The notes below the pieces were generated by a model. That model did no database searches. It was not told where the DNA came from and worked only from the letters and a program-made list of their open reading frames with translations. DNA of 64,000 nucleotides from the NCBI GenBank assembly GCA_041649475.1, contig JBAZNA010000001.1, positions 24,895-88,894 of the forward strand, written 5' to 3'. This DNA comes from Patescibacteria group bacterium (GTDB lineage Bacteria > Patescibacteriota > Patescibacteriia > Magasanikbacterales > GWA2-37-8). The position numbers and the translations under genes are program-made. Positions 1 through 64,000 of this stretch are shown here, one piece after another (positions within the stretch are counted from its first letter, which is position 1; each line of letters starts with the position of its first letter).

Positions 1-69
1 CTGAAAATTAAGGGCTGGAAGGGTCCGAAGGTAAATGTGATGAAGAAGAGTGCAGGAGACCCTATCTAA
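1..69 (+). CDS. 3' end of an upstream gene entering the window (reads ...LKIKGWKGPKVNVMKKSAGDPI*); product unknown
   Basis: Open frame from the window edge to TAA at 67-69. No start codon is visible, so it is partial. Confidence 0.25.
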   Translation: MKIKGWKGPKVNVMKKSAGDPI

Positions 70-94
70 TGGCGGCAAACATGATTGCGTACGC

Positions 95-167
95 GGGTCG
101 CTAGCTCAGCTGGTAGAGCAGATCCCTCTTAAGGATAAGGTCCAGGGTTCGATCCCCTGGCGACCCA
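95..167 (+). tRNA. tRNA-Lys (anticodon CTT)
   Basis: Cloverleaf by eye: acceptor GGGTCGC/GCGACCC, D-arm GCTC-AGCTGGTA-GAGC, anticodon loop CTCTTAA, T-arm CAGGG-TTCGATC-CCCTG, discriminator A. No CCA encoded. Confidence 0.8.
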
Positions 168-174
168 CAATTTT

Positions 175-246
175 GCCTCCATAGTTTAATGGATAAAATT
201 CTAGGCTTCGAACCTAGCGATGGGAGTTCGATTCTCTCTGGAGGCA
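175..246 (+). tRNA. tRNA-Arg (anticodon TCG)
   Basis: Acceptor GCCTCCA/TGGAGGC, anticodon stem CTAGG/CCTAG with loop CTTCGAA, T-loop TTCGATT. Confidence 0.8.
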
Positions 247-257
247 CGAGAAGTAAT

Positions 258-1079
258 TTACACGATCAAACCATCCACTTTCACCTTTTCTTCCTGATAG
301 AAATTATTTTCACCCAGCACTGCGGTGATTTCTTTTTTTAAGTCCTCCAAACCGGTTTGGCTGTCTGACATCGGAATAATTACAAACGGCAAGTCCTTGG
401 AAAATCTCTCTTCGCCAAAACCGTGATGGCCAAAAGCAATATTTATCGCCACCTTTAATTCTTCAAGCGTATAGTCAGCCGGCAAATGTTTTCGTTCAAT
501 AATAAATCCCATCGGCAAGCCGATTTCTCTGTTGGGATTAAACCCGCCGATACCATCATAATAAACCACGCGGGCCACATGAAACTCGGCCGGGCGCTCC
601 ATCTCTTCGGCCGGGATGTGATTATAATTTTCTTCATGCCCTAAACGGCCCATTTCTTCAGCAACCATTTTTGACCAATTTTTAGCATAATTTTCAATCT
701 GTTCAGCTGTTGGGTTAGTGCCCGGGAAATCCCTTTTATACGCCAAACCAGCTGCCCCACAACCCTCATGACTGGTAACCTCGGTTATACCTAAATCAAC
801 AAACATTTTAGCTGTTTTAGCAATCCGTTCTTCTTCAGAATTTGCCGGAAACAAAATTCCGGACCCGGCCAGACAAAATTTATTCTCCCCGCCATAATCT
901 TTAAAAGCAGTGCCTTCATCCATACAAACCACACACTGCAAGTCCTTGACAAAAGCATGTTTTAAATCCGGAAATTCTGTTTTAAAATATTTTTCCGCGC
1001 CGTCATTTAATAAAATTTTGATTTCGTCATTTTCCGCCTCCCAGGCAGATTGTTTTTCCTGCTCAATTTGGTCATCCAT
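258..1079 (-). CDS. Hypothetical protein, CxDG...HxxCGAAGL family (beta-carbonic-anhydrase-like metal-site motif); paralog of 1198-1896
   Basis: 273-aa ORF. It has CMDEGT about 50 residues upstream of SHEGCGAAGL. The same two motifs recur in the next gene. Confidence 0.6.
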   Translation of the reverse strand: MDDQIEQEKQSAWEAENDEIKILLNDGAEKYFKTEFPDLKHAFVKDLQCVVCMDEGTAFKDYGGENKFCLAGSGILFPANSEEERIAKTAKMFVDLGITEVTSHEGCGAAGLAYKRDFPGTNPTAEQIENYAKNWSKMVAEEMGRLGHEENYNHIPAEEMERPAEFHVARVVYYDGIGGFNPNREIGLPMGFIIERKHLPADYTLEELKVAINIAFGHHGFGEERFSKDLPFVIIPMSDSQTGLEDLKKEITAVLGENNFYQEEKVKVDGLIV

Positions 1080-1197
1080 ATAAAAAAGTTAAAATTATAT
1101 CTAAAAGATACTATTTTTTACCGCAAAAGTCAAACAAAAAAACTCGCAGTGCCGACCCGTCGTCGGATTCACTGCGAGCGTTATGAACAAAGAGCAA

Positions 1198-1896
1198 CTA
1201 CGAGTACAGGGCGTGCGGATAGTGCTCCAAAAGCCACTTCTCCGCGGCCTTGGTGGAGATGAAATAGGTGCGCTTGCGGGCGCTATTGCCGCCGTTGCCG
1301 TCATCGCCATAGTCCACATGCACAAAGCACGGAAACTTGACGTTCGTGAAAACGGGCATGGCCTTGAGACGGCGTTTAGCCTTGATGAGGCATGAGATCT
1401 CCTCCACAAAACTCATACCACAGAGCCCAGCCGCTCCACACGGCGCGTGGATGCAAAGTCCGACGGTCTTGATCTGCTTCATGCGAATGCCCAGCCAGAC
1501 ATTGATCATCAGTATGATATCCTGACGCATCGCCTTGCCCATGAACCAGATGACAGGGTAGAGGAGTAACAGCAAGATGCGCCAGCCGAAATCGAGATTG
1601 TTCTCAACCAGAAACTCGTAGTAGAACCTCGACATGTTGGCGAGCGGACTGGACGGCGAGAGTGCCAGCGCGCCACCATTTATTGCGAACAGATGAACAC
1701 GTTCGGCGCCGTATTGAGCCTCAACCAGAAGCCCGATGTGCTTCTTCATCTCGGGAAGCTGGTCCCCGTCGCTACACACACCGCCCAAGATGATGCCATT
1801 GTGCAACATCAACTTGCTGTCCGCCAGCTCGGTCAGGATGTTTGCTTTGCGGGCTTCCAGGACCTGCTCCCGATCCCTTTCGGACAACTTACCCAT
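1198..1896 (-). CDS. Hypothetical protein, second member of the CxDG...HxxCGAAGL family, with a hydrophobic insertion; GC-rich relative to its surroundings
   Basis: 232-aa ORF with CSDGD and HAPCGAAGL, and a TM-like insert WRILLLLLYPVIWFMG between them. The DNA from about 1150 to 1900 is visibly GC-richer than neighbours. Confidence 0.55.
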   Translation of the reverse strand: MGKLSERDREQVLEARKANILTELADSKLMLHNGIILGGVCSDGDQLPEMKKHIGLLVEAQYGAERVHLFAINGGALALSPSSPLANMSRFYYEFLVENNLDFGWRILLLLLYPVIWFMGKAMRQDIILMINVWLGIRMKQIKTVGLCIHAPCGAAGLCGMSFVEEISCLIKAKRRLKAMPVFTNVKFPCFVHVDYGDDGNGGNSARKRTYFISTKAAEKWLLEHYPHALYS

Positions 1897-2230
1897 GGCC
1901 TGCCTCCATTATATGGCTCCGCCTGACGGCGGATTGTTAACAAAATATGCGGCATTAGATTACCACAATTTTTTGAAACGGTCAAGGATCTGCTCCCGGT
2001 AAAAATTTATAAAATTTTTAATTTTTCTTCACCTGTGCATAACTTTGTCTTTATCCCCTTCACTTTTAGATAAAAACATTCTATAATAAAGGTGGTCGAG
2101 AAAATTTTTTACAGCAATGCTTGTCTTGTAAAAAATTCTTCAATAGATTTTTTCTATCGCTCGCGAGGAGAAAAAATTTATAATCATTTCTTAATCCCGG
2201 CATTGCCGGGAGAGAAAGGGGGTGTCTACT

Positions 2231-2287
2231 ATGGCCAAGAAGAAGAAAGCAAAGAAGAAAGTTAAGAAAGCTAAGAAACGACGTTAG
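2231..2287 (+). CDS. 18-codon lysine-rich small ORF (MAKKKKAKKKVKKAKKRR)
   Basis: ATG sits 7 nt after the purine-rich RBS gggagagaaaggggg. A small hairpin cccggcattgccggg lies just upstream. A strong terminator follows immediately. Confidence 0.4.
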   Translation: MAKKKKAKKKVKKAKKRR

Positions 2288-2292
2288 TCACA

Positions 2293-2330
2293 AAAAATCT
2301 TCCCGTTTAAATTGGGAAGATTTTTTTGTT
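2293..2330. terminator. Bidirectional rho-independent terminator (AAAAATCTTCCC-gtttaaatt-GGGAAGATTTTTTT)
   Basis: 12-bp perfect stem flanked by an A-run and a T-run. It lies between convergent genes (small ORF + strand, PHP gene - strand). Confidence 0.7.
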
Positions 2331-2365
2331 TATAATTTTATCCATTGCCGCAGGCGGGGCTAAAA

Positions 2366-3679
2366 TTAGAGCAATCTGGACTGTTTTAAATCGTTTTTTC
2401 TCCCGTCAGTTAACACTTCAACAACACCAAATTCTCCGTCATACCCCGGGTGCACCTTCACATGCCCGGCCCGCATATTGGCTATGGCTGTTAAAATATT
2501 GGCATCAGAAATATTTTTTTCAATTTCTTCTAAGCCCGCGTCCAATAAAATATAAAATTCACTGCCGATCTTTTTTATCATTAAATCATACTCGTTTTTT
2601 ACTTTTTTACTCGCCGGACCGACGTCGTATACTTTTCCCAGCACTTCTTTTAAAGGCACAATATACTTGTGCGGGATGAACTTATCCACAGGAATATTAT
2701 TTTCTTCGCGATCGGCCAAATCATCAACGCGGTGCAGAACGCCAACCGTTACCGGTTTCTTGCATTTCGGACAAATAAATTTTTTGGCCTTGGTTTCTTT
2801 TGGTGATAAAACGATTTCGCAATCGCGATGGCCGTCAAAATGATACTTTCCTTCCTCCGGATAAAATTCAATCGTGTATAAAAACTTTTTCTTATCACCG
2901 GTTTTGATAATGCGCGTGATTTCGTCATAATTTATATCCGCTTCATCCGCAAATTCAAACCGGTTGGCTTCCCTGCCTAAATTATTGAGGCCGTGCGCAT
3001 CGGAGTTTGATACCAGAGTAATGTTATCCAGTTTAGACAGCCGATGATTCATCGGTGGATCGCTGGAAAGCCCGGTTTCTCCGGCTTTTACATGCGGGGT
3101 CAGCTCTTCAAAGCACTCTTCAAATGAGTCATACCCGGATTTTGAACCCAAAACCGAAAACCACGGCGTCCAAATGTGGGCCGGTATCAGCATAAACCTC
3201 GGATCAATAGCCAAAATCATGCTTAAAATTACTTTTGCCGATAAACCCATAATCGGCCGACCGTCTGATCTGACATTTATATTTTTTTCTTCCAAAGCCC
3301 GATTAAATTTTTCTACTGCTTCAATACTTGGCGCCAAAATCAACAAATGCACCCGCCGGGTTTTATCTTTATGTTTGTAGATACACGAAATTTCAGTGCT
3401 TAAAATAAATTTTGTCGGGCTGGAATTATCTTTTAATTTATAAATTCCGGCGCCGGCGGCAACCTCCACTAAACTTTCTTTTATATGTTTAAACCACAGA
3501 GGATGGGTGTAGTCGCCGGTCGCCACGATATCAATCCCCTTGCCTTCGCAGGCCTTGGCAATTTTTGGCAATTCTAATTCAGCCGAGCAGGCCCGGGAAT
3601 AACGCGAGTGGATATGCAAATCCAGAATTTTTTTAAGCACAAATCTTTTCTTATGTGTCCAGCCCTTTTTGAAAAGCAT
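2366..3679 (-). CDS. PHP-domain phosphoesterase with C-terminal Zn-ribbon, endonuclease Q-like
   Basis: N-terminal DLHIHSRYSRACS (PHP metal motif) and C-terminal CPKCKKP...H zinc-ribbon-like segment. 437 aa. Confidence 0.6.
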   Translation of the reverse strand: MLFKKGWTHKKRFVLKKILDLHIHSRYSRACSAELELPKIAKACEGKGIDIVATGDYTHPLWFKHIKESLVEVAAGAGIYKLKDNSSPTKFILSTEISCIYKHKDKTRRVHLLILAPSIEAVEKFNRALEEKNINVRSDGRPIMGLSAKVILSMILAIDPRFMLIPAHIWTPWFSVLGSKSGYDSFEECFEELTPHVKAGETGLSSDPPMNHRLSKLDNITLVSNSDAHGLNNLGREANRFEFADEADINYDEITRIIKTGDKKKFLYTIEFYPEEGKYHFDGHRDCEIVLSPKETKAKKFICPKCKKPVTVGVLHRVDDLADREENNIPVDKFIPHKYIVPLKEVLGKVYDVGPASKKVKNEYDLMIKKIGSEFYILLDAGLEEIEKNISDANILTAIANMRAGHVKVHPGYDGEFGVVEVLTDGRKNDLKQSRLL

Positions 3680-4127
3680 TTTTATTTTCCTCCCAGCCAG
3701 CTTTTTCTTTCAGCCGTCCTTCAAGCAGCATCAGGGTTTCGGCAATCTTTAAAACGCCCTTGTGTTCCAACAGTTTCGCCAAAAGTCCGAGAAAAAATAC
3801 ATTAAAATTTTTCGCCTGCAGTCCGGCAAGACCCGCGTAATCCTTAACATCAAAAATTTTTACATCATCGGATATATAATTTGTTGTCCGCTCCCTGGCC
3901 TGATCGGACATGATCACCAAAATATCCGGTTCAGTGAATTTCGGATAAGAAATGCCTTTGTCGCTGATTTGGATAAAGGCCAAAGACACGCCTCCCCTTT
4001 GTTCCAGCCCGTAATTGGGAATATAGGTAACGTGCTTGTTGTTTTCAAAAACGGCCTTGCAGATAACGTCAGCCATCAGCTGAATTCCCTGGCCCCCGTC
4101 GCCGGCTAAAATTATTTTTAACAGCAT
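3651..4127 (-). CDS. 2-oxoacid:ferredoxin oxidoreductase, gamma subunit
   Basis: AGDGGQG motif near the N-terminus. Size about 158 aa. Last gene of an alpha-beta-gamma run. Confidence 0.8.
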   Translation of the reverse strand: MLLKIILAGDGGQGIQLMADVICKAVFENNKHVTYIPNYGLEQRGGVSLAFIQISDKGISYPKFTEPDILVIMSDQARERTTNYISDDVKIFDVKDYAGLAGLQAKNFNVFFLGLLAKLLEHKGVLKIAETLMLLEGRLKEKAGWEENKNAFQKGLDT

Positions 4128-4129
4128 AA

Positions 4130-4804
4130 TTAAATTTCTCCTGTTTTAAAAGTTTGTTTTAAATTTTCCAAATAGGCAATCGTGCCCTGACCAATGGTTT
4201 TCCAATTGGTCGGACAGAAAGACAAAAATTCAATTAGTGAAAAATGACCCGCTTGCTGGGTTTCAATTGCTTTGCGGATAAATTCCTGCATTTGTTTAAC
4301 GTCGTTTACGGCGGTTCTGGCCAAATACGCGCCTTCCTGCACTACGCTTTTTAACAGCTCCGGGCCAAACAACGCCTCCTCTTCATAACCATGAGGATGG
4401 GTGTCGGTCTTTTGTCCTTTTAAAGTTGTCGGCGCGGTCTGACCGCCGGTCATCCCGTAAAGTGTGTTGTTTATTACAAAAACCGTGATTGGCTCATCGC
4501 GCCTGGCCGCATATAATAAGCTCTGCAAACCAATTGCATAGGCCCCGCCGTCGCCGGTATAACCAAAACACAAGGACTCCGGCCTGGCTTTCTTAAAACC
4601 CATCATTGTCGGAGTCACCCGGCCGTGGTGGGTCTGAAAGGTGTTTACCGGCAAAAAATTCCAGGCCAAAAGCGAACAACCGATGTCCAAACCCAAAACA
4701 GCTTTGTCTTCAAATTTTAAATCTTTCAGAACTTTCCCCAGCATCATGAGCACTATCGGGTGTCCACAGCCGGCGCAAAATTTTGACGGTGCTAAATTCG
4801 GCAT
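4130..4804 (-). CDS. 2-oxoacid:ferredoxin oxidoreductase, beta (TPP-binding) subunit
   Basis: CAGCGH motif and GDGG...TGGQ TPP-binding region. 3-nt spacings to its neighbours suggest translational coupling. Confidence 0.85.
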   Translation of the reverse strand: MPNLAPSKFCAGCGHPIVLMMLGKVLKDLKFEDKAVLGLDIGCSLLAWNFLPVNTFQTHHGRVTPTMMGFKKARPESLCFGYTGDGGAYAIGLQSLLYAARRDEPITVFVINNTLYGMTGGQTAPTTLKGQKTDTHPHGYEEEALFGPELLKSVVQEGAYLARTAVNDVKQMQEFIRKAIETQQAGHFSLIEFLSFCPTNWKTIGQGTIAYLENLKQTFKTGEI

Positions 4805-4805
4805 A

Positions 4806-5834
4806 CTATTTTAAAAATTTTATAATCTCTTCCGGTTCAATCCCCAAAGCCGGATGCTGTAAATATTCAAATGGAACTGAAACTTCCGGAGCCAGCTGGT
4901 CGCGCACTATCCTGGCCAACTGTCCCAAACTTGATTCAATAACGATGATTTTTTCTACATTCTTACAAACTTTATCCAATTCTTTTTTGGGAAACGGGCT
5001 TAAAGTGACAGGACGGAACAACCCGACTTTTTTTCCTTTCTCCCGCAGATGATCAACCGCGGACTTTGCACTCGCCCCGACAATTCCGTGAGCGATTAAT
5101 AAAATCTTGGCATCTTTAGTTTGATATTCTTCGGCTTCGGCAATTTTTCCGGCCATTTTATGAAAATCTTTTTGCGACTCTAAAACATGGTCGTGCAACT
5201 CTTCCTCAAAGGTATAAATATTTCGCCAATGCCTGATTTCTTCGTCTTTGATAAACTGCTGGGCCGGAATATTTTTTAGACCATCTGTTAATTCTGAAAA
5301 ATCAATCACACCCTTGGTTTTGAGCATGTAACCGTCAGTTAAAACAATCGCCGGAAAATGATACTGCCAAGCGTTATTAAACGCTTTTCTCGTCAACAAA
5401 TAAAGCTCATCCAAATTTGCAGGAGAATAAACAATGCGCATTCCCTCGCCATTGCCCCCATAACAGGCCAAAATAACCTCCTGCTGGGAATAAATCACTG
5501 TGCCGGAGCTTGGCCCGCCTCTTTGCGCAATAACAGCCACAAAAGGCAACCTCATGCCTTCGGCCATGCTCAAGGCGTCCTGCATCAAGATATGTCCCGG
5601 CCCGGCCGTGGCCGTAAAACATTTCTGCCCGGCCAGCACTCCCCCGCAGACCCCAAAACCAGCCGCGATTTCATCTTCGGTCTGTAAATACTTACCGCCT
5701 TTTTTTATCCAACCGGTAAAAACCTCGGTTGCCGGCGTGATCGGGTAACCATACATCATTTCAGCCCCGGCATCCTGCGCTGCTCTGGCTACCACTTCGG
5801 CTCCGGTTGTAAATTGTTTTTTATTATTTAGCAT
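4806..5834 (-). CDS. 2-oxoacid:ferredoxin oxidoreductase, alpha subunit
   Basis: N-terminal TGAEVVARAAQDAGAEMMYGYPITPATE, characteristic of the KorA/PorA alpha subunit. Confidence 0.85.
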   Translation of the reverse strand: MLNNKKQFTTGAEVVARAAQDAGAEMMYGYPITPATEVFTGWIKKGGKYLQTEDEIAAGFGVCGGVLAGQKCFTATAGPGHILMQDALSMAEGMRLPFVAVIAQRGGPSSGTVIYSQQEVILACYGGNGEGMRIVYSPANLDELYLLTRKAFNNAWQYHFPAIVLTDGYMLKTKGVIDFSELTDGLKNIPAQQFIKDEEIRHWRNIYTFEEELHDHVLESQKDFHKMAGKIAEAEEYQTKDAKILLIAHGIVGASAKSAVDHLREKGKKVGLFRPVTLSPFPKKELDKVCKNVEKIIVIESSLGQLARIVRDQLAPEVSVPFEYLQHPALGIEPEEIIKFLK

Positions 5835-5839
5835 ACAAA

Positions 5840-6589
5840 TTATATGGCCTCGGCCAACTGCAGTTCCTCTTGTGAATTAACTCCCAAGGCCTCTCTGGCA
5901 TTGATCAGTACAGAAGAAGTTTTCTGTTCGTCATCAATTGCCTGTTTTACCAAATCCGTAAGATAATATTCCTGCTGAGCGTTATTATTTTTTAAATTCT
6001 TTAAATTTTTCCATAACCAATCTGCCTGAAAACAAAAGTAAGCCGGATTTATTTCTTTTATTTCTAATTCTTCCGCAGTCGCATCCTTTTTTTCAACAAT
6101 TTTCGCAATGCGCCCATCGCTGTCACGCACGATTCTGCCAAAATTATAAAAAGGCATGCGCCAATCCTCAAAATCAGGTACAACAGCGGTCATCATTGTG
6201 ATAATATCGTTATTATCCAAATGAATTTTTATCAATTTAGCAACTGATTGGCTGGTTAAATATGGATGGTCGCCATACAGCACGATAATATGGCCCACTT
6301 TATCTTTGAGCAAACTTTCGGCGCAAGCCACGGCGTGGCCGGTACCTAACTGTTCGGTTTGCACGGCAAAATTAACCCGATCACCCAAAAAATCACGCAC
6401 CAAATTATTGGTATTACTTACCACCACCGTTGGTTTAATTCCCAAACCTTCAACCACCCTGACAACATAATCTACTATTGGCTTACCTTTTAATTGATGC
6501 AATACTTTTGGCAAATCACTTTTCATTCTTTTACCCTGACCAGCCGCCAAAATCACAGCGCCCACATTGGTAAATTGTTCTTGCGTCAT
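5840..6589 (-). CDS. Sugar-1-phosphate nucleotidyltransferase, GlmU N-terminal (uridyltransferase) domain only
   Basis: VILAAGQGKRMKSDLPKVLH, EQLGTGHAV and NNAQQEYYLTD match the GlmU pyrophosphorylase domain. No left-handed beta-helix acetyltransferase domain follows (249 aa). Confidence 0.75.
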   Translation of the reverse strand: MTQEQFTNVGAVILAAGQGKRMKSDLPKVLHQLKGKPIVDYVVRVVEGLGIKPTVVVSNTNNLVRDFLGDRVNFAVQTEQLGTGHAVACAESLLKDKVGHIIVLYGDHPYLTSQSVAKLIKIHLDNNDIITMMTAVVPDFEDWRMPFYNFGRIVRDSDGRIAKIVEKKDATAEELEIKEINPAYFCFQADWLWKNLKNLKNNNAQQEYYLTDLVKQAIDDEQKTSSVLINAREALGVNSQEELQLAEAI

Positions 6590-6595
6590 AGAATT

Positions 6596-7414
6596 TTAGC
6601 CGTTTAAAACAATTTCAGCGATATCCGCAAACCGCTTTGCAACGGTTCCGTCTAAAAATTTTTGCTGGGTTTTTTCATCAGAATACTGGGAAATTTCCTG
6701 CCACAACGCCCGGCCGGCCAAAAATCCAACCGCCCCGGCCCCGACCGCTTCAACCAGTTCTTTTCTGAAAACTTCAAAAGAATCACCGCGAGTCAGCAAT
6801 ATCCAGGGGGTTTTGCCAACCATCTCCGTAATTTTTTTACACGATTTCGCGTCGCCCGGATATTCCAATTTCCAGACATCCGGAATAACATTTGCTGAAA
6901 TAAATTTTTGGAGTGACCTTAGCACCCATTCAGAACGGCTCTTGCCCAACTCCTCATTGCCGTAAGTAACAATCTCCAAAAACAACGGTAAATCATTTTG
7001 GTGTGCGTCTGCCAAAGCTTGCTTGGTAACTTCAATTTGCGCCGCGCAACTATCGGCTTCGGGATTAAAATATATGAGTAATTTGACGCCGCTGGCCCCC
7101 CACTCTTTTAATTGACTCGCTGTGTACTCCAATTCAGTTAACCGTTCGCCTTTCACGTCACTATAACCGGTCTTTTCCAGACACAAAAGAAACGGTTTTT
7201 TCTTGTCATAGCCGGGCAAACCCCAATCCGGATCAAGCAAAACCCCGCTGAATTGATCTTCCAGCGCCCCGGTAATCATTGATTTTACTTTTATCACTTC
7301 CGCATCGGTGGCGGTCTCGGGCGCTTTTGGTTTTACGTATTTTTTAAAACTGCCCCGGTGATCAAGGGCTAACATTAAGTATTTTCCGGCTTTTTGAAAT
7401 TGAGAAATAGACAT
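6596..7414 (-). CDS. Class I aldolase, LacD/DhnA-like TIM barrel (tagatose/fructose-bisphosphate aldolase family)
   Basis: MLALDHRGS motif near the N-terminus, as in LacD-type aldolases. 272 aa. Confidence 0.55.
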   Translation of the reverse strand: MSISQFQKAGKYLMLALDHRGSFKKYVKPKAPETATDAEVIKVKSMITGALEDQFSGVLLDPDWGLPGYDKKKPFLLCLEKTGYSDVKGERLTELEYTASQLKEWGASGVKLLIYFNPEADSCAAQIEVTKQALADAHQNDLPLFLEIVTYGNEELGKSRSEWVLRSLQKFISANVIPDVWKLEYPGDAKSCKKITEMVGKTPWILLTRGDSFEVFRKELVEAVGAGAVGFLAGRALWQEISQYSDEKTQQKFLDGTVAKRFADIAEIVLNG

Positions 7415-7437
7415 ATGCCGATATTATAACAAAGGGG

Positions 7438-7466
7438 CTTGACATAGGCAATACTGGTGGTATGCT
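7438..7466 (+). promoter_or_regulatory. Sigma70-type promoter (TTGACA, 16-nt spacer, TGgTATGCT extended -10) for the methyltransferase gene
   Basis: Read directly. RBS ggaggg and ATG at 7476 follow. Confidence 0.5.
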
Positions 7467-7475
7467 GGAGGGAAT

Positions 7476-8213
7476 ATGCAGAATGAACCCTTAAGCATCA
7501 AAACCTGGTGGGGAGAAGGCGGGGAATATCATATCGGGGAAGCACCCAGCGCCTACGTAATGAAAGACGGTATTAATTTTATCTCCCAGTATCTAAATGG
7601 CGGTAATCCGCTGGTGGATTTTGGAGTTTGGAGCGGACGTAATTTGGAACCACTCCTGTCGCTCAAAAAAAATGTCATGGCCACTGATATAAATTCGGCC
7701 AGACCGGCTGTGGCCAAGGCCAAAGAACGCTTTCCACAAGTACAATTTTTTGAATCCCCCTTAACCGCTCTTCCTTTTGATTGCAATTCCATCGGCGGAG
7801 GCATTTGCTGGCGCGTTCTTCATAACCTGATCGGCACGGCTGAAATTATTAATTCACTTAAAGAAATAAACCGTGTTTTAATACCTAATGCACCTCTCTT
7901 GGTAGCTGTCCGCACTGAAGAAGAACCCATTGGAACCGGATTTTGGAAAAAACTATCCAGCTATATTAAACAAAAACCCAATGGCGCCGGCGGCTCCAGA
8001 CGCGATATATATTTTACTGAAAAATCCTTCAATCTGCTGGCCACGCTAATGGGCTTTGAGGTTATCTTTTCCACTAAAATTTGGGAGAAAGAATCAATTA
8101 ACGGACAGGAACTAAACAATCAATATTTAGTCGCCCATCTTCTTAAAAAGAAAAACACCATGGATAGGGCCTGGATCGCCATGGTGCAACAATTTATTAT
8201 CCGCTTGGACTGA
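7476..8213 (+). CDS. Class I SAM-dependent methyltransferase
   Basis: VDFGVWSGRN (motif I-like) and acidic-residue motif ATDIN. 245 aa. Confidence 0.6.
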   Translation: MQNEPLSIKTWWGEGGEYHIGEAPSAYVMKDGINFISQYLNGGNPLVDFGVWSGRNLEPLLSLKKNVMATDINSARPAVAKAKERFPQVQFFESPLTALPFDCNSIGGGICWRVLHNLIGTAEIINSLKEINRVLIPNAPLLVAVRTEEEPIGTGFWKKLSSYIKQKPNGAGGSRRDIYFTEKSFNLLATLMGFEVIFSTKIWEKESINGQELNNQYLVAHLLKKKNTMDRAWIAMVQQFIIRLD

Positions 8214-8876
8214 TTATTTTTCGCCGTCCCATTCAGCCAAAAACTCTTCAATAAAATTATGAAGATACTGCTCTCTTTTTAAAGCAATAGCTTTGCCGAG
8301 TTTGGTATTCATCAGTTTCGGCAATTTGAAGGCCTTCTCGTAAAAATAATTAAAACTGGTGCCTTCTCTTTTTCTAAGCTGATAATCTTTTTTGCTCATC
8401 TTGCGGCGGGGTTTTCTTTTTGGATCATGAATCATGCGTTGGATATAACCGCCGGTGGCAAAAATCCGCGCTATCCCCAGCGCTCCAATAGTTTCCAGCC
8501 AGTCCGCGTCTTGAACAATTCTTCCTTCAATGGTTGATGGCACCCTGGTTTCACTGCCGTTAAATTGTGATTCGTCTATAATTTTTACTATTTTATCCTG
8601 CACATCTTTATCAATATCCAAAACATCCATCATTCCTAAAAGAATAAAAGGTCCCTTAAGGTCGCTCGTCTGATATTGTTGTCTGAAATTTTCAAATTCA
8701 TGAAGTAGCACTGCCAATTCAACCAATTCCAAATTGCCGCCTTCAGCTTTCTGAATCCGTTTTGCCATTTGCCAAACCCGCTCCACATGATACCAATCAT
8801 GGCCGGTGTGCTCGATTATAAGTTTTTGTTTGACGTATTCCGCTGTTTTTTGCACTAAATTTTGAGAAACAACCAT
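8214..8876 (-). CDS. HD-domain phosphohydrolase
   Basis: HDWYHVERV (H...HD) motif. 220 aa. Confidence 0.7.
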   Translation of the reverse strand: MVVSQNLVQKTAEYVKQKLIIEHTGHDWYHVERVWQMAKRIQKAEGGNLELVELAVLLHEFENFRQQYQTSDLKGPFILLGMMDVLDIDKDVQDKIVKIIDESQFNGSETRVPSTIEGRIVQDADWLETIGALGIARIFATGGYIQRMIHDPKRKPRRKMSKKDYQLRKREGTSFNYFYEKAFKLPKLMNTKLGKAIALKREQYLHNFIEEFLAEWDGEK

Positions 8877-8957
8877 AAATGAAATATCAAAATTTACGCC
8901 TCTAATTTACCACATTTGGGCATAGGGGTCAATTTCAACAAACAAAAAAGACCATTG

Positions 8958-9062
<105 letters not shown>

Positions 9063-9124
9063 AGACAATGGTCTTTTTTAAATTTTTAAAACATTGGCAT
9101 TGAACAGTCAACAATGGATATAAG

Positions 9125-12150
<3,026 letters not shown>

Positions 12151-12494
12151 AGTCGCTTCTACCCTATTATTGTTGACTTATTCAATTGTCAATGAACATT
12201 TGCCATGTTCATCCGCTTCCAGAAATTCTCTCACACGTATTACACCAAATTTTGGTATGATTCGTGTTTTAAAATTTCGATTTGAGATTTAAAAAGAACC
12301 GCGGCAAGCGGTCCCTTTAAAATTCAGTAAAACTGAACTTCAGCCGCTTGGATGATCTGAGTAAAATATTGATGTCTTCATATGGTTTAGTTATGTAAGA
12401 AATCATTTACTACCCAGAGGTCCAAGCTGGTACGATTTGTATCCAGAAAGTGTGGACATGGTTCCCTAAAGTTAGGGTTTTCTATCGCTTGAAC

Positions 12495-12522
12495 ATTATA
12501 ACACTTGGCAAAATTTTGTCAA
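12495..12522 (-). promoter_or_regulatory. Consensus sigma70 promoter (TTGACA, 16-nt spacer, TATAAT) driving the 23S-5S operon
   Basis: On the minus strand the sequence reads cTTGACAaaattttgccaagtgtTATAATg. It sits directly downstream of the pdaD stop and about 340 nt upstream of the 23S 5' end. Confidence 0.7.
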
Positions 12523-12560
12523 GCCCTGGAATGTGGATAAACAGTGGACAATTCTGGTGT

Positions 12561-13115
12561 TCAAACCTGCTCCTCTGTAATGAATACCGCGGCGGCAATG
12601 CAGGTTGTCCAAAGCCCGTATTTATTACACTGGGCTGATTGGCAAATATTGGTTGTTTTGATAATCTTTCCGCTTGCCTTATATTCCTGTTCCCTCTCAT
12701 TCCAGGCCTTTTCCGTGTCAAACTCTATACCGAGCGTGGTGGCCAACATAGTGGCAGCCAAATCCTCGGCATACTCGCCGGCTTTTTCATCTGTCTCGCC
12801 AAAAGCATGGTGTTCAGAAAGATAACCGTAAGTATCTTTGTCTGTGGGCAGAGCCAAGCCGATGGCGGCTGATATCAATCTGTTTGGTTCGTTGGTTTCC
12901 ACCCTGGCCATGACGCAAAAAGTTATCTGGCCTGCCTTTAAATTTGCGACCCCCTTTGCTCGGGGAATTATTTTGCATCCCGGAGGAAAAATGCTGGACA
13001 CGTAAACCAAATTTTGATTTTCAATGCCGGCGCTCCGAAGCGCCGCCTCAAAGGATGCCAATTTGTCTTTGTGCACGCCCACACCCTTCACGAAAAAAAT
13101 ATTTTTTGGGATCAT
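12561..13115 (-). CDS. pdaD: Pyruvoyl-dependent arginine decarboxylase (archaeal/chlamydial PdaD/AaxB type)
   Basis: [18 protein letters not shown]-terminus and the [10 protein letters not shown] self-cleavage Ser-Ser site are typical of PvlArgDC. 184 aa. Confidence 0.75.
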
Positions 13116-13120
13116 AAAAA

Positions 13121-13411
13121 TTAGATATCTTCTTTAAAAATTATTATGCAACTGCCAATTTTTTCATCAACTCTGGCTATTACACTTTGTAACTCCGGGA
13201 TTTTTAACAATTCCAGCACCTTTTTTCGTAATATTCCTTCGCCGATTCCATATATAATCCGGACCATCTCTTTATCCAAATGATAATTTTCCAAAACAAA
13301 ACCCCTGACATCTTCCTCATTAAAAAGAGACATTTTTTCATGCAAATCCAGCTCGGGCATTTTGGCTCCAAGCTCGGCGGCAAATGATTTTGCTTCAATA
13401 CTGTCAGACAT
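13121..13411 (-). CDS. Hypothetical small protein (96 aa from MSDSIEAK...)
   Basis: The longer ORF start (13441) would overlap tRNA-Leu, so the start was trimmed to the internal Met at 13411. Confidence 0.45.
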
Positions 13412-13414
13412 AAG

Positions 13415-13497
13415 TGCTGGAGGAGGGACTCGAACCCTCACGCCTTACGGCATTAGTTCCTAAAACTAACGTGGATACCAAGTTTCACCACTCCAGC
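13415..13497 (-). tRNA. tRNA-Leu (anticodon TAG), long variable arm
   Basis: Acceptor GCTGGAG/CTCCAGC, anticodon stem TTAGT/ACTAA with loop TTTAGGA (G37), variable arm TGCCGTAAGGCGT, T-loop TTCGAGT. Confidence 0.8.
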
Positions 13498-14169
13498 TTA
13501 ATTACGGCTATTTTCTTGTTGTCTCAAAAATTCTTTTGCCCGGCTATACTTTCTTTCCAAACTAGCCGGAAAACGTGAATAGTATAACAAATCTACTAAT
13601 TTTGTCGAGTCCCTCTTGGCATAAGCAAGCACATGTATACCACCACCAACAGTAAAATATCCTTTTATACCATCTTTTTCAGTCATACTTTTTACCCAAA
13701 CCAAAAAAGGTTTACTGGCCGAAACTAAACGAATTCTAAATTGTGGAAGCTTGCTTTCAGGATGCCTAAAAGAATCAATGGTGCCGTCGCCGTCTATACA
13801 CCCTCTTAAAAAATCATAGAAATACTTATCTGGAATATTCAACTCTCCTAAAGTTTTAGATTTCTTTGGCATCAACCCAATACTCAATAAAAATTTATAA
13901 AATAAAACATCCCCAAATTGTATGACATAATAATTTCTATCTTTCCTGCCATAACCGCATTTGCTTTTGATACCAATTTTATTACTCAGCCCCAAATATT
14001 TTTTATACAACTCTATAAAATCTAAATCCTTAGACGTAAAACTAATATGTCTGCCATCTGTAGACAAATTTCCGTCAGTCACAATCAAACCTATAACATA
14101 GGCAAACTCCGGTGACCATTCAATTTTTACTTTTGCGAGTGGTTTCATGTCAGAATCATACCACAGCAA
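13498..14169 (-). CDS. Free-standing double-motif LAGLIDADG homing endonuclease
   Basis: Two LAGLIDADG motifs are read: YVIGLIVTDGNL and FLRGCIDGDGTI, about 100 aa apart. 223 aa. The ORF stop abuts the 5' end of tRNA-Leu. Confidence 0.75.
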   Translation of the reverse strand: MLWYDSDMKPLAKVKIEWSPEFAYVIGLIVTDGNLSTDGRHISFTSKDLDFIELYKKYLGLSNKIGIKSKCGYGRKDRNYYVIQFGDVLFYKFLLSIGLMPKKSKTLGELNIPDKYFYDFLRGCIDGDGTIDSFRHPESKLPQFRIRLVSASKPFLVWVKSMTEKDGIKGYFTVGGGIHVLAYAKRDSTKLVDLLYYSRFPASLERKYSRAKEFLRQQENSRN

Positions 14170-14189
14170 AAATGAAGAATGGATAAAAA

Positions 14190-14220
14190 TAAAATAAACT
14201 GCTTTTGGCAGTTTATTTTA
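14190..14220 (-). terminator. Rho-independent terminator after pnp (AAACTGC-ttttg-GCAGTTT plus T-run)
   Basis: 7-bp stem followed by tattttattttt on the minus-strand transcript. Confidence 0.55.
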
Positions 14221-14234
14221 TAATAATTGTTGTT

Positions 14235-16466
14235 TTATCTTCCTCTTCCACCATGTCCGCCGCCTCTACCACCTCGTCCGCCACCGCCAAATCCGCCTCG
14301 TCCACCGCCACTGCTTCTTTCAAATGCCGGCCTTTCCACATAACCCTCCGGCTTTTCAAGCAAGGCTTTCATACTCAAGTTGGTGCGGCCTAAATTATCA
14401 ATTTCCTTCACTTTAACTTTCACGCGATCGCCTAATTTTAGCACGTCGCTTGGCTTGTTCACTCGGTCATAACTGATTTCACTGACATGAACCAAACCGT
14501 CCTGACCGGGCAAGATGTTCACAAAAGCGCCAAAGTCCTCCAAACGGACCACGGTGCCTTCATAAATTTCTCCGGCAGTCACTTCATGGGTCAATTCTTT
14601 AATCCAATTGACGGCTTTTTCCATGCCAGTGGCATCCGAAGACGTCACAAACACACGGCCATCATCTTCTATATCTATAGACACACCGGTTTCGGCAATA
14701 ATCTTGTTGATTATCTTGCCGCCCGGGCCGATCACATCACGGATCTTATCCGGATTAATATTAATGGTAATAATTCTCGGTGCATACTGTGACATTTCCT
14801 TTCTCGGTTCGGCAATCACGCCTTTCATAAAGTCCAAAATCTTGATTCTGGCTGATTTTGCCTCCGCAAAAGTTTTCTTCACAATATCCCAGCTTAAACC
14901 ATCGGTCTTGGTATCCATCTGAATGGCAGTGACGCCATCACGAGTGCCGGCAATCTTAAAGTCCATACCGCCCGGCCCATCTTCAACATCCTGCAAATCA
15001 GTTATCAGTTTCCAACTGCCTTTTTTATCGCTGGCCAAACCCATGGCAATCCCGGCCACCGGCTTCTTCAAAGGCACACCGGCATCCATTAGAGCCAAGG
15101 TTGAACCGCAGGTTGAAGCCATTGAACTGGATCCGTTTGAACCAAGCACTTCAGAAACAACCCTGATTGCATAAGGAAAATCGGCTTCAGCGGGAAGCAT
15201 TGGTTCAACCGCCCGTTCGGCCAAAGCGCCATGACCAATGGCACGATTACCCGGTCCGCGCAAAGGTCCGGCTTCACCGTAAGTGGCCGGCGTATCATTA
15301 TAATGATGCATGTACCGTTTCTTGCCTTCTTCTTCCATAGTGTCTAATGTCTGCACATCGCCGGGAGCGCCCAAAGTGACTACAGACAAAACCTGGGTAT
15401 CGCCTCGCATAAACAGACCGGTGCCATGAGTGCGCGGCAAAAGTCCGATTTCCGCTTTCAATTCTCTAACCTCATCAAGTTTTCTGCCGTCCAGCCGCTC
15501 TCCTTTTTCCAAAATACGGCTAGTAATCTCTTTTTCAACATAGATTTTTACCCGGCCGAGTACAATCTTTTTTATGGTTTCATCAACTTCTTTTTCATCA
15601 AGCATTTCGCCAATGGCCTTGCTGAATTTTTCAATCATCAACACCCTTTCGGCTCTGCCCTTTTTAGGTGCCTCAAAAATCCAATCATCAACATGGCTGG
15701 CTACAAATTTTTCCGCTTCTTTTTCAACTTTGCGCAATTCCAATTCTTTTTCATCGGCAATCTGGGAAAGATCCAGTTTGGCCTTGCCAACTTCTTTTTG
15801 AATTTTATTTATCAGATCCAAAATCGGTTTGAGTTCCTTGGCCCCAAATTGCATAGCGCCAATAACTTCATCTTCCGGGGTTTCTTTACAGCCCGCTTCC
15901 ACCATAATCACTTTATCCGGCGTACCGGCTACCACTAAATCAACACTGCCGGTTTCCCTCTCCGCAAAGGTGGGGTTAATTTTCCATTTGTCCTCAATCT
16001 TACCAATTCTAACGCCGGCAATCGGACCCTGCCACGGGATTTCAGAAATTGACAGGACGATTGCGGCCGCAATCATGGCCGGTATCTGCGTATCATTCTC
16101 GCCGTCATAGGACAAAGCAGTTAAAATCACCTGCACGTCATTGCGCATGGTTTCATCAAACAGTGGTCTGATAGCACGATCAACCAAACGACCGGAAAGT
16201 ACCGCCTCTTCGCTCGGTCTGCCTTCGCGCTTGATAAACCTACTGCCCTTAATTTTTCCGGCCGCATATAATTTTTCCTCAAAATTCACCATCAGCGGGA
16301 AAAAATCTATGCCGTCGCGGGTGGTCTTACTCATCACGGCGGTAGCCAAAAGCACGGTGTCGCCATAGCGAACCGTACAAGACGCATTGGCCTGAAGAGC
16401 CAATTTACCAACTTCAATAGAAAGGGTGCGTCCGCCCCATTCTATGGACCAGTTTTTTACTTCCAT
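14235..16466 (-). CDS. pnp: Polyribonucleotide nucleotidyltransferase (PNPase) with C-terminal Gly/Arg-rich (RGG) tail
   Basis: Two RNase PH-like domains, then KH and S1 regions. The last about 25 residues read GGGRGGFGGGGRGGRGGGHGGRGR. Confidence 0.9.
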   Translation of the reverse strand: MEVKNWSIEWGGRTLSIEVGKLALQANASCTVRYGDTVLLATAVMSKTTRDGIDFFPLMVNFEEKLYAAGKIKGSRFIKREGRPSEEAVLSGRLVDRAIRPLFDETMRNDVQVILTALSYDGENDTQIPAMIAAAIVLSISEIPWQGPIAGVRIGKIEDKWKINPTFAERETGSVDLVVAGTPDKVIMVEAGCKETPEDEVIGAMQFGAKELKPILDLINKIQKEVGKAKLDLSQIADEKELELRKVEKEAEKFVASHVDDWIFEAPKKGRAERVLMIEKFSKAIGEMLDEKEVDETIKKIVLGRVKIYVEKEITSRILEKGERLDGRKLDEVRELKAEIGLLPRTHGTGLFMRGDTQVLSVVTLGAPGDVQTLDTMEEEGKKRYMHHYNDTPATYGEAGPLRGPGNRAIGHGALAERAVEPMLPAEADFPYAIRVVSEVLGSNGSSSMASTCGSTLALMDAGVPLKKPVAGIAMGLASDKKGSWKLITDLQDVEDGPGGMDFKIAGTRDGVTAIQMDTKTDGLSWDIVKKTFAEAKSARIKILDFMKGVIAEPRKEMSQYAPRIITININPDKIRDVIGPGGKIINKIIAETGVSIDIEDDGRVFVTSSDATGMEKAVNWIKELTHEVTAGEIYEGTVVRLEDFGAFVNILPGQDGLVHVSEISYDRVNKPSDVLKLGDRVKVKVKEIDNLGRTNLSMKALLEKPEGYVERPAFERSSGGGRGGFGGGGRGGRGGGHGGRGR

Positions 16467-16496
16467 ATTTTTCCTTTCTGAAGTTGATGTGGGAGC

Positions 16497-17087
16497 TTAA
16501 GACCTCTTATTTAAAGGTCTATGTGTCCCCGCACCAGCTTCTTTATGATTATATCTTTTATCTGTAATTAAAAACTTTCCTTTGTCTTCACTCAAATTAA
16601 TAAAATCATCAGCTGCTTCAATTAATTTTCCGGAGGTTGTTCCGCCAAAAGCCATCACTTCAACCTGTTTTCCCTGGTTTCGCAAAAATTCAATCAAGGG
16701 TATATAGTCGCCATCGCCGGAAACCAGCACAATCGCGTCTAAACTCGGCGACAAACGAATGGCGTCAACTGTAATGCCGACATCCCAATCAGCTTTTTTT
16801 TCTCCGCCATAAAAAATCTGCAAAGGTCTTTCTTTCGTCTCAATACCCAGGTTATACAAGGCATCAAAAAACGGCTGTTCTTCCTTGCTTTCAGTGCTGA
16901 CAACATAAGCAATGGCTCTAACCAGCTTTCGGCCGGCAATTGCCTCTTTGACTATGTTACCGAAGTTAACCTTGGCGCCAAATAAATTTTTGGCACTGTA
17001 GTACATGTTCTGTACATCTATAAACACCCCTACTCTTTGTTCGGGGTGCTTCAGAGGATTATTTTTTTTATTCAATTGCGGGTTCAT
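16497..17087 (-). CDS. NYN/LabA-like domain protein
   Basis: VFIDVQNMYYS ... AIVLVSGDGDYIPLIE. 196 aa. Confidence 0.7.
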   Translation of the reverse strand: MNPQLNKKNNPLKHPEQRVGVFIDVQNMYYSAKNLFGAKVNFGNIVKEAIAGRKLVRAIAYVVSTESKEEQPFFDALYNLGIETKERPLQIFYGGEKKADWDVGITVDAIRLSPSLDAIVLVSGDGDYIPLIEFLRNQGKQVEVMAFGGTTSGKLIEAADDFINLSEDKGKFLITDKRYNHKEAGAGTHRPLNKRS

Positions 17088-17436
17088 GGCCTGGACTCAT
17101 TATATCTACTTCTTCTCCAAGATCTTCTTCAACCGTACTGGGAGTGCCATCCGGTTTAAGGATAACTCTTGGAGCTTTTATCTTTAACTTTTTAACTAGT
17201 GTTTCGTAACTTTCCGGATTCTCTTTTTTCAAATAACGCATCAAATGCCTACGGCTGCTGACCTTTCGCAGTAACCCCCGACGAGAAGAGTGATCCTTCG
17301 GGTGTTTCTTTAAATGATCCACCAGTTCCTCTATTTCAGACGCCAAAATGGCAATTTGAACCTCGTTAGAACCGGTATCTCCGGCATGGGTCTGGTATTT
17401 CTTAATTATCTGCTGCTTTTTCTTTTTATCCAGCAT
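17068..17436 (-). CDS. rpsO: 30S ribosomal protein uS15 with a C-terminal extension of about 35 aa
   Basis: HAGDTGSNEVQIAILASEIEELVDHLKKHPKDHSSRRGLLRKVSSRR matches the S15 core. rpsO lying upstream of pnp is the classic arrangement. Confidence 0.85.
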   Translation of the reverse strand: MLDKKKKQQIIKKYQTHAGDTGSNEVQIAILASEIEELVDHLKKHPKDHSSRRGLLRKVSSRRHLMRYLKKENPESYETLVKKLKIKAPRVILKPDGTPSTVEEDLGEEVDIMSPGHEPAIE

Positions 17437-17567
17437 ACATATATATGTTACCGAGCTGACAAGAGTATGTTTCTTGGCAGTCCGTCCCTGATCAATTCCG
17501 CCAATTGGCGAAGGTCAGGACTAATTAATGGCTGTAGGATAACCTACTAAGACAAAAATGTCAAGCA

Positions 17568-17933
17568 TTACTTTACCGCCAGCCGACTGATTACAAAGTT
17601 AGAAATTGCATACGCGGCCAATATAATTATCAGACCAATAATGCCGGCCTCCAGGGCGTTTTTTGCTTTCTTGGCATATTCTTCATTACCGCGCGCAGTC
17701 ATCCACCTGAAACCGGTGTAAAACATAATTCCTAAAAAAACGATCGCCAGCAGGGCTAAAAACAGGTTTATTCCTTGACCCACAAATGTGTAAACATCTG
17801 ATTGCTGGTATCCGGCCTTAGACGCGGTCTGACCCAGACCATATTGGGCCAAGGCCGGCACCGCAAACATAAACAGAAGTGGTATAATAAATATAACCAT
17901 TTTTTTAGCTATCTTTTTAGGCATATTTAACAA
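17568..17933 (-). CDS. TrbC/VirB2-like (T4SS-type) pilin-family small membrane protein, paralog 1 of 9
   Basis: Signal peptide, two TM helices and the family loop motif YTGFRWMTARGNEE...KK. Confidence 0.6.
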   Translation of the reverse strand: MLNMPKKIAKKMVIFIIPLLFMFAVPALAQYGLGQTASKAGYQQSDVYTFVGQGINLFLALLAIVFLGIMFYTGFRWMTARGNEEYAKKAKNALEAGIIGLIIILAAYAISNFVISRLAVK

Positions 17934-17959
17934 ATACTTGGTTTAAGTCGCGGTTATTA

Positions 17960-17988
17960 TAGCACATCTTGATTTTTTCGTAAAAATA
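17960..17988 (+). promoter_or_regulatory. Sigma70 promoter (TTGATT, 17-nt spacer, TATAAT) for the tRNA-Arg/tRNA-His pair
   Basis: Read directly. It lies about 28 nt upstream of tRNA-Arg. Confidence 0.6.
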
Positions 17989-18015
17989 AGGTATAATATG
18001 TCTGCTTTAAATATC

Positions 18016-18087
18016 GGCCCCGTAGTTCAATGGATAAAACACCGGCCTTCTAAGTCGGATATCTAGGTTCGATTCCTAGCGGGGTCA
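18016..18087 (+). tRNA. tRNA-Arg (anticodon TCT)
   Basis: Acceptor GGCCCCG/CGGGGTC (one G-U pair), anticodon loop CTTCTAA, T-arm CTAGG-TTCGATT-CCTAG. Confidence 0.75.
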
Positions 18088-18112
18088 CTGGATAATTATT
18101 TATCCTAAACAT

Positions 18113-18188
18113 GGTGTCCATGGTATAACGGTTATTACGTCGGTTTGTGGTACCGACAATCTGGGTTCAACTCCCAGTGGACACCCCA
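18113..18188 (+). tRNA. tRNA-His (anticodon GTG) with encoded G-1 and 3' CCA
   Basis: Extra 5' G pairs with discriminator C73. Anticodon stem TCGGT/ACCGA with loop TTGTGGT. CCA is present in the DNA. Confidence 0.8.
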
Positions 18189-18191
18189 AAT

Positions 18192-19280
18192 ATGGCCTAT
18201 TCAAAAAAACTGCTGATTGTCTCATGCTCTACCGGTTCAGGACACGGCCGGGCCGCGGAAGCCCTGCGGCTAAGCTGCCAAAAGTTATACCCCGATGTCC
18301 AAGCCCTGCATATTGACTTTGCCGACTATTCCAGCTGGATAGCCCGGGTTTCAATTATAAATTCTTATAATTTTTTTATTTCGCGCGCGCCCGGACTTTT
18401 CGGTTATATTTATAAATTATCAGATAATTTTGCCATCCAACCATTTTTTAAAGTTGCCAAATTTTTTCTCCGCCAGGGCGTGAGAAAATTTTTAAAAAAA
18501 CTGAAAGAATACCAGCCCGATCACATTATTTCAACCCATTTTCTGCCCCAGCTGGTTTTACCGATTGAATATCCAACTCCCATTGATGTGGTAATAACTG
18601 ATTATCACGCTCACCGTATCTGGCTCTCACCAAACACCAGAAAATTTTTTGTAGCTTCAGACCAGGTTAAAACCGAATTGGAAAAATTGGGAATAAAAAG
18701 TATTGTTTCCGGCTTGCCGGTGCACCCAAAATTTTTTAGGGAAAGAGACACTCAAAAACTAAAAGAGGAATTCGGTATAAATAACGGTCTGCCCACTATT
18801 TTGATGATGCCCGCTTATCGGGGCGAACTTAAGGCCAAAGAGATTGTTAATACAATCTTTTCTTATGACAAAAATGTAAATGTAGTAGCCATTTCCGGCC
18901 ATAATAATGAGCGGGTCTTTGAAGAACTGGCCAACATAAAAAAGAGTGGACAAAAAAATCTGATTGTAATAAAAAGAGCGGAAAACATAGACGACTGGAT
19001 GCGAGTGGCGGATATTATTGTCAGTAAAGCCGGCGGACTGACTGTAACTGAAGCTATGTTTTTACAAAAACCAATAATAATAATAAATCCAATCCCGGGC
19101 CAGGAGGTATTCAATATGGAATATCTGATTAAGAGCGGTTATGGATTCGGAGCCGAGTCGTGCGATGATCTGGCTAAAAAAATTGAAAAAATACTAGCCA
19201 ATCCGGGCATAATCAAAAAACCGGCGCCTAGCCGGTCCAATGAAATAATTTTGACAGAGGTTCTAAAAAAAGAGGAATGA
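18192..19280 (+). CDS. GT28-family glycosyltransferase (MGDG synthase / UgtP-YpfP-like diacylglycerol glycosyltransferase)
   Basis: N-terminal LLIVSCSTGSGHGRAAEAL resembles the MGDG_synth/UgtP N-domain. The start was trimmed to the Met after tRNA-His. Confidence 0.55.
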   Translation: MAYSKKLLIVSCSTGSGHGRAAEALRLSCQKLYPDVQALHIDFADYSSWIARVSIINSYNFFISRAPGLFGYIYKLSDNFAIQPFFKVAKFFLRQGVRKFLKKLKEYQPDHIISTHFLPQLVLPIEYPTPIDVVITDYHAHRIWLSPNTRKFFVASDQVKTELEKLGIKSIVSGLPVHPKFFRERDTQKLKEEFGINNGLPTILMMPAYRGELKAKEIVNTIFSYDKNVNVVAISGHNNERVFEELANIKKSGQKNLIVIKRAENIDDWMRVADIIVSKAGGLTVTEAMFLQKPIIIINPIPGQEVFNMEYLIKSGYGFGAESCDDLAKKIEKILANPGIIKKPAPSRSNEIILTEVLKKEE

Positions 19281-19637
19281 TGATGTTGCGCCGGTTATTG
19301 CATTAAATACAAACCAGGTAATTGAATAGGACACCAAAATTATAGCCAAGCCAATCACGCTGGCCATTAAAATCTTCTTGGCTTTAGCAATATTATCTTC
19401 ATTGCCGCCGGCAGTCATCCATAAAAAACCGGCATAAACCGTAAGGACAATAAAAATTGTACCGAGCAACCCCAAGGCCACATAAATTATTTGAGCAACT
19501 ATCAAACGCGGATCAACCGGCGCGCCCAAATTTCCGCCTTGCATTCCGGCTGCGGCTTGGAGTTGTCTATTGGCTTCGGAACCTGGCCCGGAGCCGCCTT
19601 CATAAAAAATTTGAGCGAGAACTTTGTGCATAAACAA
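19263..19637 (-). CDS. TrbC/VirB2-like pilin-family protein, paralog 2
   Basis: VYAGFLWMTAGGNEDNIAKAKK motif between two TM helices. Confidence 0.6.
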   Translation of the reverse strand: MFMHKVLAQIFYEGGSGPGSEANRQLQAAAGMQGGNLGAPVDPRLIVAQIIYVALGLLGTIFIVLTVYAGFLWMTAGGNEDNIAKAKKILMASVIGLAIILVSYSITWFVFNAITGATSSFLFF

Positions 19638-19640
19638 TAA

Positions 19641-20237
19641 TTATGGGCAAGGATTGGCGCAGTTATTCCAAACACTGCCGCCATCTTTTATACATTGATT
19701 TTCCGCATTCACCCTTTGCGGATCTCCGGAATTAGGCAAATTAATGGCGCCGTAACTGGGATCGCATTGATGAGTGGTGGAAAAACAACAGCCCCTGGCC
19801 CCGTTTATTCCCTCAACAGTAGTTTCATCGTAACCGCCAACCACATTGCCTGTCGGCGAAGTGGCGCTATATAAATAATTAGTCACAAAATAGGTAATGC
19901 TGTACGCGGCCAGAACTATCACTAAGCCAATCACACTGGTAGTTAAAATCTTTTTAGCTTTGGTAATCGGCTCTTCATCACCAGCCGCGGTCATCCACAA
20001 AAAGCCGGCATAAACCGTCAGGGCTAAAAAAATCATCCCTACCAGTCCTAAAACTATACTAATAATCATACCAACGGTTTGGGATAGAGTTGTGTCTGTC
20101 ACACCCGCGGTTTGATAACCGCTCTTCTGGGCAATCTGGCTGGTGAGATCATTAATATTTGGGGCGGCCAAAACCGGCCCTGCCATTAAGGCAGAGGCAA
20201 AAATTATTGCTAATAAAATTTTTAAATAAATCTTCAT
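19641..20237 (-). CDS. TrbC/VirB2-like pilin-family protein, paralog 3, with C-terminal Cys-rich extension
   Basis: VYAGFLWMTAAGDEE core, plus a C-terminal domain of about 80 aa with 7 Cys (GCCFSTTHQCDPS...CIKDGGSVWNNCANPCP). Confidence 0.6.
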   Translation of the reverse strand: MKIYLKILLAIIFASALMAGPVLAAPNINDLTSQIAQKSGYQTAGVTDTTLSQTVGMIISIVLGLVGMIFLALTVYAGFLWMTAAGDEEPITKAKKILTTSVIGLVIVLAAYSITYFVTNYLYSATSPTGNVVGGYDETTVEGINGARGCCFSTTHQCDPSYGAINLPNSGDPQRVNAENQCIKDGGSVWNNCANPCP

Positions 20238-20248
20238 GTTACGAATAT

Positions 20249-20641
20249 TTAATTTGCCAAGCCGCTTGGATTTGAATTTGATACACTGCCACCCAATTTG
20301 GTAGTTACAAAATAGGTGATCGCGTAGGCCGACAAAACGATTACCAAACCGATAATACAGGTTTTTAAAGTTGTCTTGGCTGTCTCAATGCGCTTCTCTT
20401 CCCCGGCCGCGGTCATCCACATAACACCGGCGTAAATTGTTAAGCCCAAAAATACTGTACCAACAAGCGACAGAGCCACTTTGATAACATTAGCCACAGA
20501 GGTGGTGAGGTCAGATTGTAAACCGGTTCCACCGGCGGCTTTCTGCAGATTTCCGGTAGCTGCCCCAAGCTGGGCATTGGCAATTAAAGGTATACCGGCG
20601 AGCAAACAAATTGATATGGCGATAAGAAAAAGTTTTTTCAT
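20249..20641 (-). CDS. TrbC/VirB2-like pilin-family protein, paralog 4
   Basis: IYAGVMWMTAAGEEKRIETAK core. Confidence 0.6.
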   Translation of the reverse strand: MKKLFLIAISICLLAGIPLIANAQLGAATGNLQKAAGGTGLQSDLTTSVANVIKVALSLVGTVFLGLTIYAGVMWMTAAGEEKRIETAKTTLKTCIIGLVIVLSAYAITYFVTTKLGGSVSNSNPSGLAN

Positions 20642-20653
20642 ACTAAAAAAATA

Positions 20654-21418
20654 TTAATGACAATCTGCTGAACAATTACCACCTGTATAGTAAGCTTTCC
20701 CCCCAAGGTCAGTACAGGTCTGCTGATCAATCGCCGCACAATAATATCCACTCTGGCCATTCATACAACACTCTCCGGATTCAGGTGCAACCGGCTTATT
20801 GCATGGTAAAATACTCCACGACCCGCCGGTACACTGTTCTTCTGTCATCATACCAATCAAACCACCACTGGCATTACAACAATAGCCATTACCCGCCGGG
20901 GCTTGCCCGCCGGTGGGACATGGTCCCAAGACAAAAACACCACTACCGCCGCAGTCGGCCTGTGAGGCCACATTAACACCGTTTACTCCGGGAAAGGTAC
21001 AGCACCCGGCAGTATCATTTCCCGCCGGAGGGTTGCTTCCTGCGCCTCCTGCGCCCCCCGTAGTTCCGGCCACATTCTTAAACAAGAAGGTGGTAATCGC
21101 ATACGCTCCCAGAACAATCATAAGTCCAATCCCAGCCGCTTCCATTATGCTTTTGGCCGTGTCCACTTTCTTTTCATTTCCCAAAGCCGTCATCCATAAA
21201 ATGCCGGCGTAGAGAATCAACAGGAAAAAAATCACGCCCAAAAGCGACAGGCCCACTCCCACTACATTTCCAACAATAGAAGGGATATCAGTTCCCAATT
21301 TTGAAGTTTTTAAGTCCGACGGCGCGGCCGCCCCCAAACCATAATCATCAGCCAAAACTACCACCGGTATGGTTAGAATGCTTACAAGAGCCAAGACGAT
21401 AAGAAATTTTTTCAACAT
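20654..21418 (-). CDS. TrbC/VirB2-like pilin-family protein, paralog 5, with long Cys/Gly-rich C-terminal domain
   Basis: LYAGILWMTALGNEKK core, followed by about 140 aa with more than 14 Cys, including CC pairs. Confidence 0.6.
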   Translation of the reverse strand: MLKKFLIVLALVSILTIPVVVLADDYGLGAAAPSDLKTSKLGTDIPSIVGNVVGVGLSLLGVIFFLLILYAGILWMTALGNEKKVDTAKSIMEAAGIGLMIVLGAYAITTFLFKNVAGTTGGAGGAGSNPPAGNDTAGCCTFPGVNGVNVASQADCGGSGVFVLGPCPTGGQAPAGNGYCCNASGGLIGMMTEEQCTGGSWSILPCNKPVAPESGECCMNGQSGYYCAAIDQQTCTDLGGKAYYTGGNCSADCH

Positions 21419-21525
21419 ATAGATTATTCAATTGTCATCGCAAACGAACATGTTCACTTGAAATGACAGCAGAACAACTTCCGTCGCAGGGGGTTGCGCG
21501 CGCGAACCCCCTGCGAAGAAGAAGG

Positions 21526-21912
21526 TTATCCGTTAAACTGTGCACCTCCGGAAGTCGCTGAAACCAAACTGTTGATTACGTAAGTGGCCAAAGCGTAGGC
21601 CGCCAATATAATCGCTAAGCCAATTATACCGGAGAAAATCCATTTTTTTGCATCGCTGGTTTTCTCTTCATTACCGCCGGCAGTCATCCAAATGAAACCG
21701 CCAATTAAGATAATAACCACAGCCACGATACCAAGCAGTCCCATCGCGGTTCTAATGATTGACGCGACAGTAACACGGATATCCTGGTGACCTAAACCGG
21801 TTGCCGCTCCATATTGGATACCCAAATCTTGAGCTCCAATCGGAGTTTGAGCAGACACCAACACCGGTACTAATAGCGCTAGCATTCCAAAAATAACTAA
21901 CCATTTTTTCAT
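21526..21912 (-). CDS. TrbC/VirB2-like pilin-family protein, paralog 6
   Basis: GGFIWMTAGGNEEKTSDAKK core. Confidence 0.6.
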   Translation of the reverse strand: MKKWLVIFGMLALLVPVLVSAQTPIGAQDLGIQYGAATGLGHQDIRVTVASIIRTAMGLLGIVAVVIILIGGFIWMTAGGNEEKTSDAKKWIFSGIIGLAIILAAYALATYVINSLVSATSGGAQFNG

Positions 21913-21986
21913 AATCTCACCCCCTTTCCATTGATTGTATTTGTCATATGAAAATGCGTCTAAAAACGGCTATATTATACCACATT

Positions 21987-22439
21987 TTACTGCGGAGCTG
22001 AAGTCAAATATTGAGTGAAGGTGCTTAAGATGAAATAACTGGTGAAAACTAACATCAGCCCGATAACTGCCCAGAGCATTGTTTTTGAACCATTTTTTAC
22101 TCTTTCTTCGTTCCCTGCCGATGTCAGCCACTGAAAACCGCCCCAAACAAACATGAGCAGAGTGAGACCGCCAACCAGGCCCAAAGCGGCTTTAATTATA
22201 ATTTGAATTACTTGCGGCACGCTTGTGCTTCCACTTATATTAGAAAGAGGATTTTGTAAATTACAAACCGTAATCGGGGTTCCGGCTGCGGTTTTTGATT
22301 GAGTACAGCCGGCTGTTTGCGGAGTTGCTGCCGCGGGAGCGGCCAAAGCGATCACGGGAACACTTAAAAAAATAAAAAAGGATGTAACCCCTATAACTAT
22401 TCTAAAAAAAATTCTCATAAAATCACGGGTGTTAATCAT
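21987..22439 (-). CDS. TrbC/VirB2-like pilin-family protein, paralog 7
   Basis: WGGFQWLTSAGNEERVKNGSK core. 4-nt overlap with the next gene. Confidence 0.55.
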   Translation of the reverse strand: MINTRDFMRIFFRIVIGVTSFFIFLSVPVIALAAPAAATPQTAGCTQSKTAAGTPITVCNLQNPLSNISGSTSVPQVIQIIIKAALGLVGGLTLLMFVWGGFQWLTSAGNEERVKNGSKTMLWAVIGLMLVFTSYFILSTFTQYLTSAPQ

Positions 22440-22954
22440 TTAATCGCTTTAATCACAAAATTCACCAAGGTATAACTTAATAACATTACCAAAACCCCCA
22501 AACTTGTCCAAACAATAATTTTTTTGGCCGAGTCAATTTTTTTCTCCTCACCGGCCGCGGTCATCCATAATATTCCAGCCCAGATAAACAAAACCAGGGC
22601 GATTGAACCGATAAAAGCCATCATTAAACTGATAACTCGTCTAATTAAATCAGTGGGGGCTGTAAATTTTGCCGGATTCAATTGACTGGCTGCAGCACTC
22701 CTCAATTGATCGGCTGTTTTACCGCCTGTATTAATACCAGACGAAGCGGCGGGTTGTGCGGTTTTGTCACACGGACCACTTATTGGTTGTTCGCCGCATT
22801 TTGTACAGGCGTCCACTATGGACGCCGGATCTACTTTATTGCCGTCAAACTCCTGACAGGTCTTACAACAATGAAAAATATCCGCTTTAGCCGGAATTAA
22901 AAAAAACAAACTAGCCGCTAGCGCTAATAAATAAATTCTAAAATTAGATTTCAT
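22436..22954 (-). CDS. TrbC/VirB2-like pilin-family protein, paralog 8, with N-terminal Cys-rich domain
   Basis: HCCKTCQEFDG...CTKCGEQPISGPCDK before the IWAGILWMTAAGEEKKIDSAKK core. Confidence 0.6.
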   Translation of the reverse strand: MKSNFRIYLLALAASLFFLIPAKADIFHCCKTCQEFDGNKVDPASIVDACTKCGEQPISGPCDKTAQPAASSGINTGGKTADQLRSAAASQLNPAKFTAPTDLIRRVISLMMAFIGSIALVLFIWAGILWMTAAGEEKKIDSAKKIIVWTSLGVLVMLLSYTLVNFVIKAIK

Positions 22955-22961
22955 ATAAAAT

Positions 22962-23351
22962 TCACTTTACTCCCAAACTCGTGCTCAAAAACTGCACCAG
23001 TATATAGGCGCTAAACACAATAACCAAGCCAACTCCGGCGGCCATTATTATGCTCATGCCCTTTTTTACTTTTTCGGCATTCCCTTGCGATAAAATCAAA
23101 GTAAAGCCGCCATAAATAAAAAACAGTAAAGCCAGCGCGCCGACAATTCCAAAAACATAATTGCCAACAGTGATAAGCAGGGTGACAAAGACACTTACAT
23201 CCGCGCAGTCCCCGCTGGGCGTAGTTTGGTTGCCGCATTTTTGGATCAAATCCGAAACCGGATTGGCGGCTAAGGCAGACCCGGCCCCAAAAAACAACAA
23301 ACTGGCCATGATTGCCACAAAAAATATTTTTTTTAAATTTCGCTCACTCAT
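22962..23351 (-). CDS. Divergent TrbC/VirB2-like pilin-family protein, paralog 9
   Basis: IYGGFTLILSQGNAEKVKK variant core. The start was moved to the internal Met to avoid overlapping the upstream SBP gene. Confidence 0.5.
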   Translation of the reverse strand: MSERNLKKIFFVAIMASLLFFGAGSALAANPVSDLIQKCGNQTTPSGDCADVSVFVTLLITVGNYVFGIVGALALLFFIYGGFTLILSQGNAEKVKKGMSIIMAAGVGLVIVFSAYILVQFLSTSLGVK

Positions 23352-23356
23352 ATCGC

Positions 23357-24745
23357 TTATTGCGCAAAGGTTTGATTCATCTGCGAAGCCGCTCTGTTTA
23401 AAATTTCCTGCTGCCAACCCAGCGGGTCTTTGCTGCTTGGAATTGGTGCAAGCCATTGGTGGGTCATATCGCCCAAGCTCTTTACCGCACCATCATAATT
23501 ACGTCCTTTATACCAGCTATTTGCCACCAGCGCCTGCGAAGCAAACGGGAATAAAACCGGATTATCCAATTGTCCGGAAATATATGTGCGCAAAGCAGAA
23601 GGCCGCGCGGTTGTGTCCAAATAATCTTTAACCGCCTTTGAGTGGGTCAAATAATTCACTAAGTCCCAGGCCTCGTTTTGATGTTTTGATTTTCCGGTAA
23701 CGGTTTGGAGCCAATAACTAGCCGCGTTCACCGGCTGATCCGGGTTAAGCTGAAGCATTGGCAGAACATCAAAATTAAGCTGGGGCGCACGGGCTTTGAT
23801 GGTAGCGTAGTTAAAATTATAGCCAAAATAAAAAGCGAGAGATCCGTTTATGAAACTATCCAAAGCACTGCCCTTATCCTCGTTCCAAGAATAAACATCA
23901 CGGGTGGGATTGGCAAAATCAGTATAAAAATTCATAACGGACATAGCCGGTGACGATCCTTCGTTGACAGACGAGGCATTAAAAACCGCATAACCGTTTT
24001 GATCAACAAAACTCACGTTGCTCTGTTTGAACAAAATATATAACAAATCATCAAACCCGGGAATATTGGCAGCCGTGCCCAGCGCGGCTCCGGATTGTAA
24101 AACCGTGTCGGTCTTTTTATCAATCTTAGTTATCTTTAAGACCGCTTTGCGGAAATCATCCCAAGTTTTTGGCGGCTCGGCCACTCCGGCTTTGTCCAGT
24201 AAATCTTTATTGTAATACAAAGCCATGGTGTCAAAAGAAAGCGGCAATCCGTAAATTTTTCCACCAATCACAACATCGCTTTTAACCGCCTGCACATATT
24301 CTCTGTCTATTTGCGTGATATTCGGCAAAACAACATTAGCAGTATTTATGGTAGTATCTGTACCGCCAATCGCATTTTTTGTTACAGTGACGGTTGTGTC
24401 TTGCACCGAAGCAGGCATCGCCGCCAATTTTGTTTGGTAGACATGCATGTATTTATTTTGAACCGAAATAATATCCGGGCCCTTGTCTTCAGCCAGGGTT
24501 TCAACCAATCTTTGATAAATTTCATCCGGACGAAGCTGTCTTAAATTTATGGTCAAATACGGGCGTTCGGCTTTGAATTTATCTATATTCGCCTGCAGGG
24601 CATCAACATCATCATAAACTGTCCAGTATTCCAGGGTAACCGGCTGGGTTGCCTGTTGTTGAGCTGTAGACAAACCCTTGCAACCAAAACCCCCCAACAG
24701 TAAAACCGGGATTATAACTAAAAAAGGAAGAATTTTTTTAATCAT
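23357..24745 (-). CDS. ABC transporter substrate-binding lipoprotein (sugar-type SBP family 1)
   Basis: Lipobox LLLGGFGC at the N-terminus. 462 aa, with composition typical of SBP_bac_1. Confidence 0.65.
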   Translation of the reverse strand: MIKKILPFLVIIPVLLLGGFGCKGLSTAQQQATQPVTLEYWTVYDDVDALQANIDKFKAERPYLTINLRQLRPDEIYQRLVETLAEDKGPDIISVQNKYMHVYQTKLAAMPASVQDTTVTVTKNAIGGTDTTINTANVVLPNITQIDREYVQAVKSDVVIGGKIYGLPLSFDTMALYYNKDLLDKAGVAEPPKTWDDFRKAVLKITKIDKKTDTVLQSGAALGTAANIPGFDDLLYILFKQSNVSFVDQNGYAVFNASSVNEGSSPAMSVMNFYTDFANPTRDVYSWNEDKGSALDSFINGSLAFYFGYNFNYATIKARAPQLNFDVLPMLQLNPDQPVNAASYWLQTVTGKSKHQNEAWDLVNYLTHSKAVKDYLDTTARPSALRTYISGQLDNPVLFPFASQALVANSWYKGRNYDGAVKSLGDMTHQWLAPIPSSKDPLGWQQEILNRAASQMNQTFAQ

Positions 24746-24755
24746 AGCTCACCTA

Positions 24756-25622
24756 TTATACCACACTTTTCAAATACCTTCTAAATTCTCCGCTTAATTT
24801 TTTATCTCTTAAAGCAAAATCAACATTGGCTCTTAAATAGCCAATTTTTGACCCGGTGTCATAATAAGTTCCTTCAATTAACCGGGCATAAATAGACCGC
24901 TTCTTGAGCAATTTAAAAATAGCATCCACCAACCACAGCTCACCACTCTTGCCAAGTTTTGTATGCTCCAGCGCTCCAAATATATCTGGAGTTAAGATAA
25001 ATCCGCCCAAGCTGGCCAACTGCGAAGGCGCTTGCTCCGGACCGGGTTTTTCCACGATATTTTTTACCTGATAAGTGCTTTTTTCCACTTCCAAAGCATC
25101 AAGAATTCCATACTTTGACGTATCGGATTTGCTAACTTTATATGCCGTCAAAACCGGATCGCCGTATTTTTCAAAGGTCTCAACCAACTGTTTAAGCTGG
25201 GGTTTTTTGGGCGCATAGAAAAATTCATCTCCCCACATCACGGCAAACGGTTCGTCCCCAACCACGGCCTTGGCGCACAACACCGGCGTGCCGTTTCCAT
25301 ACGGGCCTTTTTGCCTGATAAAAATAAAATTGGCCATGTCCGCAATTTTTTTAACCTCTTCCGCCACTTCGTCTTTGCCCTGCTTTTTGAGCAGATTCAC
25401 CAACTCATAATTGGGACTAAAATGGTCTTCAACCGCCCGCTTGCTCGGACCGGTTACCAGAATAATATCCGTAATCCCCGACCGCACCGCATCCTCAACT
25501 ACATATTGAATGATCGGCTTATCCACCACCGGTAGCATTTCCTTGGGCTGGGCCTTGGTGGCCGGTAAAAATCTGGTACCCAGACCGGCGACCGGAATAA
25601 CCAATTTTCTTATTTTTGACAT
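24756..25622 (-). CDS. galU: UTP--glucose-1-phosphate uridylyltransferase
   Basis: VIPVAGLGTRFLPATKAQPKEMLPVVDKP signature. Confidence 0.85.
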   Translation of the reverse strand: MSKIRKLVIPVAGLGTRFLPATKAQPKEMLPVVDKPIIQYVVEDAVRSGITDIILVTGPSKRAVEDHFSPNYELVNLLKKQGKDEVAEEVKKIADMANFIFIRQKGPYGNGTPVLCAKAVVGDEPFAVMWGDEFFYAPKKPQLKQLVETFEKYGDPVLTAYKVSKSDTSKYGILDALEVEKSTYQVKNIVEKPGPEQAPSQLASLGGFILTPDIFGALEHTKLGKSGELWLVDAIFKLLKKRSIYARLIEGTYYDTGSKIGYLRANVDFALRDKKLSGEFRRYLKSVV

Positions 25623-25651
25623 AAATTAAAATTATTTAATATGTGAGTATT

Positions 25652-27019
25652 TTACTTCACTTCCTGCCAACTAATCAAGTTATATTGCGAGCCGACCGGA
25701 AACCCGGGCGGCGGACCGTAAGTGAGATTGGCATCATAAGTGGAGTTTGTATTTCTGTATCCGGAAGTTATTGAGCCCCCGCCGGAAACCCAGCTCCAAG
25801 TCCAAATTTTCATGGATATAACCGAACCGTAAATCAGTAAATTTGTTTTCATGTCCCCCGGATAATAATAACGCTTGGCCGCGCCGTTTTGAGCCAAAAC
25901 AGCTGCGTCTATTTCCAAATCGTCCGGTGAATTGTGAGGGATTAAAATATTTTGATCGGCAATCAGACCCAAAACATCCGTACCGTCTTTGGCGGCATAA
26001 ATTATATCCCCATTTAAAATAATATTTTTACCGACCGAGGTGCCGACAACAACCCGGCCTTTTACAGCCCCGTCCACCCAAACATTATCATCAACAAAGA
26101 TATAACCATTGCTGGGCATATCATAAGTTGCGTATGACTCTTGAGTACTGATATCTATGCATGGCCAAAAATAATTATTGTCACCGACATCTTTGGCTTT
26201 ATAACAATCCGTTGTTAAGACCTTTGACACAATTACCTGTCCTTGGCTGGAAGAAGTGAATTGCAATCTCCAACCTTGCTGTCCGGAAGGGGTAAAGTTT
26301 AATCCGCCCAGATCCGGGTCTGAATTTGTTTCAATTTTGGCCAGATCGGCAGTGACCTCTGTAAAATCCTTGGCCGTAGCCGGAAAATCCCAATATGATT
26401 CGGGTCCGCCATCGCCCCAAATACCCGGTTTAACTTGACCTGCACCGCAACCATGATACTGCTTGCAGGTGTAAGTGGCCATGGCGCTGGTTATTGGAGC
26501 ATCACCGAGGCCGTCAAAACGGATTCCTCCATTGGCATGAAATTTTCCATGAGTCACTTCATCGTCTCCAATCCAAACATCAGTGCCGGTTAAAAAGGCG
26601 AAATCAGTCAGGGCCGGAAAACCAAGCTTCACTTTTATTTTTCTTTTTGTATTCGGCTGAATATCAAGCCAGCCGGTGGAAGTGACAGTGACGATGGTTG
26701 ATCCGGTTGGCGGCGGACCAATCTCCAAAGAAAAATGTCCGATTACATTTCCATCTTTGTCGGAATACGCGTGCACATACGGCCCGGGAGTACTTGTGCC
26801 GTTTCCGTCATAAAAATCTGTCTGACTATGAGCCAGGTGCCAGCGGTAATAATTAATGCCCGCGTCGGCAATTTGAAAAGCTACTTCCCGATTGTGTTTG
26901 CTTAGCGAAGCTCGGTTTTCAGAAATTGCATATCCGGCCAGACCAACCACAATGATTGAAAAAGCAATGGTGCCAAAGACCATGACAAAAAGTAAAATGT
27001 TTCCTTTTTTATTTAACAT
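25652..27019 (-). CDS. PilX-like type IV pilus-associated protein (N-terminal hydrophobic PilX_N-like segment)
   Basis: KKGNILLFVMVFGTIAFSIIVVGLAGYAI N-terminus. It is the last gene of a three-gene minor-pilin cluster. Confidence 0.45.
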   Translation of the reverse strand: MLNKKGNILLFVMVFGTIAFSIIVVGLAGYAISENRASLSKHNREVAFQIADAGINYYRWHLAHSQTDFYDGNGTSTPGPYVHAYSDKDGNVIGHFSLEIGPPPTGSTIVTVTSTGWLDIQPNTKRKIKVKLGFPALTDFAFLTGTDVWIGDDEVTHGKFHANGGIRFDGLGDAPITSAMATYTCKQYHGCGAGQVKPGIWGDGGPESYWDFPATAKDFTEVTADLAKIETNSDPDLGGLNFTPSGQQGWRLQFTSSSQGQVIVSKVLTTDCYKAKDVGDNNYFWPCIDISTQESYATYDMPSNGYIFVDDNVWVDGAVKGRVVVGTSVGKNIILNGDIIYAAKDGTDVLGLIADQNILIPHNSPDDLEIDAAVLAQNGAAKRYYYPGDMKTNLLIYGSVISMKIWTWSWVSGGGSITSGYRNTNSTYDANLTYGPPPGFPVGSQYNLISWQEVK

Positions 27020-27022
27020 ATT

Positions 27023-27640
27023 TTAATTATTTTTCAAATTCCTAAGCATCGCTTTTGATTCAATATAAAAAGGAGCCGGTGTTAAATTGGGATTCTGATC
27101 TAATTTTAAAATTATTCTGACAACTCTGATCTTAGTGACGTCAATTGGGCTGGCTAAGGGCGCTCCGGAGCCGTTATAATTACCGTCATAATAATAAAAA
27201 ACCGAAGTGGCATTGGCAAGTTCGTTGGCTACGTTGATTACGATTTCATTGACCGGATTATAAGTTAAGGGGTTGCCGGTTGGTTTGATGATACCCATCT
27301 TTAAGGTTGAAGTGACAGTAAAATAACGAAGACGTTCCACCAAACTATCGCTATCCGTATTTGAATAAAAAATAATTCCGGTGCTCGAAGCCGCCTGAAC
27401 CGGATAAGCGCCAATACTGGATTGCGAGGCGGTTCTGATTTGATTGACAAAATCCTGGGTGGCTTTCCGACCTTCATTTTGGGTAGAGAGCTGTTCCCAA
27501 ACAACGGAATTGTATCTGGAACCAGTCAGATATACGGCCACCACCGCGCCAACCAGTAGAACAAAAATACCCAAGGCCACAAGCACCTCAATCAACTGCA
27601 GGCCACGATTATCTGTTTGTATTTTTTTTAAAACAAACAT
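27023..27640 (-). CDS. Type IV minor pilin / pseudopilin (prepilin-type N-terminal methylation domain)
   Basis: NRGLQLIEVLVALGIFVLLV: G-x-x-L-I-E prepilin signal followed by a hydrophobic helix. Confidence 0.65.
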   Translation of the reverse strand: MFVLKKIQTDNRGLQLIEVLVALGIFVLLVGAVVAVYLTGSRYNSVVWEQLSTQNEGRKATQDFVNQIRTASQSSIGAYPVQAASSTGIIFYSNTDSDSLVERLRYFTVTSTLKMGIIKPTGNPLTYNPVNEIVINVANELANATSVFYYYDGNYNGSGAPLASPIDVTKIRVVRIILKLDQNPNLTPAPFYIESKAMLRNLKNN

Positions 27641-27642
27641 AT

Positions 27643-29439
27643 TTAAGAACTGGGTGACATATTAACCAAGGTTGATCCATTTCCGCTTATATCAATGGTG
27701 CCGTTATTGGTTGTGTAACCGCTCCGAGAAACATCCAAAGTATAGGTATCAACCGACAAACCGCTGAAAAAAACCTGACCGGGCGGTGTACAACTGGTGG
27801 AAAATGTAAAAGCTACTTCCGACAGGGTGGGTGTATAAGATGTGCTGGATGTATTTAAAAATACTTTATATCTAAAATAACGGTTATTATCGTTTCCGCT
27901 CCAAATCAAAGTATTAGTAGCTGTATAAAACGTACCGGCCGTGCCATCCGGCCCTTTATAACTCCAACTGCTGGGAGTACTGGTGTTGCTGGAAGCAAAC
28001 TGGAAAGTAACAGGATTGGCGCCGCACTGTGTCTGCGCAGAATACTTAAAAATTATATTATTAAAGTTTACTTGCGTGCCCAAATCAAAAGTAGAGGACT
28101 CCAGCCAGCCGTTATTGGCATAATAAAGTCCGGATTTCTTTAATTTTAAATCACCCGGATAAGAGCTGTAATTTACGGTTCCGCTGTCAGCAAAATATTT
28201 TTTTGGATTGGTAAAATTTATTTGCCCGCTGCCGCTTGACCAATCCGTTTGCCTGGTATAACCATAACCGGTTAAGACAGTGACATCATAACTAGTGCCC
28301 GTAAGTTCTACTGTCGCGTCTGACAAAGGCAACCCGGTGCCGGCATCAACCACATTGACCAAGAGAGAATTTGCAGTATGCGCCTGAAGAATAACTTTGG
28401 CATCCTGGGTCAGACCGGGATTAATAGCTAACGGCAACATCGGCATGGCTCCGGCTACATCATAACTGATTGTGCCGGTAGTGGATAGAAAATAAGTATC
28501 CCATTCAATGTTGGGAAAACTATAATTTCCGGAAGCGTCGGTTGTAAAATTTTTATTAAATTTATAAATATCCGGATCGATGGCAATTTTCTTGGCGCCT
28601 GACATGTTTAACCGAACACTGCCCAGAGCCGCGCAAGCCGTATTAATGGTATGCAGGGTTAAATTACTTAATCTGTCTATGGAAAAACTAATGTCGGTCA
28701 CGTCCTGACTGACCACATTGGCCGGCGGTTTTATGGGTGTGGGCGCGCTGGGGCCGGAGACCACTGTATAATCAGTTGAATAGCCCGGCTTACTGACATT
28801 TATATAATAACTTCGCGTACCGGTGGTTGTGTCTATGATGCGCAAATAGCCATCATTTCCGGTTGTATCATTTACTATAATCAAGGGTGTGCGCGCAGTA
28901 TTGGTCACAGACACATCCGCGCCCGCTACCGGCAAACCATCGGCATCAAAGACCTGGATAAAAAGCGCGCCGTTAACGCTGGCGCCTTCCAACTGTTTGG
29001 GGGCCACAATTGTACTTAAAATAACGGACGCTTGTTGTAAACAATTTTGACAAATAGCCGACATTTCCACCAACTTAAAATCCGCCGGAGACAAATCGTG
29101 GGGTGTGCCGCTCGCAGTGCCATCAAACGGATCATCTATGTTTCTGATGGTTGTAATCAGAGTAAATATCTCTCCATTGCGAACAGTGGTGGTGGTATGA
29201 GGCAAAACTCCGGCCGGCACGCCGCTTATAATACCGACGCTATCATAAGGAAGATTGCGCACGACTTCCAATTGCTCGGCCAAAATACCTGTTTCCAAAA
29301 TGCGCGTGCGCGATTGATACACGATTTTAAAAATCAAAGTGATGCCCCCATAGATGCCGACCGCGAATAATACAAAAATAGCCGTCGCCACGATGACTTC
29401 TATAAGCGTAAAACCTTTTCTGTTAAGAAGGATTTTCAT
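27643..29439 (-). CDS. Large (598 aa) type IV pilin-like protein with canonical prepilin signal (putative tip adhesin)
   Basis: N-terminal RKGFTLIEVIVATAIFVL is the textbook class III signal. A long S/T/N-rich ectodomain follows. Confidence 0.65.
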   Translation of the reverse strand: MKILLNRKGFTLIEVIVATAIFVLFAVGIYGGITLIFKIVYQSRTRILETGILAEQLEVVRNLPYDSVGIISGVPAGVLPHTTTTVRNGEIFTLITTIRNIDDPFDGTASGTPHDLSPADFKLVEMSAICQNCLQQASVILSTIVAPKQLEGASVNGALFIQVFDADGLPVAGADVSVTNTARTPLIIVNDTTGNDGYLRIIDTTTGTRSYYINVSKPGYSTDYTVVSGPSAPTPIKPPANVVSQDVTDISFSIDRLSNLTLHTINTACAALGSVRLNMSGAKKIAIDPDIYKFNKNFTTDASGNYSFPNIEWDTYFLSTTGTISYDVAGAMPMLPLAINPGLTQDAKVILQAHTANSLLVNVVDAGTGLPLSDATVELTGTSYDVTVLTGYGYTRQTDWSSGSGQINFTNPKKYFADSGTVNYSSYPGDLKLKKSGLYYANNGWLESSTFDLGTQVNFNNIIFKYSAQTQCGANPVTFQFASSNTSTPSSWSYKGPDGTAGTFYTATNTLIWSGNDNNRYFRYKVFLNTSSTSYTPTLSEVAFTFSTSCTPPGQVFFSGLSVDTYTLDVSRSGYTTNNGTIDISGNGSTLVNMSPSS

Positions 29440-29520
29440 GGGGATATTATATCACAAATCACCGGTGAGTTCATCACTTGATTTTAAGTAATTGTTGTGA
29501 TAATATTTGAGACGTAATAA

Positions 29521-29603
29521 GCCCGGGTGGTGAAATCTGGTAAACACACTTGACTTAAAATCAAACGCCGAAAGGCTTGCGGGTTCGATTCCCGCCCCGG
29601 GCA
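29521..29603 (+). tRNA. tRNA-Leu (anticodon TAA), long variable arm
   Basis: Acceptor GCCCGGG/CCCGGGC, anticodon loop CTTAAAA, variable arm CGCCGAAAGGCTTGC, T-loop TTCGATT. Confidence 0.75.
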
Positions 29604-30140
29604 CTAAATTTTCACTTCCTCAACTCCATCTTTAGCATTCACCCATCTCGCCGCCACAAACAAGAAGTCACTTAACCGATTAAAATATTTATACAATTCC
29701 GGCCGAATTGGCGCGGTTTTTCCAAACGCCACCAATTGTCTTTCCGCTCTCCGGCAAACGGTTCGCGCCAAATGCAAATAAGCTCCAACTTCACTTCCGC
29801 CCGATAAAATAAAATTTTTAAGTTCCGGCAATTCCGACCACATTGTATCAATCCATTTCTCCAAATCCGTTATTTTCTCTTCGCTAAGCTTTTCTATTTG
29901 CTCATTAAGAGGCGTTTGCAGTGAGGCGACTTCCGAACCGGCTATAATTAAATCCTTTTGCACCTGAATCAAAAAATCTCTCAAATTTCCTTCATCCATT
30001 TTTGCTACCACCACCCCCAGAGCCGCATTTAGCTCGTCAATCTCGCCAATCACCTGCATCTCCAAACAACTCTTCCCTATCCTCCTGCCGTCTGATAAAG
30101 AGGTCTCACCTTCATCGCCCGTTTTAGTATAAATCTTCAT
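29604..30140 (-). CDS. ATP:cob(I)alamin adenosyltransferase, PduO/MMAB type
   Basis: MKIYTKTGDEGETSL N-terminus and the helical-bundle length (178 aa). Confidence 0.8.
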   Translation of the reverse strand: MKIYTKTGDEGETSLSDGRRIGKSCLEMQVIGEIDELNAALGVVVAKMDEGNLRDFLIQVQKDLIIAGSEVASLQTPLNEQIEKLSEEKITDLEKWIDTMWSELPELKNFILSGGSEVGAYLHLARTVCRRAERQLVAFGKTAPIRPELYKYFNRLSDFLFVAARWVNAKDGVEEVKI

Positions 30141-30149
30141 ACTATCTAT

Positions 30150-33100
30150 CTATGAACACCCAGTGGTGCTTCCACAATTTAAACATTTATAACAACTCCC
30201 GCTTCTGATAGTTATATGCCCGCAAGTCGGGCAAGGCGGCGCATCGCCCATCATACCTGATAACTGTTGATTTACAGCATCAGCCGCTGCACCCGCAACC
30301 TCCTCAACCGGTTCAACTTTGGGAATGTTCGGAAGCGTGGCCTGTGTGCCGGAAGCATCATCTTCTTCGCGTATATCATCTGCCCCTAACTGCATAGTTT
30401 TTTGACCGCGCAATTCCGCTTCAATTTTTTCCATTTGCTCGGCCCGGTTCTTTTGAATGCCGGCCGGTTTCACCTGCACAAAATCCATTCTTCCCAGATA
30501 TTCCATCCCCAACACCCGGAAAATAAAATCTATAATTGAAGTGCAAAATTTAATATTAGGATGATCAGTGATACCGCTCGGATCAAATCTGGTAAAGGTA
30601 AACTTATCAACATATTCTTCCAGTGGCACGCCATACTGCAAACCGGTTGAAATGGACATAGCAAACAAATTGAGCAAGCTTCTAAATGCGGCTCCCTCCC
30701 TGTACATATCAATAAATATCTCCCCTAACTTTCCATCCGGATATTCACCGGTGCGCAGGAAAATCTTTTGCCCGGAGACCTTGGTTTTGATGGTTATCCC
30801 GCTGCGCTTATAAGGCAACCTTCTCTGCTCGCCATGAACATAAATCTTTGACCCCTGGTTGGTGCCATCATGCGCGTATTTAATCATGGCGTGCGTAGCC
30901 AGTACCGATACGGTTTCTTCTTTCTTTGCTTCTACTTTCTCTTCTTTTTTCTCCTCTTCTTTTTCTTTCTTATCACCCTTGCTTGATAGCGGTTGTGATA
31001 ATTTACTCCCATCCCTGTATAAGGCAATCGCTTTGAGTCCTAATTTCCAGGAAGCGATATAAGCGGTTTTGACATCGTCAATCGTGGCCTCATTGGGCAT
31101 ATTGATGGTCTTGGAAATTGCGCCGGACAAAAACGGCTGGACTGCGGCCATCATTCTAATATGCCCTAAATAATGAATATACCGCTGGCCCTTTTTGCCA
31201 TTTTTATTGGCCGTATCAAACACCGCGTAATGTTCTTTGCGCAGATGCGGCGCGCCTTCAATGGTCATAGCTCCGCAAACATATTCATTGGCCGCTAAAA
31301 TCTGTTCTTGAGTGAAACCCAAAGCGGAAAGCAAATTAAAATTCAGGTCATTATATTGTTCGCTGGTAAAACCAAGGCGAGTGAGACAATCTTCACCCAG
31401 CGTCCAGGCATTAAACGCAAATGGCAGTTCAAATACCATTGGCATTGATTTCTCCAATTTTACTATTTCTTCTTCAGTGAAACCCTTTTCTTTTAATGTC
31501 TCATGATTAATATGCGGCGCGCCTGAAAGAGTGCCCCGACCGCGCAAATAATTTATTATGTCAATCATTTGGCTCTCGGTATACCCAAGCACCTTTAAAG
31601 CCATAGGCACGGATTCATTTACAATTTTAAAATATCCGCCGCCGGCCAATTTTTTAAATTTCACCAGCGCAAAATCCGGCTCAACGCCGGTGGTGGCGCA
31701 GTCCATAAGCAAACCGATTGTGCCGGTGGGAGCAAGCAGGGTCACCTGCGAATTTCGGTAACCAAATTCCTGACCAAAAGCCAGGGCTTTGTCCCAACTC
31801 TCCTGCGCGGCAGAAAGTAAATATGACGGCACATACTGTGAATCTAAACCCATTGGCTTGACCGCCAAATTTTCATATTCATCTTCAGGGGCATTGTAGG
31901 CGGCACGCCGGTGATTTCTCATCACCCGCAACATATCTTCTTTATTAAGTTCATACTGCGCAAAAGGTCCGAGCAATTTGGCCATCTCCGCGGACGTGGC
32001 ATAGGACTCGGCAGTCATCAAAGCCGTAATGGCTCCGGCAATGCCCATGGCTTGCGGAGAATCATAAGGGATACCGGCGGTCATAAGCACACTGCCGACA
32101 TTGGCATAGCCCAGTCCCAAACTTCGAAATAGATAACTGTTCTTGGCGATTTCATAACTTGGAAATTGCGCCATTAAAATGCTTACTTCCAAAACAACCG
32201 TCCAAATTTTGGTGGTGTATCTAAAACCTTCAACATCAAAAGCCAAGGCCTCCGCGTCATAAAAATGGCCAAGGTTAATTGAGGCCAAATTACAGGCGGT
32301 GTCGTCTAAAAACATGTACTCACTGCAAGGATTTGAGGCCTTTATCCGGCCCGACTGCGGACAAGTGTGCCAATCATTTATATTGGTATCATATTGCAAT
32401 CCCGGATCAGCGCATGACCAGGCCGCGGTGGCAATTTTGTCCCATAAATTTTTAGCCGGCAAGGTCTTACAAACCTGACCGTTTATACGCCAAGTTAAAT
32501 TCCAGTCGCCGTTATTTTCAACCGCTTCCATAAAATCCTGGGTCACGCGGATGGAATTGTTTGAATTTTGTCCGGAAACAGTTTGATAGGCCTCGCCTTC
32601 ATAGGCAGAATCATAGCCGGATGAAATCAAAGCCGCCACTTTTTTTTCTTCATTCATTTTCCAATCAATAAACTTCTCAATATCCGGATGATCAATGTTT
32701 AAAATAACCATTTTGGCCGCCCGGCGGGTAGTGCCGCCGGATTTGATCGCGCCGGCCGCGCGATCGCCAATTTTTAGCCAGCTCATCAATCCGGAAGATT
32801 CGCCGCCACCGGATAATTTTTCTCCGGAGCCGCGCAAATTGGAAAAATTTGTCCCAGTGCCGCTGCCGTATTTGAATAACCTTGCTTCCCTGACCCACAA
32901 GTCCATAATTCCACCCGGATTTACCAGATCGTCTTTGATTGATTGAATGAAACAAGCATGCGGTTGATTGCGGGAGTAGGCGTCAGGCGACGGCATCACT
33001 TCTCCGGTGGCATCCTCAACATAGTAATGACCCTGCGCCGGACCATTTATGCCATAGGCCCAAAAAAGACCGGTGGTAAACCATTGCGGCGAATTTGGCG

Positions 33101-33569
33101 CCACCATTTGGGCGATGAGCATGTAAACTAATTCATCATAAAAAATTTGGGCATCTTGAGGGCTGGCAAAATAACCGTACTTTTCTCCCCAATATCGCCA
33201 GGTGCCGGCCAATCTATGGGCAACTTGCTTAATACTTTTTTCACTGCCCAAAACCGGCGAACCGCTTTCGTTTAATGTTGGCGTACCATCCGAATTATAT
33301 TGCGGTACTCCGGCTTTTCTAAAATATTTCTGGGCCAAAATATCCGTCGCCACCTGCGACCAGGTGCTGGGCACCTCAACGCTGGTCATTTCAAAAACAA
33401 TTTGCCCGCTCGGCTCTCTGATAACCGATGACCGAAGCTCATAGGTGAACATATCAAACGGACTGATATCGTCCCGGGTGTAATGCCTGGCAAATCGCAA
33501 ACCGTTCTCTACGTTATATTTAAAATCGCTGTCGGTTATATAGGTTTTGGTGGCCACGGCATTTTGCAT
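30150..33569 (-). CDS. nrdJ: Adenosylcobalamin-dependent (class II) ribonucleotide reductase
   Basis: RHYTRDDISPFDMFTYELRSSVIREPSGQIVFEMTSVEVPSTWSQVATDILAQKYFRKAGVP N-terminal signature. C-terminal Zn-ribbon CPTCGH...CYKCLNCG. The start was trimmed to MQNAVATK; the ORF is open to 33668. Confidence 0.85.
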   Translation of the reverse strand: MQNAVATKTYITDSDFKYNVENGLRFARHYTRDDISPFDMFTYELRSSVIREPSGQIVFEMTSVEVPSTWSQVATDILAQKYFRKAGVPQYNSDGTPTLNESGSPVLGSEKSIKQVAHRLAGTWRYWGEKYGYFASPQDAQIFYDELVYMLIAQMVAPNSPQWFTTGLFWAYGINGPAQGHYYVEDATGEVMPSPDAYSRNQPHACFIQSIKDDLVNPGGIMDLWVREARLFKYGSGTGTNFSNLRGSGEKLSGGGESSGLMSWLKIGDRAAGAIKSGGTTRRAAKMVILNIDHPDIEKFIDWKMNEEKKVAALISSGYDSAYEGEAYQTVSGQNSNNSIRVTQDFMEAVENNGDWNLTWRINGQVCKTLPAKNLWDKIATAAWSCADPGLQYDTNINDWHTCPQSGRIKASNPCSEYMFLDDTACNLASINLGHFYDAEALAFDVEGFRYTTKIWTVVLEVSILMAQFPSYEIAKNSYLFRSLGLGYANVGSVLMTAGIPYDSPQAMGIAGAITALMTAESYATSAEMAKLLGPFAQYELNKEDMLRVMRNHRRAAYNAPEDEYENLAVKPMGLDSQYVPSYLLSAAQESWDKALAFGQEFGYRNSQVTLLAPTGTIGLLMDCATTGVEPDFALVKFKKLAGGGYFKIVNESVPMALKVLGYTESQMIDIINYLRGRGTLSGAPHINHETLKEKGFTEEEIVKLEKSMPMVFELPFAFNAWTLGEDCLTRLGFTSEQYNDLNFNLLSALGFTQEQILAANEYVCGAMTIEGAPHLRKEHYAVFDTANKNGKKGQRYIHYLGHIRMMAAVQPFLSGAISKTINMPNEATIDDVKTAYIASWKLGLKAIALYRDGSKLSQPLSSKGDKKEKEEEKKEEKVEAKKEETVSVLATHAMIKYAHDGTNQGSKIYVHGEQRRLPYKRSGITIKTKVSGQKIFLRTGEYPDGKLGEIFIDMYREGAAFRSLLNLFAMSISTGLQYGVPLEEYVDKFTFTRFDPSGITDHPNIKFCTSIIDFIFRVLGMEYLGRMDFVQVKPAGIQKNRAEQMEKIEAELRGQKTMQLGADDIREEDDASGTQATLPNIPKVEPVEEVAGAAADAVNQQLSGMMGDAPPCPTCGHITIRSGSCYKCLNCGSTTGCS

Positions 33570-33760
33570 ATATTCCTGCTTATAGTATTTAAAATTAATT
33601 TTTACCACAATATGTAGTAAAAGGACATTGACAAAATACATTATATCATTTTTACAAGCCGGGCACAAAGATAATAAATTTTAGCTAAAATTGGCCTAAA
33701 ATCTAAATAAAAAAACTCATACTAGATGAGTTATCCACCGCCAAAAAATTGGCCTCAACT

Positions 33761-36700
33761 TTATACCGAGACCGGGATGACTTCAAAAGGCGGAGCAGGA
33801 GGAGCTTCGGGAGGTGTTTCTGGAGTTGGAGGAACTTCAGGAGCAGGTGGGGCTTCCGGGGCAGGCGGAACTTCGGGGACAGTTGGAGCCGGGGCGCTTT
33901 CAACAACCGGAGGTGGGCTGGGTGGTGTCTCCGTTACAGTTTCCGGAGTTGGGGTCGGAGTGGTTGGTGTTGGTGTTGGTGTTGGGGCTGGGGTTGGTGT
34001 TTCAACCGGTGTTTCAGTCGGAGTAGGAATGGGAGGAAGTGTTGGGGTTACAGGCGCATTGCTCCTCTTAGCTACGACTATCCAATCAAAGGTTGCGTTG
34101 CTATTTCCATTGTTTAATTCTTTCACCACAAAACCATTAGCACTCTTAGAAGCCACATACACTCCATTTCCTTCACCGGATGTCAAAGTCACGCTGATTT
34201 TAATGGGCTGATTCGGATCAATCACATCCTTAATTGCAGCATCAAAATCAATTTGTACGGTTCCGGACATAAGCTGAGACGAACTGGAAAATACTAATTC
34301 GGAATTGGTGGATTGCATGGCATACAAATCCTGCGAACCATTGGCTGTTTGTACTTTGGCAATTAAATTGCCGTCAGCGTCAATTCTCCACTTCCCGCCT
34401 GCGCCGGTGATTGAAGCCACATTAATAATTGTATTGTTCTGAAGATCAAGGTTGCCGCCGGTATAACTTAATTGCCCGCCGGTTTGTGACACGCCCAAAT
34501 TTTCCGGAGAACTGCTGGGTGATAAATTTATTCCTTGGAGAGAAGCGATCTGGTTTATGCTATTTTGAATTTCAGCAATAGTGTTATCGCGATTATACAT
34601 CCACCCGGTTCTAATTAATGTCATAATTTTTCCGGTGGGTTGATCCATTGGCTCAAGAGCCACACCAATTATACCGACCATCTTATTATTGTTATCTTTT
34701 GTCGGATCATACTTCATGGCGTATCCGGGCATAGAGGCGGAAATTAACAAATCACCGCGTTGTATTGGCCCGTTTTCATTGGAAACTTTGACCGGCACAC
34801 GGCCAACCATGGCCATGACAGCCATATAATCAGTTTTACCGTTGCCTACTATAATAGTCGGGTTGGTAGAAACCACGCCGGCCACAGATTGCTCATATGC
34901 TCCGTTGCTTCTTCGGTATGTATCCGGCGCACTTGGGTCTACCATCAAAACATCCCCCGGTTCAACATTATCATCCACGGCAATATCCACCTTCTCTGCC
35001 AAATCGCCGGGGTTTGTGGATGTTCCTAAAGTGATTGATGGAGCGTAAATATTTCCTTTGGTATTAACATCGCCGTTGGCTGATACAGAAAACACCGGAT
35101 CATTGTTTGAGCGCAGTGAAACAATATAATTATCCGCAGTGGAAGTATTGAAATTGATTGCGTTAAAAGTGAAGGCCTTAGCCGAAGGGGATGAAACTGC
35201 CGCTGATTGAAAAGTGATCTCTTGGGTTGTACTACTTAAGATAAGGGTTGAATTTAACTTCTTTAGGTCTCTATACATTGTCTGCTGGTTGGTGAGCAAG
35301 AATTGAATAGCTGACCCGGCGGCTATACTATTCTGGTCGTGGCCGGTTAAAAGATCCGGAGATTCATCGGCAATAATGCCATATTGCCAGATGGCTTGAT
35401 CGCCATAAGCGCTTACATCATTAATAAAACGATATTGATTAATATTTAAACTGTCCAACATGGATAACAGGTTGCTTCTTTGTGTTTCTGTAATCGGAAC
35501 AATATCCTGCTTAATGGAACGGGAGGACCCATTATGCCATTGGCCGTCAACTGCACTATAGTAACCGCCGCCGTCCATGTTTAAAAGATAACTAAAAGAA
35601 GAGGTGCCGATGCCGACATTGCCGCCCATGATGGCCATTACGTTAATGGCAGACACAGTATAATGGGTTTCGGTATTTCCAATGCCGATACCGATTGAAC
35701 CAGTTCCTGAAACTTCTATATAGTTGCCTAAAGCCATGGCTTTTTCCGCAGACGAGGTCACATGGCTGCCAAAGGCAAAAGAAGTACCGGCTGAAGCAAC
35801 CACAGTATCACCAATAGCTACCGATACATTCCCTGTTGCCGTAAGATGTTTTCCCATTGCTATAGAACTATCACCCGAAGAGACCCCGTCTCCCATGATA
35901 AAGGAAGAGAGACCGCCCGCCACTCCGCCCAACCCAAGAGCAACGGAAGCAGTGCCACTGGCTGTGTTGCCTCCTCCGGCGGCGAACGAGTATAATCCGC
36001 TGGCTTTGGTGCCGGCGCCAAAAGCAGCTGACGAGGTGCCAATATTGGCTTCATCCCAACCAGTGCCATCGCCAAGCGGCAACACTCCCAAAAACATATC
36101 TGCGGTCTTTCCAGCTCTAAACGCCGCTTTGGATGGAATCCACATCATACGAGTACCGGTGCCGGAAACAGGAGTGGCTCCGACTGTGCCAGCGGCTAAA
36201 ATAGCACCGTCTTGAAGAGTAAAAAGTGCTTGAGGAGTTGTTGTTCCGATTCCCACATTCCCACCCATAATAGCCATGACATTGCTTTGATTTAATTCAT
36301 AACGTGGCCATATATTATTCAAACTAATACCAAAAGATCTGTCACCGGTTACATTAATACGAGTTCCCATGGCAGTTGAATACGCGCCACTGGCAACAAC
36401 ATCATCACCAATGGCAATGGCTTGCGTACCACTGGCATATGATTGATAACCGACCGCAAAAGAATTCCCTCCGGTAGCTCTGGATGCAAAACCCAAAGCC
36501 ATAGAGCCATCCCCAGAGGCAATTACACTATCTCCTAACGCAACAGATCGTGCGCCAGAGGCCTTAGCAAAAGATCCCAAAGCGATAGCCGTCGTATTGC
36601 TAGCAATGACATTCCAACCCATAGCCACAGAAGAAGATCCTATCTTTGCATCATCCCAATAAATAGATTCTTCCCCACCCTGATCTTCAAGCTTGCCGGC

Positions 36701-39700
36701 TCTAAATGCCGCTTTGGACGGAACCCACATCATACGGGTACCGAGGCCGGAAGCGGGGGTGTTGCCAATGGTGCCGGAAGCGATGACGGCGCCATTGATA
36801 ATACCAAAAGTATTTGCGTTAGATAAGGTGCCATTATCTGAATTGCCTAAACCGATACCGAAGGAATTTGCACCGGAAACTGTCATATACCTGCCCATAG
36901 CAATAGAATACTGGGCAGTAGATGTTACTGAAGTTCCAATAGCCACAGCAAACGACGTCAGTGCCCTGGCGTCACCACCGATAGCTACCGAAGCGGTACC
37001 ACTTGCTGTGGCAGCACCAAAAGCTGAAGATCCGTCTCCTGTGGCGCTGGAGCCGCCCAAAGCTGTAGCACTGGTGCCGCTGGCATAAGAACCAAAACCC
37101 ATCGCAACAGATAAAGGCCCCCCAGAAAAATTATTCATACCTATTGCAACAGAACCAAGGGCGGTGGCTTTATTATTAACCCCCAAAGCCATGGAGTATT
37201 CACCAATATTTGCATCATCCCATTCTGTTCCACCATATGGGTCGGCTCCATAGGTATCAACACCTACCGCGCCAGCTCTAAACGCCGCTTTACTTGGTAT
37301 CCACATCATACGAGTGCCGGGACCGGAACCGGGAGTGTTGCCGGTGGTGCCGGAGGCGATCATGGCACCATTGATTATTCCAAAAGTATTTGCAGTAGAT
37401 AAAACACCATTGTCAGATGACCCCAAACCGATACCGAAGGAATTTGCACCAGAAACTGTCAAATATTTGCCCATTACAAAAGAATTTCCGCCCGAACTTG
37501 TTACAAACTCACCAATAGCAACAGACCTGCTTCCCAAAGCTCTTACTGTTTCACCCATAGCAATGGCTTTAGCCGCACTGGCAAATGCATTATTACCAAG
37601 AGCGATAGCTCCGTCGCCTTGAGCTTTATTGCCTGATCCCATAGCCACTGACGCGGTGCCGGTGGATATATTGCTGGCGCCCATGGCAATGGAGAATATA
37701 CCAGCTGAAATATTTTCAACACCTGAAGCGAATGTATATGGACCGCTGGCTTCAACATTATACCCCAAAGCCATAGAATAAGAACCGATACTTGCCTCAT
37801 CCCATTCTGTTGAAGAAGCATACCCGGCTCTAAAAGCCGCCTTGCTCGGTATCCACATCAGACGAGTGCCGGCGCCGGAAATCGGAGTCCCTTGGGCACC
37901 TGTGCCACTGGTTGAACTGACAGCCAGAATAGCGCCATCTAAAATTGTTAACGCCGCTTGAGGTGTGGTGGTGCCAATACCAACATTCCCACCCATGATG
38001 GCCATGACATTGCTGGCTGAAATAATTCTATCTGTTGTATCCAAGCCAATACCAAACGACTGACTTCCTGTAACATTTATATGTGATCCCAACGCGATTG
38101 CGCCTGAAGCAGTACTTGTAATATGCCCACCCATGGCGATTCCACCAGAAGCAAAGGCATGTGCGTTTTCACCCATCGCAAAGGAATTAGTACCCAATGC
38201 TGTTGACCAATTTCCTAAAGCAACAGCACCGTTTCCTGCTGCCCAACTGCCAACACCGGCGGCAAAGGCAGCAGTGCCACTAGCGATGGTATCTATACCA
38301 AAAGCAACTGAACCTAAACCAATTTTTGCATCATCCCAAGCATCCACACCGGCATATAGACCCTGGATTGATCCGGCTCTAAAAGCCGCCTTGCTCGGTA
38401 TCCACATCATGCGAGTGCCGGCGCCGGAAATCGGAGTCCCTTGGGCACCTGTGCCACTGGTTGAACTGACAGCCAGAATAGCGCCGTCAACTATTGTTAA
38501 TCCCGCCAAAGGCGAACTGGTATTTATTCCTACATTTCCATTTGCCAAAACGCGCAGCATGCTGGAGCCGGAGGAGGAGGCGATGTCAAAAAATGGACTG
38601 CTGGTAACCGAACCGGATATTGAGAATAGAGCTGTTGGAGTAGTTGTGCCAACTCCCACTCTGCCGGTTGTTCCTTCACCGGCCGATGGGCCTACAAATA
38701 ATGTGGGAACTGTAGAATAAAAGCCCACAACCAAAGACCTGTCAGTGGAGTTGACAAGTAAACCACTACCTAGACCCAGGCCGTTACCAATAATAATGGA
38801 ACTAAAGGCACTTGAAGAAACATACTGACCAAGGGCAAAGGAATTATCACCGCTGGCAGTGGAGTATTGCCCCAACGCGGTTGAATAGTTACCACTGGCA
38901 ACAGATCGAGAACCCATCGCGGTTGAAGTATAGCCGCTCGCAACGGTATTACCACCCATCGCGACTGACCGGTCCCCGATTAACGCATCATCCCATTGTG
39001 TCCCATCTACAATACCCGCCCTAAACGCCGCTTTACTTGGTATCCACATCATACGGGTGCCGCCGCCGGAAATTGGAGTGTCACCGACTGAACCTGTGGC
39101 CAGGATGGCACCATCAACTATTGTAAACTTTGCCAAAGGCGAAATTGTGTTTACGCCTAAAGCCCCCAAAGTGCCTGTTGATGAAATTCTAAAATTGGCC
39201 ACTTGATCCGCGGATGATTGATTTTGTATATAACTGTCTGAACCGGATGAAGATGCGAATCCTAAACTGCTTGTATTCACCCATTGCCCGCGGCCGCTGC
39301 CGTTAGACATATAAATATTGCCGCTATATCCGGAAGTGGCTATAAAATACTGTCCGTAATCAATATTATTTATTCTGTAAGTCCCGGTGGTATTAATATC
39401 ACCGGCTACTGATAATTTCCAGGCAGGAGAGGTGGTGCCTATTCCAACCGAACCGCCAAAGTACGACGGCGTGTTTGTTGCCGAAATTGACAAAGCCCCT
39501 TGTGACAAAATACCACCATAACCAACCGTCAAAGATGTCCCTATATCAACTATTCCTTTGGTGATTATTTCGTTTTGCACTGCAAGTTTTCCAACTTCGG
39601 CCGAGTGAGCAAATAATGAACCGACTTCCGTTCCATAAAGATCGGTGATAAAAAATAAACCAGAACTATCATTGACAGAAAATACGTAATTCCCAACCAC

Positions 39701-41272
39701 CTTGACCCCATAATCTCCCGCATACACATTACCAACCTCACTCATTACTCCCGGATTTGAAATATCAATTATATCTATAATTCCCAAATAAGTTGATACA
39801 AACGCATAATTTCCGGAAATGTCTAAGTCAAACGGAGCATTGACCAGGGCAACCGTGGATGATACCACCGGTGTAATTGGATTGTGTATATCCACAGATA
39901 TTAAGGTATTATTCCATGTACCCCCTAAATATGCATACCCTCCGGAAACATAAATAGGATAGGCCCCTGAACCTGCCGGCAGGTCTGTAGTGCTTTTCTG
40001 TACTGGTAAATTTGGATTAGAAATATCTACTACCATCAAATGACTAGTATGTGTCAAATAAGCGTACTTACCGGAAACAAATATTTCCCCGGGGCCATAG
40101 TCCAATGTTACTGAACTTACTACTACCGGGTTATATGGATTGGAGATATCAATTACATACATTTTTGTATCATCTGTATCAGCGACGTATAAATATTTAC
40201 CCGACACAAAAATTGAGTCCGCAGAACTGCTTGATCCTAATGATGTTGTGCTAATCTGAACCGGAGATGCTGGTTTGGTTACATCAACAACAACTAATTT
40301 ATTTGTCATACCAGCGCCCAAATAAGCATAATTACCGGCAACAAATATTGAACTAACACGCCCTATGCTTAACAGTAATGTGGCAACCTTGATTGGAGCG
40401 CTTGGTCTATTTATGTCTATTACAGACAAGTATGATGGATCGCCTCTATCCGAAACATAGGCATATCGGCCAGACACATATAATTCAGAGGCCTGGGATT
40501 GTGCGAAGACAAACCCTACGGTGTTTATACCCGAATCGGGATGTATGGGATTATAAATTTTACCCAATACGGTCAGTTTTCTACTTGTCGCTGTTGTGCC
40601 AATTCCCACCTGTCCTCCGGCTGTCGCAAAAGTCGCCCCATAATTAAAAGTGGAAGTATTGTTTGAGATTACAGTCAGTTTGTTTGTGACGGTAGTTGTT
40701 GAAATCGTCGTACTGTTAAAATTAAAATTTCCGTTGACATCCGACACTGGAATGTAAGTTGACGAAGAAACAGTGGCCGAAGCAACTCCGTCCAAATACA
40801 TTGAATTAAAAGAATATGGTGAGGCCGTGATTTGTTTTCTGGGGGTTAGGGTTTGGGCGCCGATTCTTACTTCCAAAAATACTGACGCATTATTTTTAAA
40901 AATATTTGGATCAAGGGTATTGGTACCAGTGTCGCCGAGATTGATTGAGAACAAACCTGAAGTTGGTGTAACAGCGATTGAGGTGGGTGTACCAACCGTG
41001 CCTCCGGCTGTATAGAGTGCCGTACCTCCGGACGCGGAATCATACAAAATAAAATACATGTCCTGACTGGTTGTTGCCGCTAACCCGTTCACCAATAATT
41101 TTCCTTGATAAGTAATTATGCTGGGTGGGGTGGCAGACCGCGCATTTAAACCATAGGCAATGAAAAACAAAATACACCCAAATATCAAAAAAATGGGAAG
41201 AATTCTTTTGCAGTTCTGCCACTTCCTCTTTAACTCCTGCATATCTTCTTTGTTACTTCTATAGTATAGCAC
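33761..41272 (-). CDS. Giant (2503 aa) secreted/cell-surface fibre protein with LVIVD-like beta-propeller repeats, Hep_Hag/YadA-head-like repeats, an internal S74-type intramolecular-chaperone-like domain and a Pro/Thr-rich C-terminus
   Basis: Single uninterrupted ORF. N-terminal TM/signal [19 protein letters not shown]. Six recurrences of [16 protein letters not shown] about 190 aa apart. [10 protein letters not shown]...[13 protein letters not shown] block. TPTPTPTPT...PPAPE tail. Confidence 0.8.
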
Positions 41273-41359
41273 CTTTTAACGACTATTTATACGTTTTTTA
41301 AGCAAAAAACTGTGGATAAATGGACTTCGTATCTTTTTTGCTATATAATTAAAATCACT

Positions 41360-42388
41360 ATGAACCAAAGCGAAGATACAGAACGAGTTGTTCAGCCCGA
41401 AGTTGAAAACGAAGAGGCAATCTTAGATATTTCTTTGCGTCCGCAAAAACTGGCTGATTTTATCGGACAAAACCAACTAAAACAAAACCTGCATATATCA
41501 ATGCAGGCGACAAAAAAACGCTCGGAACCGTTGGAACATATTCTCCTTTATGGAAATCCGGGTTTGGGGAAGACAACTTTGGCTCACATCATCGCCAAAG
41601 AAATGAACAGCAATATTCGGGTAACATCAGGCCCGGCCTTGGAAAAAGTTGGCGATCTGGCCGCCATTTTATCAAATCTGCAGGACGGCGAAATTTTATT
41701 CATAGATGAAATTCACCGACTGAATAAAACCATAGAAGAAGTGCTCTACCCCGCTTTAGAAGATTACGCCTTGGATATTATCATCGGCAAAGGCCCGGCC
41801 GCCCGGACAATACGCATGCCACTCTCCCGATTTACTTTAATCGGCGCGACCACAAAAATCGGACTTATATCAGCGCCTCTGCGCGACCGCTTCGGCCATA
41901 CTTTTCATCTTGATTTTTATGAAGAAGATGATATAAAAACAATCCTTTTGCGTAACGCAAAAATTCTGGATGTGGAAATTAACTCGGATGCGGCCGATCT
42001 CATTTCGCAACGCGCCCGCCGGACACCGCGAATTGCCAACCGCCTGCTTAAACGCGTACGCGATTTTGCCCAGGTAAAATTCAACGGGAAAATAGATAAA
42101 AAAGTTGCCTCCGAAGGACTTAATATGCTGGCTATTGATCATTACGGCTTGGACGAAATAGACCGCAGATTGTTAAATACCCTGATTCAAAAATTCAATG
42201 GCGGGCCGGCCGGTCTAAACACGCTTTCCGCGGCCATTAGCGAAGAAATGGACACAATTGAGACAATCTACGAACCATTCCTTTTGCAAATTGGATTCCT
42301 TGAACGAACGCCCCGAGGCCGGCGAGCCACTCCGGCCGCCTACACGCATCTTGGCTACGGCGCCCCTAAATCTCAAACTCTTTTTTAA
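41360..42388 (+). CDS. ruvB: Holliday junction branch-migration helicase RuvB
   Basis: Walker [12 protein letters not shown], Walker [11 protein letters not shown], arginine finger region. Alternative upstream ATG at 41312. Confidence 0.9.
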
Positions 42389-42396
42389 TTAAATTT

Positions 42397-42633
42397 ATGA
42401 TTTCAATTCCCTTATATATATTTCTAATAATTTATTTTATCTTTTTATTTATTTTCGCGATTTTTTTTATCACCAATCTCTTGCATATTGTCCTAACCGG
42501 CACCACTACTTTTTCCGGACTCATAGTGACCCTAATCATTATTTGCTTAAGTTTATTTGTTGTTTTTGAGACCTGGAATATCTTACAAAATATAGATTGG
42601 AACCAGCCAATTATTATAAATTTTAATGTTTGA
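42397..42633 (+). CDS. Small hydrophobic protein (2 predicted TM)
   Basis: 78-aa ORF, very hydrophobic, 8-nt overlap with the next gene. Could be real or spurious. Confidence 0.35.
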   Translation: MISIPLYIFLIIYFIFLFIFAIFFITNLLHIVLTGTTTFSGLIVTLIIICLSLFVVFETWNILQNIDWNQPIIINFNV

Positions 42634-43192
42634 TATGACTCTCAGCCAATTGATCAGTCAAAAATCTTACGAAAAAATTGAACGCACAATCAGGAGGCAC
42701 CCGATAACCTTCATCCCCTATTTACTTCTATTTTTCCTGCTTTTAATCGTTCCTCTTGGTCTTTATTGGCTGGTTATAAATTCCTCTTTAGTAATGCTTT
42801 TGCAAAATCCTATCTACCATGTCTTGGCTATCCTTTTAACCAGCATTTATTATCTTTCAACCATTTTATTTTTCTATACTTATTTCGTGTCCTTTCATTT
42901 GGATTTATGGATTGTGACTAATGACCGAATTTTGGATATGGAACAAAAAAGTTTGTTCGCGCGTACCGTGTCCGAAGTTGACCTGTACCAAATTCAAGAT
43001 GCCACTTCCACAATTGCCGGATTCTTCCCAACAATTTTTAATTACGGAAACATTAATCTGCAAACAGCCGGCCCAATTGCCAGGTTTGTCTTCCGCAACG
43101 TGCCTCATCCAAATGAGTTGCGCCAAACTATTCTTGACCTGGCGGCTGAAGACAAGAAATTCCACGAAAACCAGCCGCCGGCATCCGCTTAG
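42626..43192 (+). CDS. Membrane protein with bacterial PH-like (bPH_2/YdbT-like) domain
   Basis: Two N-terminal TM helices, then ...LYQIQDATSTIAGFFPTIFNYGNINLQTAG...FVFRNVPHPNELRQTI, resembling bPH_2. Confidence 0.45.
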   Translation: MFDMTLSQLISQKSYEKIERTIRRHPITFIPYLLLFFLLLIVPLGLYWLVINSSLVMLLQNPIYHVLAILLTSIYYLSTILFFYTYFVSFHLDLWIVTNDRILDMEQKSLFARTVSEVDLYQIQDATSTIAGFFPTIFNYGNINLQTAGPIARFVFRNVPHPNELRQTILDLAAEDKKFHENQPPASA

Positions 43193-44163
43193 TATATTTT
43201 CTCAACTTCCGTGTTAGAGTAATAATATTTTAGTATTTCTTCATAGGTCCAGCCGTCTTTGAGCGCTCTTTGCGAGGCATCGTGCGTGCTCATACCCAAG
43301 CCGTGTCCCCACAATTTCAAACCTTTGTCATATTTAGCCACAACACTTTTAAGCCATGGCCTCTTCTGACCGCCTTTGATGGGTTTAAAATCAAGAGTAT
43401 GTCCGTTTGAATGGCCAAAATACGGAGTCAAAACCGGATTGCCATTATATGTAACCATCTCGCCATATGTGTCCTGTTCTGCCTGAACAATTTTTGGCAT
43501 AACCAGCTCGCTGTTATAGCCCAAATATATCTGGTCCACAGTTGTAGGATAAATATCAAATAAATGCTTTTCGGTTGTTGGGGCAATCATCTGGTAAGCA
43601 TAAGATCTGGCCGCCACGAGCAGTGCTTTGGCATATTCCGGCGCCACATCATTTGCACTTTCAGCCACACCGGCCACATACTCATCAAGCGGCAATTCAT
43701 TTATAATGTAAGGAATGTCATTTTTGGGAGAATACCTGTATTCCATCACGCCTCTATAAGTATTGAAGTTGATTCCGCCCCGACCGGAGACCTTGCGCGT
43801 ATAATTTGTTAATTTAAAATAATAGGTTAATTCATCGGGAACAAATCTGATCGGGTCTGAAGAACTGAAATCTAAGTCCGTGCTGACAAAATTATATACA
43901 CCATCATTAAAAGAAACCGTGGCCGGTTCCCCCGCATACAAAATCCCTTTTACTTCTTGTCCGCTATAAATGTTATAAGGAAAATCCGCCTCAAACTTAA
44001 CCGGTTTGTCAGAGGTGTATAACCTAACCCGGATATTCGGTTCATTAATCAAGGCGCGCGCATCAGTAACCGCGCTCACTGTTGAAACTTTGGCCAAAAA
44101 TAGGGTTAATAGCAGGGAAATAACAATTATTGCTTTTTTTTGCATATGTGAAAAGTATATCAC
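43189..44163 (-). CDS. SpoIID/LytB-domain protein (peptidoglycan lytic enzyme enhancer family)
   Basis: EYAKALLVAARSYAY and GHGLGMSTHDASQ motifs typical of the SpoIID domain. N-terminal signal peptide. Confidence 0.65.
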   Translation of the reverse strand: MIYFSHMQKKAIIVISLLLTLFLAKVSTVSAVTDARALINEPNIRVRLYTSDKPVKFEADFPYNIYSGQEVKGILYAGEPATVSFNDGVYNFVSTDLDFSSSDPIRFVPDELTYYFKLTNYTRKVSGRGGINFNTYRGVMEYRYSPKNDIPYIINELPLDEYVAGVAESANDVAPEYAKALLVAARSYAYQMIAPTTEKHLFDIYPTTVDQIYLGYNSELVMPKIVQAEQDTYGEMVTYNGNPVLTPYFGHSNGHTLDFKPIKGGQKRPWLKSVVAKYDKGLKLWGHGLGMSTHDASQRALKDGWTYEEILKYYYSNTEVEKIY

Positions 44164-44201
44164 AAAACACCTTTTAATGGTATAATGGAGCCAACAAAAA
44201 T

Positions 44202-45608
44202 ATGTCTTTAAAGAGGGCTATAGCCAAAAATACAATCATCCAAATCGCCGGCAAAGCAATAAGCACTCTTCTCGGTCTGGTGGCCATAGCCATCATGACG
44301 CGTTTTTTGGGCGTGGAAAAATTCGGCTGGTACGTTACCGCAACCGGATTTTTGCAATTCATCGGCATATTTAGTGACTTTGGTTTTATCGTGACCACGG
44401 CCAACATGCTCTCCGAACCGCGGTTTGATAAACAAAAACTGCTCAACTGCCTTTTCACCTGGCGCTTTCTGACCGCTTTAATTTTCCAATTGCTGGCGCC
44501 GGCGATCATTTTATTTTTCCCCTATCCGGCGCCGGTAAAAATCGCGGTTGCCATAATGAGCGTTTCATTTTTCTGCATTTCCCTAAATAATATTTTTGTC
44601 GGCTATTACCAAGCCAACTTAAAAATGATCGTTCAGATGGTTGGTGAAATTTTAGGCAGAATTGTGTTAGTGGCCGGTTTATTTTTAGTGTCAATCGGCA
44701 GTTTTGGCTTCTTGCCGGCTATGGCCATAGTCACTATTGCCTCAATAGCCAACTGCCTTTATCTGTTTTATAAAAGCCCGAGAGTTGGGTTTGATTTTGA
44801 CCCCATAATTTCCAAAGCAATTTTTGTAAAAATTTGGCCGACCGCAGTGACAGTAATTTTTAATGCCTTTTATCTCCAAGGCGACCGGGTGCTCCTGCCT
44901 TTGTATGCGCCGCAGACCGATGTCGGTCTCTATGGGGCGGCTTACCGCGTGCTTGATATCGTCACCCAAAGCATAGCTATGATTATGGGAATAATGATGC
45001 CAATCATCACCTTTGCCTGGTCGCGCGATCTAAAAGATGAATTTTTTAAAAGATGCCAAGCCGGTTTTGATCTTGTACTTCTAATTTTAATGCCGATGAT
45101 GGCCGGAATAGTTGTGCTGGCCACCCCGATTATGCGACTAGTCGCTGGTCAAGATTTTAGCGGCGCCGGCGGTATTTTACAATTTTTGGCAGTGGCGATT
45201 TTTGGGCTTTGTTTCGGCAATATTTTCGGCTATATTGCCTTGGCTATCAACCGGCAAAGACAGGCAATCTGGATTTATGCTTCCGATGCCATACTTACCA
45301 CTGCCGCCTATTTTATTTTGATTCCAAGATTCGGTATGTATGGAGCGGCTTGGGCAACTATTTTTTCCGAGTTCTACGCCGGCGTGGCGCTCCTATTTTT
45401 AGCCGGATATTATTCAAAATTCTGGCCCCGCTTCGGCGCCTTTATCAAAATAGTTTTGGCCAGCTTGATAATGGCCGTTTCAATTTATAAGCTTCAGCCC
45501 TTAAATATTTTTATTTCAACCCTCTTGGGCATCGCTATTTATGGGACTTGCGTCTTACTTTTTAGAATTGTCTCAAAAGAAACCATTTCAGAAATTATAA
45601 AACCGTGA
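44202..45608 (+). CDS. MOP-superfamily polysaccharide/lipid-linked oligosaccharide flippase (Wzx/MurJ-like)
   Basis: 468 aa and about 12 TM. N-terminal KNTIIQIAGKAISTLLGLVAIAIMTRFLG is typical of Polysacc_synt flippases. Confidence 0.65.
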   Translation: MSLKRAIAKNTIIQIAGKAISTLLGLVAIAIMTRFLGVEKFGWYVTATGFLQFIGIFSDFGFIVTTANMLSEPRFDKQKLLNCLFTWRFLTALIFQLLAPAIILFFPYPAPVKIAVAIMSVSFFCISLNNIFVGYYQANLKMIVQMVGEILGRIVLVAGLFLVSIGSFGFLPAMAIVTIASIANCLYLFYKSPRVGFDFDPIISKAIFVKIWPTAVTVIFNAFYLQGDRVLLPLYAPQTDVGLYGAAYRVLDIVTQSIAMIMGIMMPIITFAWSRDLKDEFFKRCQAGFDLVLLILMPMMAGIVVLATPIMRLVAGQDFSGAGGILQFLAVAIFGLCFGNIFGYIALAINRQRQAIWIYASDAILTTAAYFILIPRFGMYGAAWATIFSEFYAGVALLFLAGYYSKFWPRFGAFIKIVLASLIMAVSIYKLQPLNIFISTLLGIAIYGTCVLLFRIVSKETISEIIKP

Positions 45609-45643
45609 TAAGATATTAATGTATTTATTCACTCATACCTATT

Positions 45644-46693
45644 ATGGATTTCTCAAAAATCAGAAGTATAATTTTCTTCACCGTGCTGGCAATCGTCACT
45701 ATTGTCTTCGTCTATACGATTCGGCCGCTGTTTTATCCCATTTTTTGGGCCGCAGTAATTGCCAGCATCTTTCATCCACTCTATGAGCGCATCAGAAAAA
45801 AAATTAAATCCAACAATCTAAGCGCGGGTTTAATTCTGGTAATCGTATTTTTTATCATTCTTATTCCACTAAGCATAATCAGCAGTTTATTAATAAAAGA
45901 ATCAATTGATATTTACGGTGAAATCGGCAGTAAAACCGGACAAATACAAACAAGCATCCAAAATGCCATCAGTGCAATCCAAAGCAACCCGCTGATAAAC
46001 AAATTAAATATAAATGAAAGTTTCTGGATTCAAAAAATTTCTGATGTAACCGGATCTTTGTCCAGCTATATCTTCACCAGCTTAAAAAACATAACCGAAA
46101 ACTCCGTCACCTTCCTGATAATGTTTGTCATCATGCTTTATACTCTCTTTTATTTTACCCGCGACGGAGAAAGGATATTACGGCGACTGATGTATTTATC
46201 TCCAATTGGAGATAAACAAGAGGTTGTTTTCTATGACAAATTTACCTCCACGGCGCGCGCCAGCATAAAGGGAACTTTGATTTTAGGAATAGTCCAAGGG
46301 GTGCTTGGAGGCCTGATGTTTTATATCGCGGGAATTAAAGGCGCGCTTATCTGGACACTGGTAATGACCGCTTTTTCCATTCTAATCGGTTCATACTTTG
46401 TTTGGTTGCCGGCCGGCATCATAATGCTGACTATGGGCGCCATTTGGCAGGGTATTTTTATTCTTGCTTTTGGCACTTTAATCGTCAGTACGATAGACAA
46501 TCTTCTGCGGCCAATACTGGTCGGCAAAGACATCCAGATGCATCCTCTGCTCATTTTTATTTCAACCCTTGGCGGGTTGGTGGTTTTTGGATTATCCGGA
46601 TTTATTATCGGACCGATCATCACCGCTTTCCTAATGACCTTCTGGGAGATATATGAGAATTACTATAAAGCGGATCTGGAAAAAAATGCTTAA
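45644..46693 (+). CDS. AI-2E family transporter (PerM/UPF0118)
   Basis: 349 aa polytopic protein. The conserved ...GxxxGLxGxxxxIP... C-terminal region fits the AI-2E family. Confidence 0.65.
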   Translation: MDFSKIRSIIFFTVLAIVTIVFVYTIRPLFYPIFWAAVIASIFHPLYERIRKKIKSNNLSAGLILVIVFFIILIPLSIISSLLIKESIDIYGEIGSKTGQIQTSIQNAISAIQSNPLINKLNINESFWIQKISDVTGSLSSYIFTSLKNITENSVTFLIMFVIMLYTLFYFTRDGERILRRLMYLSPIGDKQEVVFYDKFTSTARASIKGTLILGIVQGVLGGLMFYIAGIKGALIWTLVMTAFSILIGSYFVWLPAGIIMLTMGAIWQGIFILAFGTLIVSTIDNLLRPILVGKDIQMHPLLIFISTLGGLVVFGLSGFIIGPIITAFLMTFWEIYENYYKADLEKNA

Positions 46694-46711
46694 TTGAAAT
46701 TTGAAAAATAA

Positions 46712-46740
46712 AAAATCCCCATGGTGGGGATTTTTTTGTT
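46712..46740. terminator. Rho-independent terminator (AAATCCCCA-TGG-TGGGGATTTTTTT)
   Basis: 9-bp stem plus T-run immediately after the AI-2E gene stop. Confidence 0.7.
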
Positions 46741-46748
46741 CTGTTTTG

Positions 46749-46821
46749 TTCCGGGGCCCGGATTTGAACCGGGAGCCTTCGGGTTATGGGCCCGACGAGC
46801 TGCCAATTGCTCTACCCCGGT
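46749..46821 (-). tRNA. Initiator tRNA-Met (anticodon CAT)
   Basis: Three consecutive G-C pairs closing the anticodon stem (TCGGG/CCCGA). The 1:72 position is unpaired (A.A). Loop CCCATAA. T-loop TTCAAAT. Closely parallels E. coli tRNA-fMet. Confidence 0.75.
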
Positions 46822-46862
46822 GTTGCTCGCTCGGCCTTCGGCCGGCGCTTTGCGCTGTCTGG

Positions 46863-46934
46863 AGCGGGTGAAGGGAATCGAACCCTCGTCTTATGCTTGG
46901 CAAGCACACGCACTAACCGTTGTGCTACACCCGC
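46863..46934 (-). tRNA. tRNA-Gly (anticodon GCC), CCA encoded
   Basis: Acceptor GCGGGTG/CACCCGC, anticodon loop TTGCCAA, T-loop TTCGATT, then TCCA. Confidence 0.75.
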
Positions 46935-47452
46935 GCTAAAGATATTTCTTTTTTTCGAAGCTCCAACCACTGCATGACCATTTCTTTATAGGAACGACTG
47001 GAAATTATTATTGTTCCTACGCCAAACGGCAAGGTTCGCTTAACTGAATGACCTTTAATATACTGACTTTTAAAGAATTTGTCAAGCGGTAATTCTACTA
47101 TTTTTGACCAACAATCTTTACATCCACTCTCTTTTAAATCAGGATATAACACCAAATACACCTTCGCCTTTGCTGATATTTGCGGTAAGTAATGCTTTAA
47201 AAAAATATGGAAATTCTTTATAAGTAAAGGGTTTGAATTTGTCACGCGTATTTTTCCATTCTCAAGCTTATTGTCACCTTCTCCCCAATATAACATTAGT
47301 CCCTCAAGAAACAAGGATTCCTTACTATAAATGTCATATAACCGAATAGCCTCTTCACGCATTTCACTATACAATTTTTGTCTCCTTTCTTTGGTTTTTA
47401 AATTTACCAATTTCATTCTTTCCCTTGCCTTGTCTTTATTTGCCTCCTTCAT
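46925..47452 (-). CDS. Hypothetical protein (AT-rich; 3' end overlaps tRNA-Gly by about 10 nt)
   Basis: 175-aa ORF, Lys-rich, with no clear motifs. LYWGEGDN is only faintly LAGLIDADG-like. Confidence 0.35.
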   Translation of the reverse strand: MKEANKDKARERMKLVNLKTKERRQKLYSEMREEAIRLYDIYSKESLFLEGLMLYWGEGDNKLENGKIRVTNSNPLLIKNFHIFLKHYLPQISAKAKVYLVLYPDLKESGCKDCWSKIVELPLDKFFKSQYIKGHSVKRTLPFGVGTIIISSRSYKEMVMQWLELRKKEISLARV

Positions 47453-47554
47453 AATAAAAAATAAAAATAATTATAATATTTTTATTATACCTAAGTATAG
47501 ATGAAGAAAAACTAAAAAATTGATAAAATTTTAGATTGGAAGTGAACAAAAGTG

Positions 47555-47626
47555 AGCGGGTAACGGGAGTCGAACCCGTGTCACGAGTTTGGAAAACTCG
47601 AATAATAGCCGTTATATTATACCCGC
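47555..47626 (-). tRNA. tRNA-Gly (anticodon TCC)
   Basis: Acceptor GCGGGTA/TACCCGC, anticodon stem CGAGT/ACTCG with loop TTTCCAA, T-loop TTCGACT. Confidence 0.7.
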
Positions 47627-47751
47627 GCTCAAGAAATTTATTCAAATTATATCTTATCTTTAACAAAAAGTCAACTTGACGCTTGACTGATAAATTCAGA
47701 TAAGATAATATATTTAGAGTCAGGTTTTTAATCATTAATTAAGCAAGCCAT

Positions 47752-47886
47752 ATGCTTACTTATAATAATTTCGAGGGGGACGACGATTTAGATTTAACCG
47801 GCGGTGACATAGAAGAGGGCGAGGATACAGAAGAGACGGCGGGCACAGGAACCGACACGGACGAAGAGGAAGAAGAAAACATGTAA
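47752..47886 (+). CDS. Small highly acidic peptide ORF (44 aa, D/E-rich)
   Basis: Reads MLTYNNFEGDDDLDLTGGDIEEGEDTEETAGTGTDTDEEEEENM*. A strong terminator follows directly. No obvious SD. Confidence 0.3.
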   Translation: MLTYNNFEGDDDLDLTGGDIEEGEDTEETAGTGTDTDEEEEENM

Positions 47887-47896
47887 AAATTAAAAA

Positions 47897-47962
47897 GGGG
47901 GAGAAAAAGTTTTGAGCACTAGGCGTATGCCTTGGCGAAAAACTTTTTCTCCCCCTTTTTTG
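47897..47962. terminator. Long bidirectional terminator hairpin (GGGGGAGAAAAAGTTTT ... AAAACTTTTTCTCCCCC plus T-run)
   Basis: 17-bp inverted repeat between the acidic-peptide ORF (+ strand) and efp (- strand). Confidence 0.65.
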
Positions 47963-47975
47963 TATTTAAATTATT

Positions 47976-48536
47976 TTAGGCGCGGGCCGAATATTCTCCG
48001 GTTTCGGTATTAACCAAAATCTCTTCGCCTTCTTTTATAAATATCGGGGCCTGAATTTTTAAACCATTATCAAGCGTGATTTCTTTGGTCACATTGCCGG
48101 CGGCGCTGTCGCCTTTGACTGCCGGCGGCGCTTCCACCACCTTGTATTTTATTTTCTTGGGAATCTGGATGCTCACCGGTCTGCCTTCATAGAGTCCTAC
48201 CACCACATCAATGCCTTCTTTCAGATATTTGCCTTCCTCACCGATCAAATCGCCGTTCATTTCAATCTGCTCATAACTCGCCATGTCCATAAAGGCAAAA
48301 TTGTCTCCGCTTTTGTATAAATACTGCATGGTTTGAAATTGCACCTGCACAATATCAACGCTTTCACTGGTTTTATAAGTCCACTCAATCACTTTCCCGG
48401 AGCCCAAACTTTTCATCCGGACGCGCACAAAAGCCGCGCCCTTGCCCGGATTGACGTGTTGAAACTCAACCACCACAAACAAGTCGCTCTGATGGCGAAT
48501 GACTACTCCTTTTCTGATTTCGGATGTTGCCGCCAT
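47976..48536 (-). CDS. efp: Elongation factor P (lysine type)
   Basis: VNPGKGAAFVRVRMKS loop with the conserved Lys. 186 aa. Confidence 0.9.
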   Translation of the reverse strand: MAATSEIRKGVVIRHQSDLFVVVEFQHVNPGKGAAFVRVRMKSLGSGKVIEWTYKTSESVDIVQVQFQTMQYLYKSGDNFAFMDMASYEQIEMNGDLIGEEGKYLKEGIDVVVGLYEGRPVSIQIPKKIKYKVVEAPPAVKGDSAAGNVTKEITLDNGLKIQAPIFIKEGEEILVNTETGEYSARA

Positions 48537-48541
48537 AATAA

Positions 48542-49573
48542 TTAAATTATTTGATCGCTTACGCTTTGAAAAATCACTTCATTTATATCCCGTGCGCCGG
48601 TAAACAATAATACCATACGATCCACGCCTAATGCAATACCCCCTGCCGGACGAATTCCCGACCTTAAAGCGCCTATAAAACCCGGGTCAACCGGCCAAAT
48701 TTCTTTGCCCAATTTTGCTCTATGCTCTTTATCAGTTTCCAGCCGCGAATTCTGATCTTCCGCATCAGTGAGTTCACCAAAGGCGTTGGCCAGTTCCACA
48801 CCGCCAATGTATAATTCAAATCTTTCGGCGTAGCGCTTATCGTCCGCGCAGAGCCGTGAGAGCGATGCCATTTGCGCCGGATAATCATAAACAAAAACCG
48901 GCTTATCAATTCCCAAATTCGGTTCAATTTTATTTAAAAAAATCTTAAAAAATAAATCTTCATAGGCATCATCTTCGCTGACATTAAAACCGAGCGCGGC
49001 AGCCAATTTTCTCATACTTTCAATTTCCAAATAATCATCCAGATTGACATTGACATATTTCTGCCAAATGCTTTTCATGGTTACCCTATCCCATTCGCCC
49101 GTCAGACCAACTTTACGGCCATTATATTCCGCTTGCGCGGCAGACAATTTTTGCGCTACAAATTTAAACAAATTTTCAGTATCATCCATGATCTCAAAAT
49201 AAGTCCCCGGCGACCTGTACCACTCAATCATGGTGAATTCGCTGTTGTGCAAACCGCCGAATTCTTCATAGTCGCGGAAGGTTTTGGTTATCTGAAAAAT
49301 TTTGCCGTAACCGGAAGCCAACAGTTTCTTCATTGAAAATTCCGGCGATGTATGCAAATAAAATTTTTCTTCCTTGCCGCTCTGATCATGAATCGTAATC
49401 GGCATGGGGTTTAAATACGGCTCCTGTCCGGGGAAACGAACCGCGAGCGGCGTATCGGTTTCCATAAAGTCCTTTGACCAAAAAAATTCGCGGATTAATC
49501 TGATGATTTTAATTCGCGTATTATAAATATTTTGCAGTCGCGGATTGTCTTTTAAATCCTGCCAGTTTGACAT
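48542..49573 (-). CDS. epmA: EF-P--(R)-beta-lysine ligase EpmA (PoxA/GenX, truncated LysRS class II paralog)
   Basis: Class II aaRS motifs without an anticodon-binding domain (FRDYEEFGGLHNSEFTMIEWY). Adjacent to efp. Confidence 0.75.
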   Translation of the reverse strand: MSNWQDLKDNPRLQNIYNTRIKIIRLIREFFWSKDFMETDTPLAVRFPGQEPYLNPMPITIHDQSGKEEKFYLHTSPEFSMKKLLASGYGKIFQITKTFRDYEEFGGLHNSEFTMIEWYRSPGTYFEIMDDTENLFKFVAQKLSAAQAEYNGRKVGLTGEWDRVTMKSIWQKYVNVNLDDYLEIESMRKLAAALGFNVSEDDAYEDLFFKIFLNKIEPNLGIDKPVFVYDYPAQMASLSRLCADDKRYAERFELYIGGVELANAFGELTDAEDQNSRLETDKEHRAKLGKEIWPVDPGFIGALRSGIRPAGGIALGVDRMVLLFTGARDINEVIFQSVSDQII

Positions 49574-49602
49574 ATGCTTTTCATTCGCGCGTATAAATCA
49601 AA

Positions 49603-49632
49603 TCCCCCCGACATCACGTCGGGGGGCTTGTC
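49603..49632 (-). terminator. Hairpin CCCCCCGAC-atcac-GTCGGGGGG downstream of rpsR (putative terminator of the rpsF-ssb-rpsR operon)
   Basis: 9-bp G/C stem. On the minus-strand transcript it is followed by AUUUGAUUUAUA, a modest U-tract. Confidence 0.45.
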
Positions 49633-49638
49633 TTTGTT

Positions 49639-49878
49639 TTAGGCGGCGTAGGGAATCAGTGAGGCCTGTCTGGCGCGCTTAATCGCATTGGCCACCTGCC
49701 GTTGGTGCTTGGCGCACAGACCGCTTCTTCGGCGGGGCGCTATTTTCATATAAGAAGAAACAAAACGTCGCAGGGTGTTTACGTCTTTATAATCAATCAC
49801 CAATTTATTATTCACGCAGTAATAGCACTGCTTGGCTGTCTCTCTTTGGTTTGGAACTGTTCTTGGATTAGGTTGCAT
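49639..49878 (-). CDS. rpsR: 30S ribosomal protein bS18
   Basis: CYYCVNN...IDYKDVNTLRRFVS...GLCAKHQRQVANAIKRAR. Confidence 0.9.
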   Translation of the reverse strand: MQPNPRTVPNQRETAKQCYYCVNNKLVIDYKDVNTLRRFVSSYMKIAPRRRSGLCAKHQRQVANAIKRARQASLIPYAA

Positions 49879-49892
49879 AATTTATTATTTTA

Positions 49893-50351
49893 TTAAAATG
49901 GAATGTCTTCAACTTTTACTTCTTCTTCAATTACCTCTTGGGGGCCGCCTTGGCTTTGATCACCAATCGGCTCAACACTGGGTTCGCCGGCCACTCCTGT
50001 AGGCGCGCCTCCGGCGCCGGCTCCGCGGGAATCAAGCATAATTAAATTCTCCCCGATTATTTCTGTTCTGTATCTTTTGATGCCATCCTGGCCTGTCCAT
50101 TCCCGGGTTTGTAATCGTCCTTCAATATATATCTTGGCGCCCTTCTTTAAATACTGATTGGCGATTTCGGCCAATTTTGACCAGACAACTATATTGTGAT
50201 ATTCAACACCTTTTTGTTTTTGACTGTTCGCATCTACCCAGAACCTGTTGGTGGCCAAGCTTAATGTGGCCACTGATTTACCGTTTGGTGTGCTGCGAAG
50301 CTCCGGATCGCGGGTTAGCCGACCGATTAACATTGCCTTGTTTAAATCCAT
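49893..50351 (-). CDS. ssb: Single-stranded DNA-binding protein
   Basis: OB-fold core (MLIGRLTRDPELR...NIVVW) and acidic C-terminal tail ending DIPF. Confidence 0.9.
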   Translation of the reverse strand: MDLNKAMLIGRLTRDPELRSTPNGKSVATLSLATNRFWVDANSQKQKGVEYHNIVVWSKLAEIANQYLKKGAKIYIEGRLQTREWTGQDGIKRYRTEIIGENLIMLDSRGAGAGGAPTGVAGEPSVEPIGDQSQGGPQEVIEEEVKVEDIPF

Positions 50352-50387
50352 ACTACGTAAAATTAAGGATTAAGTTCCTCCATTCTA

Positions 50388-50837
50388 CTACACCTCATCT
50401 AAAATTTCGTTCAATTTAGTATCAATATCCTTTAAATTCACTTTTTTGTCGGATTCCGCTGCAGAACCGGCTCCTACGCGTTCGTCCATTTCCTTCATGG
50501 TAGTTACCCCCACCTCATTGGTACTATACATAATTTTCTTGGTGGCGGTTAAGCTGGTTTTGAAGTAACTCACCATACTGCGCAAAACATCGGTTCGCAG
50601 TGATAATTTTTCTTCAATATTTTTAACAACCTCTGATTCGGCATTAAAGACCACGGTATAAAAATAGCCGTAGCGAATCTGCTTTATCGGATAAGCCAGG
50701 CGAATTTTGCCCAGATTGTTGATTTCAACGTCTTGAGCGCCGGCTTTAATTATATCCAAAATCTCCTGCACATGTTGTTCGGCTTCTTTTTCGTCAAACG
50801 TGCCGGGTAAAGTTAACAGTAATTCGTATTTCTTCAT
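50388..50837 (-). CDS. rpsF: 30S ribosomal protein bS6 with C-terminal extension
   Basis: MKKYELLLTLPGTFDEKEAEQ...RLAYPIKQ. rpsF-ssb-rpsR is the canonical order. Confidence 0.85.
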   Translation of the reverse strand: MKKYELLLTLPGTFDEKEAEQHVQEILDIIKAGAQDVEINNLGKIRLAYPIKQIRYGYFYTVVFNAESEVVKNIEEKLSLRTDVLRSMVSYFKTSLTATKKIMYSTNEVGVTTMKEMDERVGAGSAAESDKKVNLKDIDTKLNEILDEV

Positions 50838-50916
50838 AGATATATTATATATTTTAGTGTGACTATCTTATCATAATTTGAGAAAAAGTCAACACCTTTG
50901 GGATTAAGCCGTTTTG

Positions 50917-50954
50917 TGCTATAATATTTCTAGATATTCCCGCCCTCGCGGGAA
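50917..50954 (+). promoter_or_regulatory. Extended -10 promoter (TGcTATAAT) plus leader hairpin (TTCCCGC-cctc-GCGGGAA followed by a T-run) upstream of pilB
   Basis: Read directly in the 130-nt divergent region between rpsF and pilB. Confidence 0.45.
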
Positions 50955-50969
50955 TAAGAATATTTTTAT

Positions 50970-52700
50970 ATGCTCCCATCCACCGTTTTAAAAGATGTCA
51001 TAAAAAAATTCAGTTTGGCGCCTGCCTCCGCCATTCGTTCAGCCCAAGGCAAGGCCACCCAAGCGCACAAAAACCTTGAAGATATACTAATAAACGAGGG
51101 CATAATCAATGAAGCGGACCTCTATGAAAAAGCGGCGCAATATTTGGATATCCCGTTTATCAGCTTAAAAGGCCGGGAAATAAAAAAAGAAATCTTGAAC
51201 CTTATCCCCGGTCCGGTTGCCGGCACGCACCAGGTGGTTGCTTTTGATAAAGAAAAAGACGGGCTAAAATTGGCCATGACCGACCCTACCGACATCCAAA
51301 CCATAGAATTCTTGCATAGAAAAACCGGCCTGGAACCAAAAATATACATCACTCCTCCCGGCGATCTAAAAGAGGCCTTGCACCGATACCATGCCGAACT
51401 TGAAGAAGACCTGCGCGTGATCCAAGATGCTACCGGCGGCGGTGAAAGCGGTAAGGATTTAAAGAAAGCGGCCGAAGAAGTCCCTACCATAAACATCGTT
51501 AACAGTATTTTAGAACACGCCGTCTATGAAGGCGCGTCCGATATTCACATTGAACCGGCGGAAAAAGAAATCTCCGTCCGCTACCGGATAGACGGCATTT
51601 TAAAACAAATAATGACCCTGCCAAAAAATGTGCAAAACGGCATAATCGCCAGAGTCAAGATATTATCAAATCTAAAAATTGACGAGCACATGATCCCTCA
51701 AGACGGCCGGTTTAAGATTCAAATTCAGGATGAAAAACTGGCTTTCCGTATTTCCATAATTCCGGTTTATGACGGTGAAAAAATCGTCATGCGCTTGCTC
51801 CACGAAGGCGCAAAACCGCTAAGTTTAGACCAACTTGGCTTCCTGGAAAAACAAAGAACCATTATTGAGGCGGCCATTAAAAAGCCGCATGGCATGATTC
51901 TGGTTACCGGTCCAACCGGATCAGGTAAAACTACCACTCTATATTCAATCCTGGGCATCTTAAATCAACCGGGCGTTAATATTTTAACTATTGAAGACCC
52001 AATTGAGTATCGTCTCCCCGGAGTCAATCAAAGCCAGATCAATCCGAAAGTCGGTTTCACTTTTGCCTCCGGTCTGCGCGCCTTCCTGCGCCAAGACCCG
52101 AATATCATCATGGTCGGAGAAATCCGCGACCAGGAAACCGCTGAAATCGCCATCCACGCGGCCATGACCGGCCACCTGGTGCTTTCCACCTTGCACACCA
52201 ATGACGCTCCAACCACCGTTCCCCGCCTCATTGATATGGGCGTGCCGCCATTTTTGGTCGCTTACACCACCAACATCATCATGGCCCAGCGCTTGGTGCG
52301 CAAGATCTGCACCTACTGCAAAAAAGAATTCACGCTGGACAAGGCCTCGGCCGTTGAATTGGGAAAAGTGTTTGATGTAAAAAAGATGTCAACTCTTTTT
52401 AAAGACAACATCACCGGCAAAGACGCGGAGTCCTCAAATGACTTGGAAAAAATCAAATTTTATACCGGCGCCGGCTGCCACCGTTGCGGCCAAAGCGGTT
52501 TTAAAGGACGCGTCGGCATTTATGAAATTTTAGAAATTGACGAAGAGCTGATAAAAATGATTAATTCACACGCCACCGCGGAAGAAATAAAAAATTACGC
52601 CAGAGATAAAGGTATGATTACCATGCTTGAAGACGGATTAATTAAGGCAAAAACAGGCGTCACCACCATCAGTGAAATACTGCGGGTAACCAAAGAATAA
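50970..52700 (+). CDS. pilB: Type IV pilus assembly ATPase PilB (GspE family)
   Basis: Walker A GPTGSGKTTT, Asp box, His box, and a tetracysteine CxxC...CxxC motif. N-terminal GSPII_E_N-like domain. Confidence 0.9.
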   Translation: MLPSTVLKDVIKKFSLAPASAIRSAQGKATQAHKNLEDILINEGIINEADLYEKAAQYLDIPFISLKGREIKKEILNLIPGPVAGTHQVVAFDKEKDGLKLAMTDPTDIQTIEFLHRKTGLEPKIYITPPGDLKEALHRYHAELEEDLRVIQDATGGGESGKDLKKAAEEVPTINIVNSILEHAVYEGASDIHIEPAEKEISVRYRIDGILKQIMTLPKNVQNGIIARVKILSNLKIDEHMIPQDGRFKIQIQDEKLAFRISIIPVYDGEKIVMRLLHEGAKPLSLDQLGFLEKQRTIIEAAIKKPHGMILVTGPTGSGKTTTLYSILGILNQPGVNILTIEDPIEYRLPGVNQSQINPKVGFTFASGLRAFLRQDPNIIMVGEIRDQETAEIAIHAAMTGHLVLSTLHTNDAPTTVPRLIDMGVPPFLVAYTTNIIMAQRLVRKICTYCKKEFTLDKASAVELGKVFDVKKMSTLFKDNITGKDAESSNDLEKIKFYTGAGCHRCGQSGFKGRVGIYEILEIDEELIKMINSHATAEEIKNYARDKGMITMLEDGLIKAKTGVTTISEILRVTKE

Positions 52701-52716
52701 TTCACTCATTTCGATT

Positions 52717-53832
52717 ATGGCCGGAAAAATTAAAAAACCAAAAAAACTTTCCCCGTTTGAACAAAAATTGAATAAATGGGTCAGTGACCATCTTTCCAGA
52801 GTGCCAATCGTGGATAGAATTTTGTTTATCAGCCACATGAAAACCATGGTTAAAGCCGGGCTATCTCTAATTGACGCTTTAAAAATCTTAAGTGAAGAAA
52901 TAGGCAACAAAAAATTAAAAACGATTATCAGTGAAATCAAAGACGGGGTTGAAAAAGGCAAGCAACTAAGCGAGGTTTTGGCACAGTATCCAAAAGTTTT
53001 TCCGCATATTTATGTCAGTATGATAGAAGCCGGAGAAACCGCCGGCAAACTGGAAATGGCTTTAGACCAGGTGTCAACACAGATGAAAAAAAACCATGAA
53101 TTGTCTTCAAAAATTATGGGAGCCATGATGTACCCGGCCGTAATTGTCGCGGCTATGGTTGGCATCAGTATTGAGGTGGTATTTTTTATTCTGCCGAAAA
53201 TGATGGACATGTTTAAAGAATTTGACGCGCAGCTGCCGCTCGCAACCAGAATCTTAATCGCCTTTACCGACTTTACCATAAAATATGGCGTCTGGGTGCT
53301 GATAGGCCTGGTGCTTTTTATAATCCTTGCCATCTGGTTAATGAAAAAACCAAAAATTAAAAGGGTTATTCATGCCATGAATTTAAAACTTCCGGTCGCC
53401 GGCCCGATTATCAAAAAAATAAATTTGGCGCGTTTTACCTTAACTTTAAATTCTTTGCTGACCAGCACAATTCCAATTATTGACGCGGTGCGCATCTGCG
53501 CCGAAGTGCTTGGCAATGTAATTTACAGAGAAAATCTTTTGTATGTTTCCGAATCCCTGAAAAAAGGCGAAACCTTATCTGAAATTCTGGCGCGATTTCC
53601 CAAAACCTTTCCGCCAATGGTCACAGAAATGATTATGGTCGGCGAACGGTCCGGCCAAACCGAAGATATGCTTAAAGAACTGGCCGAATACTATGGAAAC
53701 GAAGTTGACACAACCATGAAAAATTTCACCACTATAATTGAACCGGTGATCATCCTGATTCTCGGCTTGGCTGTGGCTGGAATTGCTGTGGCGGTTATCA
53801 TGCCAATGTATTCATTGGCCCAAAATATTTAA
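52717..53832 (+). CDS. pilC: Type IV pilus platform protein PilC (GspF family)
   Basis: Two T2SSF repeats. Three TM segments. 371 aa. Confidence 0.85.
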   Translation: MAGKIKKPKKLSPFEQKLNKWVSDHLSRVPIVDRILFISHMKTMVKAGLSLIDALKILSEEIGNKKLKTIISEIKDGVEKGKQLSEVLAQYPKVFPHIYVSMIEAGETAGKLEMALDQVSTQMKKNHELSSKIMGAMMYPAVIVAAMVGISIEVVFFILPKMMDMFKEFDAQLPLATRILIAFTDFTIKYGVWVLIGLVLFIILAIWLMKKPKIKRVIHAMNLKLPVAGPIIKKINLARFTLTLNSLLTSTIPIIDAVRICAEVLGNVIYRENLLYVSESLKKGETLSEILARFPKTFPPMVTEMIMVGERSGQTEDMLKELAEYYGNEVDTTMKNFTTIIEPVIILILGLAVAGIAVAVIMPMYSLAQNI

Positions 53833-53846
53833 AAAAGATTAAGTTT

Positions 53847-54956
53847 ATGTTGCTCCGTAACCCCTTCGCCGGTGCCTTTGGAATAAATATCGGAGATCTG
53901 TCCATAAAACTGGTCCAAATTTTGCCTTGCCCGTTTTATAAAAGATGCGGGTATGTTTTAAAAGAAATCCGTTCCGCCAGCATCCCCCCGGGGCTGATTG
54001 TTGACGGTGAGATTCAACAACCCGAACCGGTCCGACAAAAATTGTTGTTTCTGCTCGGCCGTGGCGACCATAAATATAAACCCATAAAATCAACCTGGGT
54101 GGTGGCCAGTTTGCCCGAAACAAAAACCTTTTTAAAGCTGATTGAAGTTGAAATTGACGGCACTGATTTATCTTCGGTGGATATTGCCTATCAAGCCAAA
54201 AAGCATCTGCCTTTTGAGTTGGAAGAAACCTACTTGGATTGGCAAATAGTTAATACCGATACAAAAGAAAATACGGCTCAAATTTTAATTGGAGCCGTGC
54301 CAAAAGTGATTGCCGATTCCTACACGTTCCTGCTTGAAAGTGCGGGCCTTAATCCGATTGCTTTAGAAATAGAAGCCATTTCCATAGCCCGATCAATGAT
54401 TACGGAAGATAAAGATTATACCGGTGAAGCCAGAGCGCTTTTAGATCTTGGCGGCACCAGATCAAGTTTGCTTATATACGACAACAAAAGCATACAATTT
54501 TCAACGACCTTAAAATTTTCAGGCGAACTGGTAACTTCAGCCGTAGAATTGGGCTTAAAACTTGAACGCCATCAAGCCGAGGTGTTAAAGATTAATAACG
54601 GCCTGGCTTTTGACCAAAAAAATCCAAAATATCTGCCGATTGTTTCTAAGTTGGCTGAAAATTTAATAGAAGAAATCAAAACAAATTTTCTTTTTTATAA
54701 AGAACATTTCAAAAATCCGAATAAAATCAACCATATTACCATGTGCGGCGGGATGAGCAATTGGAAAGGAATAGATAACCTGGTCTCGCGAAAATTAAAA
54801 ATAGCGACTCACCCTGGCCACCCTTGGAAAAACCTGTTCAACCGGGGGTTATACAGTTTTGATCAGGAAAAAAGCTTGGGCTTCGCCTCTTCCATAGGCC
54901 TGGCCCTAAAAGCGGCTAAAAATCCATTTGAAGACGGAACCAAAACCATAAGATAA
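53847..54956 (+). CDS. pilM: Type IV pilus assembly protein PilM (actin-like ATPase fold)
   Basis: Follows pilC. LDLGGTRSSLLIYD phosphate-1-like motif. Confidence 0.75.
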   Translation: MLLRNPFAGAFGINIGDLSIKLVQILPCPFYKRCGYVLKEIRSASIPPGLIVDGEIQQPEPVRQKLLFLLGRGDHKYKPIKSTWVVASLPETKTFLKLIEVEIDGTDLSSVDIAYQAKKHLPFELEETYLDWQIVNTDTKENTAQILIGAVPKVIADSYTFLLESAGLNPIALEIEAISIARSMITEDKDYTGEARALLDLGGTRSSLLIYDNKSIQFSTTLKFSGELVTSAVELGLKLERHQAEVLKINNGLAFDQKNPKYLPIVSKLAENLIEEIKTNFLFYKEHFKNPNKINHITMCGGMSNWKGIDNLVSRKLKIATHPGHPWKNLFNRGLYSFDQEKSLGFASSIGLALKAAKNPFEDGTKTIR

Positions 54957-54960
54957 CGCT

Positions 54961-55548
54961 ATGATGAATATAAATTTGAATCTATTGCCGCCGCCTAAAA
55001 AATCCAGATTGGAATATGTGCTGAATTTTTTGATGACCAAAGATATATTAGAAATCGTTATTATTGTGTTCGCCACTCTGGCCATAACCTTAATCTGGAG
55101 CTGGATGATTTTGGAAAATCAATACGCTGACTTGGTATCCAGCGCCGTTTTAGTAAACCGCGATTCCTATTCATACAATAAAGACGTAAAAATTGTTAAC
55201 GACGCCGTTGGTGAAATAATCAAGATCAGCAGAGAATACGGCATTATCACCCCGAAACTTACCGAGCTTATTTCCGATCTGCCGCCCGATATTAAAATCA
55301 ATTCCATGCAGTTTGACAGAACAAGTCAAAATTTAATCTTATCCGGAACCGCCAAAACCAGAGAGGCGTTGCTTAATTTTCAAAGCAAACTCCAGAGCAT
55401 AACCTGGTTAAGCGGAATTGAAACACCCGCTTCCCAACTTTTTCAAAAAGAAAACATTAATTTTCAGTTTACGTCCGGTCTCAAGGGCTTGCCGCCAATT
55501 GGCAGCAAAGAACCATCCAGATCGGCCCCAGCAGATTCAGACCTATGA
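54961..55548 (+). CDS. pilN: PilN-like pilus assembly protein (single TM)
   Basis: N-terminal MMNINLNLLPP and one TM. Position after pilM. Confidence 0.6.
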   Translation: MMNINLNLLPPPKKSRLEYVLNFLMTKDILEIVIIVFATLAITLIWSWMILENQYADLVSSAVLVNRDSYSYNKDVKIVNDAVGEIIKISREYGIITPKLTELISDLPPDIKINSMQFDRTSQNLILSGTAKTREALLNFQSKLQSITWLSGIETPASQLFQKENINFQFTSGLKGLPPIGSKEPSRSAPADSDL

Positions 55549-56084
55549 AGCTTGATTTAACCAAAAGAACAATTTTAAAGGTTGGCATACTGGCGCTCGC
55601 AGTTCTAATAATTGCTTTCGGAATTTTCTGGCCGACCACTTATTATATTCAAAAAATAAACGACCAAACGTCTCAATTGCGCGCCTTCTTGGAAGAAAAA
55701 TACCAGCAAACGCTCCGTTCCAGAGTCACCAGAAAACGGCTGACTGAAATCAAGAGTACCCTGCCTGATTTGCAGTCGCATATCTTTAAAAAAGGCAACG
55801 AGTTACAATTAATCACCTACCTTGAAAATCTTTCCGCCAAACACAAATTAACCCAGGCCATAAATAATTCCGATCTTGATAAAATCACCAATAATAAAAT
55901 AACTATCGCCATGACCCTTTCCGGAGATTATTTAAATATCCTGAACTATACGACTGATTTGGAATCCTCAATTTATTTCTTAAACATTGAACAATTCCAG
56001 ATAACGCCGGTTTTTACCAGAAATGGCGACCTAACCTCGCAAGTCAGTTTGAACTTAACGCTCGGCATGTATGTCAGCCAATAA
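55545..56084 (+). CDS. pilO: PilO-like pilus assembly protein (single TM)
   Basis: One TM plus coiled region. 4-nt overlap with pilN. Confidence 0.55.
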   Translation: MKLDLTKRTILKVGILALAVLIIAFGIFWPTTYYIQKINDQTSQLRAFLEEKYQQTLRSRVTRKRLTEIKSTLPDLQSHIFKKGNELQLITYLENLSAKHKLTQAINNSDLDKITNNKITIAMTLSGDYLNILNYTTDLESSIYFLNIEQFQITPVFTRNGDLTSQVSLNLTLGMYVSQ

Positions 56085-56421
56085 AAAAATTAAAACACCA
56101 TTCCTGGTAACCTACACGGGCAAATACGCCTTGTGGAGATTTATTAATATAATTATCATGGGCGCGCTGATCGGCGGCGCTTTGCTCACCTATGTTTTTA
56201 TTTATCAAAACATCTATACTACCATCTCCAATACCTACGCCATCACCGAACTGAATGCAAATATAAACTGGACCACCCTAAATTCCCAAGATTATACAAA
56301 AGCGCAGGACATACTTAAACAAAAGGCGGAAATAAAACAAATTTCACGCACGATCAGAAATATATTTTCTTATGCCGGCTCATCAATACCAACCAGTTCA
56401 ACCAGCACAATCAGCCAATAA
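56071..56421 (+). CDS. Small membrane protein at the end of the pilMNO cluster (possible PilP analogue)
   Basis: 116 aa with one TM. Overlaps pilO by 14 nt. Confidence 0.4.
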   Translation: MSANKKIKTPFLVTYTGKYALWRFINIIIMGALIGGALLTYVFIYQNIYTTISNTYAITELNANINWTTLNSQDYTKAQDILKQKAEIKQISRTIRNIFSYAGSSIPTSSTSTISQ

Positions 56422-57601
56422 GAGTCGTGACTGCGCGTACTGGTTTGTTTTGGGGCGCGAATCACTTATCGCCGCGGCAGAACTGCACGCGGTTTTAAAT
56501 TTGAGCGAGTACAAATTCGCACCGCCGATTTTACAAGCTGTTTTAAACAAATTTGACGCCAAAAAACTGATTACAGAATTCGGCGGCACTATTAAAATTG
56601 CCGAAGAAATCGGCGGCGGCTTAAGTGAAGAACAAATGGCCGATCTGATAGCGCGCGAGCTTGAAACAGTTGAAGGAAAAATCAATTTCGGTTTGAGTTT
56701 TTATTCGCAAGGTGAAAAATCAGAGCAGATGTCTTGGGTGAAAAAATTTGGCTTAAATATAAAGAAAAAATTGAAAGCCGAGGGGTATTCAGTCCGGTAT
56801 GTTGAGAACCGCGAACCGGTTTTGTCTTCGGTCACGGTTGATAAAAATGGGCTGACTGAACGCGGACGGGAATTTTTAATTACAACTGGAACATCTGGCG
56901 CACGGCAATTCACAGTAGCCAAAACTTTGGCTGTTCAGCCATTTGAAGAATTCAGTTTCCGCGACTTTGGCCGGCCCGGACGAGACGACTTAAGCGGTAT
57001 GCTGCCGCCAAAGCTGGCCATGATGATGATAAATTTAGCCCAGTGCCCGAAAGACGGGGTTTTGCTGGATCCTTTCTGCGGATCAGGCACAATTTTAACC
57101 GAGGCGATGTTGTTGGAGTATGAAAATTTGATTGGCGCGGACAATTCCGAAAAAGCGATCAGCGACACGCAAAAAAATATAGAATGGATTAAAGATAAAT
57201 TTGAAGTCGGGGCCAGTAAGGTGGAGATTTTTCAAAATGATATAAAAAATCTATCAAAAAAAGTTAAGGGCGGTGTAAGCGCGATTGTAACTGAACCTTT
57301 TTTAGGCAACCCGCTCAAAGGTTATGAAACCCAAAGCCAGCTTGTCGTGCAAATGGCCGAACTGAAAGAATTATATCTGGCTTCATTTAAAGAATTTTAT
57401 AAAATCTTAAAGCCGGGCGGGGTTGTTGTGTTTATTATCCCCTGTTTCAGATATAAAAACGAATGGCTGAAAATAAACTGCGAAAATGAAATAAAAAAAA
57501 TCGGTTTTGCAACCGAAAAACTTTTTGAAAATCACACTTCATTATTATACGCCCGCCCGGACCAAAAAATTGGCCGGGAAATCTGGAGATTCAGGCGCTG
57601 A
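56372..57601 (+). CDS. THUMP-like N-terminal domain plus SAM-dependent N6-adenine/N2-guanine-type RNA methyltransferase (UPF0020/Trm11/RlmL-like)
   Basis: LDPFCGSGTIL (motif I) and VTEPFLG (motif IV, NPPY-like). The listed ATG overlaps the previous gene by 50 nt; a TTG at 56447 is an alternative start. Confidence 0.6.
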   Translation: MPAHQYQPVQPAQSANKSRDCAYWFVLGRESLIAAAELHAVLNLSEYKFAPPILQAVLNKFDAKKLITEFGGTIKIAEEIGGGLSEEQMADLIARELETVEGKINFGLSFYSQGEKSEQMSWVKKFGLNIKKKLKAEGYSVRYVENREPVLSSVTVDKNGLTERGREFLITTGTSGARQFTVAKTLAVQPFEEFSFRDFGRPGRDDLSGMLPPKLAMMMINLAQCPKDGVLLDPFCGSGTILTEAMLLEYENLIGADNSEKAISDTQKNIEWIKDKFEVGASKVEIFQNDIKNLSKKVKGGVSAIVTEPFLGNPLKGYETQSQLVVQMAELKELYLASFKEFYKILKPGGVVVFIIPCFRYKNEWLKINCENEIKKIGFATEKLFENHTSLLYARPDQKIGREIWRFRR

Positions 57602-58664
57602 TGTGAAAATAGCAAACGTCTCCGTCTTTCACCACATAATCTTTGCCTTCTAAACGCACCTTCCCGGTTTCTTTTATTTTGCTCCAGCCGCCAAACTCAA
57701 TAAAATCCTTCCAGTTCACCACATCAGCTTTGACAAAGCCCTTAATAAAATCAGTATGAATCACACCGGCGGCCTGCGGGGCCTTAGCCCCCTTCTTTAT
57801 TGTCCAGGCACGAGTTTCCGGCTCGCCTGAAGTCAAAAATGTCACCAAATCCAACAGTTTATAGCTGGCAGTAATCAGCTTGTCTAAACCGGTTTCAGTC
57901 ATGCCTAATTCTTTCAAATACCCTCTGGCGTCTTCGTCACTTAATTCGGCCAGCTCGGCTTCTAATTTAGCGCTGATCTGAATTTGGGCCGTACCTTTTT
58001 GATCTAATGCCGGCGCTGTGCCGGGCTTTTCGTCCGAATTTATTACATACAGCATCGGTTTCATTGTCAGAAGCTGGGTTTCTTTCATCCAAACGGTCTC
58101 GTCTTCATTATATTCCAAATCCCGCGCCGGTTTACCGGCTTCCAGTTGTGCGTTAACCCTTTCAAACAGTTCAATCTGTTTAACAAAATCCTTAGCCGCC
58201 GCGCCTTTGGCTGATCTTTTTAAATTATCCAATTTTTTGGAAACGGTTTGTAAATCTGCCAGGGCCAATTCTAAATTTATAACATCCGCGTCTTCTTTCG
58301 GATCCACTTTATTATTCACATGAATTACATTGCTATCAGAAAACGCCCGCACCACCTGCACAATCGCATCCACTTCGCGGATATGTGACAAAAACTTATT
58401 ACCCAAGCCCTCCCCTTCGGACGCGCCCTTCACCAACCCGGCAATATCCACGAACTCAATCACGGTGGGGATGATTTTTTTTGAATCTGAAACCTTGGCC
58501 AACTGTGCCAGCCGAAAATCAGGCACCTCAACCACACCCACATTTGGGTCTATGGTGCAAAACGGATAATTTTGCGCGTCTGCCTGCTTTGAGCGCGTGA
58601 GCGCGTTAAACAAAGTGGATTTTCCCACATTGGGCAGGCCGACGATGCCGACGGAGAGAGACAT
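57591..58664 (-). CDS. ychF: Ribosome-binding ATPase YchF (Obg-family GTPase)
   Basis: [19 protein letters not shown]1 motif. TGS-like C-terminus. Start trimmed to MSLSVGIVG. Confidence 0.9.
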
Positions 58665-58698
58665 ATTTTTTAAATAAGGCGCGAACAACGCGCCTTTG

Positions 58699-58772
58699 TG
58701 GACCTTATGGGATTTGAACCCATGACCTCTTCCATGCCATGGAAGCGCTCTAGCCAGCTGAGCTAAAGGCCC
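58699..58772 (-). tRNA. tRNA-Ala (anticodon GGC)
   Basis: Acceptor GGGCCTT/AAGGTCC with the G3.U70 Ala identity pair. Anticodon loop ATGGCAT. T-loop TTCAAAT. Confidence 0.75.
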
Positions 58773-58813
58773 AAACTAAATCTCTACAAATATACTTGGA
58801 AATTACAGTAATG

Positions 58814-61660
58814 TCAATGTTTCTTCAACTCCACATCCGGCGCCACGGCCTCTGAATTCTTCCCGTGCAAATCAATATTTTCCGTCTTATGCGGCTGATA
58901 ATCCTTGTGCTCGTAGGTTATATAGTAACTGTCATCACCGGCCAAAAATGAATACCTACCCTTATTATCTGTCACCTGGGTTGAAACCAATTTATTAAAT
59001 TGCGAATTAAACAACCGGGCCACAACTCGGCCAATCGGTTGTTTATTGGCATCATTATAAACAATACCCCAACTCTTTGTCTTCGGTGGCATAGACAGCC
59101 GTCTAAATAAGAAAAACAATATAATATGAACGGCCAAAAGCGCGCCAATATACCATTTGGGAGATATGTATAATGAAATGGCAGTCACTATCAAACCCAA
59201 CCAGGACAAAACAACCTGCAATTTACGGCCAATGCTTTCCCAAATCAATCTGGACGGCCGTTTATACTCACCAGCCGGATCAAGCGGTATATTCACAGTA
59301 ACGGACGCGCCGGAGTCGGTAACCTCTATCACCTCCCCGTGATAAATATCAACCTTCTGCCCATCGCTTTGAAACCCGGCCAAAAGCGCGGACGGGAAAA
59401 CAAAATTATTTTTTACAACTTCAATTTTATATTTTCCCGAATCAACAATAAAAATATAATGCCCTTGCGCGTCTGTCACTTTTGATTGCACCAGCTTATT
59501 ATTTTCTATATTTATTAAACGAACAATAGCCAAATCAACCGGCAACTTGTTCAAAGAATTGTACACCATTCCCCACTTCTCGCGTTTCTTGCCGCCAAAC
59601 AACAATAGTGGCTGTAAAAACAACAAACGCAAGAGCGGTAAAAGATCTATCCATGATATTAATGGGATCGCCCCGATTGCCACCACCGCGATCGCGGTCG
59701 GCACCACGACCTGTTGGTTGGTCTGCTGAACTACCGGATTTTGCACCACTTCATTTATTTTTTGGACAGTGACTTCGGAAATGGCCTTGGTCTGCGCGAG
59801 AATATTCTTAGCAACCACAACCGCGTTTTCTGCAAGCGGTGCTTCTGGTTTTATATCTTCCAACAACTTTGGCGGTCTTTTTATCAAACTAACCCGGCTA
59901 TTAATTGTATTATTGCTAACATTTAAAGACGAAATGGACGCATCATAATATCCGTCTTTGCTAAAAGAAAGTGAATACGCCCCGTTTGGAACCATCCAGC
60001 CAAAAGCGCCACCAGCCCCGCTAACCAACGGGTTAAGCTCTCCATACTGATCAACTGAAACAGTTGACCCGTTTGTCCGTAACAGTGTTACATTAACATC
60101 AGGGAGCGCGTTGCCAGAATTATCACTAACCACGCCCCAAGGCAAACCATTCAATTTAAAGCCAACCGAATCCAACTGGCCGGAGCCATAATCAATTTCC
60201 ACATAGGCCTGAAAATTTTGCCAGCTGGGAAAAGAAAAATTAGAAAAATATACCTTAGAACCGGAATCATAAACAAACTGATGCTGGTCGGTGCCGATCT
60301 TCACCACCATGCTCTGTGGGTTCATGGCCAAAACATTAGCCGGCACTCCAACACTTAAGGTTATACCGGCCAAACTTGAAAAAATATCGCCGCTTGGAAC
60401 CAACCTGATTTGCCTATTGCCCACCAAAAAAAGCAAATCGCTTAAATTGATTCTTAAAAATGTCGGCACCGATGATTCCGGCGGTTTCTCGGTTTCCGGC
60501 GGCTGCTCCGGAGGCGTAGTGGTTGGCGGAGGCGTAATTTGGCAGTTTGGCGCGCTTATACACACCGGATCATTACAATCAACTAAGCCATTCTCATCAT
60601 CATCCATGCCATTATTACAAATTTCCACTTTAATTGGCGGAGGAATAATCGTTGGCAATCTCCCGCTTCTAAAAACTCCAGGGCTGTAATTTTCGGAAGT
60701 GTCAAAAGAAAAAATTGTGTAAAAATAATCGATATCTTTAGCCGGATTTGTATCATTAAAAAATTCCCCGGTTCCGGTGTATAGCAGGGTGCCGTCTGAA
60801 ATGTTTGCAGACGGCGAACCGATCTTTCTAACTACTTTAACGCCGGCAAAATCCGGCACACTACCCAAACTTGGATTTTCCCAAGTCAAATTTATTGAAT
60901 TGGTAGTCGTGGTTAAATTAACATTAGAAACATCCGGAGGCGGAATCGTATCCTTATTAGTTTTAAAAACTGCGTCTGCAGTGCTCGTACTGCTACCATA
61001 ACTATTTGTGGAAATTATCCTAAAATGATAAGTCGTATCCGGTATCAGGCCGGAAAGATTAATACTGTGAACGAGAATTAAGGCGCTCTCTGAAACAGTA
61101 TTACCATAAGCTGAAGTCAGGCCGTAATTTACCTGGCTATCGGCCTGCTGGTCTGTCACCCAATTTATGGTGGCAGTGGTCATCCCAACCAGGACTTGTA
61201 CAAAACTGATATTTGGCGCCGGATGCGATAATGATAAAGTTTGAAATGTCCCGGTGTAAACAGTCGTCTGCGAAGCGGTGTCGGTAACGGAAATTTTAAA
61301 GTAATATAAGGTTGCATCAGTTAAACCGGACAAACTCACGCCATAAGTTCCAACCACAGTTCCTGAATTACCATAAATCAGCGAGGTGCCGTAAACAAAA
61401 CTAACAGTGGTGATACCATGATCATCGGTGGCGCTCCAGCTTATATCAGCCGATGAGAAGGAAGTTGAAGTGGTAACACCGGAAATAACCGGGGCATTAT
61501 CTGTCGGCGGTGTTACCTCTCCCCCGCCAGAGTTGCCCTGTGGTACAGTTAACTGAACATTAATATCACTATTGGTGGTTTCGGCAAAAACCGGAGTAAA
61601 ACAAAGTATGCCCAGCACTGCCAGTAAAAATACATGCTTGATTTTGAACCCAAATTTCAT
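58814..61660 (-). CDS. Large (948 aa) secreted surface protein with FN3-like domains and two TM-anchored carboxypeptidase-regulatory-like C-terminal repeats
   Basis: Signal peptide. Several SWSATDDHGIT...YYFKISVTD fibronectin-III-like units. Pro-rich linker PPTTTPPEQPPETEKPPE. Two TM + KWG(M/I)VYN...VTD..G.Y...D..Y repeats. Confidence 0.6.
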   Translation of the reverse strand: MKFGFKIKHVFLLAVLGILCFTPVFAETTNSDINVQLTVPQGNSGGGEVTPPTDNAPVISGVTTSTSFSSADISWSATDDHGITTVSFVYGTSLIYGNSGTVVGTYGVSLSGLTDATLYYFKISVTDTASQTTVYTGTFQTLSLSHPAPNISFVQVLVGMTTATINWVTDQQADSQVNYGLTSAYGNTVSESALILVHSINLSGLIPDTTYHFRIISTNSYGSSTSTADAVFKTNKDTIPPPDVSNVNLTTTTNSINLTWENPSLGSVPDFAGVKVVRKIGSPSANISDGTLLYTGTGEFFNDTNPAKDIDYFYTIFSFDTSENYSPGVFRSGRLPTIIPPPIKVEICNNGMDDDENGLVDCNDPVCISAPNCQITPPPTTTPPEQPPETEKPPESSVPTFLRINLSDLLFLVGNRQIRLVPSGDIFSSLAGITLSVGVPANVLAMNPQSMVVKIGTDQHQFVYDSGSKVYFSNFSFPSWQNFQAYVEIDYGSGQLDSVGFKLNGLPWGVVSDNSGNALPDVNVTLLRTNGSTVSVDQYGELNPLVSGAGGAFGWMVPNGAYSLSFSKDGYYDASISSLNVSNNTINSRVSLIKRPPKLLEDIKPEAPLAENAVVVAKNILAQTKAISEVTVQKINEVVQNPVVQQTNQQVVVPTAIAVVAIGAIPLISWIDLLPLLRLLFLQPLLLFGGKKREKWGMVYNSLNKLPVDLAIVRLINIENNKLVQSKVTDAQGHYIFIVDSGKYKIEVVKNNFVFPSALLAGFQSDGQKVDIYHGEVIEVTDSGASVTVNIPLDPAGEYKRPSRLIWESIGRKLQVVLSWLGLIVTAISLYISPKWYIGALLAVHIILFFLFRRLSMPPKTKSWGIVYNDANKQPIGRVVARLFNSQFNKLVSTQVTDNKGRYSFLAGDDSYYITYEHKDYQPHKTENIDLHGKNSEAVAPDVELKKH

Positions 61661-62502
61661 AACTGTCTATTTTTCTTTCTGATACTCAAAAATCTCAACA
61701 AGATAAAGAATGCCAAAATTAAAACCACAAATAATGCCTGGCTCCACCATGGAAAATACCACAAATCATAAACAGCTGAAACGAGTTGTCCTGTCTTCCC
61801 GTAGGTAACATTGACCTGCACCTTATATAATCCCGGCCAAACGACTCCGGAACCTGCGCCGATTTCGGGCTTTAAATTTCTGGAGGATCCGGCCAGTAAC
61901 TTATTACCCAAATTTATATCACTTGAAAAAACTTTAACTCCTCTAAAATCTTTTATAACCACCGAACCGGAGAGCGGCACCTCAATATTCCCATTATTTA
62001 CAAGCCCCAGTTCAAAAACCCAACCATTTTCAGCCAGTTTCTTCTCAACCTTCCAATTATTAATACTTACAGCTTCATGCACCACTCCGCTCACCTGTAT
62101 AGTAAGCAAACTAACAAGTTGTGTATTTAAACTGATTTTGCCCCGTGTTTCGGCCGTTGGTATAACTGCCAATCCCAAATAATGCGAACCGGGTGCCGCA
62201 TCCTTGGGAATTTTAACAAGAAACTTACCATCGCCTAGAGATACAACCCAATTTTCAGCTACCTCAATGCCCGTGCCAAAAACTGGCCTGCCCTTTTCGT
62301 CTTCAACAGCCCCTAAAACTTTAAAAATAAAAGCGCTATAATTTGTGCCGTTATTGTTAATAGTAACCGAGACCGTCTGGCTTGTCCCCGGATCAGCAGT
62401 TATTAGTGTGCGTGTCGGAGAAATACTAAAGGCCCATGCTTGTCCTGCCCACAAAAACACAGCGCTCAAAAACACCAAAATAGCTGTTTTTTTTAAGCCC
62501 AT
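61657..62502 (-). CDS. Secreted protein with C-terminal TM anchor (DUF916-like cell-surface protein architecture)
   Basis: N-terminal signal peptide (AGQAWA cleavage), about 230-aa ectodomain, C-terminal WWSQALFVVLILAFFILLRFL TM plus RKKNRQL. Confidence 0.5.
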   Translation of the reverse strand: MGLKKTAILVFLSAVFLWAGQAWAFSISPTRTLITADPGTSQTVSVTINNNGTNYSAFIFKVLGAVEDEKGRPVFGTGIEVAENWVVSLGDGKFLVKIPKDAAPGSHYLGLAVIPTAETRGKISLNTQLVSLLTIQVSGVVHEAVSINNWKVEKKLAENGWVFELGLVNNGNIEVPLSGSVVIKDFRGVKVFSSDINLGNKLLAGSSRNLKPEIGAGSGVVWPGLYKVQVNVTYGKTGQLVSAVYDLWYFPWWSQALFVVLILAFFILLRFLSIRKKNRQL

Positions 62503-62516
62503 AATTTTTTTCGGTC

Positions 62517-63149
62517 TTAAAAATTAGCCGATGCCGTAAGAGTAATGGTCTGGCTCCTGGCACCAGCTGTAGTTCCACTACCAATTGCTGCTTTAAATGT
62601 CAAAATTGTGCCCGCGCTTGTAATCGGCGTACTGGAAGAAGCCAGACCAAGTCCCGCGGTTATAGATTCATCGTCAGAAAATAATTTGTCCGATCCATCC
62701 AAGGACACGCCGTATTCTTCAGAACCGGCTGTAACAGAGCCATCTGCTACTCCTGTTAAACTGGAACCGCTTACACTGCCGACAGATAAAGAATAACCAC
62801 TCTCGGAATTAGTGACCACGCTGGCTGTTGTGCTGGCACTATTTACTTGACTCACACTCATCGTGCCCAAATCCAAACTGGCACTGCTAAGGGTTAAACT
62901 GATTGAACTGCGTTCCATGGCTTGATAACCTCCCCGCACTTCATAAATACTGCTGGTAGTAAAACCGGCAGGGCTCTCACCGGCTGAATCTTGCAAGGTA
63001 TATGCTCCGCCCGAACTATAAACTCCACCGGAATCAACCGTATCGGCATAAATTGTATAATTTGTTGAAGACATCATCCCCAATGCGCACAGAGGGAATA
63101 ATAAAAAACCGAGCAGGAAAAAAATATGTATTATTTTTTTTCTCAACAT
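62517..63149 (-). CDS. Secreted Ser/Thr/Gly-rich protein
   Basis: Signal peptide, then a low-complexity S/T/G-rich sequence with no anchor. 210 aa. Confidence 0.45.
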   Translation of the reverse strand: MLRKKIIHIFFLLGFLLFPLCALGMMSSTNYTIYADTVDSGGVYSSGGAYTLQDSAGESPAGFTTSSIYEVRGGYQAMERSSISLTLSSASLDLGTMSVSQVNSASTTASVVTNSESGYSLSVGSVSGSSLTGVADGSVTAGSEEYGVSLDGSDKLFSDDESITAGLGLASSSTPITSAGTILTFKAAIGSGTTAGARSQTITLTASANF

Positions 63150-63152
63150 ACT

Positions 63153-63977
63153 TTATTGTGAACTAGTCCCGCCAACCAATGCCTTTATTTTTGCAGTTAT
63201 ATCCTTATTGTCCGGATTCAAGTCCTTAACTTTATAATAGTATTCCAGGGCCTTGGCTTTATCCCCTTTGATTTCATAAAGCAAACCCAAACTATATAAA
63301 GCATTGGAATAGCTGGGTTGGAGATTAACGGCTTGGAGCCATAATTTCTCCGCATCGCTTCTGTCGCTTCCTGTATTCCGGTTATAAAGCAAACGCCCAT
63401 AGTTATACAGGGCCTCCGGATTATTTGAGGCAACCGAAATAACATTCTTATAAGTATCCACTGCCTTGTCCATTTCTTTGTTGGCTTCATAAGCACCGGA
63501 GAGCGCAACATAAGCGCCAACATAATCTTTTTTAAGATCAATGGCTTTCTGATAGCTTTCAATAGCTTTGGGAATATTGTTTGACGCCGCATAATCGTTT
63601 CCTATCCGCCAATACAAAACCGCATTTGTCGGTTCTAAATCAATGGCCGAAGTAATAGATTTAATCGCCCAATCTCCGGCTTGCGGAACAATTAAGGACG
63701 CGTTTTCATACATGGTGGCTAAATTTTCCCAAATTGCCACCGTATTCGGAGACAAATCCGTGGCCGCGCGGGCTTCATTTACGGCTTGAGCCATATAATT
63801 TCCAACCTTCTGCATATCCGGCTGTTTCTCTTTGGAAGCATCGCTCGCTTCAAGCAGATACACTTGCGCCATGGCCACATGAAAGATGTCGGAACTGCCG
63901 TGCAGTGTAATTGCTTGTTGTAATTTTGATTGGGCGCCGGCCGCATCCTTGCTGTTCAAGGCCTGCGCATAAGCCAT
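63153..63977 (-). CDS. Tetratricopeptide-repeat (TPR) protein; the N-terminus may extend beyond the window
   Basis: Multiple TPR units of 34 aa (AxxxYxxAIxL..dYvgAY...). The frame is open upstream of the listed ATG to the window edge. Confidence 0.65.
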   Translation of the reverse strand: MAYAQALNSKDAAGAQSKLQQAITLHGSSDIFHVAMAQVYLLEASDASKEKQPDMQKVGNYMAQAVNEARAATDLSPNTVAIWENLATMYENASLIVPQAGDWAIKSITSAIDLEPTNAVLYWRIGNDYAASNNIPKAIESYQKAIDLKKDYVGAYVALSGAYEANKEMDKAVDTYKNVISVASNNPEALYNYGRLLYNRNTGSDRSDAEKLWLQAVNLQPSYSNALYSLGLLYEIKGDKAKALEYYYKVKDLNPDNKDITAKIKALVGGTSSQ

Positions 63978-64000
63978 ATCAGCTAAGTAAAACCTGACGC

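Follow-up and report, generated by a model that had tools for sequence, protein, structure and literature searches.

Canonical β-carbonic anhydrases (β-CAs; Pro_CA, PF00484), among them E. coli Can, M. thermautotrophicus Cab (1g5c) and A. fumigatus CafD (6lac), are single-domain proteins in which strands 1 and 3 end in the Cys…His-x-x-Cys-Gly zinc ligands, with an aspartate two residues past the first cysteine and the dyad arginine of the CxDxR motif after it. The carboxysome shell enzyme CsoSCA (formerly the epsilon class; PDB 8thm) has an N-terminal helical part, a catalytic lobe and a zinc-less C-terminal β-CA-like lobe. In the tandem β-CA of P. purpureum (1ddz), both repeats are active. 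COS hydrolase (3vrk), CS2 hydrolase (3ten) and the LCIB/theta-CA proteins (5k5w, 5b5y) retain the Asp-Arg dyad.

The two proteins described here, A and B, are encoded by adjacent minus-strand genes in a 64-kb window, which is the whole stretch of DNA that was analyzed (Table 1). On the basis of predicted structures and motif register, both appear to be anciently diverged members of the β-CA structural superfamily. The paired motifs reported in a preliminary description of this DNA, CMDEG…HEGCGAAGL in A and CSDGDQ…HAPCGAAGL in B, can be read directly from the translations, and in all six frames of the window the expression H..CG[AG][AGVC] matches only the two motif 2 sites. The same description had suggested a β-CA-like zinc site, replacement of the dyad arginine and membership of uncharacterised families, and it is borne out on each of these points.

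Table 1. Features of the locus, with positions numbered from the first letter of the window.
Feature	Position	Strand	Remarks
ORF A	258..1079	minus	273 aa; β-CA-like, probably two lobes, with an N-terminal helical arm
A motif 1, C52-M-D54-E55-G56	912..926	minus	counterpart of β-CA CxDxR, Gly for Arg
A motif 2, H104-E-G-C107-G-A-A-G-L	744..770	minus	counterpart of β-CA HxxCG
A C-terminal lobe, ~residues 151-273	258..629	minus	probable degenerate β-CA repeat, metal ligands gone
ORF B	1198..1896	minus	232 aa; single-domain β-CA-like, long form
B motif 1, C41-S-D43-G-D45-Q	1759..1776	minus	Asp at the dyad-Arg position
B motif 2, H150-A-P-C153-G-A-A-G-L	1423..1449	minus	aligns to HxxCG of the β-CA 1ddz and of Can
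Long-form B insertion, ~residues 86-124	1525..1641	minus	amphipathic helix, then hydrophobic helix with central Pro
Promoter-like -35/-10 pair upstream of A, TTGACT-17-TATCTT	1105..1133	minus	consensus scan, 9/12 matches; pattern match only
Intrinsic-terminator-like hairpin and U7 tract	1136..1179	minus	directly past the B stop codon; GCUCGCAGUG…CACUGCGAG-UUUUUUU
GC-rich island with the B coding sequence at its centre	1101..2001	.	sole stretch of at least 52% GC in 700-bp windows, 64 kb
tRNA-Lys(CTT) and tRNA-Arg(TCG)	95..247	plus	tRNA-Lys 95-168, tRNA-Arg 175-247; ARAGORN

The zinc-ligand pattern of the superfamily is present in both proteins (C52/H104/C107 in A, C41/H150/C153 in B), at the expected secondary-structure positions. 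In A, motif 1 comes after a predicted strand (residues 49-51), and motif 2 covers the end of predicted strand 100-104 and the start of predicted helix 108-117; C52, D54, G56, H104, C107 and G108 are invariant in 52 family sequences. Among 79 diverse relatives of B, the only invariant residues are C41, D43, G74, H150 and C153. The Cys/Asp/His/Cys set is in register with the zinc site of E. coli Can, and in hhalign C41, D43, H150 and C153 of B fall onto C42, D44, H98 and C101, with D45 opposite R46. The Cys-to-His spacing of A is 52 residues, similar to that of canonical β-CAs (56 in E. coli Can, from C42 to H98), and its HxxC spacing is also of the canonical type. The His…Cys spacing of CsoSCA is longer. 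The position two residues past the aspartate, an arginine in canonical β-CAs, is an invariant glycine (Gly56) in A and an aspartate (Asp45, in at least 90% of the close family) in B, and it is never arginine in the consensus of the 79-sequence B alignment; the CxDxR dyad is thus absent from both families. Extended family motifs, namely CGAAGL (both), AGSGIL (A) and LNGGAL (B), further separate them from canonical β-CAs.

Predicted models (AF2) of A (pLDDT 97.3) and B (pLDDT 86.1) share an α/β fold with the parallel β-sheet core of β-CAs. Each recovers this fold independently, the motifs lie at equivalent strand ends, and the resemblance between the two models extends beyond the short motif. 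The best Foldseek match for A is CsoSCA, with a probability of 0.96. At the level of sequence, no CA family is matched significantly: hmmscan results are sub-threshold, and hhalign gives E values of 0.006-0.04 against an E. coli Can profile that is shallow, having been built from relatives at 76-100% identity. With this profile, low probabilities are returned despite the correct register. Neither A nor B nor their sampled relatives reach the gathering threshold of Pro_CA (PF00484), which is the commonest sub-threshold Pfam match in both families (5 of 52 sequences for A, best E 0.0058; 3 of 79 for B, best E 0.049), and the window proteins themselves have no Pfam or NCBIfam hit. When the B profile is compared with PDB sequences, the β-CA 1ddz is the best match, at the HxxCG motif; HMA-domain (RGA5) matches of the same profile are short chance matches to 'vHmPCGk', and DMC1, the sole PDB-sequence match of the A profile (hmmsearch), was discarded as spurious. 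Since there is no significant sequence match to any CA family, superfamily membership rests on the predicted structures and the motif register.

Canonical β-CAs are single-domain proteins like B, whereas A probably has an extra degenerate lobe and would then follow the general plan of CsoSCA. The aligned length of A is ~196 residues to two-domain CAs (196 to 8thm) versus ~105 residues to single-domain CAs. Its C-terminal lobe carries YYDGIGG in place of GCSDSR and GHHGFG in place of GHYGCG, and in an hhalign comparison of the A and Can profiles, residues 126-231 match Can 5-111 (E 0.006) but lack the metal ligands. This lobe is probably a degenerate β-CA repeat, although the comparison between the N-half and C-half of A is unsupportive, with self-similarity that is not significant (hhalign profile comparison, E 0.25). 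A differs from CsoSCA in its length (273 aa versus ~460-514 aa), in lacking the dyad arginine, and in a sequence identity of only 14%, and the CsoSCA Pfam models are not matched by A or B even at E<=10. There is also no carboxysome (cso) context; A instead follows an EndoQ-like gene or closes an atp operon.

Resemblance to the other described systems is more limited. A keeps its metal ligands in the N-lobe only, unlike 1ddz with its two active repeats. Neither 1ddz nor the repeats of the zeta-class cadmium/zinc enzyme CDCA1 (3uk8) show significant sequence similarity to A or B, and these enzymes come from a red alga and a diatom rather than from CPR bacteria. COS hydrolase, CS2 hydrolase and LCIB/theta-CA have no sequence-level relationship to A or B, which also lack the sulfur-metabolism or CCM context of those proteins and, as noted above, their dyad.

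The B protein of the window belongs to a long form, and carries a partly hydrophobic insertion that short-form relatives and canonical β-CAs do not have. The preliminary description gave this insertion as 16 hydrophobic residues; that is approximately the length of its hydrophobic core (WRILLLLLYPVIWFMG), but the whole element extends over ~35-40 residues relative to the short forms. It is missing from the short-form B proteins P0129-P0140 and present in nine of the 79 B representatives, where the maximum KD19 hydropathy is 1.3-2.0. Helices are predicted at residues 89-98, 103-111 and 113-122, and the insertion may serve for membrane association or as a lid.

Both ORFs are genuine genes, given their homologue counts (195 for A and 20 for B in a word-indexed search) and dN/dS values of 0.08 (A) and 0.20 (B) between the window and its relative L001. 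A profile search with B recovers 692 clusters at 50% identity. A and B are 22% identical over 58 residues, with a marginal BLASTP match (E 0.014), and their profiles align in hhalign with E 5e-4 at full length and E 4.5e-5 (probability 69%) when B is compared with the N-half of A. Judged from these sequence comparisons, A and B are paralogs that diverged anciently within the superfamily, each an old and separately conserved family, and not a recent duplicate pair. The two families are largely restricted to Patescibacteria/CPR and are without annotation, and a literature search on CA in CPR, CsoSCA-like proteins and CA with atp operons yielded no relevant work. A scan with one peptide pattern only detected A in 45 species-representative genomes. 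In seven of these, no more than 5 kb separates B from A, and the same holds for the window and for L001, L009, L011 and L005; the genes recur as neighbors in several CPR lineages, in either order. In L005, an Uhrbacteria genome, and in L007, a further protein, C, is encoded downstream of B; it is a B homologue (hhalign probability 97.5%) that has lost the ligands, and no such degenerate paralog was found in the 64-kb window.

The genes around A and B encode an EndoQ-like protein, POR subunits and tRNAs. Elsewhere in the CPR, A lies next to atp genes and closes the ATP-synthase operon, and in nine loci it begins no more than 27 bp after atpC. In the window, the hairpin that follows B has an MFE of -26.9 kcal/mol (z -2.55), and the promoter-like pair upstream of A suggests that the two genes may be separate transcription units.

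The difference in base composition reported for B is pronounced. B has 55.5% GC versus 43.9% for the window, and only 0.08% of 700-bp windows (mean 43.8%, sd 3.5%) attain its value; its GC3 of 0.751 compares with a mean of 0.447 (sd 0.060) for the 55 long ORFs of the window, the runner-up having 0.535. B is thus the strongest outlier in both measures. Its GC3 is 0.75-0.81 in the window, L001 and L009, where flanking genes have ~0.40, and it exceeds that of neighboring genes at all 14 loci examined, an excess that is only partly accounted for by one old transfer. An antisense gene was considered as a cause of this GC richness and rejected, because the window has only short antisense ORF fragments of 40-88 aa, a long antisense ORF being confined to L009.

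The slot in which the EndoQ-like gene is followed by a GC-rich, long-form B and then by A is common to the window, L001 and L009. The window A protein is 86% identical to that of L001 and 75% identical to that of L009, whereas the B proteins of the window and L001 are 67% identical. Window B has 26-29% identity to the same-slot B of the closer relatives L011 and L015, compared with 39-45% to B from distant lineages. In neighbor-joining trees, which have moderate support, the long-form B proteins form a clade (73% support), as do the same-slot B genes (75%), and the B tree is discordant with that of A. A horizontal origin for B, as proposed in the preliminary description, is therefore plausible given the GC island and the discordant phylogeny. 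The claim that the acquisition was recent is unsupported, because L001 and L009 carry a GC-rich B in the same slot and A has reached a dS of 0.89 between L001 and the window. Taken together, the data point to an old xenologous replacement by a GC-rich gene rather than a recent tRNA-targeted insertion. In a common ancestor of the window, L001 and L009 lineages, the long-form B would have taken over, or been added at, the position flanked by the EndoQ-like gene and A. Amelioration is not a decisive objection to horizontal transfer, since at a dS of ~0.9-1.3 a donor GC3 of at least 0.9 could still leave 0.75-0.8.

That B is instead a recent horizontal copy inserted at a tRNA hotspot, with the A/B pair a recent duplication by transfer, is very improbable. 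Its outlying GC and GC3, the discordant trees and the presence of tRNA-Lys and tRNA-Arg less than 1 kb away would all fit such an event, but A separates the tRNA pair from B, and the pair is conserved downstream of A in L001, L009, L011, L013, L015 and L024, including L013, which has no B; tRNA-targeted integration, as once suggested, is thus not supported. Inspection of neighboring ORFs and sequence revealed no integrase and no flanking repeats near B, and the local identity of ~22% between A and B, like the GC-rich B genes in the same slot of L001 and L009, is at odds with a recent duplication. It is more improbable still, to the point of being barely credible, that the shared signature is convergent or due to chance in unrelated proteins, or that B is a spurious ORF on GC-rich DNA. 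The marginal BLASTP match and the antisense annotation at L009 might be read in this way, but the independently recovered fold with motifs at equivalent strand ends, the profile-profile match, and the cluster count, dN/dS and confident model of B all count against it.

For the reading that we prefer, it is probable, as a whole comprising superfamily, zinc site, architecture, activity and gene history, that A and B are zinc proteins with a β-CA-like chemistry. Each would most likely bind one Zn2+ through its Cys-His-Cys set, with the invariant aspartate (D54 in A, D43 in B) acting as an acceptor for zinc-bound water or as a fourth ligand. A would be a single-chain pseudo-dimer in which, as in carboxysomal CsoSCA, one lobe has the metal site and the C-terminal lobe has lost it, and the single-domain B presumably dimerises. 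Both proteins would most likely use the zinc to hydrate or hydrolyse a small linear molecule, with CO2/HCO3- interconversion as the first candidate and COS or CS2 as alternatives. With Asp-x-Gly (A) or Asp-x-Asp (B) standing where canonical enzymes have the dyad, kinetics, gating or substrate are probably unlike those of textbook β-CAs. The missing arginine itself counts against the preferred reading, since its mutation in characterised β-CAs, as in work on M. thermoautotrophicum Cab, reportedly lowers activity strongly; R162, R170 or H167 in A and R66, H68 or K140 in B are candidates to take its place. A more tentative and rather doubtful extension is that A and B are two unrecognised β-CA subclasses (CPR, possibly DPANN) with differing gating or substrate, that A is an F-type ATP synthase accessory, for example in proton/bicarbonate supply or buffering at the membrane of metabolically minimal cells, and that the GC3 of B is kept by selection or recurrent transfer and is not decaying from a single event. 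It is unlikely that the proteins retain the β-CA fold and zinc but are not CO2 enzymes, the aspartate permanently closing a Cys2-His-Asp site that lacks arginine; they would then be structural, regulatory or sensor modules (of bicarbonate/CO2 or redox state), pseudo-enzymes, or accessory or assembly factors of the F-type ATP synthase. The replacement of the arginine in every member, the position of A directly after atpC and the tolerance of ligand-less copies (the C protein and, similarly, the C-lobe of A) favor such roles, but the four zinc-site residues, including the aspartate, are strictly invariant across very divergent sequences, as would be expected of a catalytic site, and nothing direct points to an interaction with ATP synthase. 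Type II β-CAs, moreover, have Asp-closed sites and are active enzymes.

The preferred reading, that A and B are zinc proteins of the β-CA fold, would give a concrete and testable assignment to two sizeable families of 'hypothetical' CPR proteins, that of B alone amounting to ~700 clusters at 50% identity. With the dyad arginine lost, the two families may be regarded as natural experiments on that residue and as candidates for new CA-like chemistry or regulation, and the repeated terminal position of A in the ATP-synthase operon would connect the handling of inorganic carbon or protons with energy conservation in little-known organisms. The history of B also shows that even a pronounced GC island can be old, as GC-rich B keeps its place in lineages whose synonymous divergence approaches saturation. 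At L009, the GC-rich gene misled a public gene caller, which annotated the antisense ORF in place of B.

ORFs A and B, two neighbouring minus-strand genes encoding divergent proteins that resemble beta-carbonic anhydrases (beta-CAs), are real, conserved and unannotated. A has the same sequence as an NCBI 'hypothetical protein' from a Patescibacteria MAG (locus tag WC526_00140), and B corresponds to WC526_00145. Neither has a match in Pfam or NCBIfam, and a literature search found no description of either family. A word-indexed search detected 195 homologues of A and 20 of B, and a full HMMER profile search with B detected 692 clusters at 50% identity, including 544 with E<=1e-10. A has a dN/dS of 0.08, and B one of 0.20, between the window and the related locus L001.

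The motifs named in the preliminary description were located exactly as quoted: C52-M-D-E-G followed by H104-E-G-C107-G-A-A-G-L in A, and C41-S-D-G-D-Q followed by H150-A-P-C153-G-A-A-G-L in B. These two sites are the sole matches to HxxCG[AG] in a six-frame regular-expression search of the whole 64-kb window. Across 79 diverse B relatives, only C41, D43, G74, H150 and C153 are invariant; the equivalent set in 52 A relatives is C52, D54, G56, H104 and C107, with further invariant residues, including R162 and H167, in the C-terminal half. A hairpin followed by U7 directly 3' of the B stop codon (-26.9 kcal/mol), a -35/-10-like pair upstream of A and a GGAGG ribosome-binding site 5' of the B ATG together make A and B look like separate transcription units.

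Features of the A/B locus and of related loci
Feature	Position	Strand	Remarks
tRNA-Lys(CTT) + tRNA-Arg(TCG)	95-247	plus	
ORF A	258-1079	minus	273 aa
ORF B	1198-1896	minus	232 aa
Tiny poly-Lys ORF, MAKKKKAKKKVKKAKKRR	2231-2286	plus	18 aa; purine-rich ribosome-binding site upstream
Terminator-like hairpin of poly-Lys ORF	2292-2326		
PHP-type protein, DLHIHSRYSRACS…	2366-3679	minus	437 aa; CPKCKK zinc-ribbon-like motif
Pyruvate:ferredoxin oxidoreductase (POR)	3651-5834	minus	three ORFs: POR_N/PFOR_II, TPP_enzyme_C, POR gamma
A homologues beside atpC	L005, L029, L031, L034, L041, L043, L045, L049, L058		~2-27 bp after, or overlapping, atpC end

Confident AlphaFold models (pLDDT 97.3 for A, 86.1 for B) show the beta-CA fold in both proteins. 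Structure comparison of A aligns ~105 residues with many single-domain beta-CAs, and its best Foldseek match is the carboxysomal enzyme CsoSCA. In both models the first cysteine follows strand 1 and HxxC runs from the end of strand 3 into the next helix, the same strand-end placement as in beta-CAs. Links at the level of sequence are weak but consistent. The commonest sub-threshold Pfam family among members of both families is Pro_CA (PF00484), the best match of the B profile to PDB sequences is the tandem beta-CA 1ddz, at its HxxCG motif, and hhalign places C41/D43/D45/H150/C153 of B opposite C42/D44/R46/H98/C101 of E. coli Can (the Can sequence used is 100% identical to a database protein). 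The arginine of the canonical Asp-Arg dyad (CxDxR) is missing from both families. Both proteins have the fold and the ligand residues of beta-CAs and lack the dyad and a sufficient Pro_CA model score; their most fitting place is inside the known beta-CA superfamily, as variants that are new and strongly divergent.

A and B are paralogs at superfamily depth only. Their preliminary description as a paralogous pair holds insofar as they are homologous, with E 5e-4 between profiles and E 4.5e-5 (probability 69%) for B against the N-terminal half of A. It does not extend to a recent duplication, as BLASTP finds only 13 identical residues in a 58-residue alignment of the two (E 0.014), and they represent two old families. 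Of 45 species-representative genomes, 7 have B no more than 5 kb from A, and the two genes are also neighbours in the window, L001, L009, L011 and L005; either gene order occurs.

The best hhalign match of the A profile to Can falls in the C-terminal half of A (E 0.006), with YYDGIGGFNP opposite GCSDSRVP and GHHGFG opposite GHYGCG. Since, in addition, about twice as many A residues align with two-lobed CAs as with single-domain CAs, A may be a pseudo-dimer formed by one chain, whose second lobe has no ligands, like that of CsoSCA. Direct comparison of the two halves of A gives no significant similarity. A parallel to such a lobe exists outside the window in gene C, which encodes ~180 aa directly downstream of B in L005 (5819-6355; Uhrbacteria) and L007 (5676-6233; Parcubacteria). 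C is a clear B homologue (hhalign probability 97.5%, E 8.5e-12) with NPDAVWG in place of HAPCGAAG, so that both His and Cys are replaced, and probably acts as a pseudo-enzyme partner to B; the window has no copy of it. The window's B itself carries ~35-40 residues (about 86-124) beyond the short form of about 180-200 aa, predicted to form an amphipathic helix and then a hydrophobic helix with a central proline. This insertion, present in 9 of 79 B representatives with a maximum KD19 hydropathy of 1.3-2.0, is plausibly a membrane-dipping element or lid.

Both proteins would be expected to bind zinc and to have hydrolytic or hydratase activity, with CO2 as the first candidate substrate and COS or CS2 as alternatives. 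The main rival is that they are non-catalytic zinc modules whose Cys2-His-Asp site is closed and which may be linked to ATP synthase. The end of the atp operon is one of two recurrent contexts of A: in nine loci (Uhrbacteria, Paceibacterota, Falkowbacteria and others), the A start lies no more than 27 bp from the atpC end and A is the terminal gene of the F-type ATP-synthase operon, followed in L005 and L031 by B. The other context, that of the window's clade, is an EndoQ-like/tRNA slot with the order POR subunits … EndoQ-like PHP protein, opposite-strand poly-Lys ORF, [B], A, tRNA-Arg/tRNA-Lys. In the window, L001, L009, L011, L015, L020, L023 and L024 this slot contains B; in L013, L016-L019, L021 and L022 it does not. 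A functional link between POR and the CA-like proteins is possible. POR is a CO2-releasing enzyme, and its ORFs lie 1.8 kb upstream of B, with synteny in L004 and L009.

The preliminary description also regarded B as a GC-rich copy acquired recently by horizontal transfer at a tRNA integration hotspot. The compositional anomaly is clear: B has 55.5% GC against 43.9% for the window, and its GC3 of 0.751 is by far the most extreme in the window, whose 55 long ORFs have 0.447±0.060. B also exceeds its neighbours in GC3 in 14/14 loci tested, where host locus GC ranges from 37% to 58%. The gain was not recent, however, because orthologous long-form B genes occupy the same slot in L001 and L009 (GC3 0.81 in each), over a span in which A identity to the window has fallen to 86% and 75%, respectively, and A dS has reached 0.89 (window against L001). 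A horizontal origin agrees with the discordance of the A and B trees. For A, the window shares 61-65% identity with L011 and L015; for B, it shares only 26-29% with their same-slot genes, against 39-45% with long-form B of distant lineages (L046, P0125, L005). In the neighbour-joining B tree, the window clade (100% support) is nested in the long-form group (73%), apart from the same-slot clade (75%). B is best read as an old xenologous replacement or addition, presumably from a GC-richer CPR donor. The hotspot is contradicted by the tRNA pair itself, which lies on the other side of A from B, is also found in B-less L013 and is ancestral synteny.

In L009, a second GC-rich gene (L009:7013-7369 (-); 118 aa, GC 0.60, GC3 0.75, without a Pfam match) forms an insertion that separates A from the tRNA-Arg/Lys pair, and L011 and L015 carry different insertions at that point. 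The slot that varies beside the tRNAs is therefore the one on their side of A, not the place of B. The public L009 annotation misses the intact B (L009:5116-5805 (+)) in favour of a 257-aa antisense ORF without homologues (L009:5077-5850 (-)), an artefact of the high GC3. Some contigs with A-family genes bear the labels Acidobacteriota/Thermoanaerobaculia, Altiarchaeota and Aenigmatarchaeota (L027, L028, L035, L054), and the label of several CPR-like loci is 'uncultured Gammaproteobacteria'; the non-CPR labels may reflect wider distribution, transfer or mis-binning.

The PHP gene is conserved next to the B/A slot, on its upstream side. A Pfam scan of the window's protein gave no match; its orthologues resemble endonuclease Q and have a precomputed assignment to MJ0043_C (PF27218). 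The poly-Lys ORF appears to encode a very basic micro-protein that is conserved but not annotated: in nine relatives (L001, L009, L011, L013, L015, L020, L022, L023, L024), similar ORFs of 14-26 aa (MAKKKAKKKV…) hold the same position by the EndoQ-like gene. In L013, which has A without B, a urea-transporter gene (PF03253; L013:3443-4300 (+)) is the immediate upstream neighbour of the EndoQ-like gene.

Follow-up and report, generated by a model that had tools for sequence, protein, structure and literature searches.

A putative mobile LAGLIDADG homing endonuclease cassette linked to tRNA-Leu genes in Patescibacteria

Introduction

Homing endonucleases are thought to persist in conserved genes inside self-splicing introns or inteins, and free-standing homing endonucleases are known mainly from phages and organelles. 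Integrative elements such as phages and ICEs insert in tRNA genes and restore them with a tRNA segment that they carry. One organellar case, the Allomyces atp6 element, was reportedly described by Paquin, Laforest and Lang in 1994.

In fungal mitochondria, free-standing endonuclease genes are accompanied by partial duplications of their target genes, atp6 and cob (PMC6279837). Phage T4 SegB is a free-standing GIY-YIG homing endonuclease encoded in a tRNA gene cluster (PMC2330249); its recognition site includes a conserved tRNA-gene motif, and it spreads together with flanking tRNA DNA to genomes without it by intronless homing (PMC3984707). LAGLIDADG genes of CPR/Patescibacteria have been found in rRNA insertion sequences and group I introns (PMC11270868), and bacterial tRNA group I introns occupy the anticodon loop (PMC13011429). 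Here we analyze a LAGLIDADG gene that directly abuts a tRNA-Leu gene in a 64-kb stretch of a Patescibacteria genome (64,000 nucleotides, hereafter the window), and compare it with its relatives (designated by L numbers).

Results

A free-standing LAGLIDADG gene touches tRNA-Leu(UAG)

The endonuclease gene and its surroundings in the window comprise the following features:

8958-9064: 5S rRNA gene (Rfam)
9145-12125, minus strand: 23S rRNA gene (Rfam)
13121-13411, minus strand: Smr-domain ORF, with its ATG at 13411, 2-3 nt past the tRNA 3' end (sequence and Pfam)
13414-13497, minus strand: tRNA-Leu(UAG), complete and intron-less, the presumed target gene (ARAGORN; Rfam, 52.8 bits; family-wide linkage)
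13498-14148, minus strand: LAGLIDADG homing endonuclease ORF (sequence, Pfam, identical NCBI protein, AlphaFold2 model, Foldseek)
13581-13608, minus strand: promoter-like site TCGACA-16-TG-TATACT inside the 3' part of the ORF, 84 nt before the tRNA (sequence)
14189-14221, minus strand: intrinsic terminator hairpin of the PNPase gene, the left limit of the endonuclease cassette (the order is the same in empty sites)
14235-16466: PNPase gene, upstream of the endonuclease (sequence)

The gene is free-standing, between the PNPase terminator and tRNA-Leu, and lies in neither an intron nor an intein. The ORF has its own start and stop codons and lacks a Hint domain, and an Rfam scan of positions 13000-14500 gave no match to a group I intron or other ribozyme down to E<=10. 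At gathering thresholds and at E<=10, Rfam returned the tRNA, chance microRNA-like matches on the terminator hairpin, and nothing else. The TAA stop codon (13500-13498) touches position 1 of the tRNA at 13497. The 23S rRNA gene, 1373 nt from the ORF with the Smr-domain and arginine decarboxylase genes in between, spans Rfam model positions 1-2925 in just 2981 nt and is therefore without an intron. The original prediction, made from the DNA letters, proved correct in that the gene is free-standing and abuts tRNA-Leu(TAG) and that the 23S gene has no intron.

The order tRNA-Leu to Smr is kept in relatives, and the Smr ORF, the endonuclease and tRNA-Leu probably share a transcript. The promoter-like site at 13581-13608 could be an internal tRNA promoter by its sequence; the Tyr-Tyr codons at this position read TATTAT/TACTAT in most homologs, and the site may be a chance product of AT-rich DNA.

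The predicted product is a monomeric double-motif enzyme

The 223-aa ORF described originally does exist from a TTG codon (13498-14169, minus strand), but the likelier product has 216 aa and begins at the ATG at 14148-14146, as judged from homolog starts. The protein features are:

13777-13809, minus strand: second LAGLIDADG motif, LRGCIDGDGTI, residues 114-124 (sequence; model helix 107-121, then a strand)
13788-13786, minus strand: codon of catalytic Asp D121 (sequence and family alignment)
14065-14097, minus strand: first LAGLIDADG motif, VIGLIVTDGNL, residues 18-28 (sequence; model helix 13-25, then a strand)
14076-14074, minus strand: codon of catalytic Asp D25 (sequence and family alignment)
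14149-14169, minus strand: in-frame TTG extension, overlapping the -10 element described below (homologs and the NCBI protein begin at the MKPL.. methionine)

The TTG extension is probably untranslated. An NCBI protein with 100% identity to the 216-aa product is annotated as 'LAGLIDADG family homing endonuclease [Patescibacteria group bacterium]'. One homolog carries the source name 'Intein-containing protein'; it has 220 aa and LAGLIDADG_3 alone.

Pfam LAGLIDADG_3 matches the window ORF in two stretches (E=4.8e-13), and the Pfam scan of this ORF found no other domain, neither Hint nor an extra DNA-binding domain. An AlphaFold2 model (pLDDT 89.4, pTM 0.87) shows two alpha-beta-beta-alpha-beta-beta-alpha halves with both motifs in predicted helices. 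In Foldseek searches with this model the top PDB match is the LAGLIDADG enzyme I-Tsp061I (2dch; E=4.8e-12), and 2dch, I-DmoI, I-SceI and I-AniI all match with probability 1.00; 2dch is also the best sequence match (E=7.7e-7, ~23% identity). Residues D25, G26, D121, G122, Q77 and K96 are invariant across 82 family members. By sequence and predicted structure, the protein is a monomeric double-motif LAGLIDADG enzyme, in agreement with the original prediction. The free-standing homing endonuclease gene is intact, and its product is probably active.

The family is bound to tRNA-Leu rather than to rRNA

Clustered at 50% identity, the endonuclease family comprises 309 clusters (E<=1e-30) and is apparently a large, undescribed family in Patescibacteria. 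We counted linkage over 81 loci, namely the window and the best 80 from a set that comprises 323 loci in genomes and hundreds in metagenomes. A tRNA-Leu(UAG) or tRNA-Leu(GAG) gene lies beside the endonuclease in all 81 of these, a recurrence that argues against chance adjacency. The endonuclease is directly upstream of tRNA-Leu on the same strand in 76/81: in 74 (60 tag, 14 gag) the ORF ends -59 to +72 nt from the tRNA, and to these we added L068, where the contig end cuts off the tRNA, and L078, where the tRNA is truncated. The remaining five loci still flank tRNA-Leu(tag), in other orientations. ORF and tRNA overlap in 48/81 loci, and in 12 the TAG anticodon itself serves as the stop codon. 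The ORFs are full-length (207-237 aa) in 80/80 of the best relatives, three of which lack ATG, GTG or TTG at the predicted start, and they are followed by a complete tRNA rather than a 3' exon.

The original prediction also drew attention to the rRNA operon and to rDNA as a possible target. A 23S-5S operon does lie 1.4 kb downstream on the same strand in the window, as would suit an rDNA-targeting nuclease that adjoins a tRNA incidentally. Across the 81 loci, however, a 23S gene occurs within ~6 kb in just four (the window, L004, L009 and L039), against 81 for tRNA-Leu, and we consider an rDNA target very unlikely, to the point of being negligible. Judged by family-wide recurrence, tRNA-Leu is the real partner and the 23S operon is incidental; of the two targets proposed for a mobile nuclease, the comparative data favor the tRNA and speak against the rDNA.

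We also considered a phage vector and rejected it. The relatives found in viral contigs are all at <=34% identity, and none of 33 distant viral LAGLIDADG loci has a tRNA-Leu neighbor.

A tRNA-Leu 5'-half remnant precedes the endonuclease gene

Upstream of the ORF, 63/81 loci (window and best 80 relatives) carry a conserved remnant of the tRNA-Leu 5' half, positions 15-37, which we term the pseudo-half (motif ATTGGCAGACGCTATATGGTTTAG). A 30-nt motif was detected in these 63 upstream regions at E<0.01, compared to four matches in 766 kb of control sequence. When run against 191 tRNAs, the motif model matched 37 tRNA-Leu and two others, and motif positions 1-24 always aligned to tRNA positions 15-37. 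Whole 5' halves are present in L031, L009, L028, L008 and L038 (nhmmer with a tRNA-half model, E 8e-6 to 1e-3). The anticodon of the remnant agrees with that of the adjoining tRNA: 12/12 gag loci have a GAG remnant and 47/50 tag loci a TAG remnant, and the two are never crossed.

Pairwise local alignments between the upstream regions and the 5' halves of their own tRNAs gave modest scores (median z 1.8; z>3 in 18/79), and the evidence for the pseudo-half therefore comes from profile searches and consistency of register. Pairwise identity is 73.9% within the motif versus 69.2% over the same span of real tRNAs, and the motif is no nearer to its own tRNA than to the tRNAs of other loci. By these comparisons the pseudo-half is no fresh copy of the local tRNA but behaves like a conserved cassette component, and the point where it ends may reflect a single ancient event instead of repeated insertion. 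The window has no pseudo-half upstream of the ORF or elsewhere in its 64 kb. Viewed against its relatives, the window copy is a derived state in which the pseudo-half was lost and the ORF is flanked by an extended -10 box on one side and by tRNA position 1 on the other; part of the cassette model is consequently drawn from the relatives.

The pseudo-half ends in the anticodon loop, the seat of bacterial tRNA group I introns (PMC13011429), as would be expected if a group I intron once in tRNA-Leu (or in rRNA) had lost its ribozyme and left the ORF behind. The closest enzyme of solved structure is intron-encoded, and LAGLIDADG genes are common in Patescibacteria rRNA insertions (PMC11270868), in line with this origin, which was among those first suggested for the gene. 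However, the ORF-only layout recurs throughout the family, the 0 nt downstream and ~40 nt upstream of the ORF are too little to hold a ribozyme, no intron model matches at E<=10, the tRNA after the ORF is uninterrupted in all loci, and so is the 23S gene. A published survey of tRNA introns in Patescibacteria lists HNH rather than LAGLIDADG genes and no tRNA-Leu case in the phylum. An intron relic is therefore highly improbable in our judgment.

Promoter geometry suggests a leaderless transcript

Immediately upstream of the window ORF we noted one further element:

14155-14165, minus strand: extended -10 promoter-like element TGTGGTATGAT, with the hexamer TATGAT at 14160-14155 (sequence)

It ends 6 nt before the ATG at 14148 and resembles the tRNA promoter TGTGGTTAAAT of the empty sites described below. 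In 43/81 loci, versus 1.9% of control ATGs, 6-8 nt separate the end of a -10 hexamer from the start codon; such spacing predicts a leaderless mRNA, and the sequence suggests that the endonuclease message is of this kind, with the element as its putative promoter. In the canonical arrangement the -10 box stands right behind the pseudo-half, and the tRNA D-loop sequence TTGGYA, 17 nt upstream, would be used as the -35 element. Endonuclease and tRNA-Leu would be transcribed together, with RNase P cleavage falling at, or within, the 3' end of the message.

WhiA, a LAGLIDADG-derived transcription factor, is among the Foldseek matches of the window model (15% identity), and a protein domesticated for a host role, such as a WhiA-like DNA-binding regulator of the tRNA-Leu operon acting on the tRNA-like motif, would account for several of our observations. 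The upstream motif overlaps the promoter and is better conserved than a decaying pseudogene should be, it occurs without an endonuclease in L026, L029 and L077, and the family as a whole is strongly conserved. Yet both catalytic aspartates are invariant, whereas domesticated LAGLIDADG proteins of the WhiA kind have, as far as is known, lost the catalytic acidic residues and gained a C-terminal helix-turn-helix domain, and Pfam finds no additional DNA-binding domain. Most close relatives with the same tRNA-Leu operon lack the gene, so no general host need is evident. We regard domestication as distinctly unlikely.

Most syntenic relatives have an empty site

Relatives anchored on PNPase (53-84% PNPase identity) keep the gene order tHis-tArg-S15-NYN-PNPase-tRNA-Leu(tag)-Smr. 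The endonuclease is absent from ~36/38 of these syntenic loci, which run from PNPase through terminator and promoter to tRNA-Leu; only the window and L088 have it, and L088 is the sole carrier among 37 metagenome loci with tRNA-Leu downstream. Eight empty sites have just 78-108 nt, terminator plus promoter, before the tRNA (L081, L082, L085, L095, L096, L110, L112 and L125), and the pseudo-half of L088 begins exactly at the tRNA start point of the empty site L087. No endonuclease remnants were detected by tblastn at E<10 in the intermediate-sized gaps of syntenic loci, where unrelated ORFs are found. Solo motifs or footprints were noted in L094, L097 and L157. Since the gene is missing at the same site in most relatives, it is polymorphic for presence and absence, the outcome of a comparison that had been proposed along with the original prediction. 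The nearest relative by PNPase is 84% identical, and a search for an endonuclease-less strain of the same species by exact look-up of the window Smr and arginine decarboxylase proteins gave no record.

The window, L011, L012, L021 and L088 have PNPase/S15/NYN/Smr synteny in common, at 64-78% PNPase identity. Comparison of identity matrices with PNPase, NYN and S15 shows that endonuclease identity tracks host identity loosely: the L088 endonuclease is 64.4% identical to that of L011 and 63.3% to that of the window, with host PNPase identities of 65% and 78%. These matrices are suggestive rather than decisive, and would fit vertical descent with many losses as well as repeated transfer.

The shared synteny of these five hosts, their rough clustering in the endonuclease tree, the loss of the pseudo-half in the window and the lack of close relatives in viral contigs are consistent with a resident that entered once, long ago, has been inherited vertically and is no longer mobile, the window copy being unable to home without a pseudo-half. 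Such a gene would persist by its position between a promoter and an essential single-copy tRNA-Leu, where imprecise deletion is hard. Position alone would not keep the ORF, however: its full length in 80/80 relatives and 100% conservation of the catalytic residues require selection on the protein. The clean empty sites and the near-equal identities of the L088 endonuclease to two unequally related hosts also count against immobility, and overall we find this explanation unlikely.

Sequence differences between tag- and gag-linked enzymes

In the family tree, the gag-linked endonucleases form one clade. Eight residues separate the tag and gag clades, and all fall in 124-149, a stretch made up of the first C-terminal-domain beta-hairpin and the helix next to it; the hairpin of the N-terminal domain varies in neither clade. 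This clade-specific recognition hairpin, along with the pseudo-half junction at tRNA nt 36/37, points to the anticodon arm as a candidate target.

By inspection, there is no consistent difference in anticodon stems or loops between endonuclease-linked and endonuclease-less tRNA-Leu(tag) genes. The whole tRNA adjoining the gene would be expected to rebuild any target within the tRNA, which counts against a homing model, and with linked and unlinked tRNAs alike, self-immunity lacks an explanation in that model. If a cassette whose 5' half had a TAG anticodon moved to a GAG tRNA, the anticodon of that tRNA should have changed; the bodies of the gag-linked tRNAs are of the native gag type, so the origin of the gag lineage needs an extra step. 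The motif copies without an endonuclease in L026, L029 and L077 and the conserved, non-local character of the pseudo-half also weigh against the model.

Discussion

The architecture of the locus, its linkage to tRNA-Leu, its presence/absence polymorphism and the conserved catalytic residues are direct observations. Our best reading, which we hold with moderate confidence, is a free-standing, probably mobile endonuclease cassette that is specific for tRNA-Leu and nested in a duplicated tRNA 5' half, and is neither an intron relic nor aimed at rDNA. The canonical cassette begins with a pseudo 5' half of tRNA-Leu ending in the anticodon loop (nt 36/37), followed by the -10 box, a start codon 6-8 nt on, the ORF, and a complete tRNA-Leu that the ORF abuts or overlaps. 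The whole lies within a directly duplicated segment of the tRNA (positions about 1/15 to 37). We infer the target and the insertion point from these junctions: the enzyme would recognize the anticodon-arm region of the tRNA-Leu gene, and the cassette would have entered, and would re-enter, endonuclease-less alleles through break repair following the predicted cleavage. The tRNA would be kept whole by a second 5' half traveling with the cassette, and the displaced half would be retained and reshaped as a promoter for putatively leaderless transcription, possibly also as an operator or homology arm. Recombination between the two 5' halves could delete the gene cleanly and restore the empty site.

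Taken jointly, these steps would amount to a third route, besides introns and inteins, by which a homing endonuclease can occupy an essential conserved gene; this broader proposal we advance as possible rather than probable. The cassette would cut the tRNA-Leu anticodon-arm region, insert there and heal the damage with the spare 5' half, and the displaced half would become promoter (with the D-loop as -35), and possibly operator and homology arm. The tRNA would lend a stop codon and 3'-end formation, so that expression would be tied to how an essential tRNA is transcribed and then processed by RNase P. In two sublineages, one DNA-recognition hairpin would have been retargeted to tRNA-Leu(UAG) or tRNA-Leu(GAG).

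In a bacterial phylum whose genomes are tiny, an entire family is tied to one tRNA species by a fixed architecture of pseudo-half, leaderless ORF (as predicted) and intact tRNA, which suggests how a selfish nuclease gene can persist at an essential gene with neither intron nor intein. If this is true, partial duplication would be a general gene-healing strategy for such elements, and the family would offer natural LAGLIDADG scaffolds with switched UAG versus GAG tRNA-Leu specificity, useful for retargeting studies. The endonuclease would be a direct marker of DNA exchange among Patescibacteria, and tRNA-flanking pseudo-halves and ORFs reading into tRNA genes would be real features, not annotation errors.

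Among known systems, the rRNA-intron enzymes of CPR bacteria and the archaeal I-Tsp061I (2dch) are likewise LAGLIDADG_3, double-motif monomers of ~200 aa, and the CPR enzymes share the phylum. They are embedded in rRNA introns or insertions, whereas the window family is intron-free and has a different predicted class of target gene. Integrative elements resemble the window family in supplying a replacement for the displaced part of a tRNA and in having a partial tRNA repeat at one end. They rely on tyrosine integrases, bring along the 3' part of the tRNA and extend over kilobases; in contrast, the cassette is ~0.7 kb, with a homing endonuclease as its sole gene and a 5'-half repeat.

SegB, like the window family, is a free-standing nuclease gene among or beside tRNA genes. 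It is a GIY-YIG phage gene, while the window family is LAGLIDADG and cellular. SegB recognizes a T-psi-C stem-loop motif and is not bound to one tRNA species, unlike the tRNA-Leu-tied window family, and it is without the duplicated tRNA half, putative tRNA-derived promoter and ORF-tRNA overlap found here. The fungal atp6 and cob cases share with the window family an endonuclease ORF that is flanked by a complete gene and by a duplicated piece of that gene, and in both, insertion into a conserved gene appears to be neutralized by duplication, not splicing. The fungal elements have protein-coding targets, 3' (C-terminal) duplications and often degenerate ORFs, and reside in organelles; in the window family it is the 5' half of a tRNA that is duplicated, the remnant is conserved and apparently reused as a promoter, and the arrangement is widespread in a bacterial phylum.

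The window gene encodes a LAGLIDADG homing endonuclease abutting tRNA-Leu

The ORF that the original prediction placed at 13498-14169 on the minus strand is present, its 223 aa being counted from the first in-frame TTG. An ATG at 14148 yields a 216-aa version with 100% identity to a protein that GenBank lists as "LAGLIDADG family homing endonuclease", from a genome bin of Patescibacteria that includes a 963-kb contig, and an MKPL-type methionine is the common start of all homologs. Pfam detects LAGLIDADG_3 in two stretches of the protein (E=4.8e-13), and both predicted motifs were found (VIGLIVTDGNL at 14065-14097 and LRGCIDGDGTI at 13777-13809). An AlphaFold2 model generated with 30 homologs as input is confident (pLDDT 89.4, pTM 0.87), and consists of two alpha-beta-beta-alpha-beta-beta-alpha halves with a motif helix at the head of each. 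When this model is compared with solved structures, I-Tsp061I, an intron enzyme from an archaeon, ranks first, followed by intein endonucleases, I-DmoI, I-SceI, I-AniI and WhiA; I-Tsp061I is also the sole significant match in a sequence-only comparison (E=7.7e-7). Taken singly, the window gene is an ordinary-looking endonuclease, already annotated in GenBank.

Genes and signals around the endonuclease, in minus-strand order
14235-16466, minus strand: PNPase, first in order, before the terminator
14221-14189, minus strand: terminator hairpin, between PNPase and the endonuclease
13414-13497, minus strand (that of the endonuclease): tRNA-Leu(UAG), called by ARAGORN and Rfam
13411-13121, minus strand: Smr-domain ORF, after tRNA-Leu
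13115-12561, minus strand: pyruvoyl-dependent arginine decarboxylase gene, after the Smr-domain ORF and before 23S and 5S
9145-12125, minus strand: 23S gene, with the 5S gene next

The endonuclease's TAA stop codon (13500-13498) adjoins tRNA position 1, as predicted for its abutment to tRNA-Leu(TAG). The 23S gene covers the full Rfam model in 2981 nt and therefore has no intron, again in line with the prediction. Searching 13000-14500 for Rfam intron and ribozyme families gave no match even at E<=10; the gene is free-standing, and we rejected the reading of it as an intron relic.

Three other features of this neighborhood stand out. The Smr-domain ATG (13411) begins just 2-3 nt past the tRNA-Leu 3' end (window 13409-13415), the tRNA does not encode CCA, and relatives again have Smr after tRNA-Leu with only a short spacer (for example L011, an endonuclease-relative locus, and L081 and L100, two PNPase-anchored metagenome loci), which together suggest that the 5' end of the Smr mRNA is produced via tRNA 3' processing. 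Between the arginine decarboxylase and 23S genes, 12495-12522 (minus strand) contains TTGACA-16-TATAAT with an upstream TG, a 12/12 match to a sigma-70 promoter that is probably the rRNA promoter. Finally, the PNPase C-terminal tail (14235-14310, minus strand) is glycine/arginine-rich and RGG-like (..SSGGGRGGFGGGGRGGRGGGHGGRGR), an extension that to our knowledge is not expected on a bacterial PNPase.

The endonuclease family is linked to tRNA-Leu

We identified more than 1,200 relatives of the window protein in a large protein collection, nearly all of them 205-225 aa long, and a profile search returned 309 clusters (50% identity) at E<=1e-30. A scan with one genome per species located relatives in 323 stretches of species-representative genomes, from which we took the best 80 (45-64% identity). 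All 80 are labelled as, or resemble, Patescibacteria lineages, including Magasanik-, Staskawicz-, Yanofsky-, Kaiser-, Nomura-, Jorgensen-, Wolfe-, Lipton-, Harrison-, Doudna- and Moranbacteria.

In 74 of the 81 loci (these 80 plus the window), the ORF ends -59 to +72 nt from the 5' end of a same-strand tRNA-Leu, with anticodon TAG in 60 and GAG in 14. The ORF runs into the tRNA gene in 48/81 loci and stops there at fixed tRNA positions (overlap of 10, 24 or 37 nt); the TAG anticodon itself is the stop codon in 12 loci, and translated tRNA forms the C-terminal tails of some homologs (..TWRNWQPHTP, ..GRVAELA). The seven remaining loci still fit the tRNA-Leu pattern: the adjoining tRNA-Leu(GAG) ends at the contig end in L068, the adjoining tRNA-Leu(TAG) is truncated in L078, and L039, L047, L050, L059 and L080 lie <250 nt from tRNA-Leu(TAG) in orientations that differ from the main pattern. 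L047, L050 and L059 share one clade of the endonuclease tree, which points to a single rearrangement.

Upstream neighbors differ among loci, and are often a tRNA cluster (Cys, Leu-UAA, Lys-CUU). The rRNA operon near the window gene had figured in the original prediction; a 23S gene lies within ~6 kb in just 3/80 relatives, and we rejected a relation to rDNA on this basis. It is tRNA-Leu that stays constant across the family, and not the rRNA operon. Of 33 distant LAGLIDADG_3 loci from viral contigs (<=34% identity), taken as a negative control, none had a tRNA-Leu neighbor. What stands of the original interpretation is a free-standing, putatively tRNA-directed enzyme; the rDNA and intron-relic readings do not.

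Several individual loci depart from the common picture. At L078 1756-2480, on a 63% GC contig labelled Armatimonadota, a family member of 51% GC without a clear start codon is followed by the truncated tRNA-Leu(UAG), and could be a transfer beyond the usual hosts, part of a mis-binned contig or a decaying copy. L003, another relative's locus, carries a second, partial LAGLIDADG-like stretch (4353-4652, minus strand; 37% identity to residues 11-108) just downstream of tRNA-Leu(UAA) and tRNA-Cys, which could be a decayed paralog at another tRNA-Leu isoacceptor. On a 359-kb viral contig, a distant LAGLIDADG ORF (L163 2856-3728; 28% identity) sits between tRNA-Gly(UCC) and tRNA-Gly(GCC) within a tRNA cluster. 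In the Magasanikbacteria locus L039, the 23S gene contains a ~285-nt insertion (6249-6534) at a point matching ~nt 2055 of the window 23S, which could be an ORF-less intron or an insertion sequence.

A conserved tRNA-Leu 5' pseudo-half precedes the family's ORF

A recurrent sequence precedes the endonuclease ORF: ATTGGCAGACGCTATATGGTTTAG followed by TATAAT at TAG loci, and ATTGGTATACGCTATTACCTTGAGG followed by TATAAT at GAG loci. An iteratively built profile of this motif matched 63/81 upstream regions (E<0.01), with only four matches in a 766-kb control set drawn from these loci. Among all 191 tRNAs of these loci it matched 37 tRNA-Leu and 2 others, and in every tRNA match motif positions 1-24 corresponded to tRNA positions 15-37, spanning the D-loop, the D-stem 3' strand, the anticodon-stem 5' strand and the anticodon loop. 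By this sequence comparison, the motif is homologous to tRNA-Leu. The whole 5' half including the acceptor strand is kept in six relatives' loci (L028, L031, L008, L009, L024, L006) and in the metagenome locus L088, and a tRNA-half profile picks up several of these whole-half loci (E of 8e-6 to 1e-3). The anticodon of the remnant is that of the neighboring tRNA, GAG in 12/12 GAG loci and TAG in 47/50 TAG loci, and is crossed in none.

The tRNA homology of the remnant stops at nt 36 or 37, with a -10-like box directly after it. The remnant has "TAT" in place of the "GC" of the real tRNA and is 1 nt longer, giving TTGGYA-N17-TATAAT with optimal sigma-70 spacing. A hexamer matching at least 5/6 TATAAT positions occurs <=30 nt from the start codon in 66/81 loci, and such a hexamer ends 6-8 nt before the start in 43/81 loci versus 1.9% of 1,594 control ATGs. 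This geometry predicts that the endonuclease mRNA is leaderless.

Mean pairwise identity is 73.9% among remnants versus 69.2% for the same span of functional tRNAs, and the proteins of the same loci have diverged to ~50% identity. Each remnant's own tRNA is no nearer to it than are the tRNAs of other loci. Given this conservation and lack of closeness, the remnant behaves as a selected part of the cassette and not as a decaying sequence. It could be a promoter only, an operator or a homology arm; for the operator reading, I-TevI is a known case of autorepression. The motif also stands alone, with no endonuclease ORF following it, in three relatives' loci (L026 12054-12084 and 12143-12166; L029 6938-6964; L077 3599-3620), and both L026 copies are identical to the one before the endonuclease 6 kb off. 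These solo copies may be extra promoters, binding sites or footprints.

The endonuclease gene comes and goes at a conserved locus

With the upstream PNPase as anchor, we collected 80 metagenome loci (PNPase identity 53-84%), among which the order tRNA-His, tRNA-Arg, S15, NYN-domain protein, PNPase, tRNA-Leu(UAG), Smr is kept. In eight loci (L081, L082, L085, L095, L096, L110, L112 and L125) the tRNA lies just 78-108 nt beyond the PNPase stop codon, an interval holding a terminator hairpin, a promoter (TTGATT..TGTGGTTAAAT) and a ~10 nt leader; L081 is the closest of these empty sites (84% PNPase identity). PNPase is followed downstream by tRNA-Leu in 37 of the metagenome loci, and L088 alone among these has the endonuclease (63% identity), so the gene is clearly presence/absence polymorphic at one locus, a point on which the original prediction had proposed a comparison of loci. 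The other gaps in these 37 loci hold unrelated ORFs, and endonuclease remnants were not detected in them.

At the same site, L088 contains in order the resident promoter TGTGGTTAAAT, an 11 nt leader, the pseudo-half, TATGGTATAAT, 7 nt, and the ATG and ORF, with the functional tRNA directly after the stop codon. Its pseudo-half (GCCGACGTGGTGGAATTGGTATACGCATTTAGTCTTAGG) starts at precisely the point at which the tRNA of the empty site L087 starts. In the clade that contains the window, loci show progressive erosion of the pseudo-half: L021 has all of it, L011 and L012 have a part, and the window, which reads ..TGCTGTGGTATGATtctgacATG at this point, has none. The window's junction may have come from a deletion in an L088-like ancestor, between its two similar extended -10 boxes (TGTGGT and TATGGT). 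A tRNA-Leu-like 5' half (GCGGGCGTGGTGAAATTGGTATATTCACCCTGTC..) also lies immediately before the functional tRNA-Leu(UAG) in three endonuclease-less loci (L094 ~4610-4664, L097 ~8535-8587 and L157 ~1850-1902), and may be a scar or footprint of endonuclease loss.

In L087 and L088, the first ~120 nt past the PNPase terminator also contain an antisense sequence ending in a T-arm, acceptor strand and CCA (reverse complement ..CGGGGTTCAACTCCCCCTCGCTCCACCA). ARAGORN makes no call here, and the sequence could be an unusual or interrupted tRNA gene.

Protein conservation and putative target specificity

Across 82 family members, the catalytic residues D25 and D121, the glycine after each, Q77 and K96 are invariant, and K40 and K61 nearly so. 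The ORF is full-length (207-237 aa) in 80/80 relatives, three of which lack ATG/GTG/TTG at the predicted start. The invariant catalytic residues and full-length ORFs argue for selection on nuclease function.

In the endonuclease tree, the GAG-linked enzymes group together as one clade. Eight positions distinguish it from the TAG clade (>=80% conserved inside each and differing between them), and every one of them lies within residues 124-149: I124F, H129D, E131R, S132W, Q136M, L137F, F148H and L149I. In the AlphaFold2 model, segment 124-149 comprises the first beta-hairpin of the C-terminal domain and runs into the following helix; its counterpart hairpin in the N-terminal domain (26-41) is invariant in the two clades alike. 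Such hairpins make up the sheet with which LAGLIDADG enzymes read DNA. The pattern is consistent with two enzymes that have one half-site in common and differ in the other, as a target across the anticodon region of tRNA-Leu(UAG) or tRNA-Leu(GAG) would predict, and is suggestive only, since clade and target are confounded.

A proposed homing mechanism

A direct duplication of the tRNA-Leu 5' half, with its inner boundary fixed in the anticodon loop, encloses the cassette, whose ORF has no room for signals of its own: the predicted -35 element is borrowed from the tRNA D-loop, and the stop codon often from the tRNA. We propose that the enzyme cuts tRNA-Leu genes in the anticodon-arm region, and that the break would be repaired from the cassette-bearing allele, pairing through the pseudo-half (or, within a species, shared flank) on one side and the tRNA 3' part on the other. 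The second 5' half downstream of the ORF would keep the tRNA intact. The tRNA-derived promoter would drive a leaderless endonuclease message fused to the tRNA precursor, and RNase P cleavage at tRNA position 1 would fall at or inside the ORF end, so that full-length protein would come only from unprocessed transcripts. Recombination between both 5' halves would precisely delete the gene and recreate the targets.

This model meets two difficulties. First, the intact adjoining tRNA should rebuild any target inside the tRNA, which bears on self-immunity; comparing endonuclease-linked with endonuclease-less tRNAs, we saw no consistent difference as an immunity signature. Second, the GAG lineage is hard to derive: a cassette with a UAG-type 5' half would convert a GAG tRNA, yet the tRNAs at GAG loci have bodies of native GAG type, and the derived "TAT" feature is nevertheless common to GAG and TAG remnants. 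Endonuclease and PNPase identities are 64.4% and 65% for L088 versus L011, 63.3% and 78% for L088 versus the window, and 52-55% and 47% for L035, another relative's locus. By these values endonuclease identity tracks host identity only loosely, and since the loci were selected by similarity, the comparison does not decide between vertical and horizontal descent. The family context of the window endonuclease is unexpected, and a specific mechanism becomes directly testable.

Comparison with known systems

Literature searches found no description of the family's tRNA-Leu linkage or pseudo-half, and no paper joining "homing endonuclease", "Candidate Phyla Radiation" and "free-standing". In a survey of Patescibacteria tRNA group I introns (PMC13011429), HNH genes are described from tRNA-Asn introns and LAGLIDADG genes are mentioned for rRNA introns only; another survey, on rRNA insertion sequences, says nothing of tRNAs (PMC11270868). 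We regard the family as free-standing homing endonucleases whose tRNA-embedded, putatively gene-healing architecture is unusual. In fungal mitochondria, partial duplications of target genes lie beside free-standing endonuclease ORFs (PMC6279837). The closest functional precedent is T4 SegB, a free-standing GIY-YIG endonuclease encoded among the tRNA genes of the phage. A conserved tRNA motif forms part of its recognition site (PMC2330249), and it spreads via an intronless homing pathway (PMC3984707).

Follow-up and report, generated by a model that had tools for sequence, protein, structure and literature searches.

What do nine small, consecutive genes on the chromosome of an ultrasmall bacterium of the Patescibacteria (CPR) code for, and which machinery would handle their products? 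The window analyzed here, a 64-kb stretch of chromosomal DNA within a contig of 963,177 bp, contains nine minus-strand ORFs for small pilin-like proteins, eight of them contiguous and one 1.3 kb off (Table 1). A sequence-only reading had proposed these as a tandem array of TrbC/VirB2-like pilin genes, and all nine are present on the minus strand at the coordinates that it gave. A start of gene 1 at 23456, the upper bound of its range, is rejected because overlap with the upstream solute-binding protein (SBP) gene would result, and the true start is at 23351. It had also regarded the system as new and open, which does not hold, as such arrays are already published (PMC12102498, PMC10633639, PMC12857230) and NCBI annotation already names two of the nine genes "pilin," including that for the gene 7 product, MFA5061572.1. 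The array itself is of a described type, tandem VirB2-like arrays being known in Patescibacteria, where 441 with 2 to 11 genes have been reported (PMC12102498).

Table 1. Features of the pilin array locus, in window coordinates
Feature	Coordinates	Strand	Match or score
SBP_bac_1 orphan solute-binding lipoprotein gene	23357..24745	-	Pfam SBP_bac_1, E 5e-26
Pilin gene 1, 129 aa from Met at 23351	22962..23351	-	PF18895, 44.4 bits
Pilin gene 2, 172 aa	22436..22954	-	PF18895, 33.6 bits
Pilin gene 3, 150 aa	21987..22439	-	PF18895, 47.3 bits
Pilin gene 4, 128 aa, bare, 0 Cys	21526..21912	-	PF18895, 40.4 bits
Structured intergenic spacer after gene 4, two strong hairpins	21419..21525	-	MFE -47.4 kcal/mol, z -6.1
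Pilin gene 5, 254 aa	20654..21418	-	PF18895, 19.2 bits, under threshold of 26.6
Pilin gene 6, 130 aa, bare here	20249..20641	-	PF18895, 38.6 bits
Pilin gene 7, 198 aa, with 6 Cys in a C-terminal tail of 71 aa	19641..20237	-	PF18895, 40.2 bits
Pilin gene 8, 124 aa, hairpin core	19263..19637	-	PF18895, 30.5 bits
Intrinsic-terminator-like hairpin and T run after gene 8	19218..19238	-	
MGDG-synthase-like glycosyltransferase gene between genes 8 and 9	18147..19280	+	Pfam MGDG_synth, Glycos_transf_1
Pilin gene 9, 121 aa, bare, apart from the other eight	17568..17933	-	PF18895, 37.4 bits; NF045849, 40.0 bits

The nine are paralogs, as had been claimed: their cores align without gaps over 72 columns, with identities of 22 to 61% (mean 38%) over all pairs, invariant G, G, G, and Y residues, and a common motif, YAGFxWMTAxGNEE..AKK. 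When the window ORFs of 50 aa or longer are searched with an HMM that we built from the core, the nine and no others are recovered, and whole-protein identity of the paralogs to the first one aligned (gene 9) is 24 to 41%. Eight match PF18895 (T4SS_pilin) above threshold; gene 5 does not, although with core identities of 42 to 49% to five paralogs and 29 to 36% to the other three it is by alignment a clear paralog despite that score. The TrbC/VirB2 Pfam model is matched over its full length, with scores under its threshold, and all nine match NF045849, the model of a pilin-like protein of Mycoplasma ICEs (E 2e-10 to 5e-4), with its cutoff of 40 reached by gene 9 only. An hhalign comparison with Agrobacterium tumefaciens VirB2 (56% probability, E 1e-4) places the hairpin in register with the W-M loop aligned, and AF2 models, including that of gene 4, are helix-loop-helix hairpins (pLDDT 84 to 93). 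Fold searches returned no conjugative pilin among the top matches, the helical hairpin being nonspecific and resembling thousands of structures. Profile and alignment evidence thus bears out the hairpin T4SS-pilin design first proposed and identifies the nine genes as distinct, anciently diverged, VirB2-like members of the T4SS_pilin family (PF18895).

Spacing is tight, essentially as the earlier reading had it (3 to 100 nt with one 4-nt overlap). From gene 8 up to gene 1 the intergenic distances are 3, 11, 12, 107, 74, -4, and 7 nt, a range of -4 to 107 nt, with genes 2 and 3 overlapping, and gene 8 is 1329 nt from gene 9. The SBP gene is directly upstream of the array, and because it has the same orientation and its stop lies 5 nt ahead of gene 1, it is probably cotranscribed with the pilins. 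We note that the spacer after gene 4 is strongly structured in its equivalents at 10 of 12 collinear loci (z -4.4 to -10.2) and that the one before gene 4 is weakly or not structured (z +1.4 to -2.7); the former is a candidate attenuator or mRNA-stabilizing element. Gene 9 has a promoter-like site of its own (17984-17956, TTTACG-17-TATAAT, with TG upstream).

The nine genes form a conserved syntenic set, in which paralogs 1 through 9 match positions 1 through 9 in at least seven other genomes (L006, L007, L009, L011, L014, L030, and L059). The whole block is syntenic across genomes, an SBP homolog adjoining the array in 53 of 79 related loci. The glycosyltransferase, at the corresponding position in 31 of the related loci, is on this comparison a conserved insert. 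The nearest arrays are in Magasanikbacteria, Uhrbacteria, and Parcubacteria MAGs. Each position has its own ectodomain design: genes 1 to 3 are decorated N-terminally, genes 5 to 8 are decorated C-terminally or bare, and bare gene 4 is the most conserved, its cross-genome identity (up to 87%) exceeding that of every other position.

These decorations are rich in cysteine. Of the three Cys-rich members initially reported, all exist, and the gene 2 ectodomain (∼75 aa, 6 Cys, preceding the hairpin core) does start with HCCKTCQ; the counts for the other two were wrong, with 6 rather than 7 Cys in gene 7 and exactly 14 rather than more than 14 in gene 5. Two more members, genes 1 and 3, have one Cys pair each in their N-terminal ectodomains, that of gene 1 being a short segment between signal peptide and core. 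In gene 5 the core is followed by a Gly-rich linker and a 133-aa C-terminal tail with its cysteines in repeated CC...C...C modules; this tail has no Pfam match and no homolog by word search, and it is modeled at a pLDDT of <50. Related pilins share the trend, with Cys-rich extensions in ∼36% of 578 proteins, 6.5% Cys in tails versus 0.2% in cores, and even Cys counts in 150 of 152 C-terminal tails with at least 2 Cys (124 of 125 with at least 4). The modules lie at the termini, outside the pilin core as had been claimed, and are predicted to be outside the cell.

Comparison of relatives indicates that these N- or C-terminal, even-Cys extensions turn over fast. Between orthologs the cores are 57 to 69% identical and the extensions only ∼20%, and among close relatives modules are gained, lost, or replaced on cores that stay 85 to 95% identical; P0001, the closest homolog, shows 86% identity as far as the linker and has an unrelated tail beyond it. 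In the close relative L085, genes 2, 3, 5, and 6 differ by module gain or loss: gene 2 reaches 18 Cys via module insertions (its orthologs have 10 to 20 Cys within 160 to 310 aa) and gene 3 has an additional 6-Cys module on a ∼95% identical core, while the gene 7 tail is kept. Gene 6 orthologs often have a C-terminal tail of 4 to 6 Cys, and gene 8 lacks the 2-Cys tail found in most of its orthologs, the L085 ortholog having the same form. The idea of interchangeable cassettes is therefore apt for exchange on a conserved scaffold over evolutionary time. Interchangeability within one genome is unsupported because the paralogs are distinct ancient orthologs with position-specific design.

The same observations make it very improbable that the locus is a set of antigenic or phase-variation cassettes, expressed one at a time or recombined, for evading phage or host defense. 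Such a role has been suggested for the VirB2 paralogs of Bartonella and Anaplasma, an analogy drawn for Patescibacteria arrays (PMC12102498), and it would fit several divergent tandem paralogs with hypervariable ectodomains. However, every position represents an ancient ortholog of its own whose design is conserved, and the genes are closely packed into a single operon (gaps of 3 to 12 nt). The array DNA has no near-identical repeats or inversion signals: its repeats are the diverged core motif alone (60 to 86% identity), and neither long tracts of identity nor promoter-flanking inverted repeats occur.

As to machinery, we found no family match to VirB4, VirD4, or VirB6 in the scanned ORFs of the window or 10 kb upstream, consistent with the absence already noted for the 64 kb. 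None of 79 related arrays has a VirB4-like Walker-A ORF of at least 450 aa within 10 kb, and the clade therefore lacks genetic linkage of these arrays to a T4SS. This is unlike the array of "Ca. Southlakia epibionticum" (SEML1_0006-0019 region; Wang et al. 2023, PMC10633639), which is within the T4SS cluster and is essential. VirB4 is present in 2,417 of 3,035 Patescibacteria assemblies (80%; PMC12102498), and a VirB4-type T4SS encoded at another place on the 963-kb chromosome would be the simplest candidate for the machinery. It is highly unlikely that the type IV pilus machinery 27 kb away handles the subunits instead. Of the pilBCMNO set first proposed, PilB, PilC, PilM, and PilN stand and PilO is only sub-threshold (E 0.031); the minor-pilin cluster is indeed type IV, with PilX_N and N_methyl matches. 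Proximity is suggestive, with three minor-pilin genes 2 kb upstream (a linkage kept in ∼20 genomes), a PilB gene at most a few kb from the array in L044, L056, and L077, and no T4SS ATPase nearby. However, prepilin peptidase and PilB-driven assembly need a class III leader or N_methyl motif, which the neighboring minor pilins have and none of the nine has; their leaders are Sec-type, with AxA sites, and they form a hairpin of two TM helices where type IV pilins have only one, N-terminal helix.

We therefore favor, at a probability of roughly 60% for the reading as a whole, a conserved chromosomal operon (SBP, eight pilins, an opposite-strand glycosyltransferase, and a ninth pilin) of a Patescibacterium related to Candidatus Magasanikbacteria, with subunits for a T4SS-built filament or conduit. 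Sec would insert each protein, with the leader cut at the AxA site. The topology would be N-out/C-out with a cytoplasmic K/R-rich loop (WMTAxGNEE..AKK), which has 3 to 4 K/R, a density 2.3-fold that of the N-terminal segment; because of this topology, the extensions would be extracellular and oxidatively folded. CPR show an enrichment of MdbA-like oxidoreductase and VKOR (bioRxiv 10.1101/335083). A Patescibacteria-type T4SS (VirB4, TrsD, VirB3, and VirB6), encoded elsewhere on the chromosome, would extract the subunits and build a surface filament or host-contact conduit. Gene 4, bare and best conserved, is a candidate major subunit and may supply the bulk; the basis for this role consists of its conservation and the conserved strong RNA hairpin downstream.

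Some observations go against a filament. Signal peptides, claimed for all nine proteins, are present in eight; gene 8 has none, and its ORF, beginning 3 nt past the upstream gene's stop, is bounded there; the L085 ortholog lacks a signal peptide too. Large terminal domains, and the giant fusions of 600 to 3185 aa that relatives make of the same core, are hard to pack on a VirB2-type helical filament, and T4SS ATPase linkage is lacking in the window, its upstream 10 kb, and the 79 related arrays. It is conceivable, if rather unlikely, that on the surface of a monoderm cell the PF18895 hairpin is no more than a stable two-helix membrane anchor for disulfide-rich or Ig-like ectodomains, with no T4SS polymerization. 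The missing VirB4 linkage would fit, as would cores fused to tails of 500 to 3050 aa containing Big_5/TIG domains and as many as 168 Cys, and single polypeptides with 2 to 17 cores; a December 2025 review reports no pilus or filament of PF18895 proteins seen experimentally (PMC12857230). However, a plain anchor would need neither nine conserved, individually orthologous paralogs, nor bare members (genes 4, 6, 8, and 9), nor a strongly conserved cytoplasmic loop motif, and pilin genes elsewhere in Patescibacteria adjoin virB4 (1,135 assemblies) and, like the T4SS, are essential (PMC12102498, PMC10633639).

Several known systems resemble the array. Head-to-tail cyclization is known for VirB2 and TrbC, with which large disulfide-rich terminal domains are incompatible. 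The diderm TrbC/VirB2 pilins (PF04956; A. tumefaciens VirB2, RP4 TrbC, and F TraA) share the signal peptide, two-helix hairpin, positively charged loop, and mature core of ∼70 to 80 aa; they differ in that here the profile match, though in register, is weak and does not reach the family threshold, the host is a monoderm with nine paralogs rather than one, and no virB3 or virB4 is adjacent. The 80-residue hairpin model NF045849 (Mbov_0395/MMCAP2_0565 pilin-like conjugal transfer protein) is matched nearly full-length by all nine, and its proteins share a monoderm host and MPF_FATA-type context, although they are single-copy and borne on mobile elements. Modular type IV pilins, such as Streptococcus sanguinis PilB and PilC, carry grafted adhesive modules, and the principle of a conserved scaffold with a variable adhesive module beside a bare major pilin is the same, although fold and machinery are unrelated, type IV pilins having one N-terminal helix and a leader of class III. 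Closest are the Patescibacteria VirB2-like arrays (Quinonero-Coronel et al. 2025, PMC12102498), of the same family and phylum, which are likewise tandem with one non-pilin interruption possible, chromosomal with no relaxase nearby, and low in paralog identity (average 25%, maximum 54%).

Searchable published descriptions of such arrays omit the Cys-rich N- and C-terminal modules, the positional orthology of the paralogs, the giant fusions, and the linked SBP and glycosyltransferase genes, and we found no mention in that literature of fast-changing disulfide-rich outer modules. In the proposed T4SS-built structure, the decorated paralogs would be minor subunits presenting these variable modules, on flexible Gly/Ser/Thr/Pro linkers, as binding domains for recognition of the host cell surface.

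Eight contiguous genes with intergenic gaps of -4 to 107 nt, and a ninth a further 1.3 kb away beyond an MGDG-synthase-like glycosyltransferase gene (on the opposite strand) and two tRNA genes, constitute an array as defined in PMC12102498 (Quinonero-Coronel et al. 2025), in which at least two PF18895/PF04956 genes of a Patescibacteria genome are in tandem or one non-pilin gene apart. The sequence-only reading described nine paralogous minus-strand genes, and this is borne out: the ORFs are in place, and in the alignment proposed as a check they share a gap-free 72-column core containing the motif YAGFxWMTAxGNEE..AKK, with pairwise identities of 22 to 61% (mean, 38%). Of the ORFs in the window that are 50 aa or longer, a core HMM matches exactly these nine. 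The observation of nine pilin-like genes is confirmed and its interpretation is partly supported, with several details revised. Gene 1 (genes are numbered in transcription order) starts at 23351 and not at 23456, and the signal peptide attributed to all nine is absent from gene 8, although only from there. The Cys-rich modules described in genes 7, 5, and 2 are present, but with 6, 14, and 6 Cys residues rather than 7, more than 14, and an unspecified number, and Cys pairs are not restricted to these three members, as genes 1 and 3 also hold one each.

Coordinates of the pilin array, other features of the window, and giant fusions in related loci
Feature	Position	Strand	Description
Pilin gene 1	22962-23351	-	ORF; one N-terminal Cys pair; start at 23351
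Pilin gene 2	22436-22954	-	ORF; 6 Cys; already named 'pilin' by NCBI
Pilin gene 3	21987-22439	-	ORF; one Cys pair
Pilin gene 4	21526-21912	-	ORF; bare
Pilin gene 5	20654-21418	-	ORF; 254 aa; 14 Cys
Pilin gene 6	20249-20641	-	ORF
Pilin gene 7	19641-20237	-	ORF; 6 Cys; already named 'pilin' by NCBI
Pilin gene 8	19263-19637	-	ORF; no signal peptide
Pilin gene 9	17568-17933	-	ORF; bare
SBP_bac_1 gene	23357-24745	-	Lipoprotein
Minor pilins	25652-29439		Three type IV minor pilins
Class II ribonucleotide reductase	30150-33668	-	1172 aa
Repeat protein	33761-41272	-	2503 aa
23S and 5S rRNA genes	8958-12125 and 13498-14169	-
Giant fusions	L054 7157-15565; L061 8045-19381; L040 9839-11743; also L046, L058, L065, L067, L068, L078		N-terminal PF18895 core; giant proteins in pairs

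The proposed assignment to type IV secretion system (T4SS) pilins holds for one family profile and not for another. With a whole-protein HMM, eight of the nine exceed the PF18895 T4SS_pilin gathering cut-off of 26.6 bits (30.5 to 47.3 bits); gene 5 scores 19.2 bits but, judging from its core identity (42 to 49% to five other paralogs and 29 to 36% to the other three), is an obvious paralog despite this low score. None of the nine reaches the PF04956 TrbC/VirB2 cut-off of 27.9 bits (best, 18.1 bits; E = 0.003), with near full-length subthreshold matches in five. All nine match NCBIfam NF045849 (Mbov_0395, the 'pilin-like conjugal transfer protein' of Mycoplasma ICEs) at E values of 2e-10 to 5e-4, and gene 9 alone attains its cut-off of 40 bits (40.0 bits, with gene 7 at 39.7 and the others at 19.6 to 34). 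Alignment of a 19-sequence profile with Agrobacterium tumefaciens C58 VirB2 by hhalign gives a probability of 55.7% (E = 1.2e-4; 61 columns) and places the hairpin and W-M loop in register. As a test of VirB2 homology, tblastn against 72,556 plasmids returned no match, and a sequence-profile search of the PDB returned no pilin, only spurious matches to designed 'Pizza' repeat proteins. The family is large, with 75,622 cluster representatives (50% identity) matching at E values of ≤1e-3. Hydropathy segments and AF2 models show the PF18895 architecture of a cleavable leader, which gene 8 lacks, followed by two hydrophobic helices with a short charged loop between them; the helices of gene 4 are at residues 45-77 and 82-120 (pLDDT, 84 to 93).

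With a four-sequence alignment, a scan limited to a single genome for each species identified 79 related loci, the closest of which are in Candidatus Magasanikbacteria, Uhrbacteria, and Parcubacteria MAGs; the nine-core alignment had no stretch conserved enough to serve as the query. These loci include 578 complete pilin ORFs, in arrays of 5 to 16 genes in most loci. In L006, L007, L009, L011, L014, L030, and L059, each paralog has its best match at the same position, there is near-complete positional matching in about 10 further loci, and orthologs are up to 87% identical (gene 4), above the identity between paralogs. This positional orthology, with orthologs closer than paralogs, indicates that the nine form a long-established set of fixed composition rather than having arisen by recent duplication. 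It also argues against within-genome cassette switching, which is unlikely; recombination or inversion signals were looked for in the array and none were found. The order of the surrounding block is conserved, running through three type IV minor pilins, an NTP-transferase, a solute-binding protein, eight pilins, a glycosyltransferase, the ninth pilin, S15, NYN, and PNPase. The solute-binding protein gene (SBP_bac_1) is directly upstream of the array in the same orientation, an arrangement kept in 53 of the 79 loci, and is an orphan, with no ABC permease or ATPase gene nearby. We note that L004, L005, L007, and about 35 more loci are titled 'MAG TPA_asm: uncultured Gammaproteobacteria bacterium' yet have a Patescibacteria-type syntenic locus, and this label appears to be wrong.

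Across the loci, position 1 has a small N-terminal Cys pair, position 2 a large N-terminal Cys-rich domain (10 to 20 Cys residues elsewhere, 6 in the window), position 3 N-terminal Cys, positions 5 and 6 C-terminal Cys tails, and position 8, in the majority of genomes, a short tail with two Cys residues; positions 4 and 9 are bare. Gene 8 in the window and its counterpart in the close relative L085 (4502-4846) lack a signal peptide and have an FLFF/FFFF end; genomes that are more distant encode orthologs with both a leader and a 2-Cys tail. Extensions with at least four Cys residues are present in 207 of the 578 pilins (36%), and Cys content is 6.5% in tails and 0.2% in cores. The Cys count is even in 124 of 125 tails with at least four Cys residues and in 150 of 152 with at least two, which, on sequence grounds, is a signature of fully paired disulfides. 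The Sec-type leaders with AxA cleavage sites, the two hydrophobic helices, and a connecting loop with three or four K/R residues together predict an N-out/C-out hairpin, and both N- and C-terminal extensions would therefore be extracellular. This location fits with the paired cysteines and with a report that CPR bacteria are enriched in MdbA-like oxidoreductases and VKOR (bioRxiv 10.1101/335083).

Linkers about 12 aa long and rich in Gly, Ser, Thr, and Pro connect the tails to the cores, and in orthologs the cores are 57 to 69% identical and the extensions about 20%. Gene 5 and its nearest homolog are 86% identical over the leader and core, followed by unrelated tails. In L085, in which the glycosyltransferase is 80% identical to that in the window, genes 2, 3, 5, and 6 have acquired, lost, or replaced Cys modules, with cores 85 to 95% identical, and gene 7 has kept its tail. 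None of the tails matches a Pfam family, the gene 5 tail used alone as a query has no detectable homolog, and AF2 gives no usable model of its Cys-rich module (tail pLDDT, <50). At nine loci the same core is fused to tails that are 500 to 3,050 aa long and contain Big_5/TIG Ig-like domains together with 10 to 168 Cys residues. The best-scoring database proteins matching the core (P0140 to P0289) are single polypeptides with 2 to 17 pilin cores (P0145 has 17 in 1775 aa), which may be either genuine poly-pilin fusions or the genes of an array run together when they were called with the wrong genetic code.

The absence of VirB4, VirB6, and VirD4 from the 64 kb, proposed from the sequence alone, is upheld by family scans of the window; T4SS ATPase, coupling protein, and VirB6 families have no match there or in the 10 kb upstream. 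In contrast to TrbC/VirB2 conjugative pilins, the array is not encoded with virB3, virB4, or other mating-pair-formation genes, none of which is alongside it in the window or in L001. No VirB4 is encoded within 10 kb of any of the 79 arrays, where Walker-A ORFs of at least 450 aa code only for PilB (three loci), EngA, FtsH, and proteins of that sort. In a search for the VirB4 of the source genome with pCF10 PrgJ as the query, the VirB4 matches were all from Firmicutes. The lack of linkage to VirB4 and the giant fusions lend some weight to the main rival explanation, that the hairpin does no more than anchor surface-displayed parts in the membrane. The type IV pilus machinery is unlikely to assemble these pilins, as all nine genes, unlike type IV pilins, lack a class III leader with its N-terminal methylation motif; N_methyl (PF07963) matches none of them at E values of ≤1 and is present in the neighboring minor pilin genes at 27643-29439 and 27023-27640. 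The minor-pilin cluster itself had been correctly recognized. As for the pilBCMNO motor reported with it, PilB, PilC, PilM, and PilN are present, but PilO is plausible yet unconfirmed, with a weak but near full-length match (E = 0.031) at 55545-56084 (+); the two small ORFs 3' of pilN (55545-56421, +) match no above-threshold family. The 'Pam pilus' of a 2026 preprint was considered as a counterpart and rejected, its Ig-fold, donor-strand-exchange pilins being a different system.

The window lies on one 963,177-bp contig of an NCBI MAG named 'Patescibacteria group bacterium' (locus tags WC526_*; proteins MFA50615xx). It is ordinary chromosome, with rRNA genes, ten tRNA genes, and genes for PNPase, S15, class II ribonucleotide reductase, RuvB, EF-P, and SSB, and the 10 kb upstream codes for RNase III, NusB, FemAB, a cation ATPase, TopA, and a Mur ligase. 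The 23S and 5S genes have no adjoining 16S gene in the window, and a LAGLIDADG-type ORF lies about 1.4 kb past the 23S gene, just beyond a tRNA-Leu gene. The ribonucleotide reductase has a barrel domain matched in two stretches and a TSCPD domain, and may for this reason hold an intein or insertion. The repeat protein has YadA_head repeats, LVIVD repeats, and a Peptidase_S74 (endosialidase chaperone) domain, and looks like a giant adhesin or fiber protein.

Downstream of gene 4, the spacer forms two strong hairpins (-47 kcal/mol; z, -6.1), and 10 of 12 collinear loci have a strongly structured spacer at the corresponding place; the spacer on the upstream side of gene 4 is weakly structured or unstructured (z, +1.4 to -2.7). 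A terminator-like site is located 3' of gene 8, and a separate promoter-like site precedes gene 9. In the simplest model, the products of the array would make up a heteromeric filament on the cell surface, or a conduit for host contact, assembled by a T4SS of the Patescibacteria type whose genes are elsewhere on the chromosome. The gene 4 product would be the bulk subunit, since it is bare, the most conserved, and followed by a conserved RNA hairpin, and the decorated paralogs would be minor subunits showing variable binding modules. More broadly, we tentatively propose, with a probability of roughly one in three, a modular display system in which disulfide-bonded recognition modules, as small as 20-aa Cys pairs and as large as 3,000-aa Ig-domain adhesins, are exchanged rapidly on an invariant two-helix PF18895 scaffold. 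In Magasanikbacteria-type lineages, the set would be fixed at nine nonredundant subunits, with genetic coupling not to VirB4 but to genes for an orphan solute-binding protein, a glycosyltransferase, and type IV minor pilins. If this holds, the system would be a heteromeric organelle for contact with the host whose specificity is programmable, and its assembly or use may differ from that of any described T4SS pilus.

The novelty claimed for the array as a system does not stand, as such arrays are already published (PMC12102498, PMC10633639). A search of 3,035 Patescibacteria genomes, with PF18895 and PF04956 among the profiles, found VirB2-like pilins in 1,948 assemblies, with a mean within-array identity of 25%, and VirB4 in 2,417 (PMC12102498); a pilin series inside the S. 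epibionticum T4SS cluster is essential (PMC10633639; Wang et al. 2023), and a December 2025 review regards a pilus from a monoderm T4SS as an 'intriguing possibility' (PMC12857230). The array as such is thus of a known kind, and the comparison is a moderate, testable extension. In the open-access literature searched, there is no description of modular disulfide-rich ectodomains in these pilins, of position-specific paralog conservation, or of the missing VirB4 linkage in the clade. Patescibacteria pilin arrays are essential in the one species tested. The locus leaves the kind of system unchanged, and the comparison around it supplies testable handles: gene 4 as the likely bulk subunit, the disulfide-rich termini as the predicted host-facing parts where close relatives differ, and pilins unlinked to VirB4 across the whole clade. 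They would help to direct cryo-ET searches, comparisons of host range, and targeting with antibodies or nanobodies.

Follow-up and report, generated by a model that had tools for sequence, protein, structure and literature searches.

Three consecutive genes with prepilin-like products, lying apart from the pilus machine genes and close to an array of VirB2-like genes, raise the question of which apparatus they serve, which of their products would stand at its tip, and whether the two neighbouring gene sets belong together. The window, by which we mean the whole 64,000-nt stretch of DNA analysed, comes from Patescibacteria group bacterium (Magasanikbacterales; GWA2-37-8; assembly GCA_041649475.1, contig JBAZNA010000001.1, positions 24,895-88,894 of the forward strand), and coordinates are counted from its first letter as position 1. 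We consider it likely that the three genes, hereafter the trio, are one operon encoding core minor pilins, three in number and equivalent to the GspI-J-K / PilV-W-X set; a priming and tip complex of I-J-K type is the reading that suits them best.

Gene structure, signal peptides and promoter-like motifs of the trio

The list of open reading frames contains the three genes on the minus strand, separated by gaps of 2 nt (598- and 205-aa genes) and 3 nt (205- and 455-aa genes), and bears out the co-directional arrangement, sizes and prepilin signals given in the preliminary description:

27643..29439, minus strand: 598-aa modular minor pilin, class-III signal peptide KG/FTLIE, starting MKILLNRKGFTLIEV
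27023..27640, minus strand: 205-aa minor pilin, RG/LQLIE, the ORF containing NRGLQLIEVLV
25652..27019, minus strand: 455-aa minor pilin, cap-type by prediction, with Gly6 and no Glu5, starting MLNKKGNILLFVMVFG
29446..29454, minus strand: TGATATAAT, a promoter-like element of the extended -10 type, 6 nt before the start codon (ATG) of the 598-aa gene

The 598-aa protein matched N_methyl (E 4.4e-7) and TIGR02532 (E 2.7e-6), both over their cut-offs, and the 205-aa protein matched N_methyl under the cut-off (E 0.0074), a match found in 17 of 18 members of its family with a best value of 3e-8. Closer alignment of these families had been named as the step at which the prepilin reading could fail, and it showed Gly-1 and Glu5 to be invariant in the homologues of both proteins (69/69 and 78/78, respectively). 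The 455-aa protein matched PilX_N below the cut-off (E 1.9e-4, 21.8 bits against 25.5), and its family has an invariant Gly6 followed at +5 by F, L, V, I, Y, A, M or S, never by Glu. Two subunits with Glu5 and one without reproduce the pattern described for H/I/J and K subunits, respectively (PMC9934059).

A six-frame motif scan detected only two class-III signal peptides in the window, those of the 598- and 205-aa proteins, and Pfam scans of window ORFs of at least 100 aa not inside a longer annotated ORF found neither Peptidase_A24 nor a second T2SSE ATPase, so the window, as reported before, lacks PilA, PilD and PilT. The GxGDxK motif scan of hydrophobic ORFs likewise revealed no prepilin peptidase near the trio in 84 loci, indicating that the peptidase gene is unlinked to it. 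No fourth prepilin gene adjoins the trio in the window or in any of the 84 loci, except in L052, where a 156-aa GFTLIE pilin, a putative major pilin, lies directly upstream; nor was an H-type subunit found, so that only three genes stand against the four subunit types H-I-J-K throughout.

At least 594 stretches from species-representative genomes carry relatives of the trio, the 455-aa protein alone falling into ~1800 sequence clusters, and the gene order was identical in every relative with sufficient flank (~70 loci). Mean identity to the window proteins was 52% for the 455-aa, 49% for the 598-aa and 44% for the 205-aa protein, with the extra modules conserved to the same degree as the pilin modules. 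In loci having both, pilC showed 49% and pilM 34% against 43% for the 455-aa protein, so that trio and machine proteins diverge at similar rates.

Promoter-like motifs also argue for a tight operon. The window contains 10 copies of TGNTATAAT where 3.3 are expected, 10 being reached in 0 of 100 shuffles, and these copies lie mostly just upstream of gene starts. The looser form TGNTANAAT was present within 70 nt upstream of the 598-aa gene in 25 of 68 homologues but before the next two genes in only 2/76 and 0/78, so that within the trio, here and in relatives, such a motif stands only before the first gene. No Shine-Dalgarno sequence lies between TGATATAAT and the ATG of the 598-aa gene. A generic scan for the two sigma-70 hexamers gave 29 sites against 23 expected, too small an excess to be informative.

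Predicted folds and the probable identity of the cap

The predicted model of the 598-aa protein comprises an alpha-1 helix (residues 12-61) packed on a four-stranded antiparallel pilin sheet (78-145), the type IV pilin fold in a GspI-like form, and then a stalk in which about four to five beta-sandwich domains succeed one another (157-245, 247-353, 358-397, 443-547 and 555-594). The stalk domains are CnaB/transthyretin-like in the model, Foldseek against the PDB again returned CnaB-like stalk matches, and Pfam reported CarboxypepD_reg with an E value of 2.3e-14. GspI is the minimal pilin fold, and the I-like label of the 598-aa protein, which has ~450 residues more than GspI, is therefore tentative.

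The preliminary description had taken this protein for a probable tip adhesin and proposed comparing its predicted structure with PilY1/PilC-type adhesins. Large size and a place in a minor-pilin operon would suit a PilY1/PilC-type protein. PilY1, however, has neither class-III signal peptide nor pilin module, both of which the 598-aa protein possesses, and neither Pfam, the model nor the fold matches revealed a beta-propeller (PF05567) in it, the matches showing instead the GspI-like module and the CnaB/transthyretin-like stalk. We therefore reject a PilY1-type identity, which is almost certainly wrong. What endures of the earlier claim is the large modular pilin, which may act as an adhesin, but the better candidate for the cap is the 455-aa protein.

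Gene order and size alone place the 205-aa protein in a GspJ/PilW-like position, and its family profile matches solved structures only through the N-terminal helix. Among the solved structures, the 455- and 598-aa sequences and the family profiles A1 and A3 likewise retrieved nothing or only this helix.

The model of the 455-aa protein consists of an alpha-1 helix (4-64), a pilin sheet (81-133), a beta-solenoid (~140-427) and a last strand (447-454), and thus combines a GspK/PilX-type leader and a GspK-like pilin domain with a large extra domain. As it lacks Glu5, nothing can dock above it, and with its GspK-like pilin domain it should be the cap, being by its predicted fold the best suited of the three to close the filament. 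The same model recalls ComZ in ComZ-PilA2 of Thermus thermophilus (PDB 6qvi), which also carries a GspK-like pilin domain and a triangular, ice-binding-protein-like beta-solenoid placed before the last strand, and both proteins are too bulky for any place but the tip. They differ in that the solenoid has ~380 residues in ComZ and ~290 here, in the acidic surface of the 455-aa protein, in their partners and in the envelope type, and no sequence homology is detectable: 6qvi was not retrieved at E<=10 in single-sequence or profile searches of all PDB sequences.

This likeness raises the alternative that the trio is the DNA receptor of a competence pilus, the ComZ-like 455-aa protein binding extracellular DNA at the tip and retraction delivering it to ComEA/ComEC. 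The last strand at 447-454 fits the insertion point of the ComZ solenoid between the last two strands, the strong conservation of the solenoid would suit an invariant ligand, and Patescibacteria are known to have Com genes and natural competence (PMC10633639). Against it, neither the protein nor its family profile resembles ComZ in sequence, the globular part is acidic (pI 4.6, family median 5.4), which does not speak for DNA binding, and the window holds neither comEC nor comEA. Ice-binding proteins and tapirin adhesins share the solenoid fold, which therefore does not specify the ligand. Moreover, the tested Saccharibacteria T4P-2 pilin mutants transform normally and type IV pilus essentiality is unrelated to comEC (PMC11623550, PMC10633639). 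We regard a competence receptor as unlikely.

Linkage to the pilus machine and to the VirB2-like array

The machine genes of the window lie on the plus strand, in the place previously given; pilO has no Pfam support, although it matches the gene that follows pilN in relatives:

50917..50925, plus strand: extended -10 element TGCTATAAT, 45 nt upstream of pilB
50970..52700, plus strand: pilB, assembly ATPase (T2SSE + MshEN), Pfam E 4.3e-132
52717..53832, plus strand: pilC, platform protein (two T2SSF domains), Pfam E 2.1e-55
53847..54956, plus strand: pilM, PilM_2 E 2.7e-29
54961..55548, plus strand: pilN, PilN E 1.5e-4, just under the cut-off; follows pilM in relatives
55545..56084, plus strand: pilO-like gene, N-terminal transmembrane segment, no Pfam match; phmmer matches to the gene after pilN in L036, L051, L068, L072, L077 and L079

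In distant relatives the arrangement is pilB-pilC-[trio]-pilM-pilN-pilO. The order pilB-pilC-trio-pilM was seen in L072, L079 and L084, pilM directly follows the trio in eight distant relatives (including L036, L051, L068, L076 and L077, the last also showing pilC), and pilN and pilO follow pilM wherever the flank reaches. In a second arrangement pilBCMN lies divergently ~2 kb upstream of the trio (L053, L067, L069, L071 and L082; L059 shows pilB-pilC only). The trio is thus found either between pilC and pilM or ~2 kb from pilB, as would a core minor-pilin set, and this linkage, together with the conserved signal-peptide logic, backs the earlier assignment to a minor-pilin operon of a type IV pilus. 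The 21-kb separation noted previously is present in the window and is a derived, lineage-specific insertion: in other Magasanikbacteria ~2 kb separate pilB from the trio, holding only a gene for a ~160-aa protein and, in some loci, rpsF, ssb and rpsR, and the window retains the junction of pilB with rpsF-ssb.

The linked machine also bears on whether the three proteins are pseudopilins of a short T2SS-like or Com-like pseudopilus for secretion or uptake, as opposed to a long surface pilus. In structure the pilin modules come closest to the T2SS pseudopilins GspK, XcpX and XcpV, weak NCBIfam matches to GspI, GspJ, ComGE and ComGF were obtained, and neither a major pilin nor PilT is in the window. 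The partners in the window and in the relatives' loci, however, are pilB, pilC, pilM, pilN and pilO-like genes, with no GspD and no GspC, GspL or GspM. H-I-J-K-type sets are common to type IV pili and T2SS (PMC9934059), a stalk of 450 residues and a solenoid would serve no purpose if the pseudopilus stayed buried, and surface pili have been seen in cultured Patescibacteria (PMC11623550). A pseudopilus is in our view very improbable.

Downstream of the trio, galU and an SBP gene lead to the array:

24755-24763: extended -10 before the SBP gene, from the motif scan
19263-23456: eight PF18895 T4SS_pilin genes
21974-21982: extended -10 before the fourth array gene, from the motif scan
19238-19218, minus strand: strongest terminator-like site on this strand, only after the last array gene
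17568-17933: one further PF18895 T4SS_pilin gene

All nine genes described as TrbC/VirB2-like proved to be PF18895 T4SS_pilin, and the question is whether minor pilins and array work as a single surface apparatus and are expressed together from a conserved supercluster, the functional link suggested earlier. Between 29439 and 19263 stand thirteen co-directional genes, none more than 107 nt from the next, with no stronger terminator-like site before their end. Of the 55 loci whose sequence extends 5 kb or more downstream, 41 keep the succession trio-galU-SBP-array, at identities as low as ~42%. All of these 41 are galU-linked, and the named records among galU-linked loci are mostly Magasanikbacteria; outside this group no array follows the trio, which instead stands by pilM or unrelated genes. 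The promoter-like motifs separate array from trio here, and in relatives galU (27/52) and the SBP gene (21/48) often have their own, which makes a single 13-gene operon unlikely. The window has no VirB4 or VirB6, synteny alone is weak evidence where gene order is generally stable, and VirB2 arrays, already known in Patescibacteria in other contexts, are widespread there, mostly near virB4 in assemblies having both (PMC12102498). A joint apparatus is accordingly improbable, and the functional link is at best weakly supported by an adjacency confined to Magasanikbacteria.

Proposed assembly and relation to known tip complexes

Under our preferred reading of the trio as a priming and tip complex, a prepilin peptidase would cut after the conserved Gly, and the three proteins would assemble on the PilC platform through their hydrophobic alpha-1 helices and prime the PilB-driven polymerisation of a major pilin encoded elsewhere. 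Pili grow from tip to base, so the complex would end at the pilus tip. The 455-aa protein would form the cap and show its beta-solenoid outward, with the 598-aa protein beside or below it, projecting a ~450-residue chain of Ig-like domains. From the models, this chain and the solenoid are the probable ligand-binding parts, candidate ligands being a host-cell surface glycan or protein, or DNA.

Like GspI-GspJ-GspK and PilV-PilW-PilX, the trio is an operon of consecutive minor pilins in which Glu5 is missing from the last and largest subunit, itself extended by a further domain, and its genes sit, in relatives, with those of the machine. It differs in having three genes only, with neither H subunit nor PilY1, in a sequence similarity confined to the N-terminal helix, in the extra domain of its K-like subunit (a beta-solenoid, against an alpha-domain in GspK) and in a host that is presumably monoderm. 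An analogous tip set is PilABC of Streptococcus sanguinis (PMC9934059), where the Glu5-less subunit is small and the other two are modular (vWA, lectin), whereas here the Glu5-less subunit is itself modular, one partner is plain and the effector folds differ. Within the same superphylum, Saccharibacteria TM7x has an analogous PilV/W/X set, with a large PilX that has accessory domains and no predicted PilD signal and small PilV and PilW resembling T2SS pseudopilins, and PilX2 is needed for host binding (PMC11623550). Likened by description, the accessory domains there are a jelly roll and a seven-bladed propeller, against the solenoid and CnaB-like stalk of the trio. The catalogue of Raynaud et al. 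[quoted passage not shown]

The few Patescibacteria in culture depend on type IV pili for their epibiotic life, and to our knowledge pilus tip components in this group are known from Saccharibacteria only. The trio reveals no new kind of machine, being an ordinary part of a known one; what is newly defined is a conserved three-gene tip and priming module with a predicted I/J/K-like assignment and a ComZ-like cap. A further possibility, to which we give little credence, is that the cap is a ComZ-type solenoid pilin for an invariant ligand such as DNA, perhaps co-regulated with galU and the VirB2-like array in Magasanikbacteria. If so, the scavenging of DNA and nucleotides that has long been proposed for auxotrophic Patescibacteria would have its point of entry in the trio, with a solenoid as strongly conserved as the machine across a large clade of the group. 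Assays of adhesion or DNA binding in these uncultured lineages would have definite targets in the trio.

Genes and signal peptides of the trio

The ORF list contains three adjacent genes, here in transcription order:

27643-29439, minus strand, 598-aa prepilin gene
27023-27640, minus strand, 205-aa prepilin gene
25652-27019, minus strand, 455-aa PilX_N-like gene

The genes are separated by gaps of 2 and 3 nt, and the preliminary description had placed these three co-directional ORFs exactly. NCBI annotation already names a prepilin-type protein and a PilX N-terminal domain protein, and earlier descriptions exist for modular pilins, for ComZ and for minor pilins of Patescibacteria. The 598-aa protein (N-terminus MKILLNRKGFTLIEV) scores above the cut-offs of both N_methyl (E 4.4e-7) and TIGR02532 (E 2.7e-6), and contains a CarboxypepD_reg match (E 2.3e-14). 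The 205-aa protein carries RGLQLIE, and 17/18 members of its family match N_methyl, the window copy falling below the cut-off; the 455-aa protein matches PilX_N just under the cut-off (E 1.9e-4). The closest named relatives of the 598-aa protein are Candidatus Magasanikbacteria, and the best 120 of its 2469 family matches, the window's own protein excepted, are 56-76% identical to it and mostly near 598 aa long. The same kind of search returned 1220 matches for the 455-aa family; at E<=1e-3 this family accounts for 1780 of 1.84 billion cluster representatives, and a scan of species-representative genomes found a relative encoded in at least 594 stretches.

Among homologues drawn from the 84 loci of relatives, Gly-1 and Glu5 are present in 69/69 relatives of the 598-aa protein and 78/78 of the 205-aa protein, so the prepilin signals proposed earlier persist on closer alignment, where Glu5 might have been lost. 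In the 455-aa family Gly is invariant after basic residues, and position +5 is F/L/V/I/Y/A/M/S, never Glu. Two members with Glu5 and one without is the pattern of the conserved minor-pilin complex, with its I/J subunits that have Glu5 and its K subunit that does not (PMC9934059).

Predicted folds and the putative tip complex

The model of the 455-aa protein is confident (pLDDT 88.9, pTM 0.79):

residues 4-64, long N-terminal helix
residues 81-133, four-stranded sheet
residues ~140-427, long run of short parallel strands
residues 447-454, last strand

Its structural matches, with their scores, are Thermus thermophilus ComZ (15.0; 221 residues aligned, 17% identity), ice-binding-protein solenoids (13-15), GspK (11.1), S. 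sanguinis PilA (9.5), XcpX (8.7) and tapirin adhesins (7.3-7.6). In ComZ, which binds DNA and whose bulk fits the tip only, a triangular solenoid resembling those of ice-binding proteins interrupts a GspK-like pilin domain ahead of its last strand (PMC6561018). Since the model likewise combines a GspK-like pilin domain with a solenoid before the last strand, the 455-aa protein is predicted to share this architecture; sequence similarity to ComZ was not detectable, family profile included.

The 598-aa model (pLDDT 77.6) comprises:

residues 12-61 (helix) and 78-145 (sheet), small pilin module
after the pilin module, five beta-sandwich units
residues 401-429, low-confidence linker

Foldseek aligned the stalk with those of the Gram-positive surface proteins TIE, PitA, SpaA and BcpA. 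Distant lineages retain the N-terminal 265-400 residues but differ in the C-terminal part (433-1271 residues), which is how a modular pilin behaves; pilin plus PF13620 architectures have already been catalogued, with a Magasanikbacteria protein as the example (PMC8179133). Comparison with PilY1/PilC-type adhesins by structure prediction had been suggested, and the model contains no PilY1-type propeller.

The reading with the best support, and a likely one, is that the trio constitutes a core minor-pilin operon with three members of I-J-K type; the gene structure, the conserved signal peptides, the predicted folds and the linkage to the machine are what the analysis shows. Its products, for which we infer complex formation, a tip location and a ligand, would prime pilus assembly and end up forming the tip, where the 455-aa protein would be a ComZ-like cap and the 598-aa protein would display a stalk of Ig-like domains. 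The preliminary description took the 598-aa protein for a probable tip adhesin; as a cap, the 455-aa protein is the better candidate. That the latter binds DNA in the manner of ComZ, whose architecture it matches, is unlikely given the acidic charge of its globular part and the genetics of cultured relatives, both of which are unfavourable. The globular parts of the window's 455- and 598-aa proteins have a pI of 4.6-4.7 (family medians 5.4 and 4.55, respectively).

Transcription signals and the VirB2-like array

Pfam scans confirmed the nine VirB2-like (PF18895) genes reported previously. Downstream of the trio lie:

19263-25622, minus strand, galU, an orphan SBP_bac_1 lipoprotein-like gene (SBP gene) and eight VirB2-like genes
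17568-17933, isolated ninth VirB2-like gene

Thirteen co-directional genes run from 29439 to 19263 with gaps of <=107 nt, and not until 19238-19218 does the best terminator-like hairpin occur. Upstream of the 598-aa gene stands TGATATAAT (29446-29454), 6 nt from the ATG. Of the extended -10 motif TGNTATAAT the window has 10 copies where 3.3 would be expected, and 0/100 shuffles reached this three-fold excess:

7423-7431, 12495-12503, 17880-17888, 17956-17964, 21974-21982
24755-24763, 29446-29454, 33640-33648, 44178-44186, 50917-50925

Most copies stand just upstream of gene starts, among them those of pilB, the SBP gene, the fourth array gene and the isolated ninth VirB2-like gene, and because they are often 6-25 nt from the ATG they suggest that leaders in this organism are very short or absent. 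The copy at 33640-33648 falls inside a TTG-started ribonucleotide reductase ORF (30150-33668), whose true start probably lies downstream of 33640.

Related motif upstream of genes in relatives
598-aa gene, 25/68 loci
205-aa gene, 2/76 loci
455-aa gene, 0/78 loci
galU, 27/52 loci
SBP gene, 21/48 loci

As the motif precedes the first gene and is nearly absent before the 205- and 455-aa genes, the trio is a self-contained operon, and the genes downstream carry their own start signals. In the window the trio-galU gap is 29 nt and without motif, and here the operon may extend into galU.

The trio-galU-SBP-array adjacency is found in 41 of the 55 loci with >=5 kb downstream; in the other 14, pilM (five loci) or unrelated genes (nine) come next. 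VirB2 arrays of 2-11 genes have been reported in 383 Patescibacteria assemblies (PMC12102498). A functional link between trio and array, raised in the preliminary description, is very unlikely in view of the separate promoter motifs, the 14/55 loci lacking the array downstream, the restriction of the adjacency to one lineage and the wide occurrence of such arrays. Arrays elsewhere in Patescibacteria and the separate motifs point to a neighbourhood conserved within one lineage, not to a mechanistic link.

In the galU-linked loci (mostly Magasanikbacteria-named) the trio is followed by the conserved galU-SBP-array block, which many of them end with an MGDG-synthase-like glycosyltransferase gene on the opposite strand. 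Deeper-branching ones have one VirB2-like gene between galU and the SBP gene, which is therefore embedded in the array. No ABC permease, ABC ATPase or virB4 gene occurs near the SBP-array block.

Linkage to the pilus machine and conservation

Pfam scans bore out pilB, pilC, pilM and pilN at 50970-55548; the pilO call lacks Pfam support, but its ORF is matched in relatives by the gene that follows pilN. A six-frame scan of the 64 kb revealed no Gly-x4-Glu hydrophobic N-termini beyond the 598- and 205-aa proteins, and Pfam scans of the window's remaining long ORFs found neither Peptidase_A24 nor a second T2SSE ATPase, in agreement with the absence of PilD, PilA and PilT from the window noted earlier.

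The proteins of the window were compared with six-frame ORFs from 84 loci, 80 of them in species-representative genomes and 4 on metagenome contigs. The order 598-205-455 never varies among the loci with enough flank. Eight distant relatives (L036, L051, L068, L072, L076, L077, L079, L084; 455-aa identity 41-48%) have pilM directly after the trio, with pilN-pilO next wherever the flank reaches. Three of these loci (L072, L079, L084) also have pilB-pilC directly before the trio, and L077 shows pilC there, giving the full order pilB-pilC-[trio]-pilM-pilN-pilO. In L052, a Doudnabacteria MAG, the order is pilB-pilC-pilM-pilN, two small ORFs, a 156-aa (mature) GFTLIE pilin (6178-6804, immediately upstream of the trio) and the trio; this pilin is the sole additional prepilin gene, and the sole candidate major pilin, beside the trio in the 84 loci. 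In the galU-linked group, pilN-M-C-B lies divergently ~2 kb upstream of the trio in five loci, and pilB-pilC alone is visible in L059; the pilB-trio interval holds only rpsF, ssb, rpsR (some loci) and the gene for a ~160-aa protein. The window retains the pilB/rpsF-ssb junction (50970 and 50837-49893) in the same relative orientation, with ~20 kb interposed between ssb and trio (aminoacyl-tRNA synthetase, efp, tRNAs, ruvB, a 2503-aa surface protein, ribonucleotide reductase and others), so its 21-kb pilB-trio separation is derived and machine linkage is the older state.

Several further features accompany these loci. The ~160-aa protein, which is charged and conserved (…ERAEYLVKEVK…QNIM.HMQ…), is encoded directly upstream of the trio in L053, L059, L067, L069, L071 and L082; at this position the window lacks the gene and has a plus-strand tRNA-Leu (29521-29604). 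A 'Parcubacteria' MAG carries two tandem trios (L029, 1208-11353), the first 598-aa homologue being expanded to ~1270 residues. In galU-less Doudnabacteria-like loci (L052, L054, L062, L063, L065, L070, L078, L080, L083) the first ORF after the 455-aa homologue encodes a secreted protein of ~125 aa in which the motif 'PLQPxP...PNYxG' is conserved and which may be a lineage-specific fourth member of the set. Many TPA MAG records with the Patescibacteria-type operon (L005, L006, L012, L013 and others) carry the title 'uncultured Gammaproteobacteria' or that of 'uncultured Candidatus Saccharibacteria' and are probably mislabelled.

Other features of the window are:

33761-41272, minus strand, giant, fibre-like surface protein of 2503 aa in the block separating pilB from the minor pilins; it contains 10 stretches of YadA-head repeats, LVIVD repeats and a Peptidase_S74 (endosialidase chaperone) domain
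58814-63149, minus strand, second surface-structure-like cluster: a 948-aa protein with fn3, CarboxypepD_reg, SdrD_B and several membrane segments, and two secreted proteins without Pfam match, one of 281 aa with a C-terminal anchor and one of 210 aa rich in Ser, Thr and Gly
8958-12125, minus strand, genes for 23S and 5S rRNA; a 16S rRNA gene does not adjoin them within the window
13498-14169, minus strand, free-standing LAGLIDADG endonuclease ORF, 1.4 kb upstream of the 23S/5S genes, beyond tRNA-Leu

The 58814-63149 cluster might be related to the donor-strand-exchange Pam pili lately described in CPR bacteria (bioRxiv 10.64898/2026.03.03.709456).

In paired loci, mean identity to the window is 52% for the 455-aa protein, 49% for the 598-aa protein and 44% for the 205-aa protein. 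Where both genes are present, the 455-aa protein (43%) compares with pilB at 57%, pilC at 49% and pilM at 34%, and the solenoid and stalk domains are conserved equally with the pilin modules of their proteins. The trio thus behaves as a machine part, unlike a fast-diversifying host-specificity factor, and by analogy with Saccharibacteria and S. sanguinis host-cell adhesion would be the default expectation for its function.
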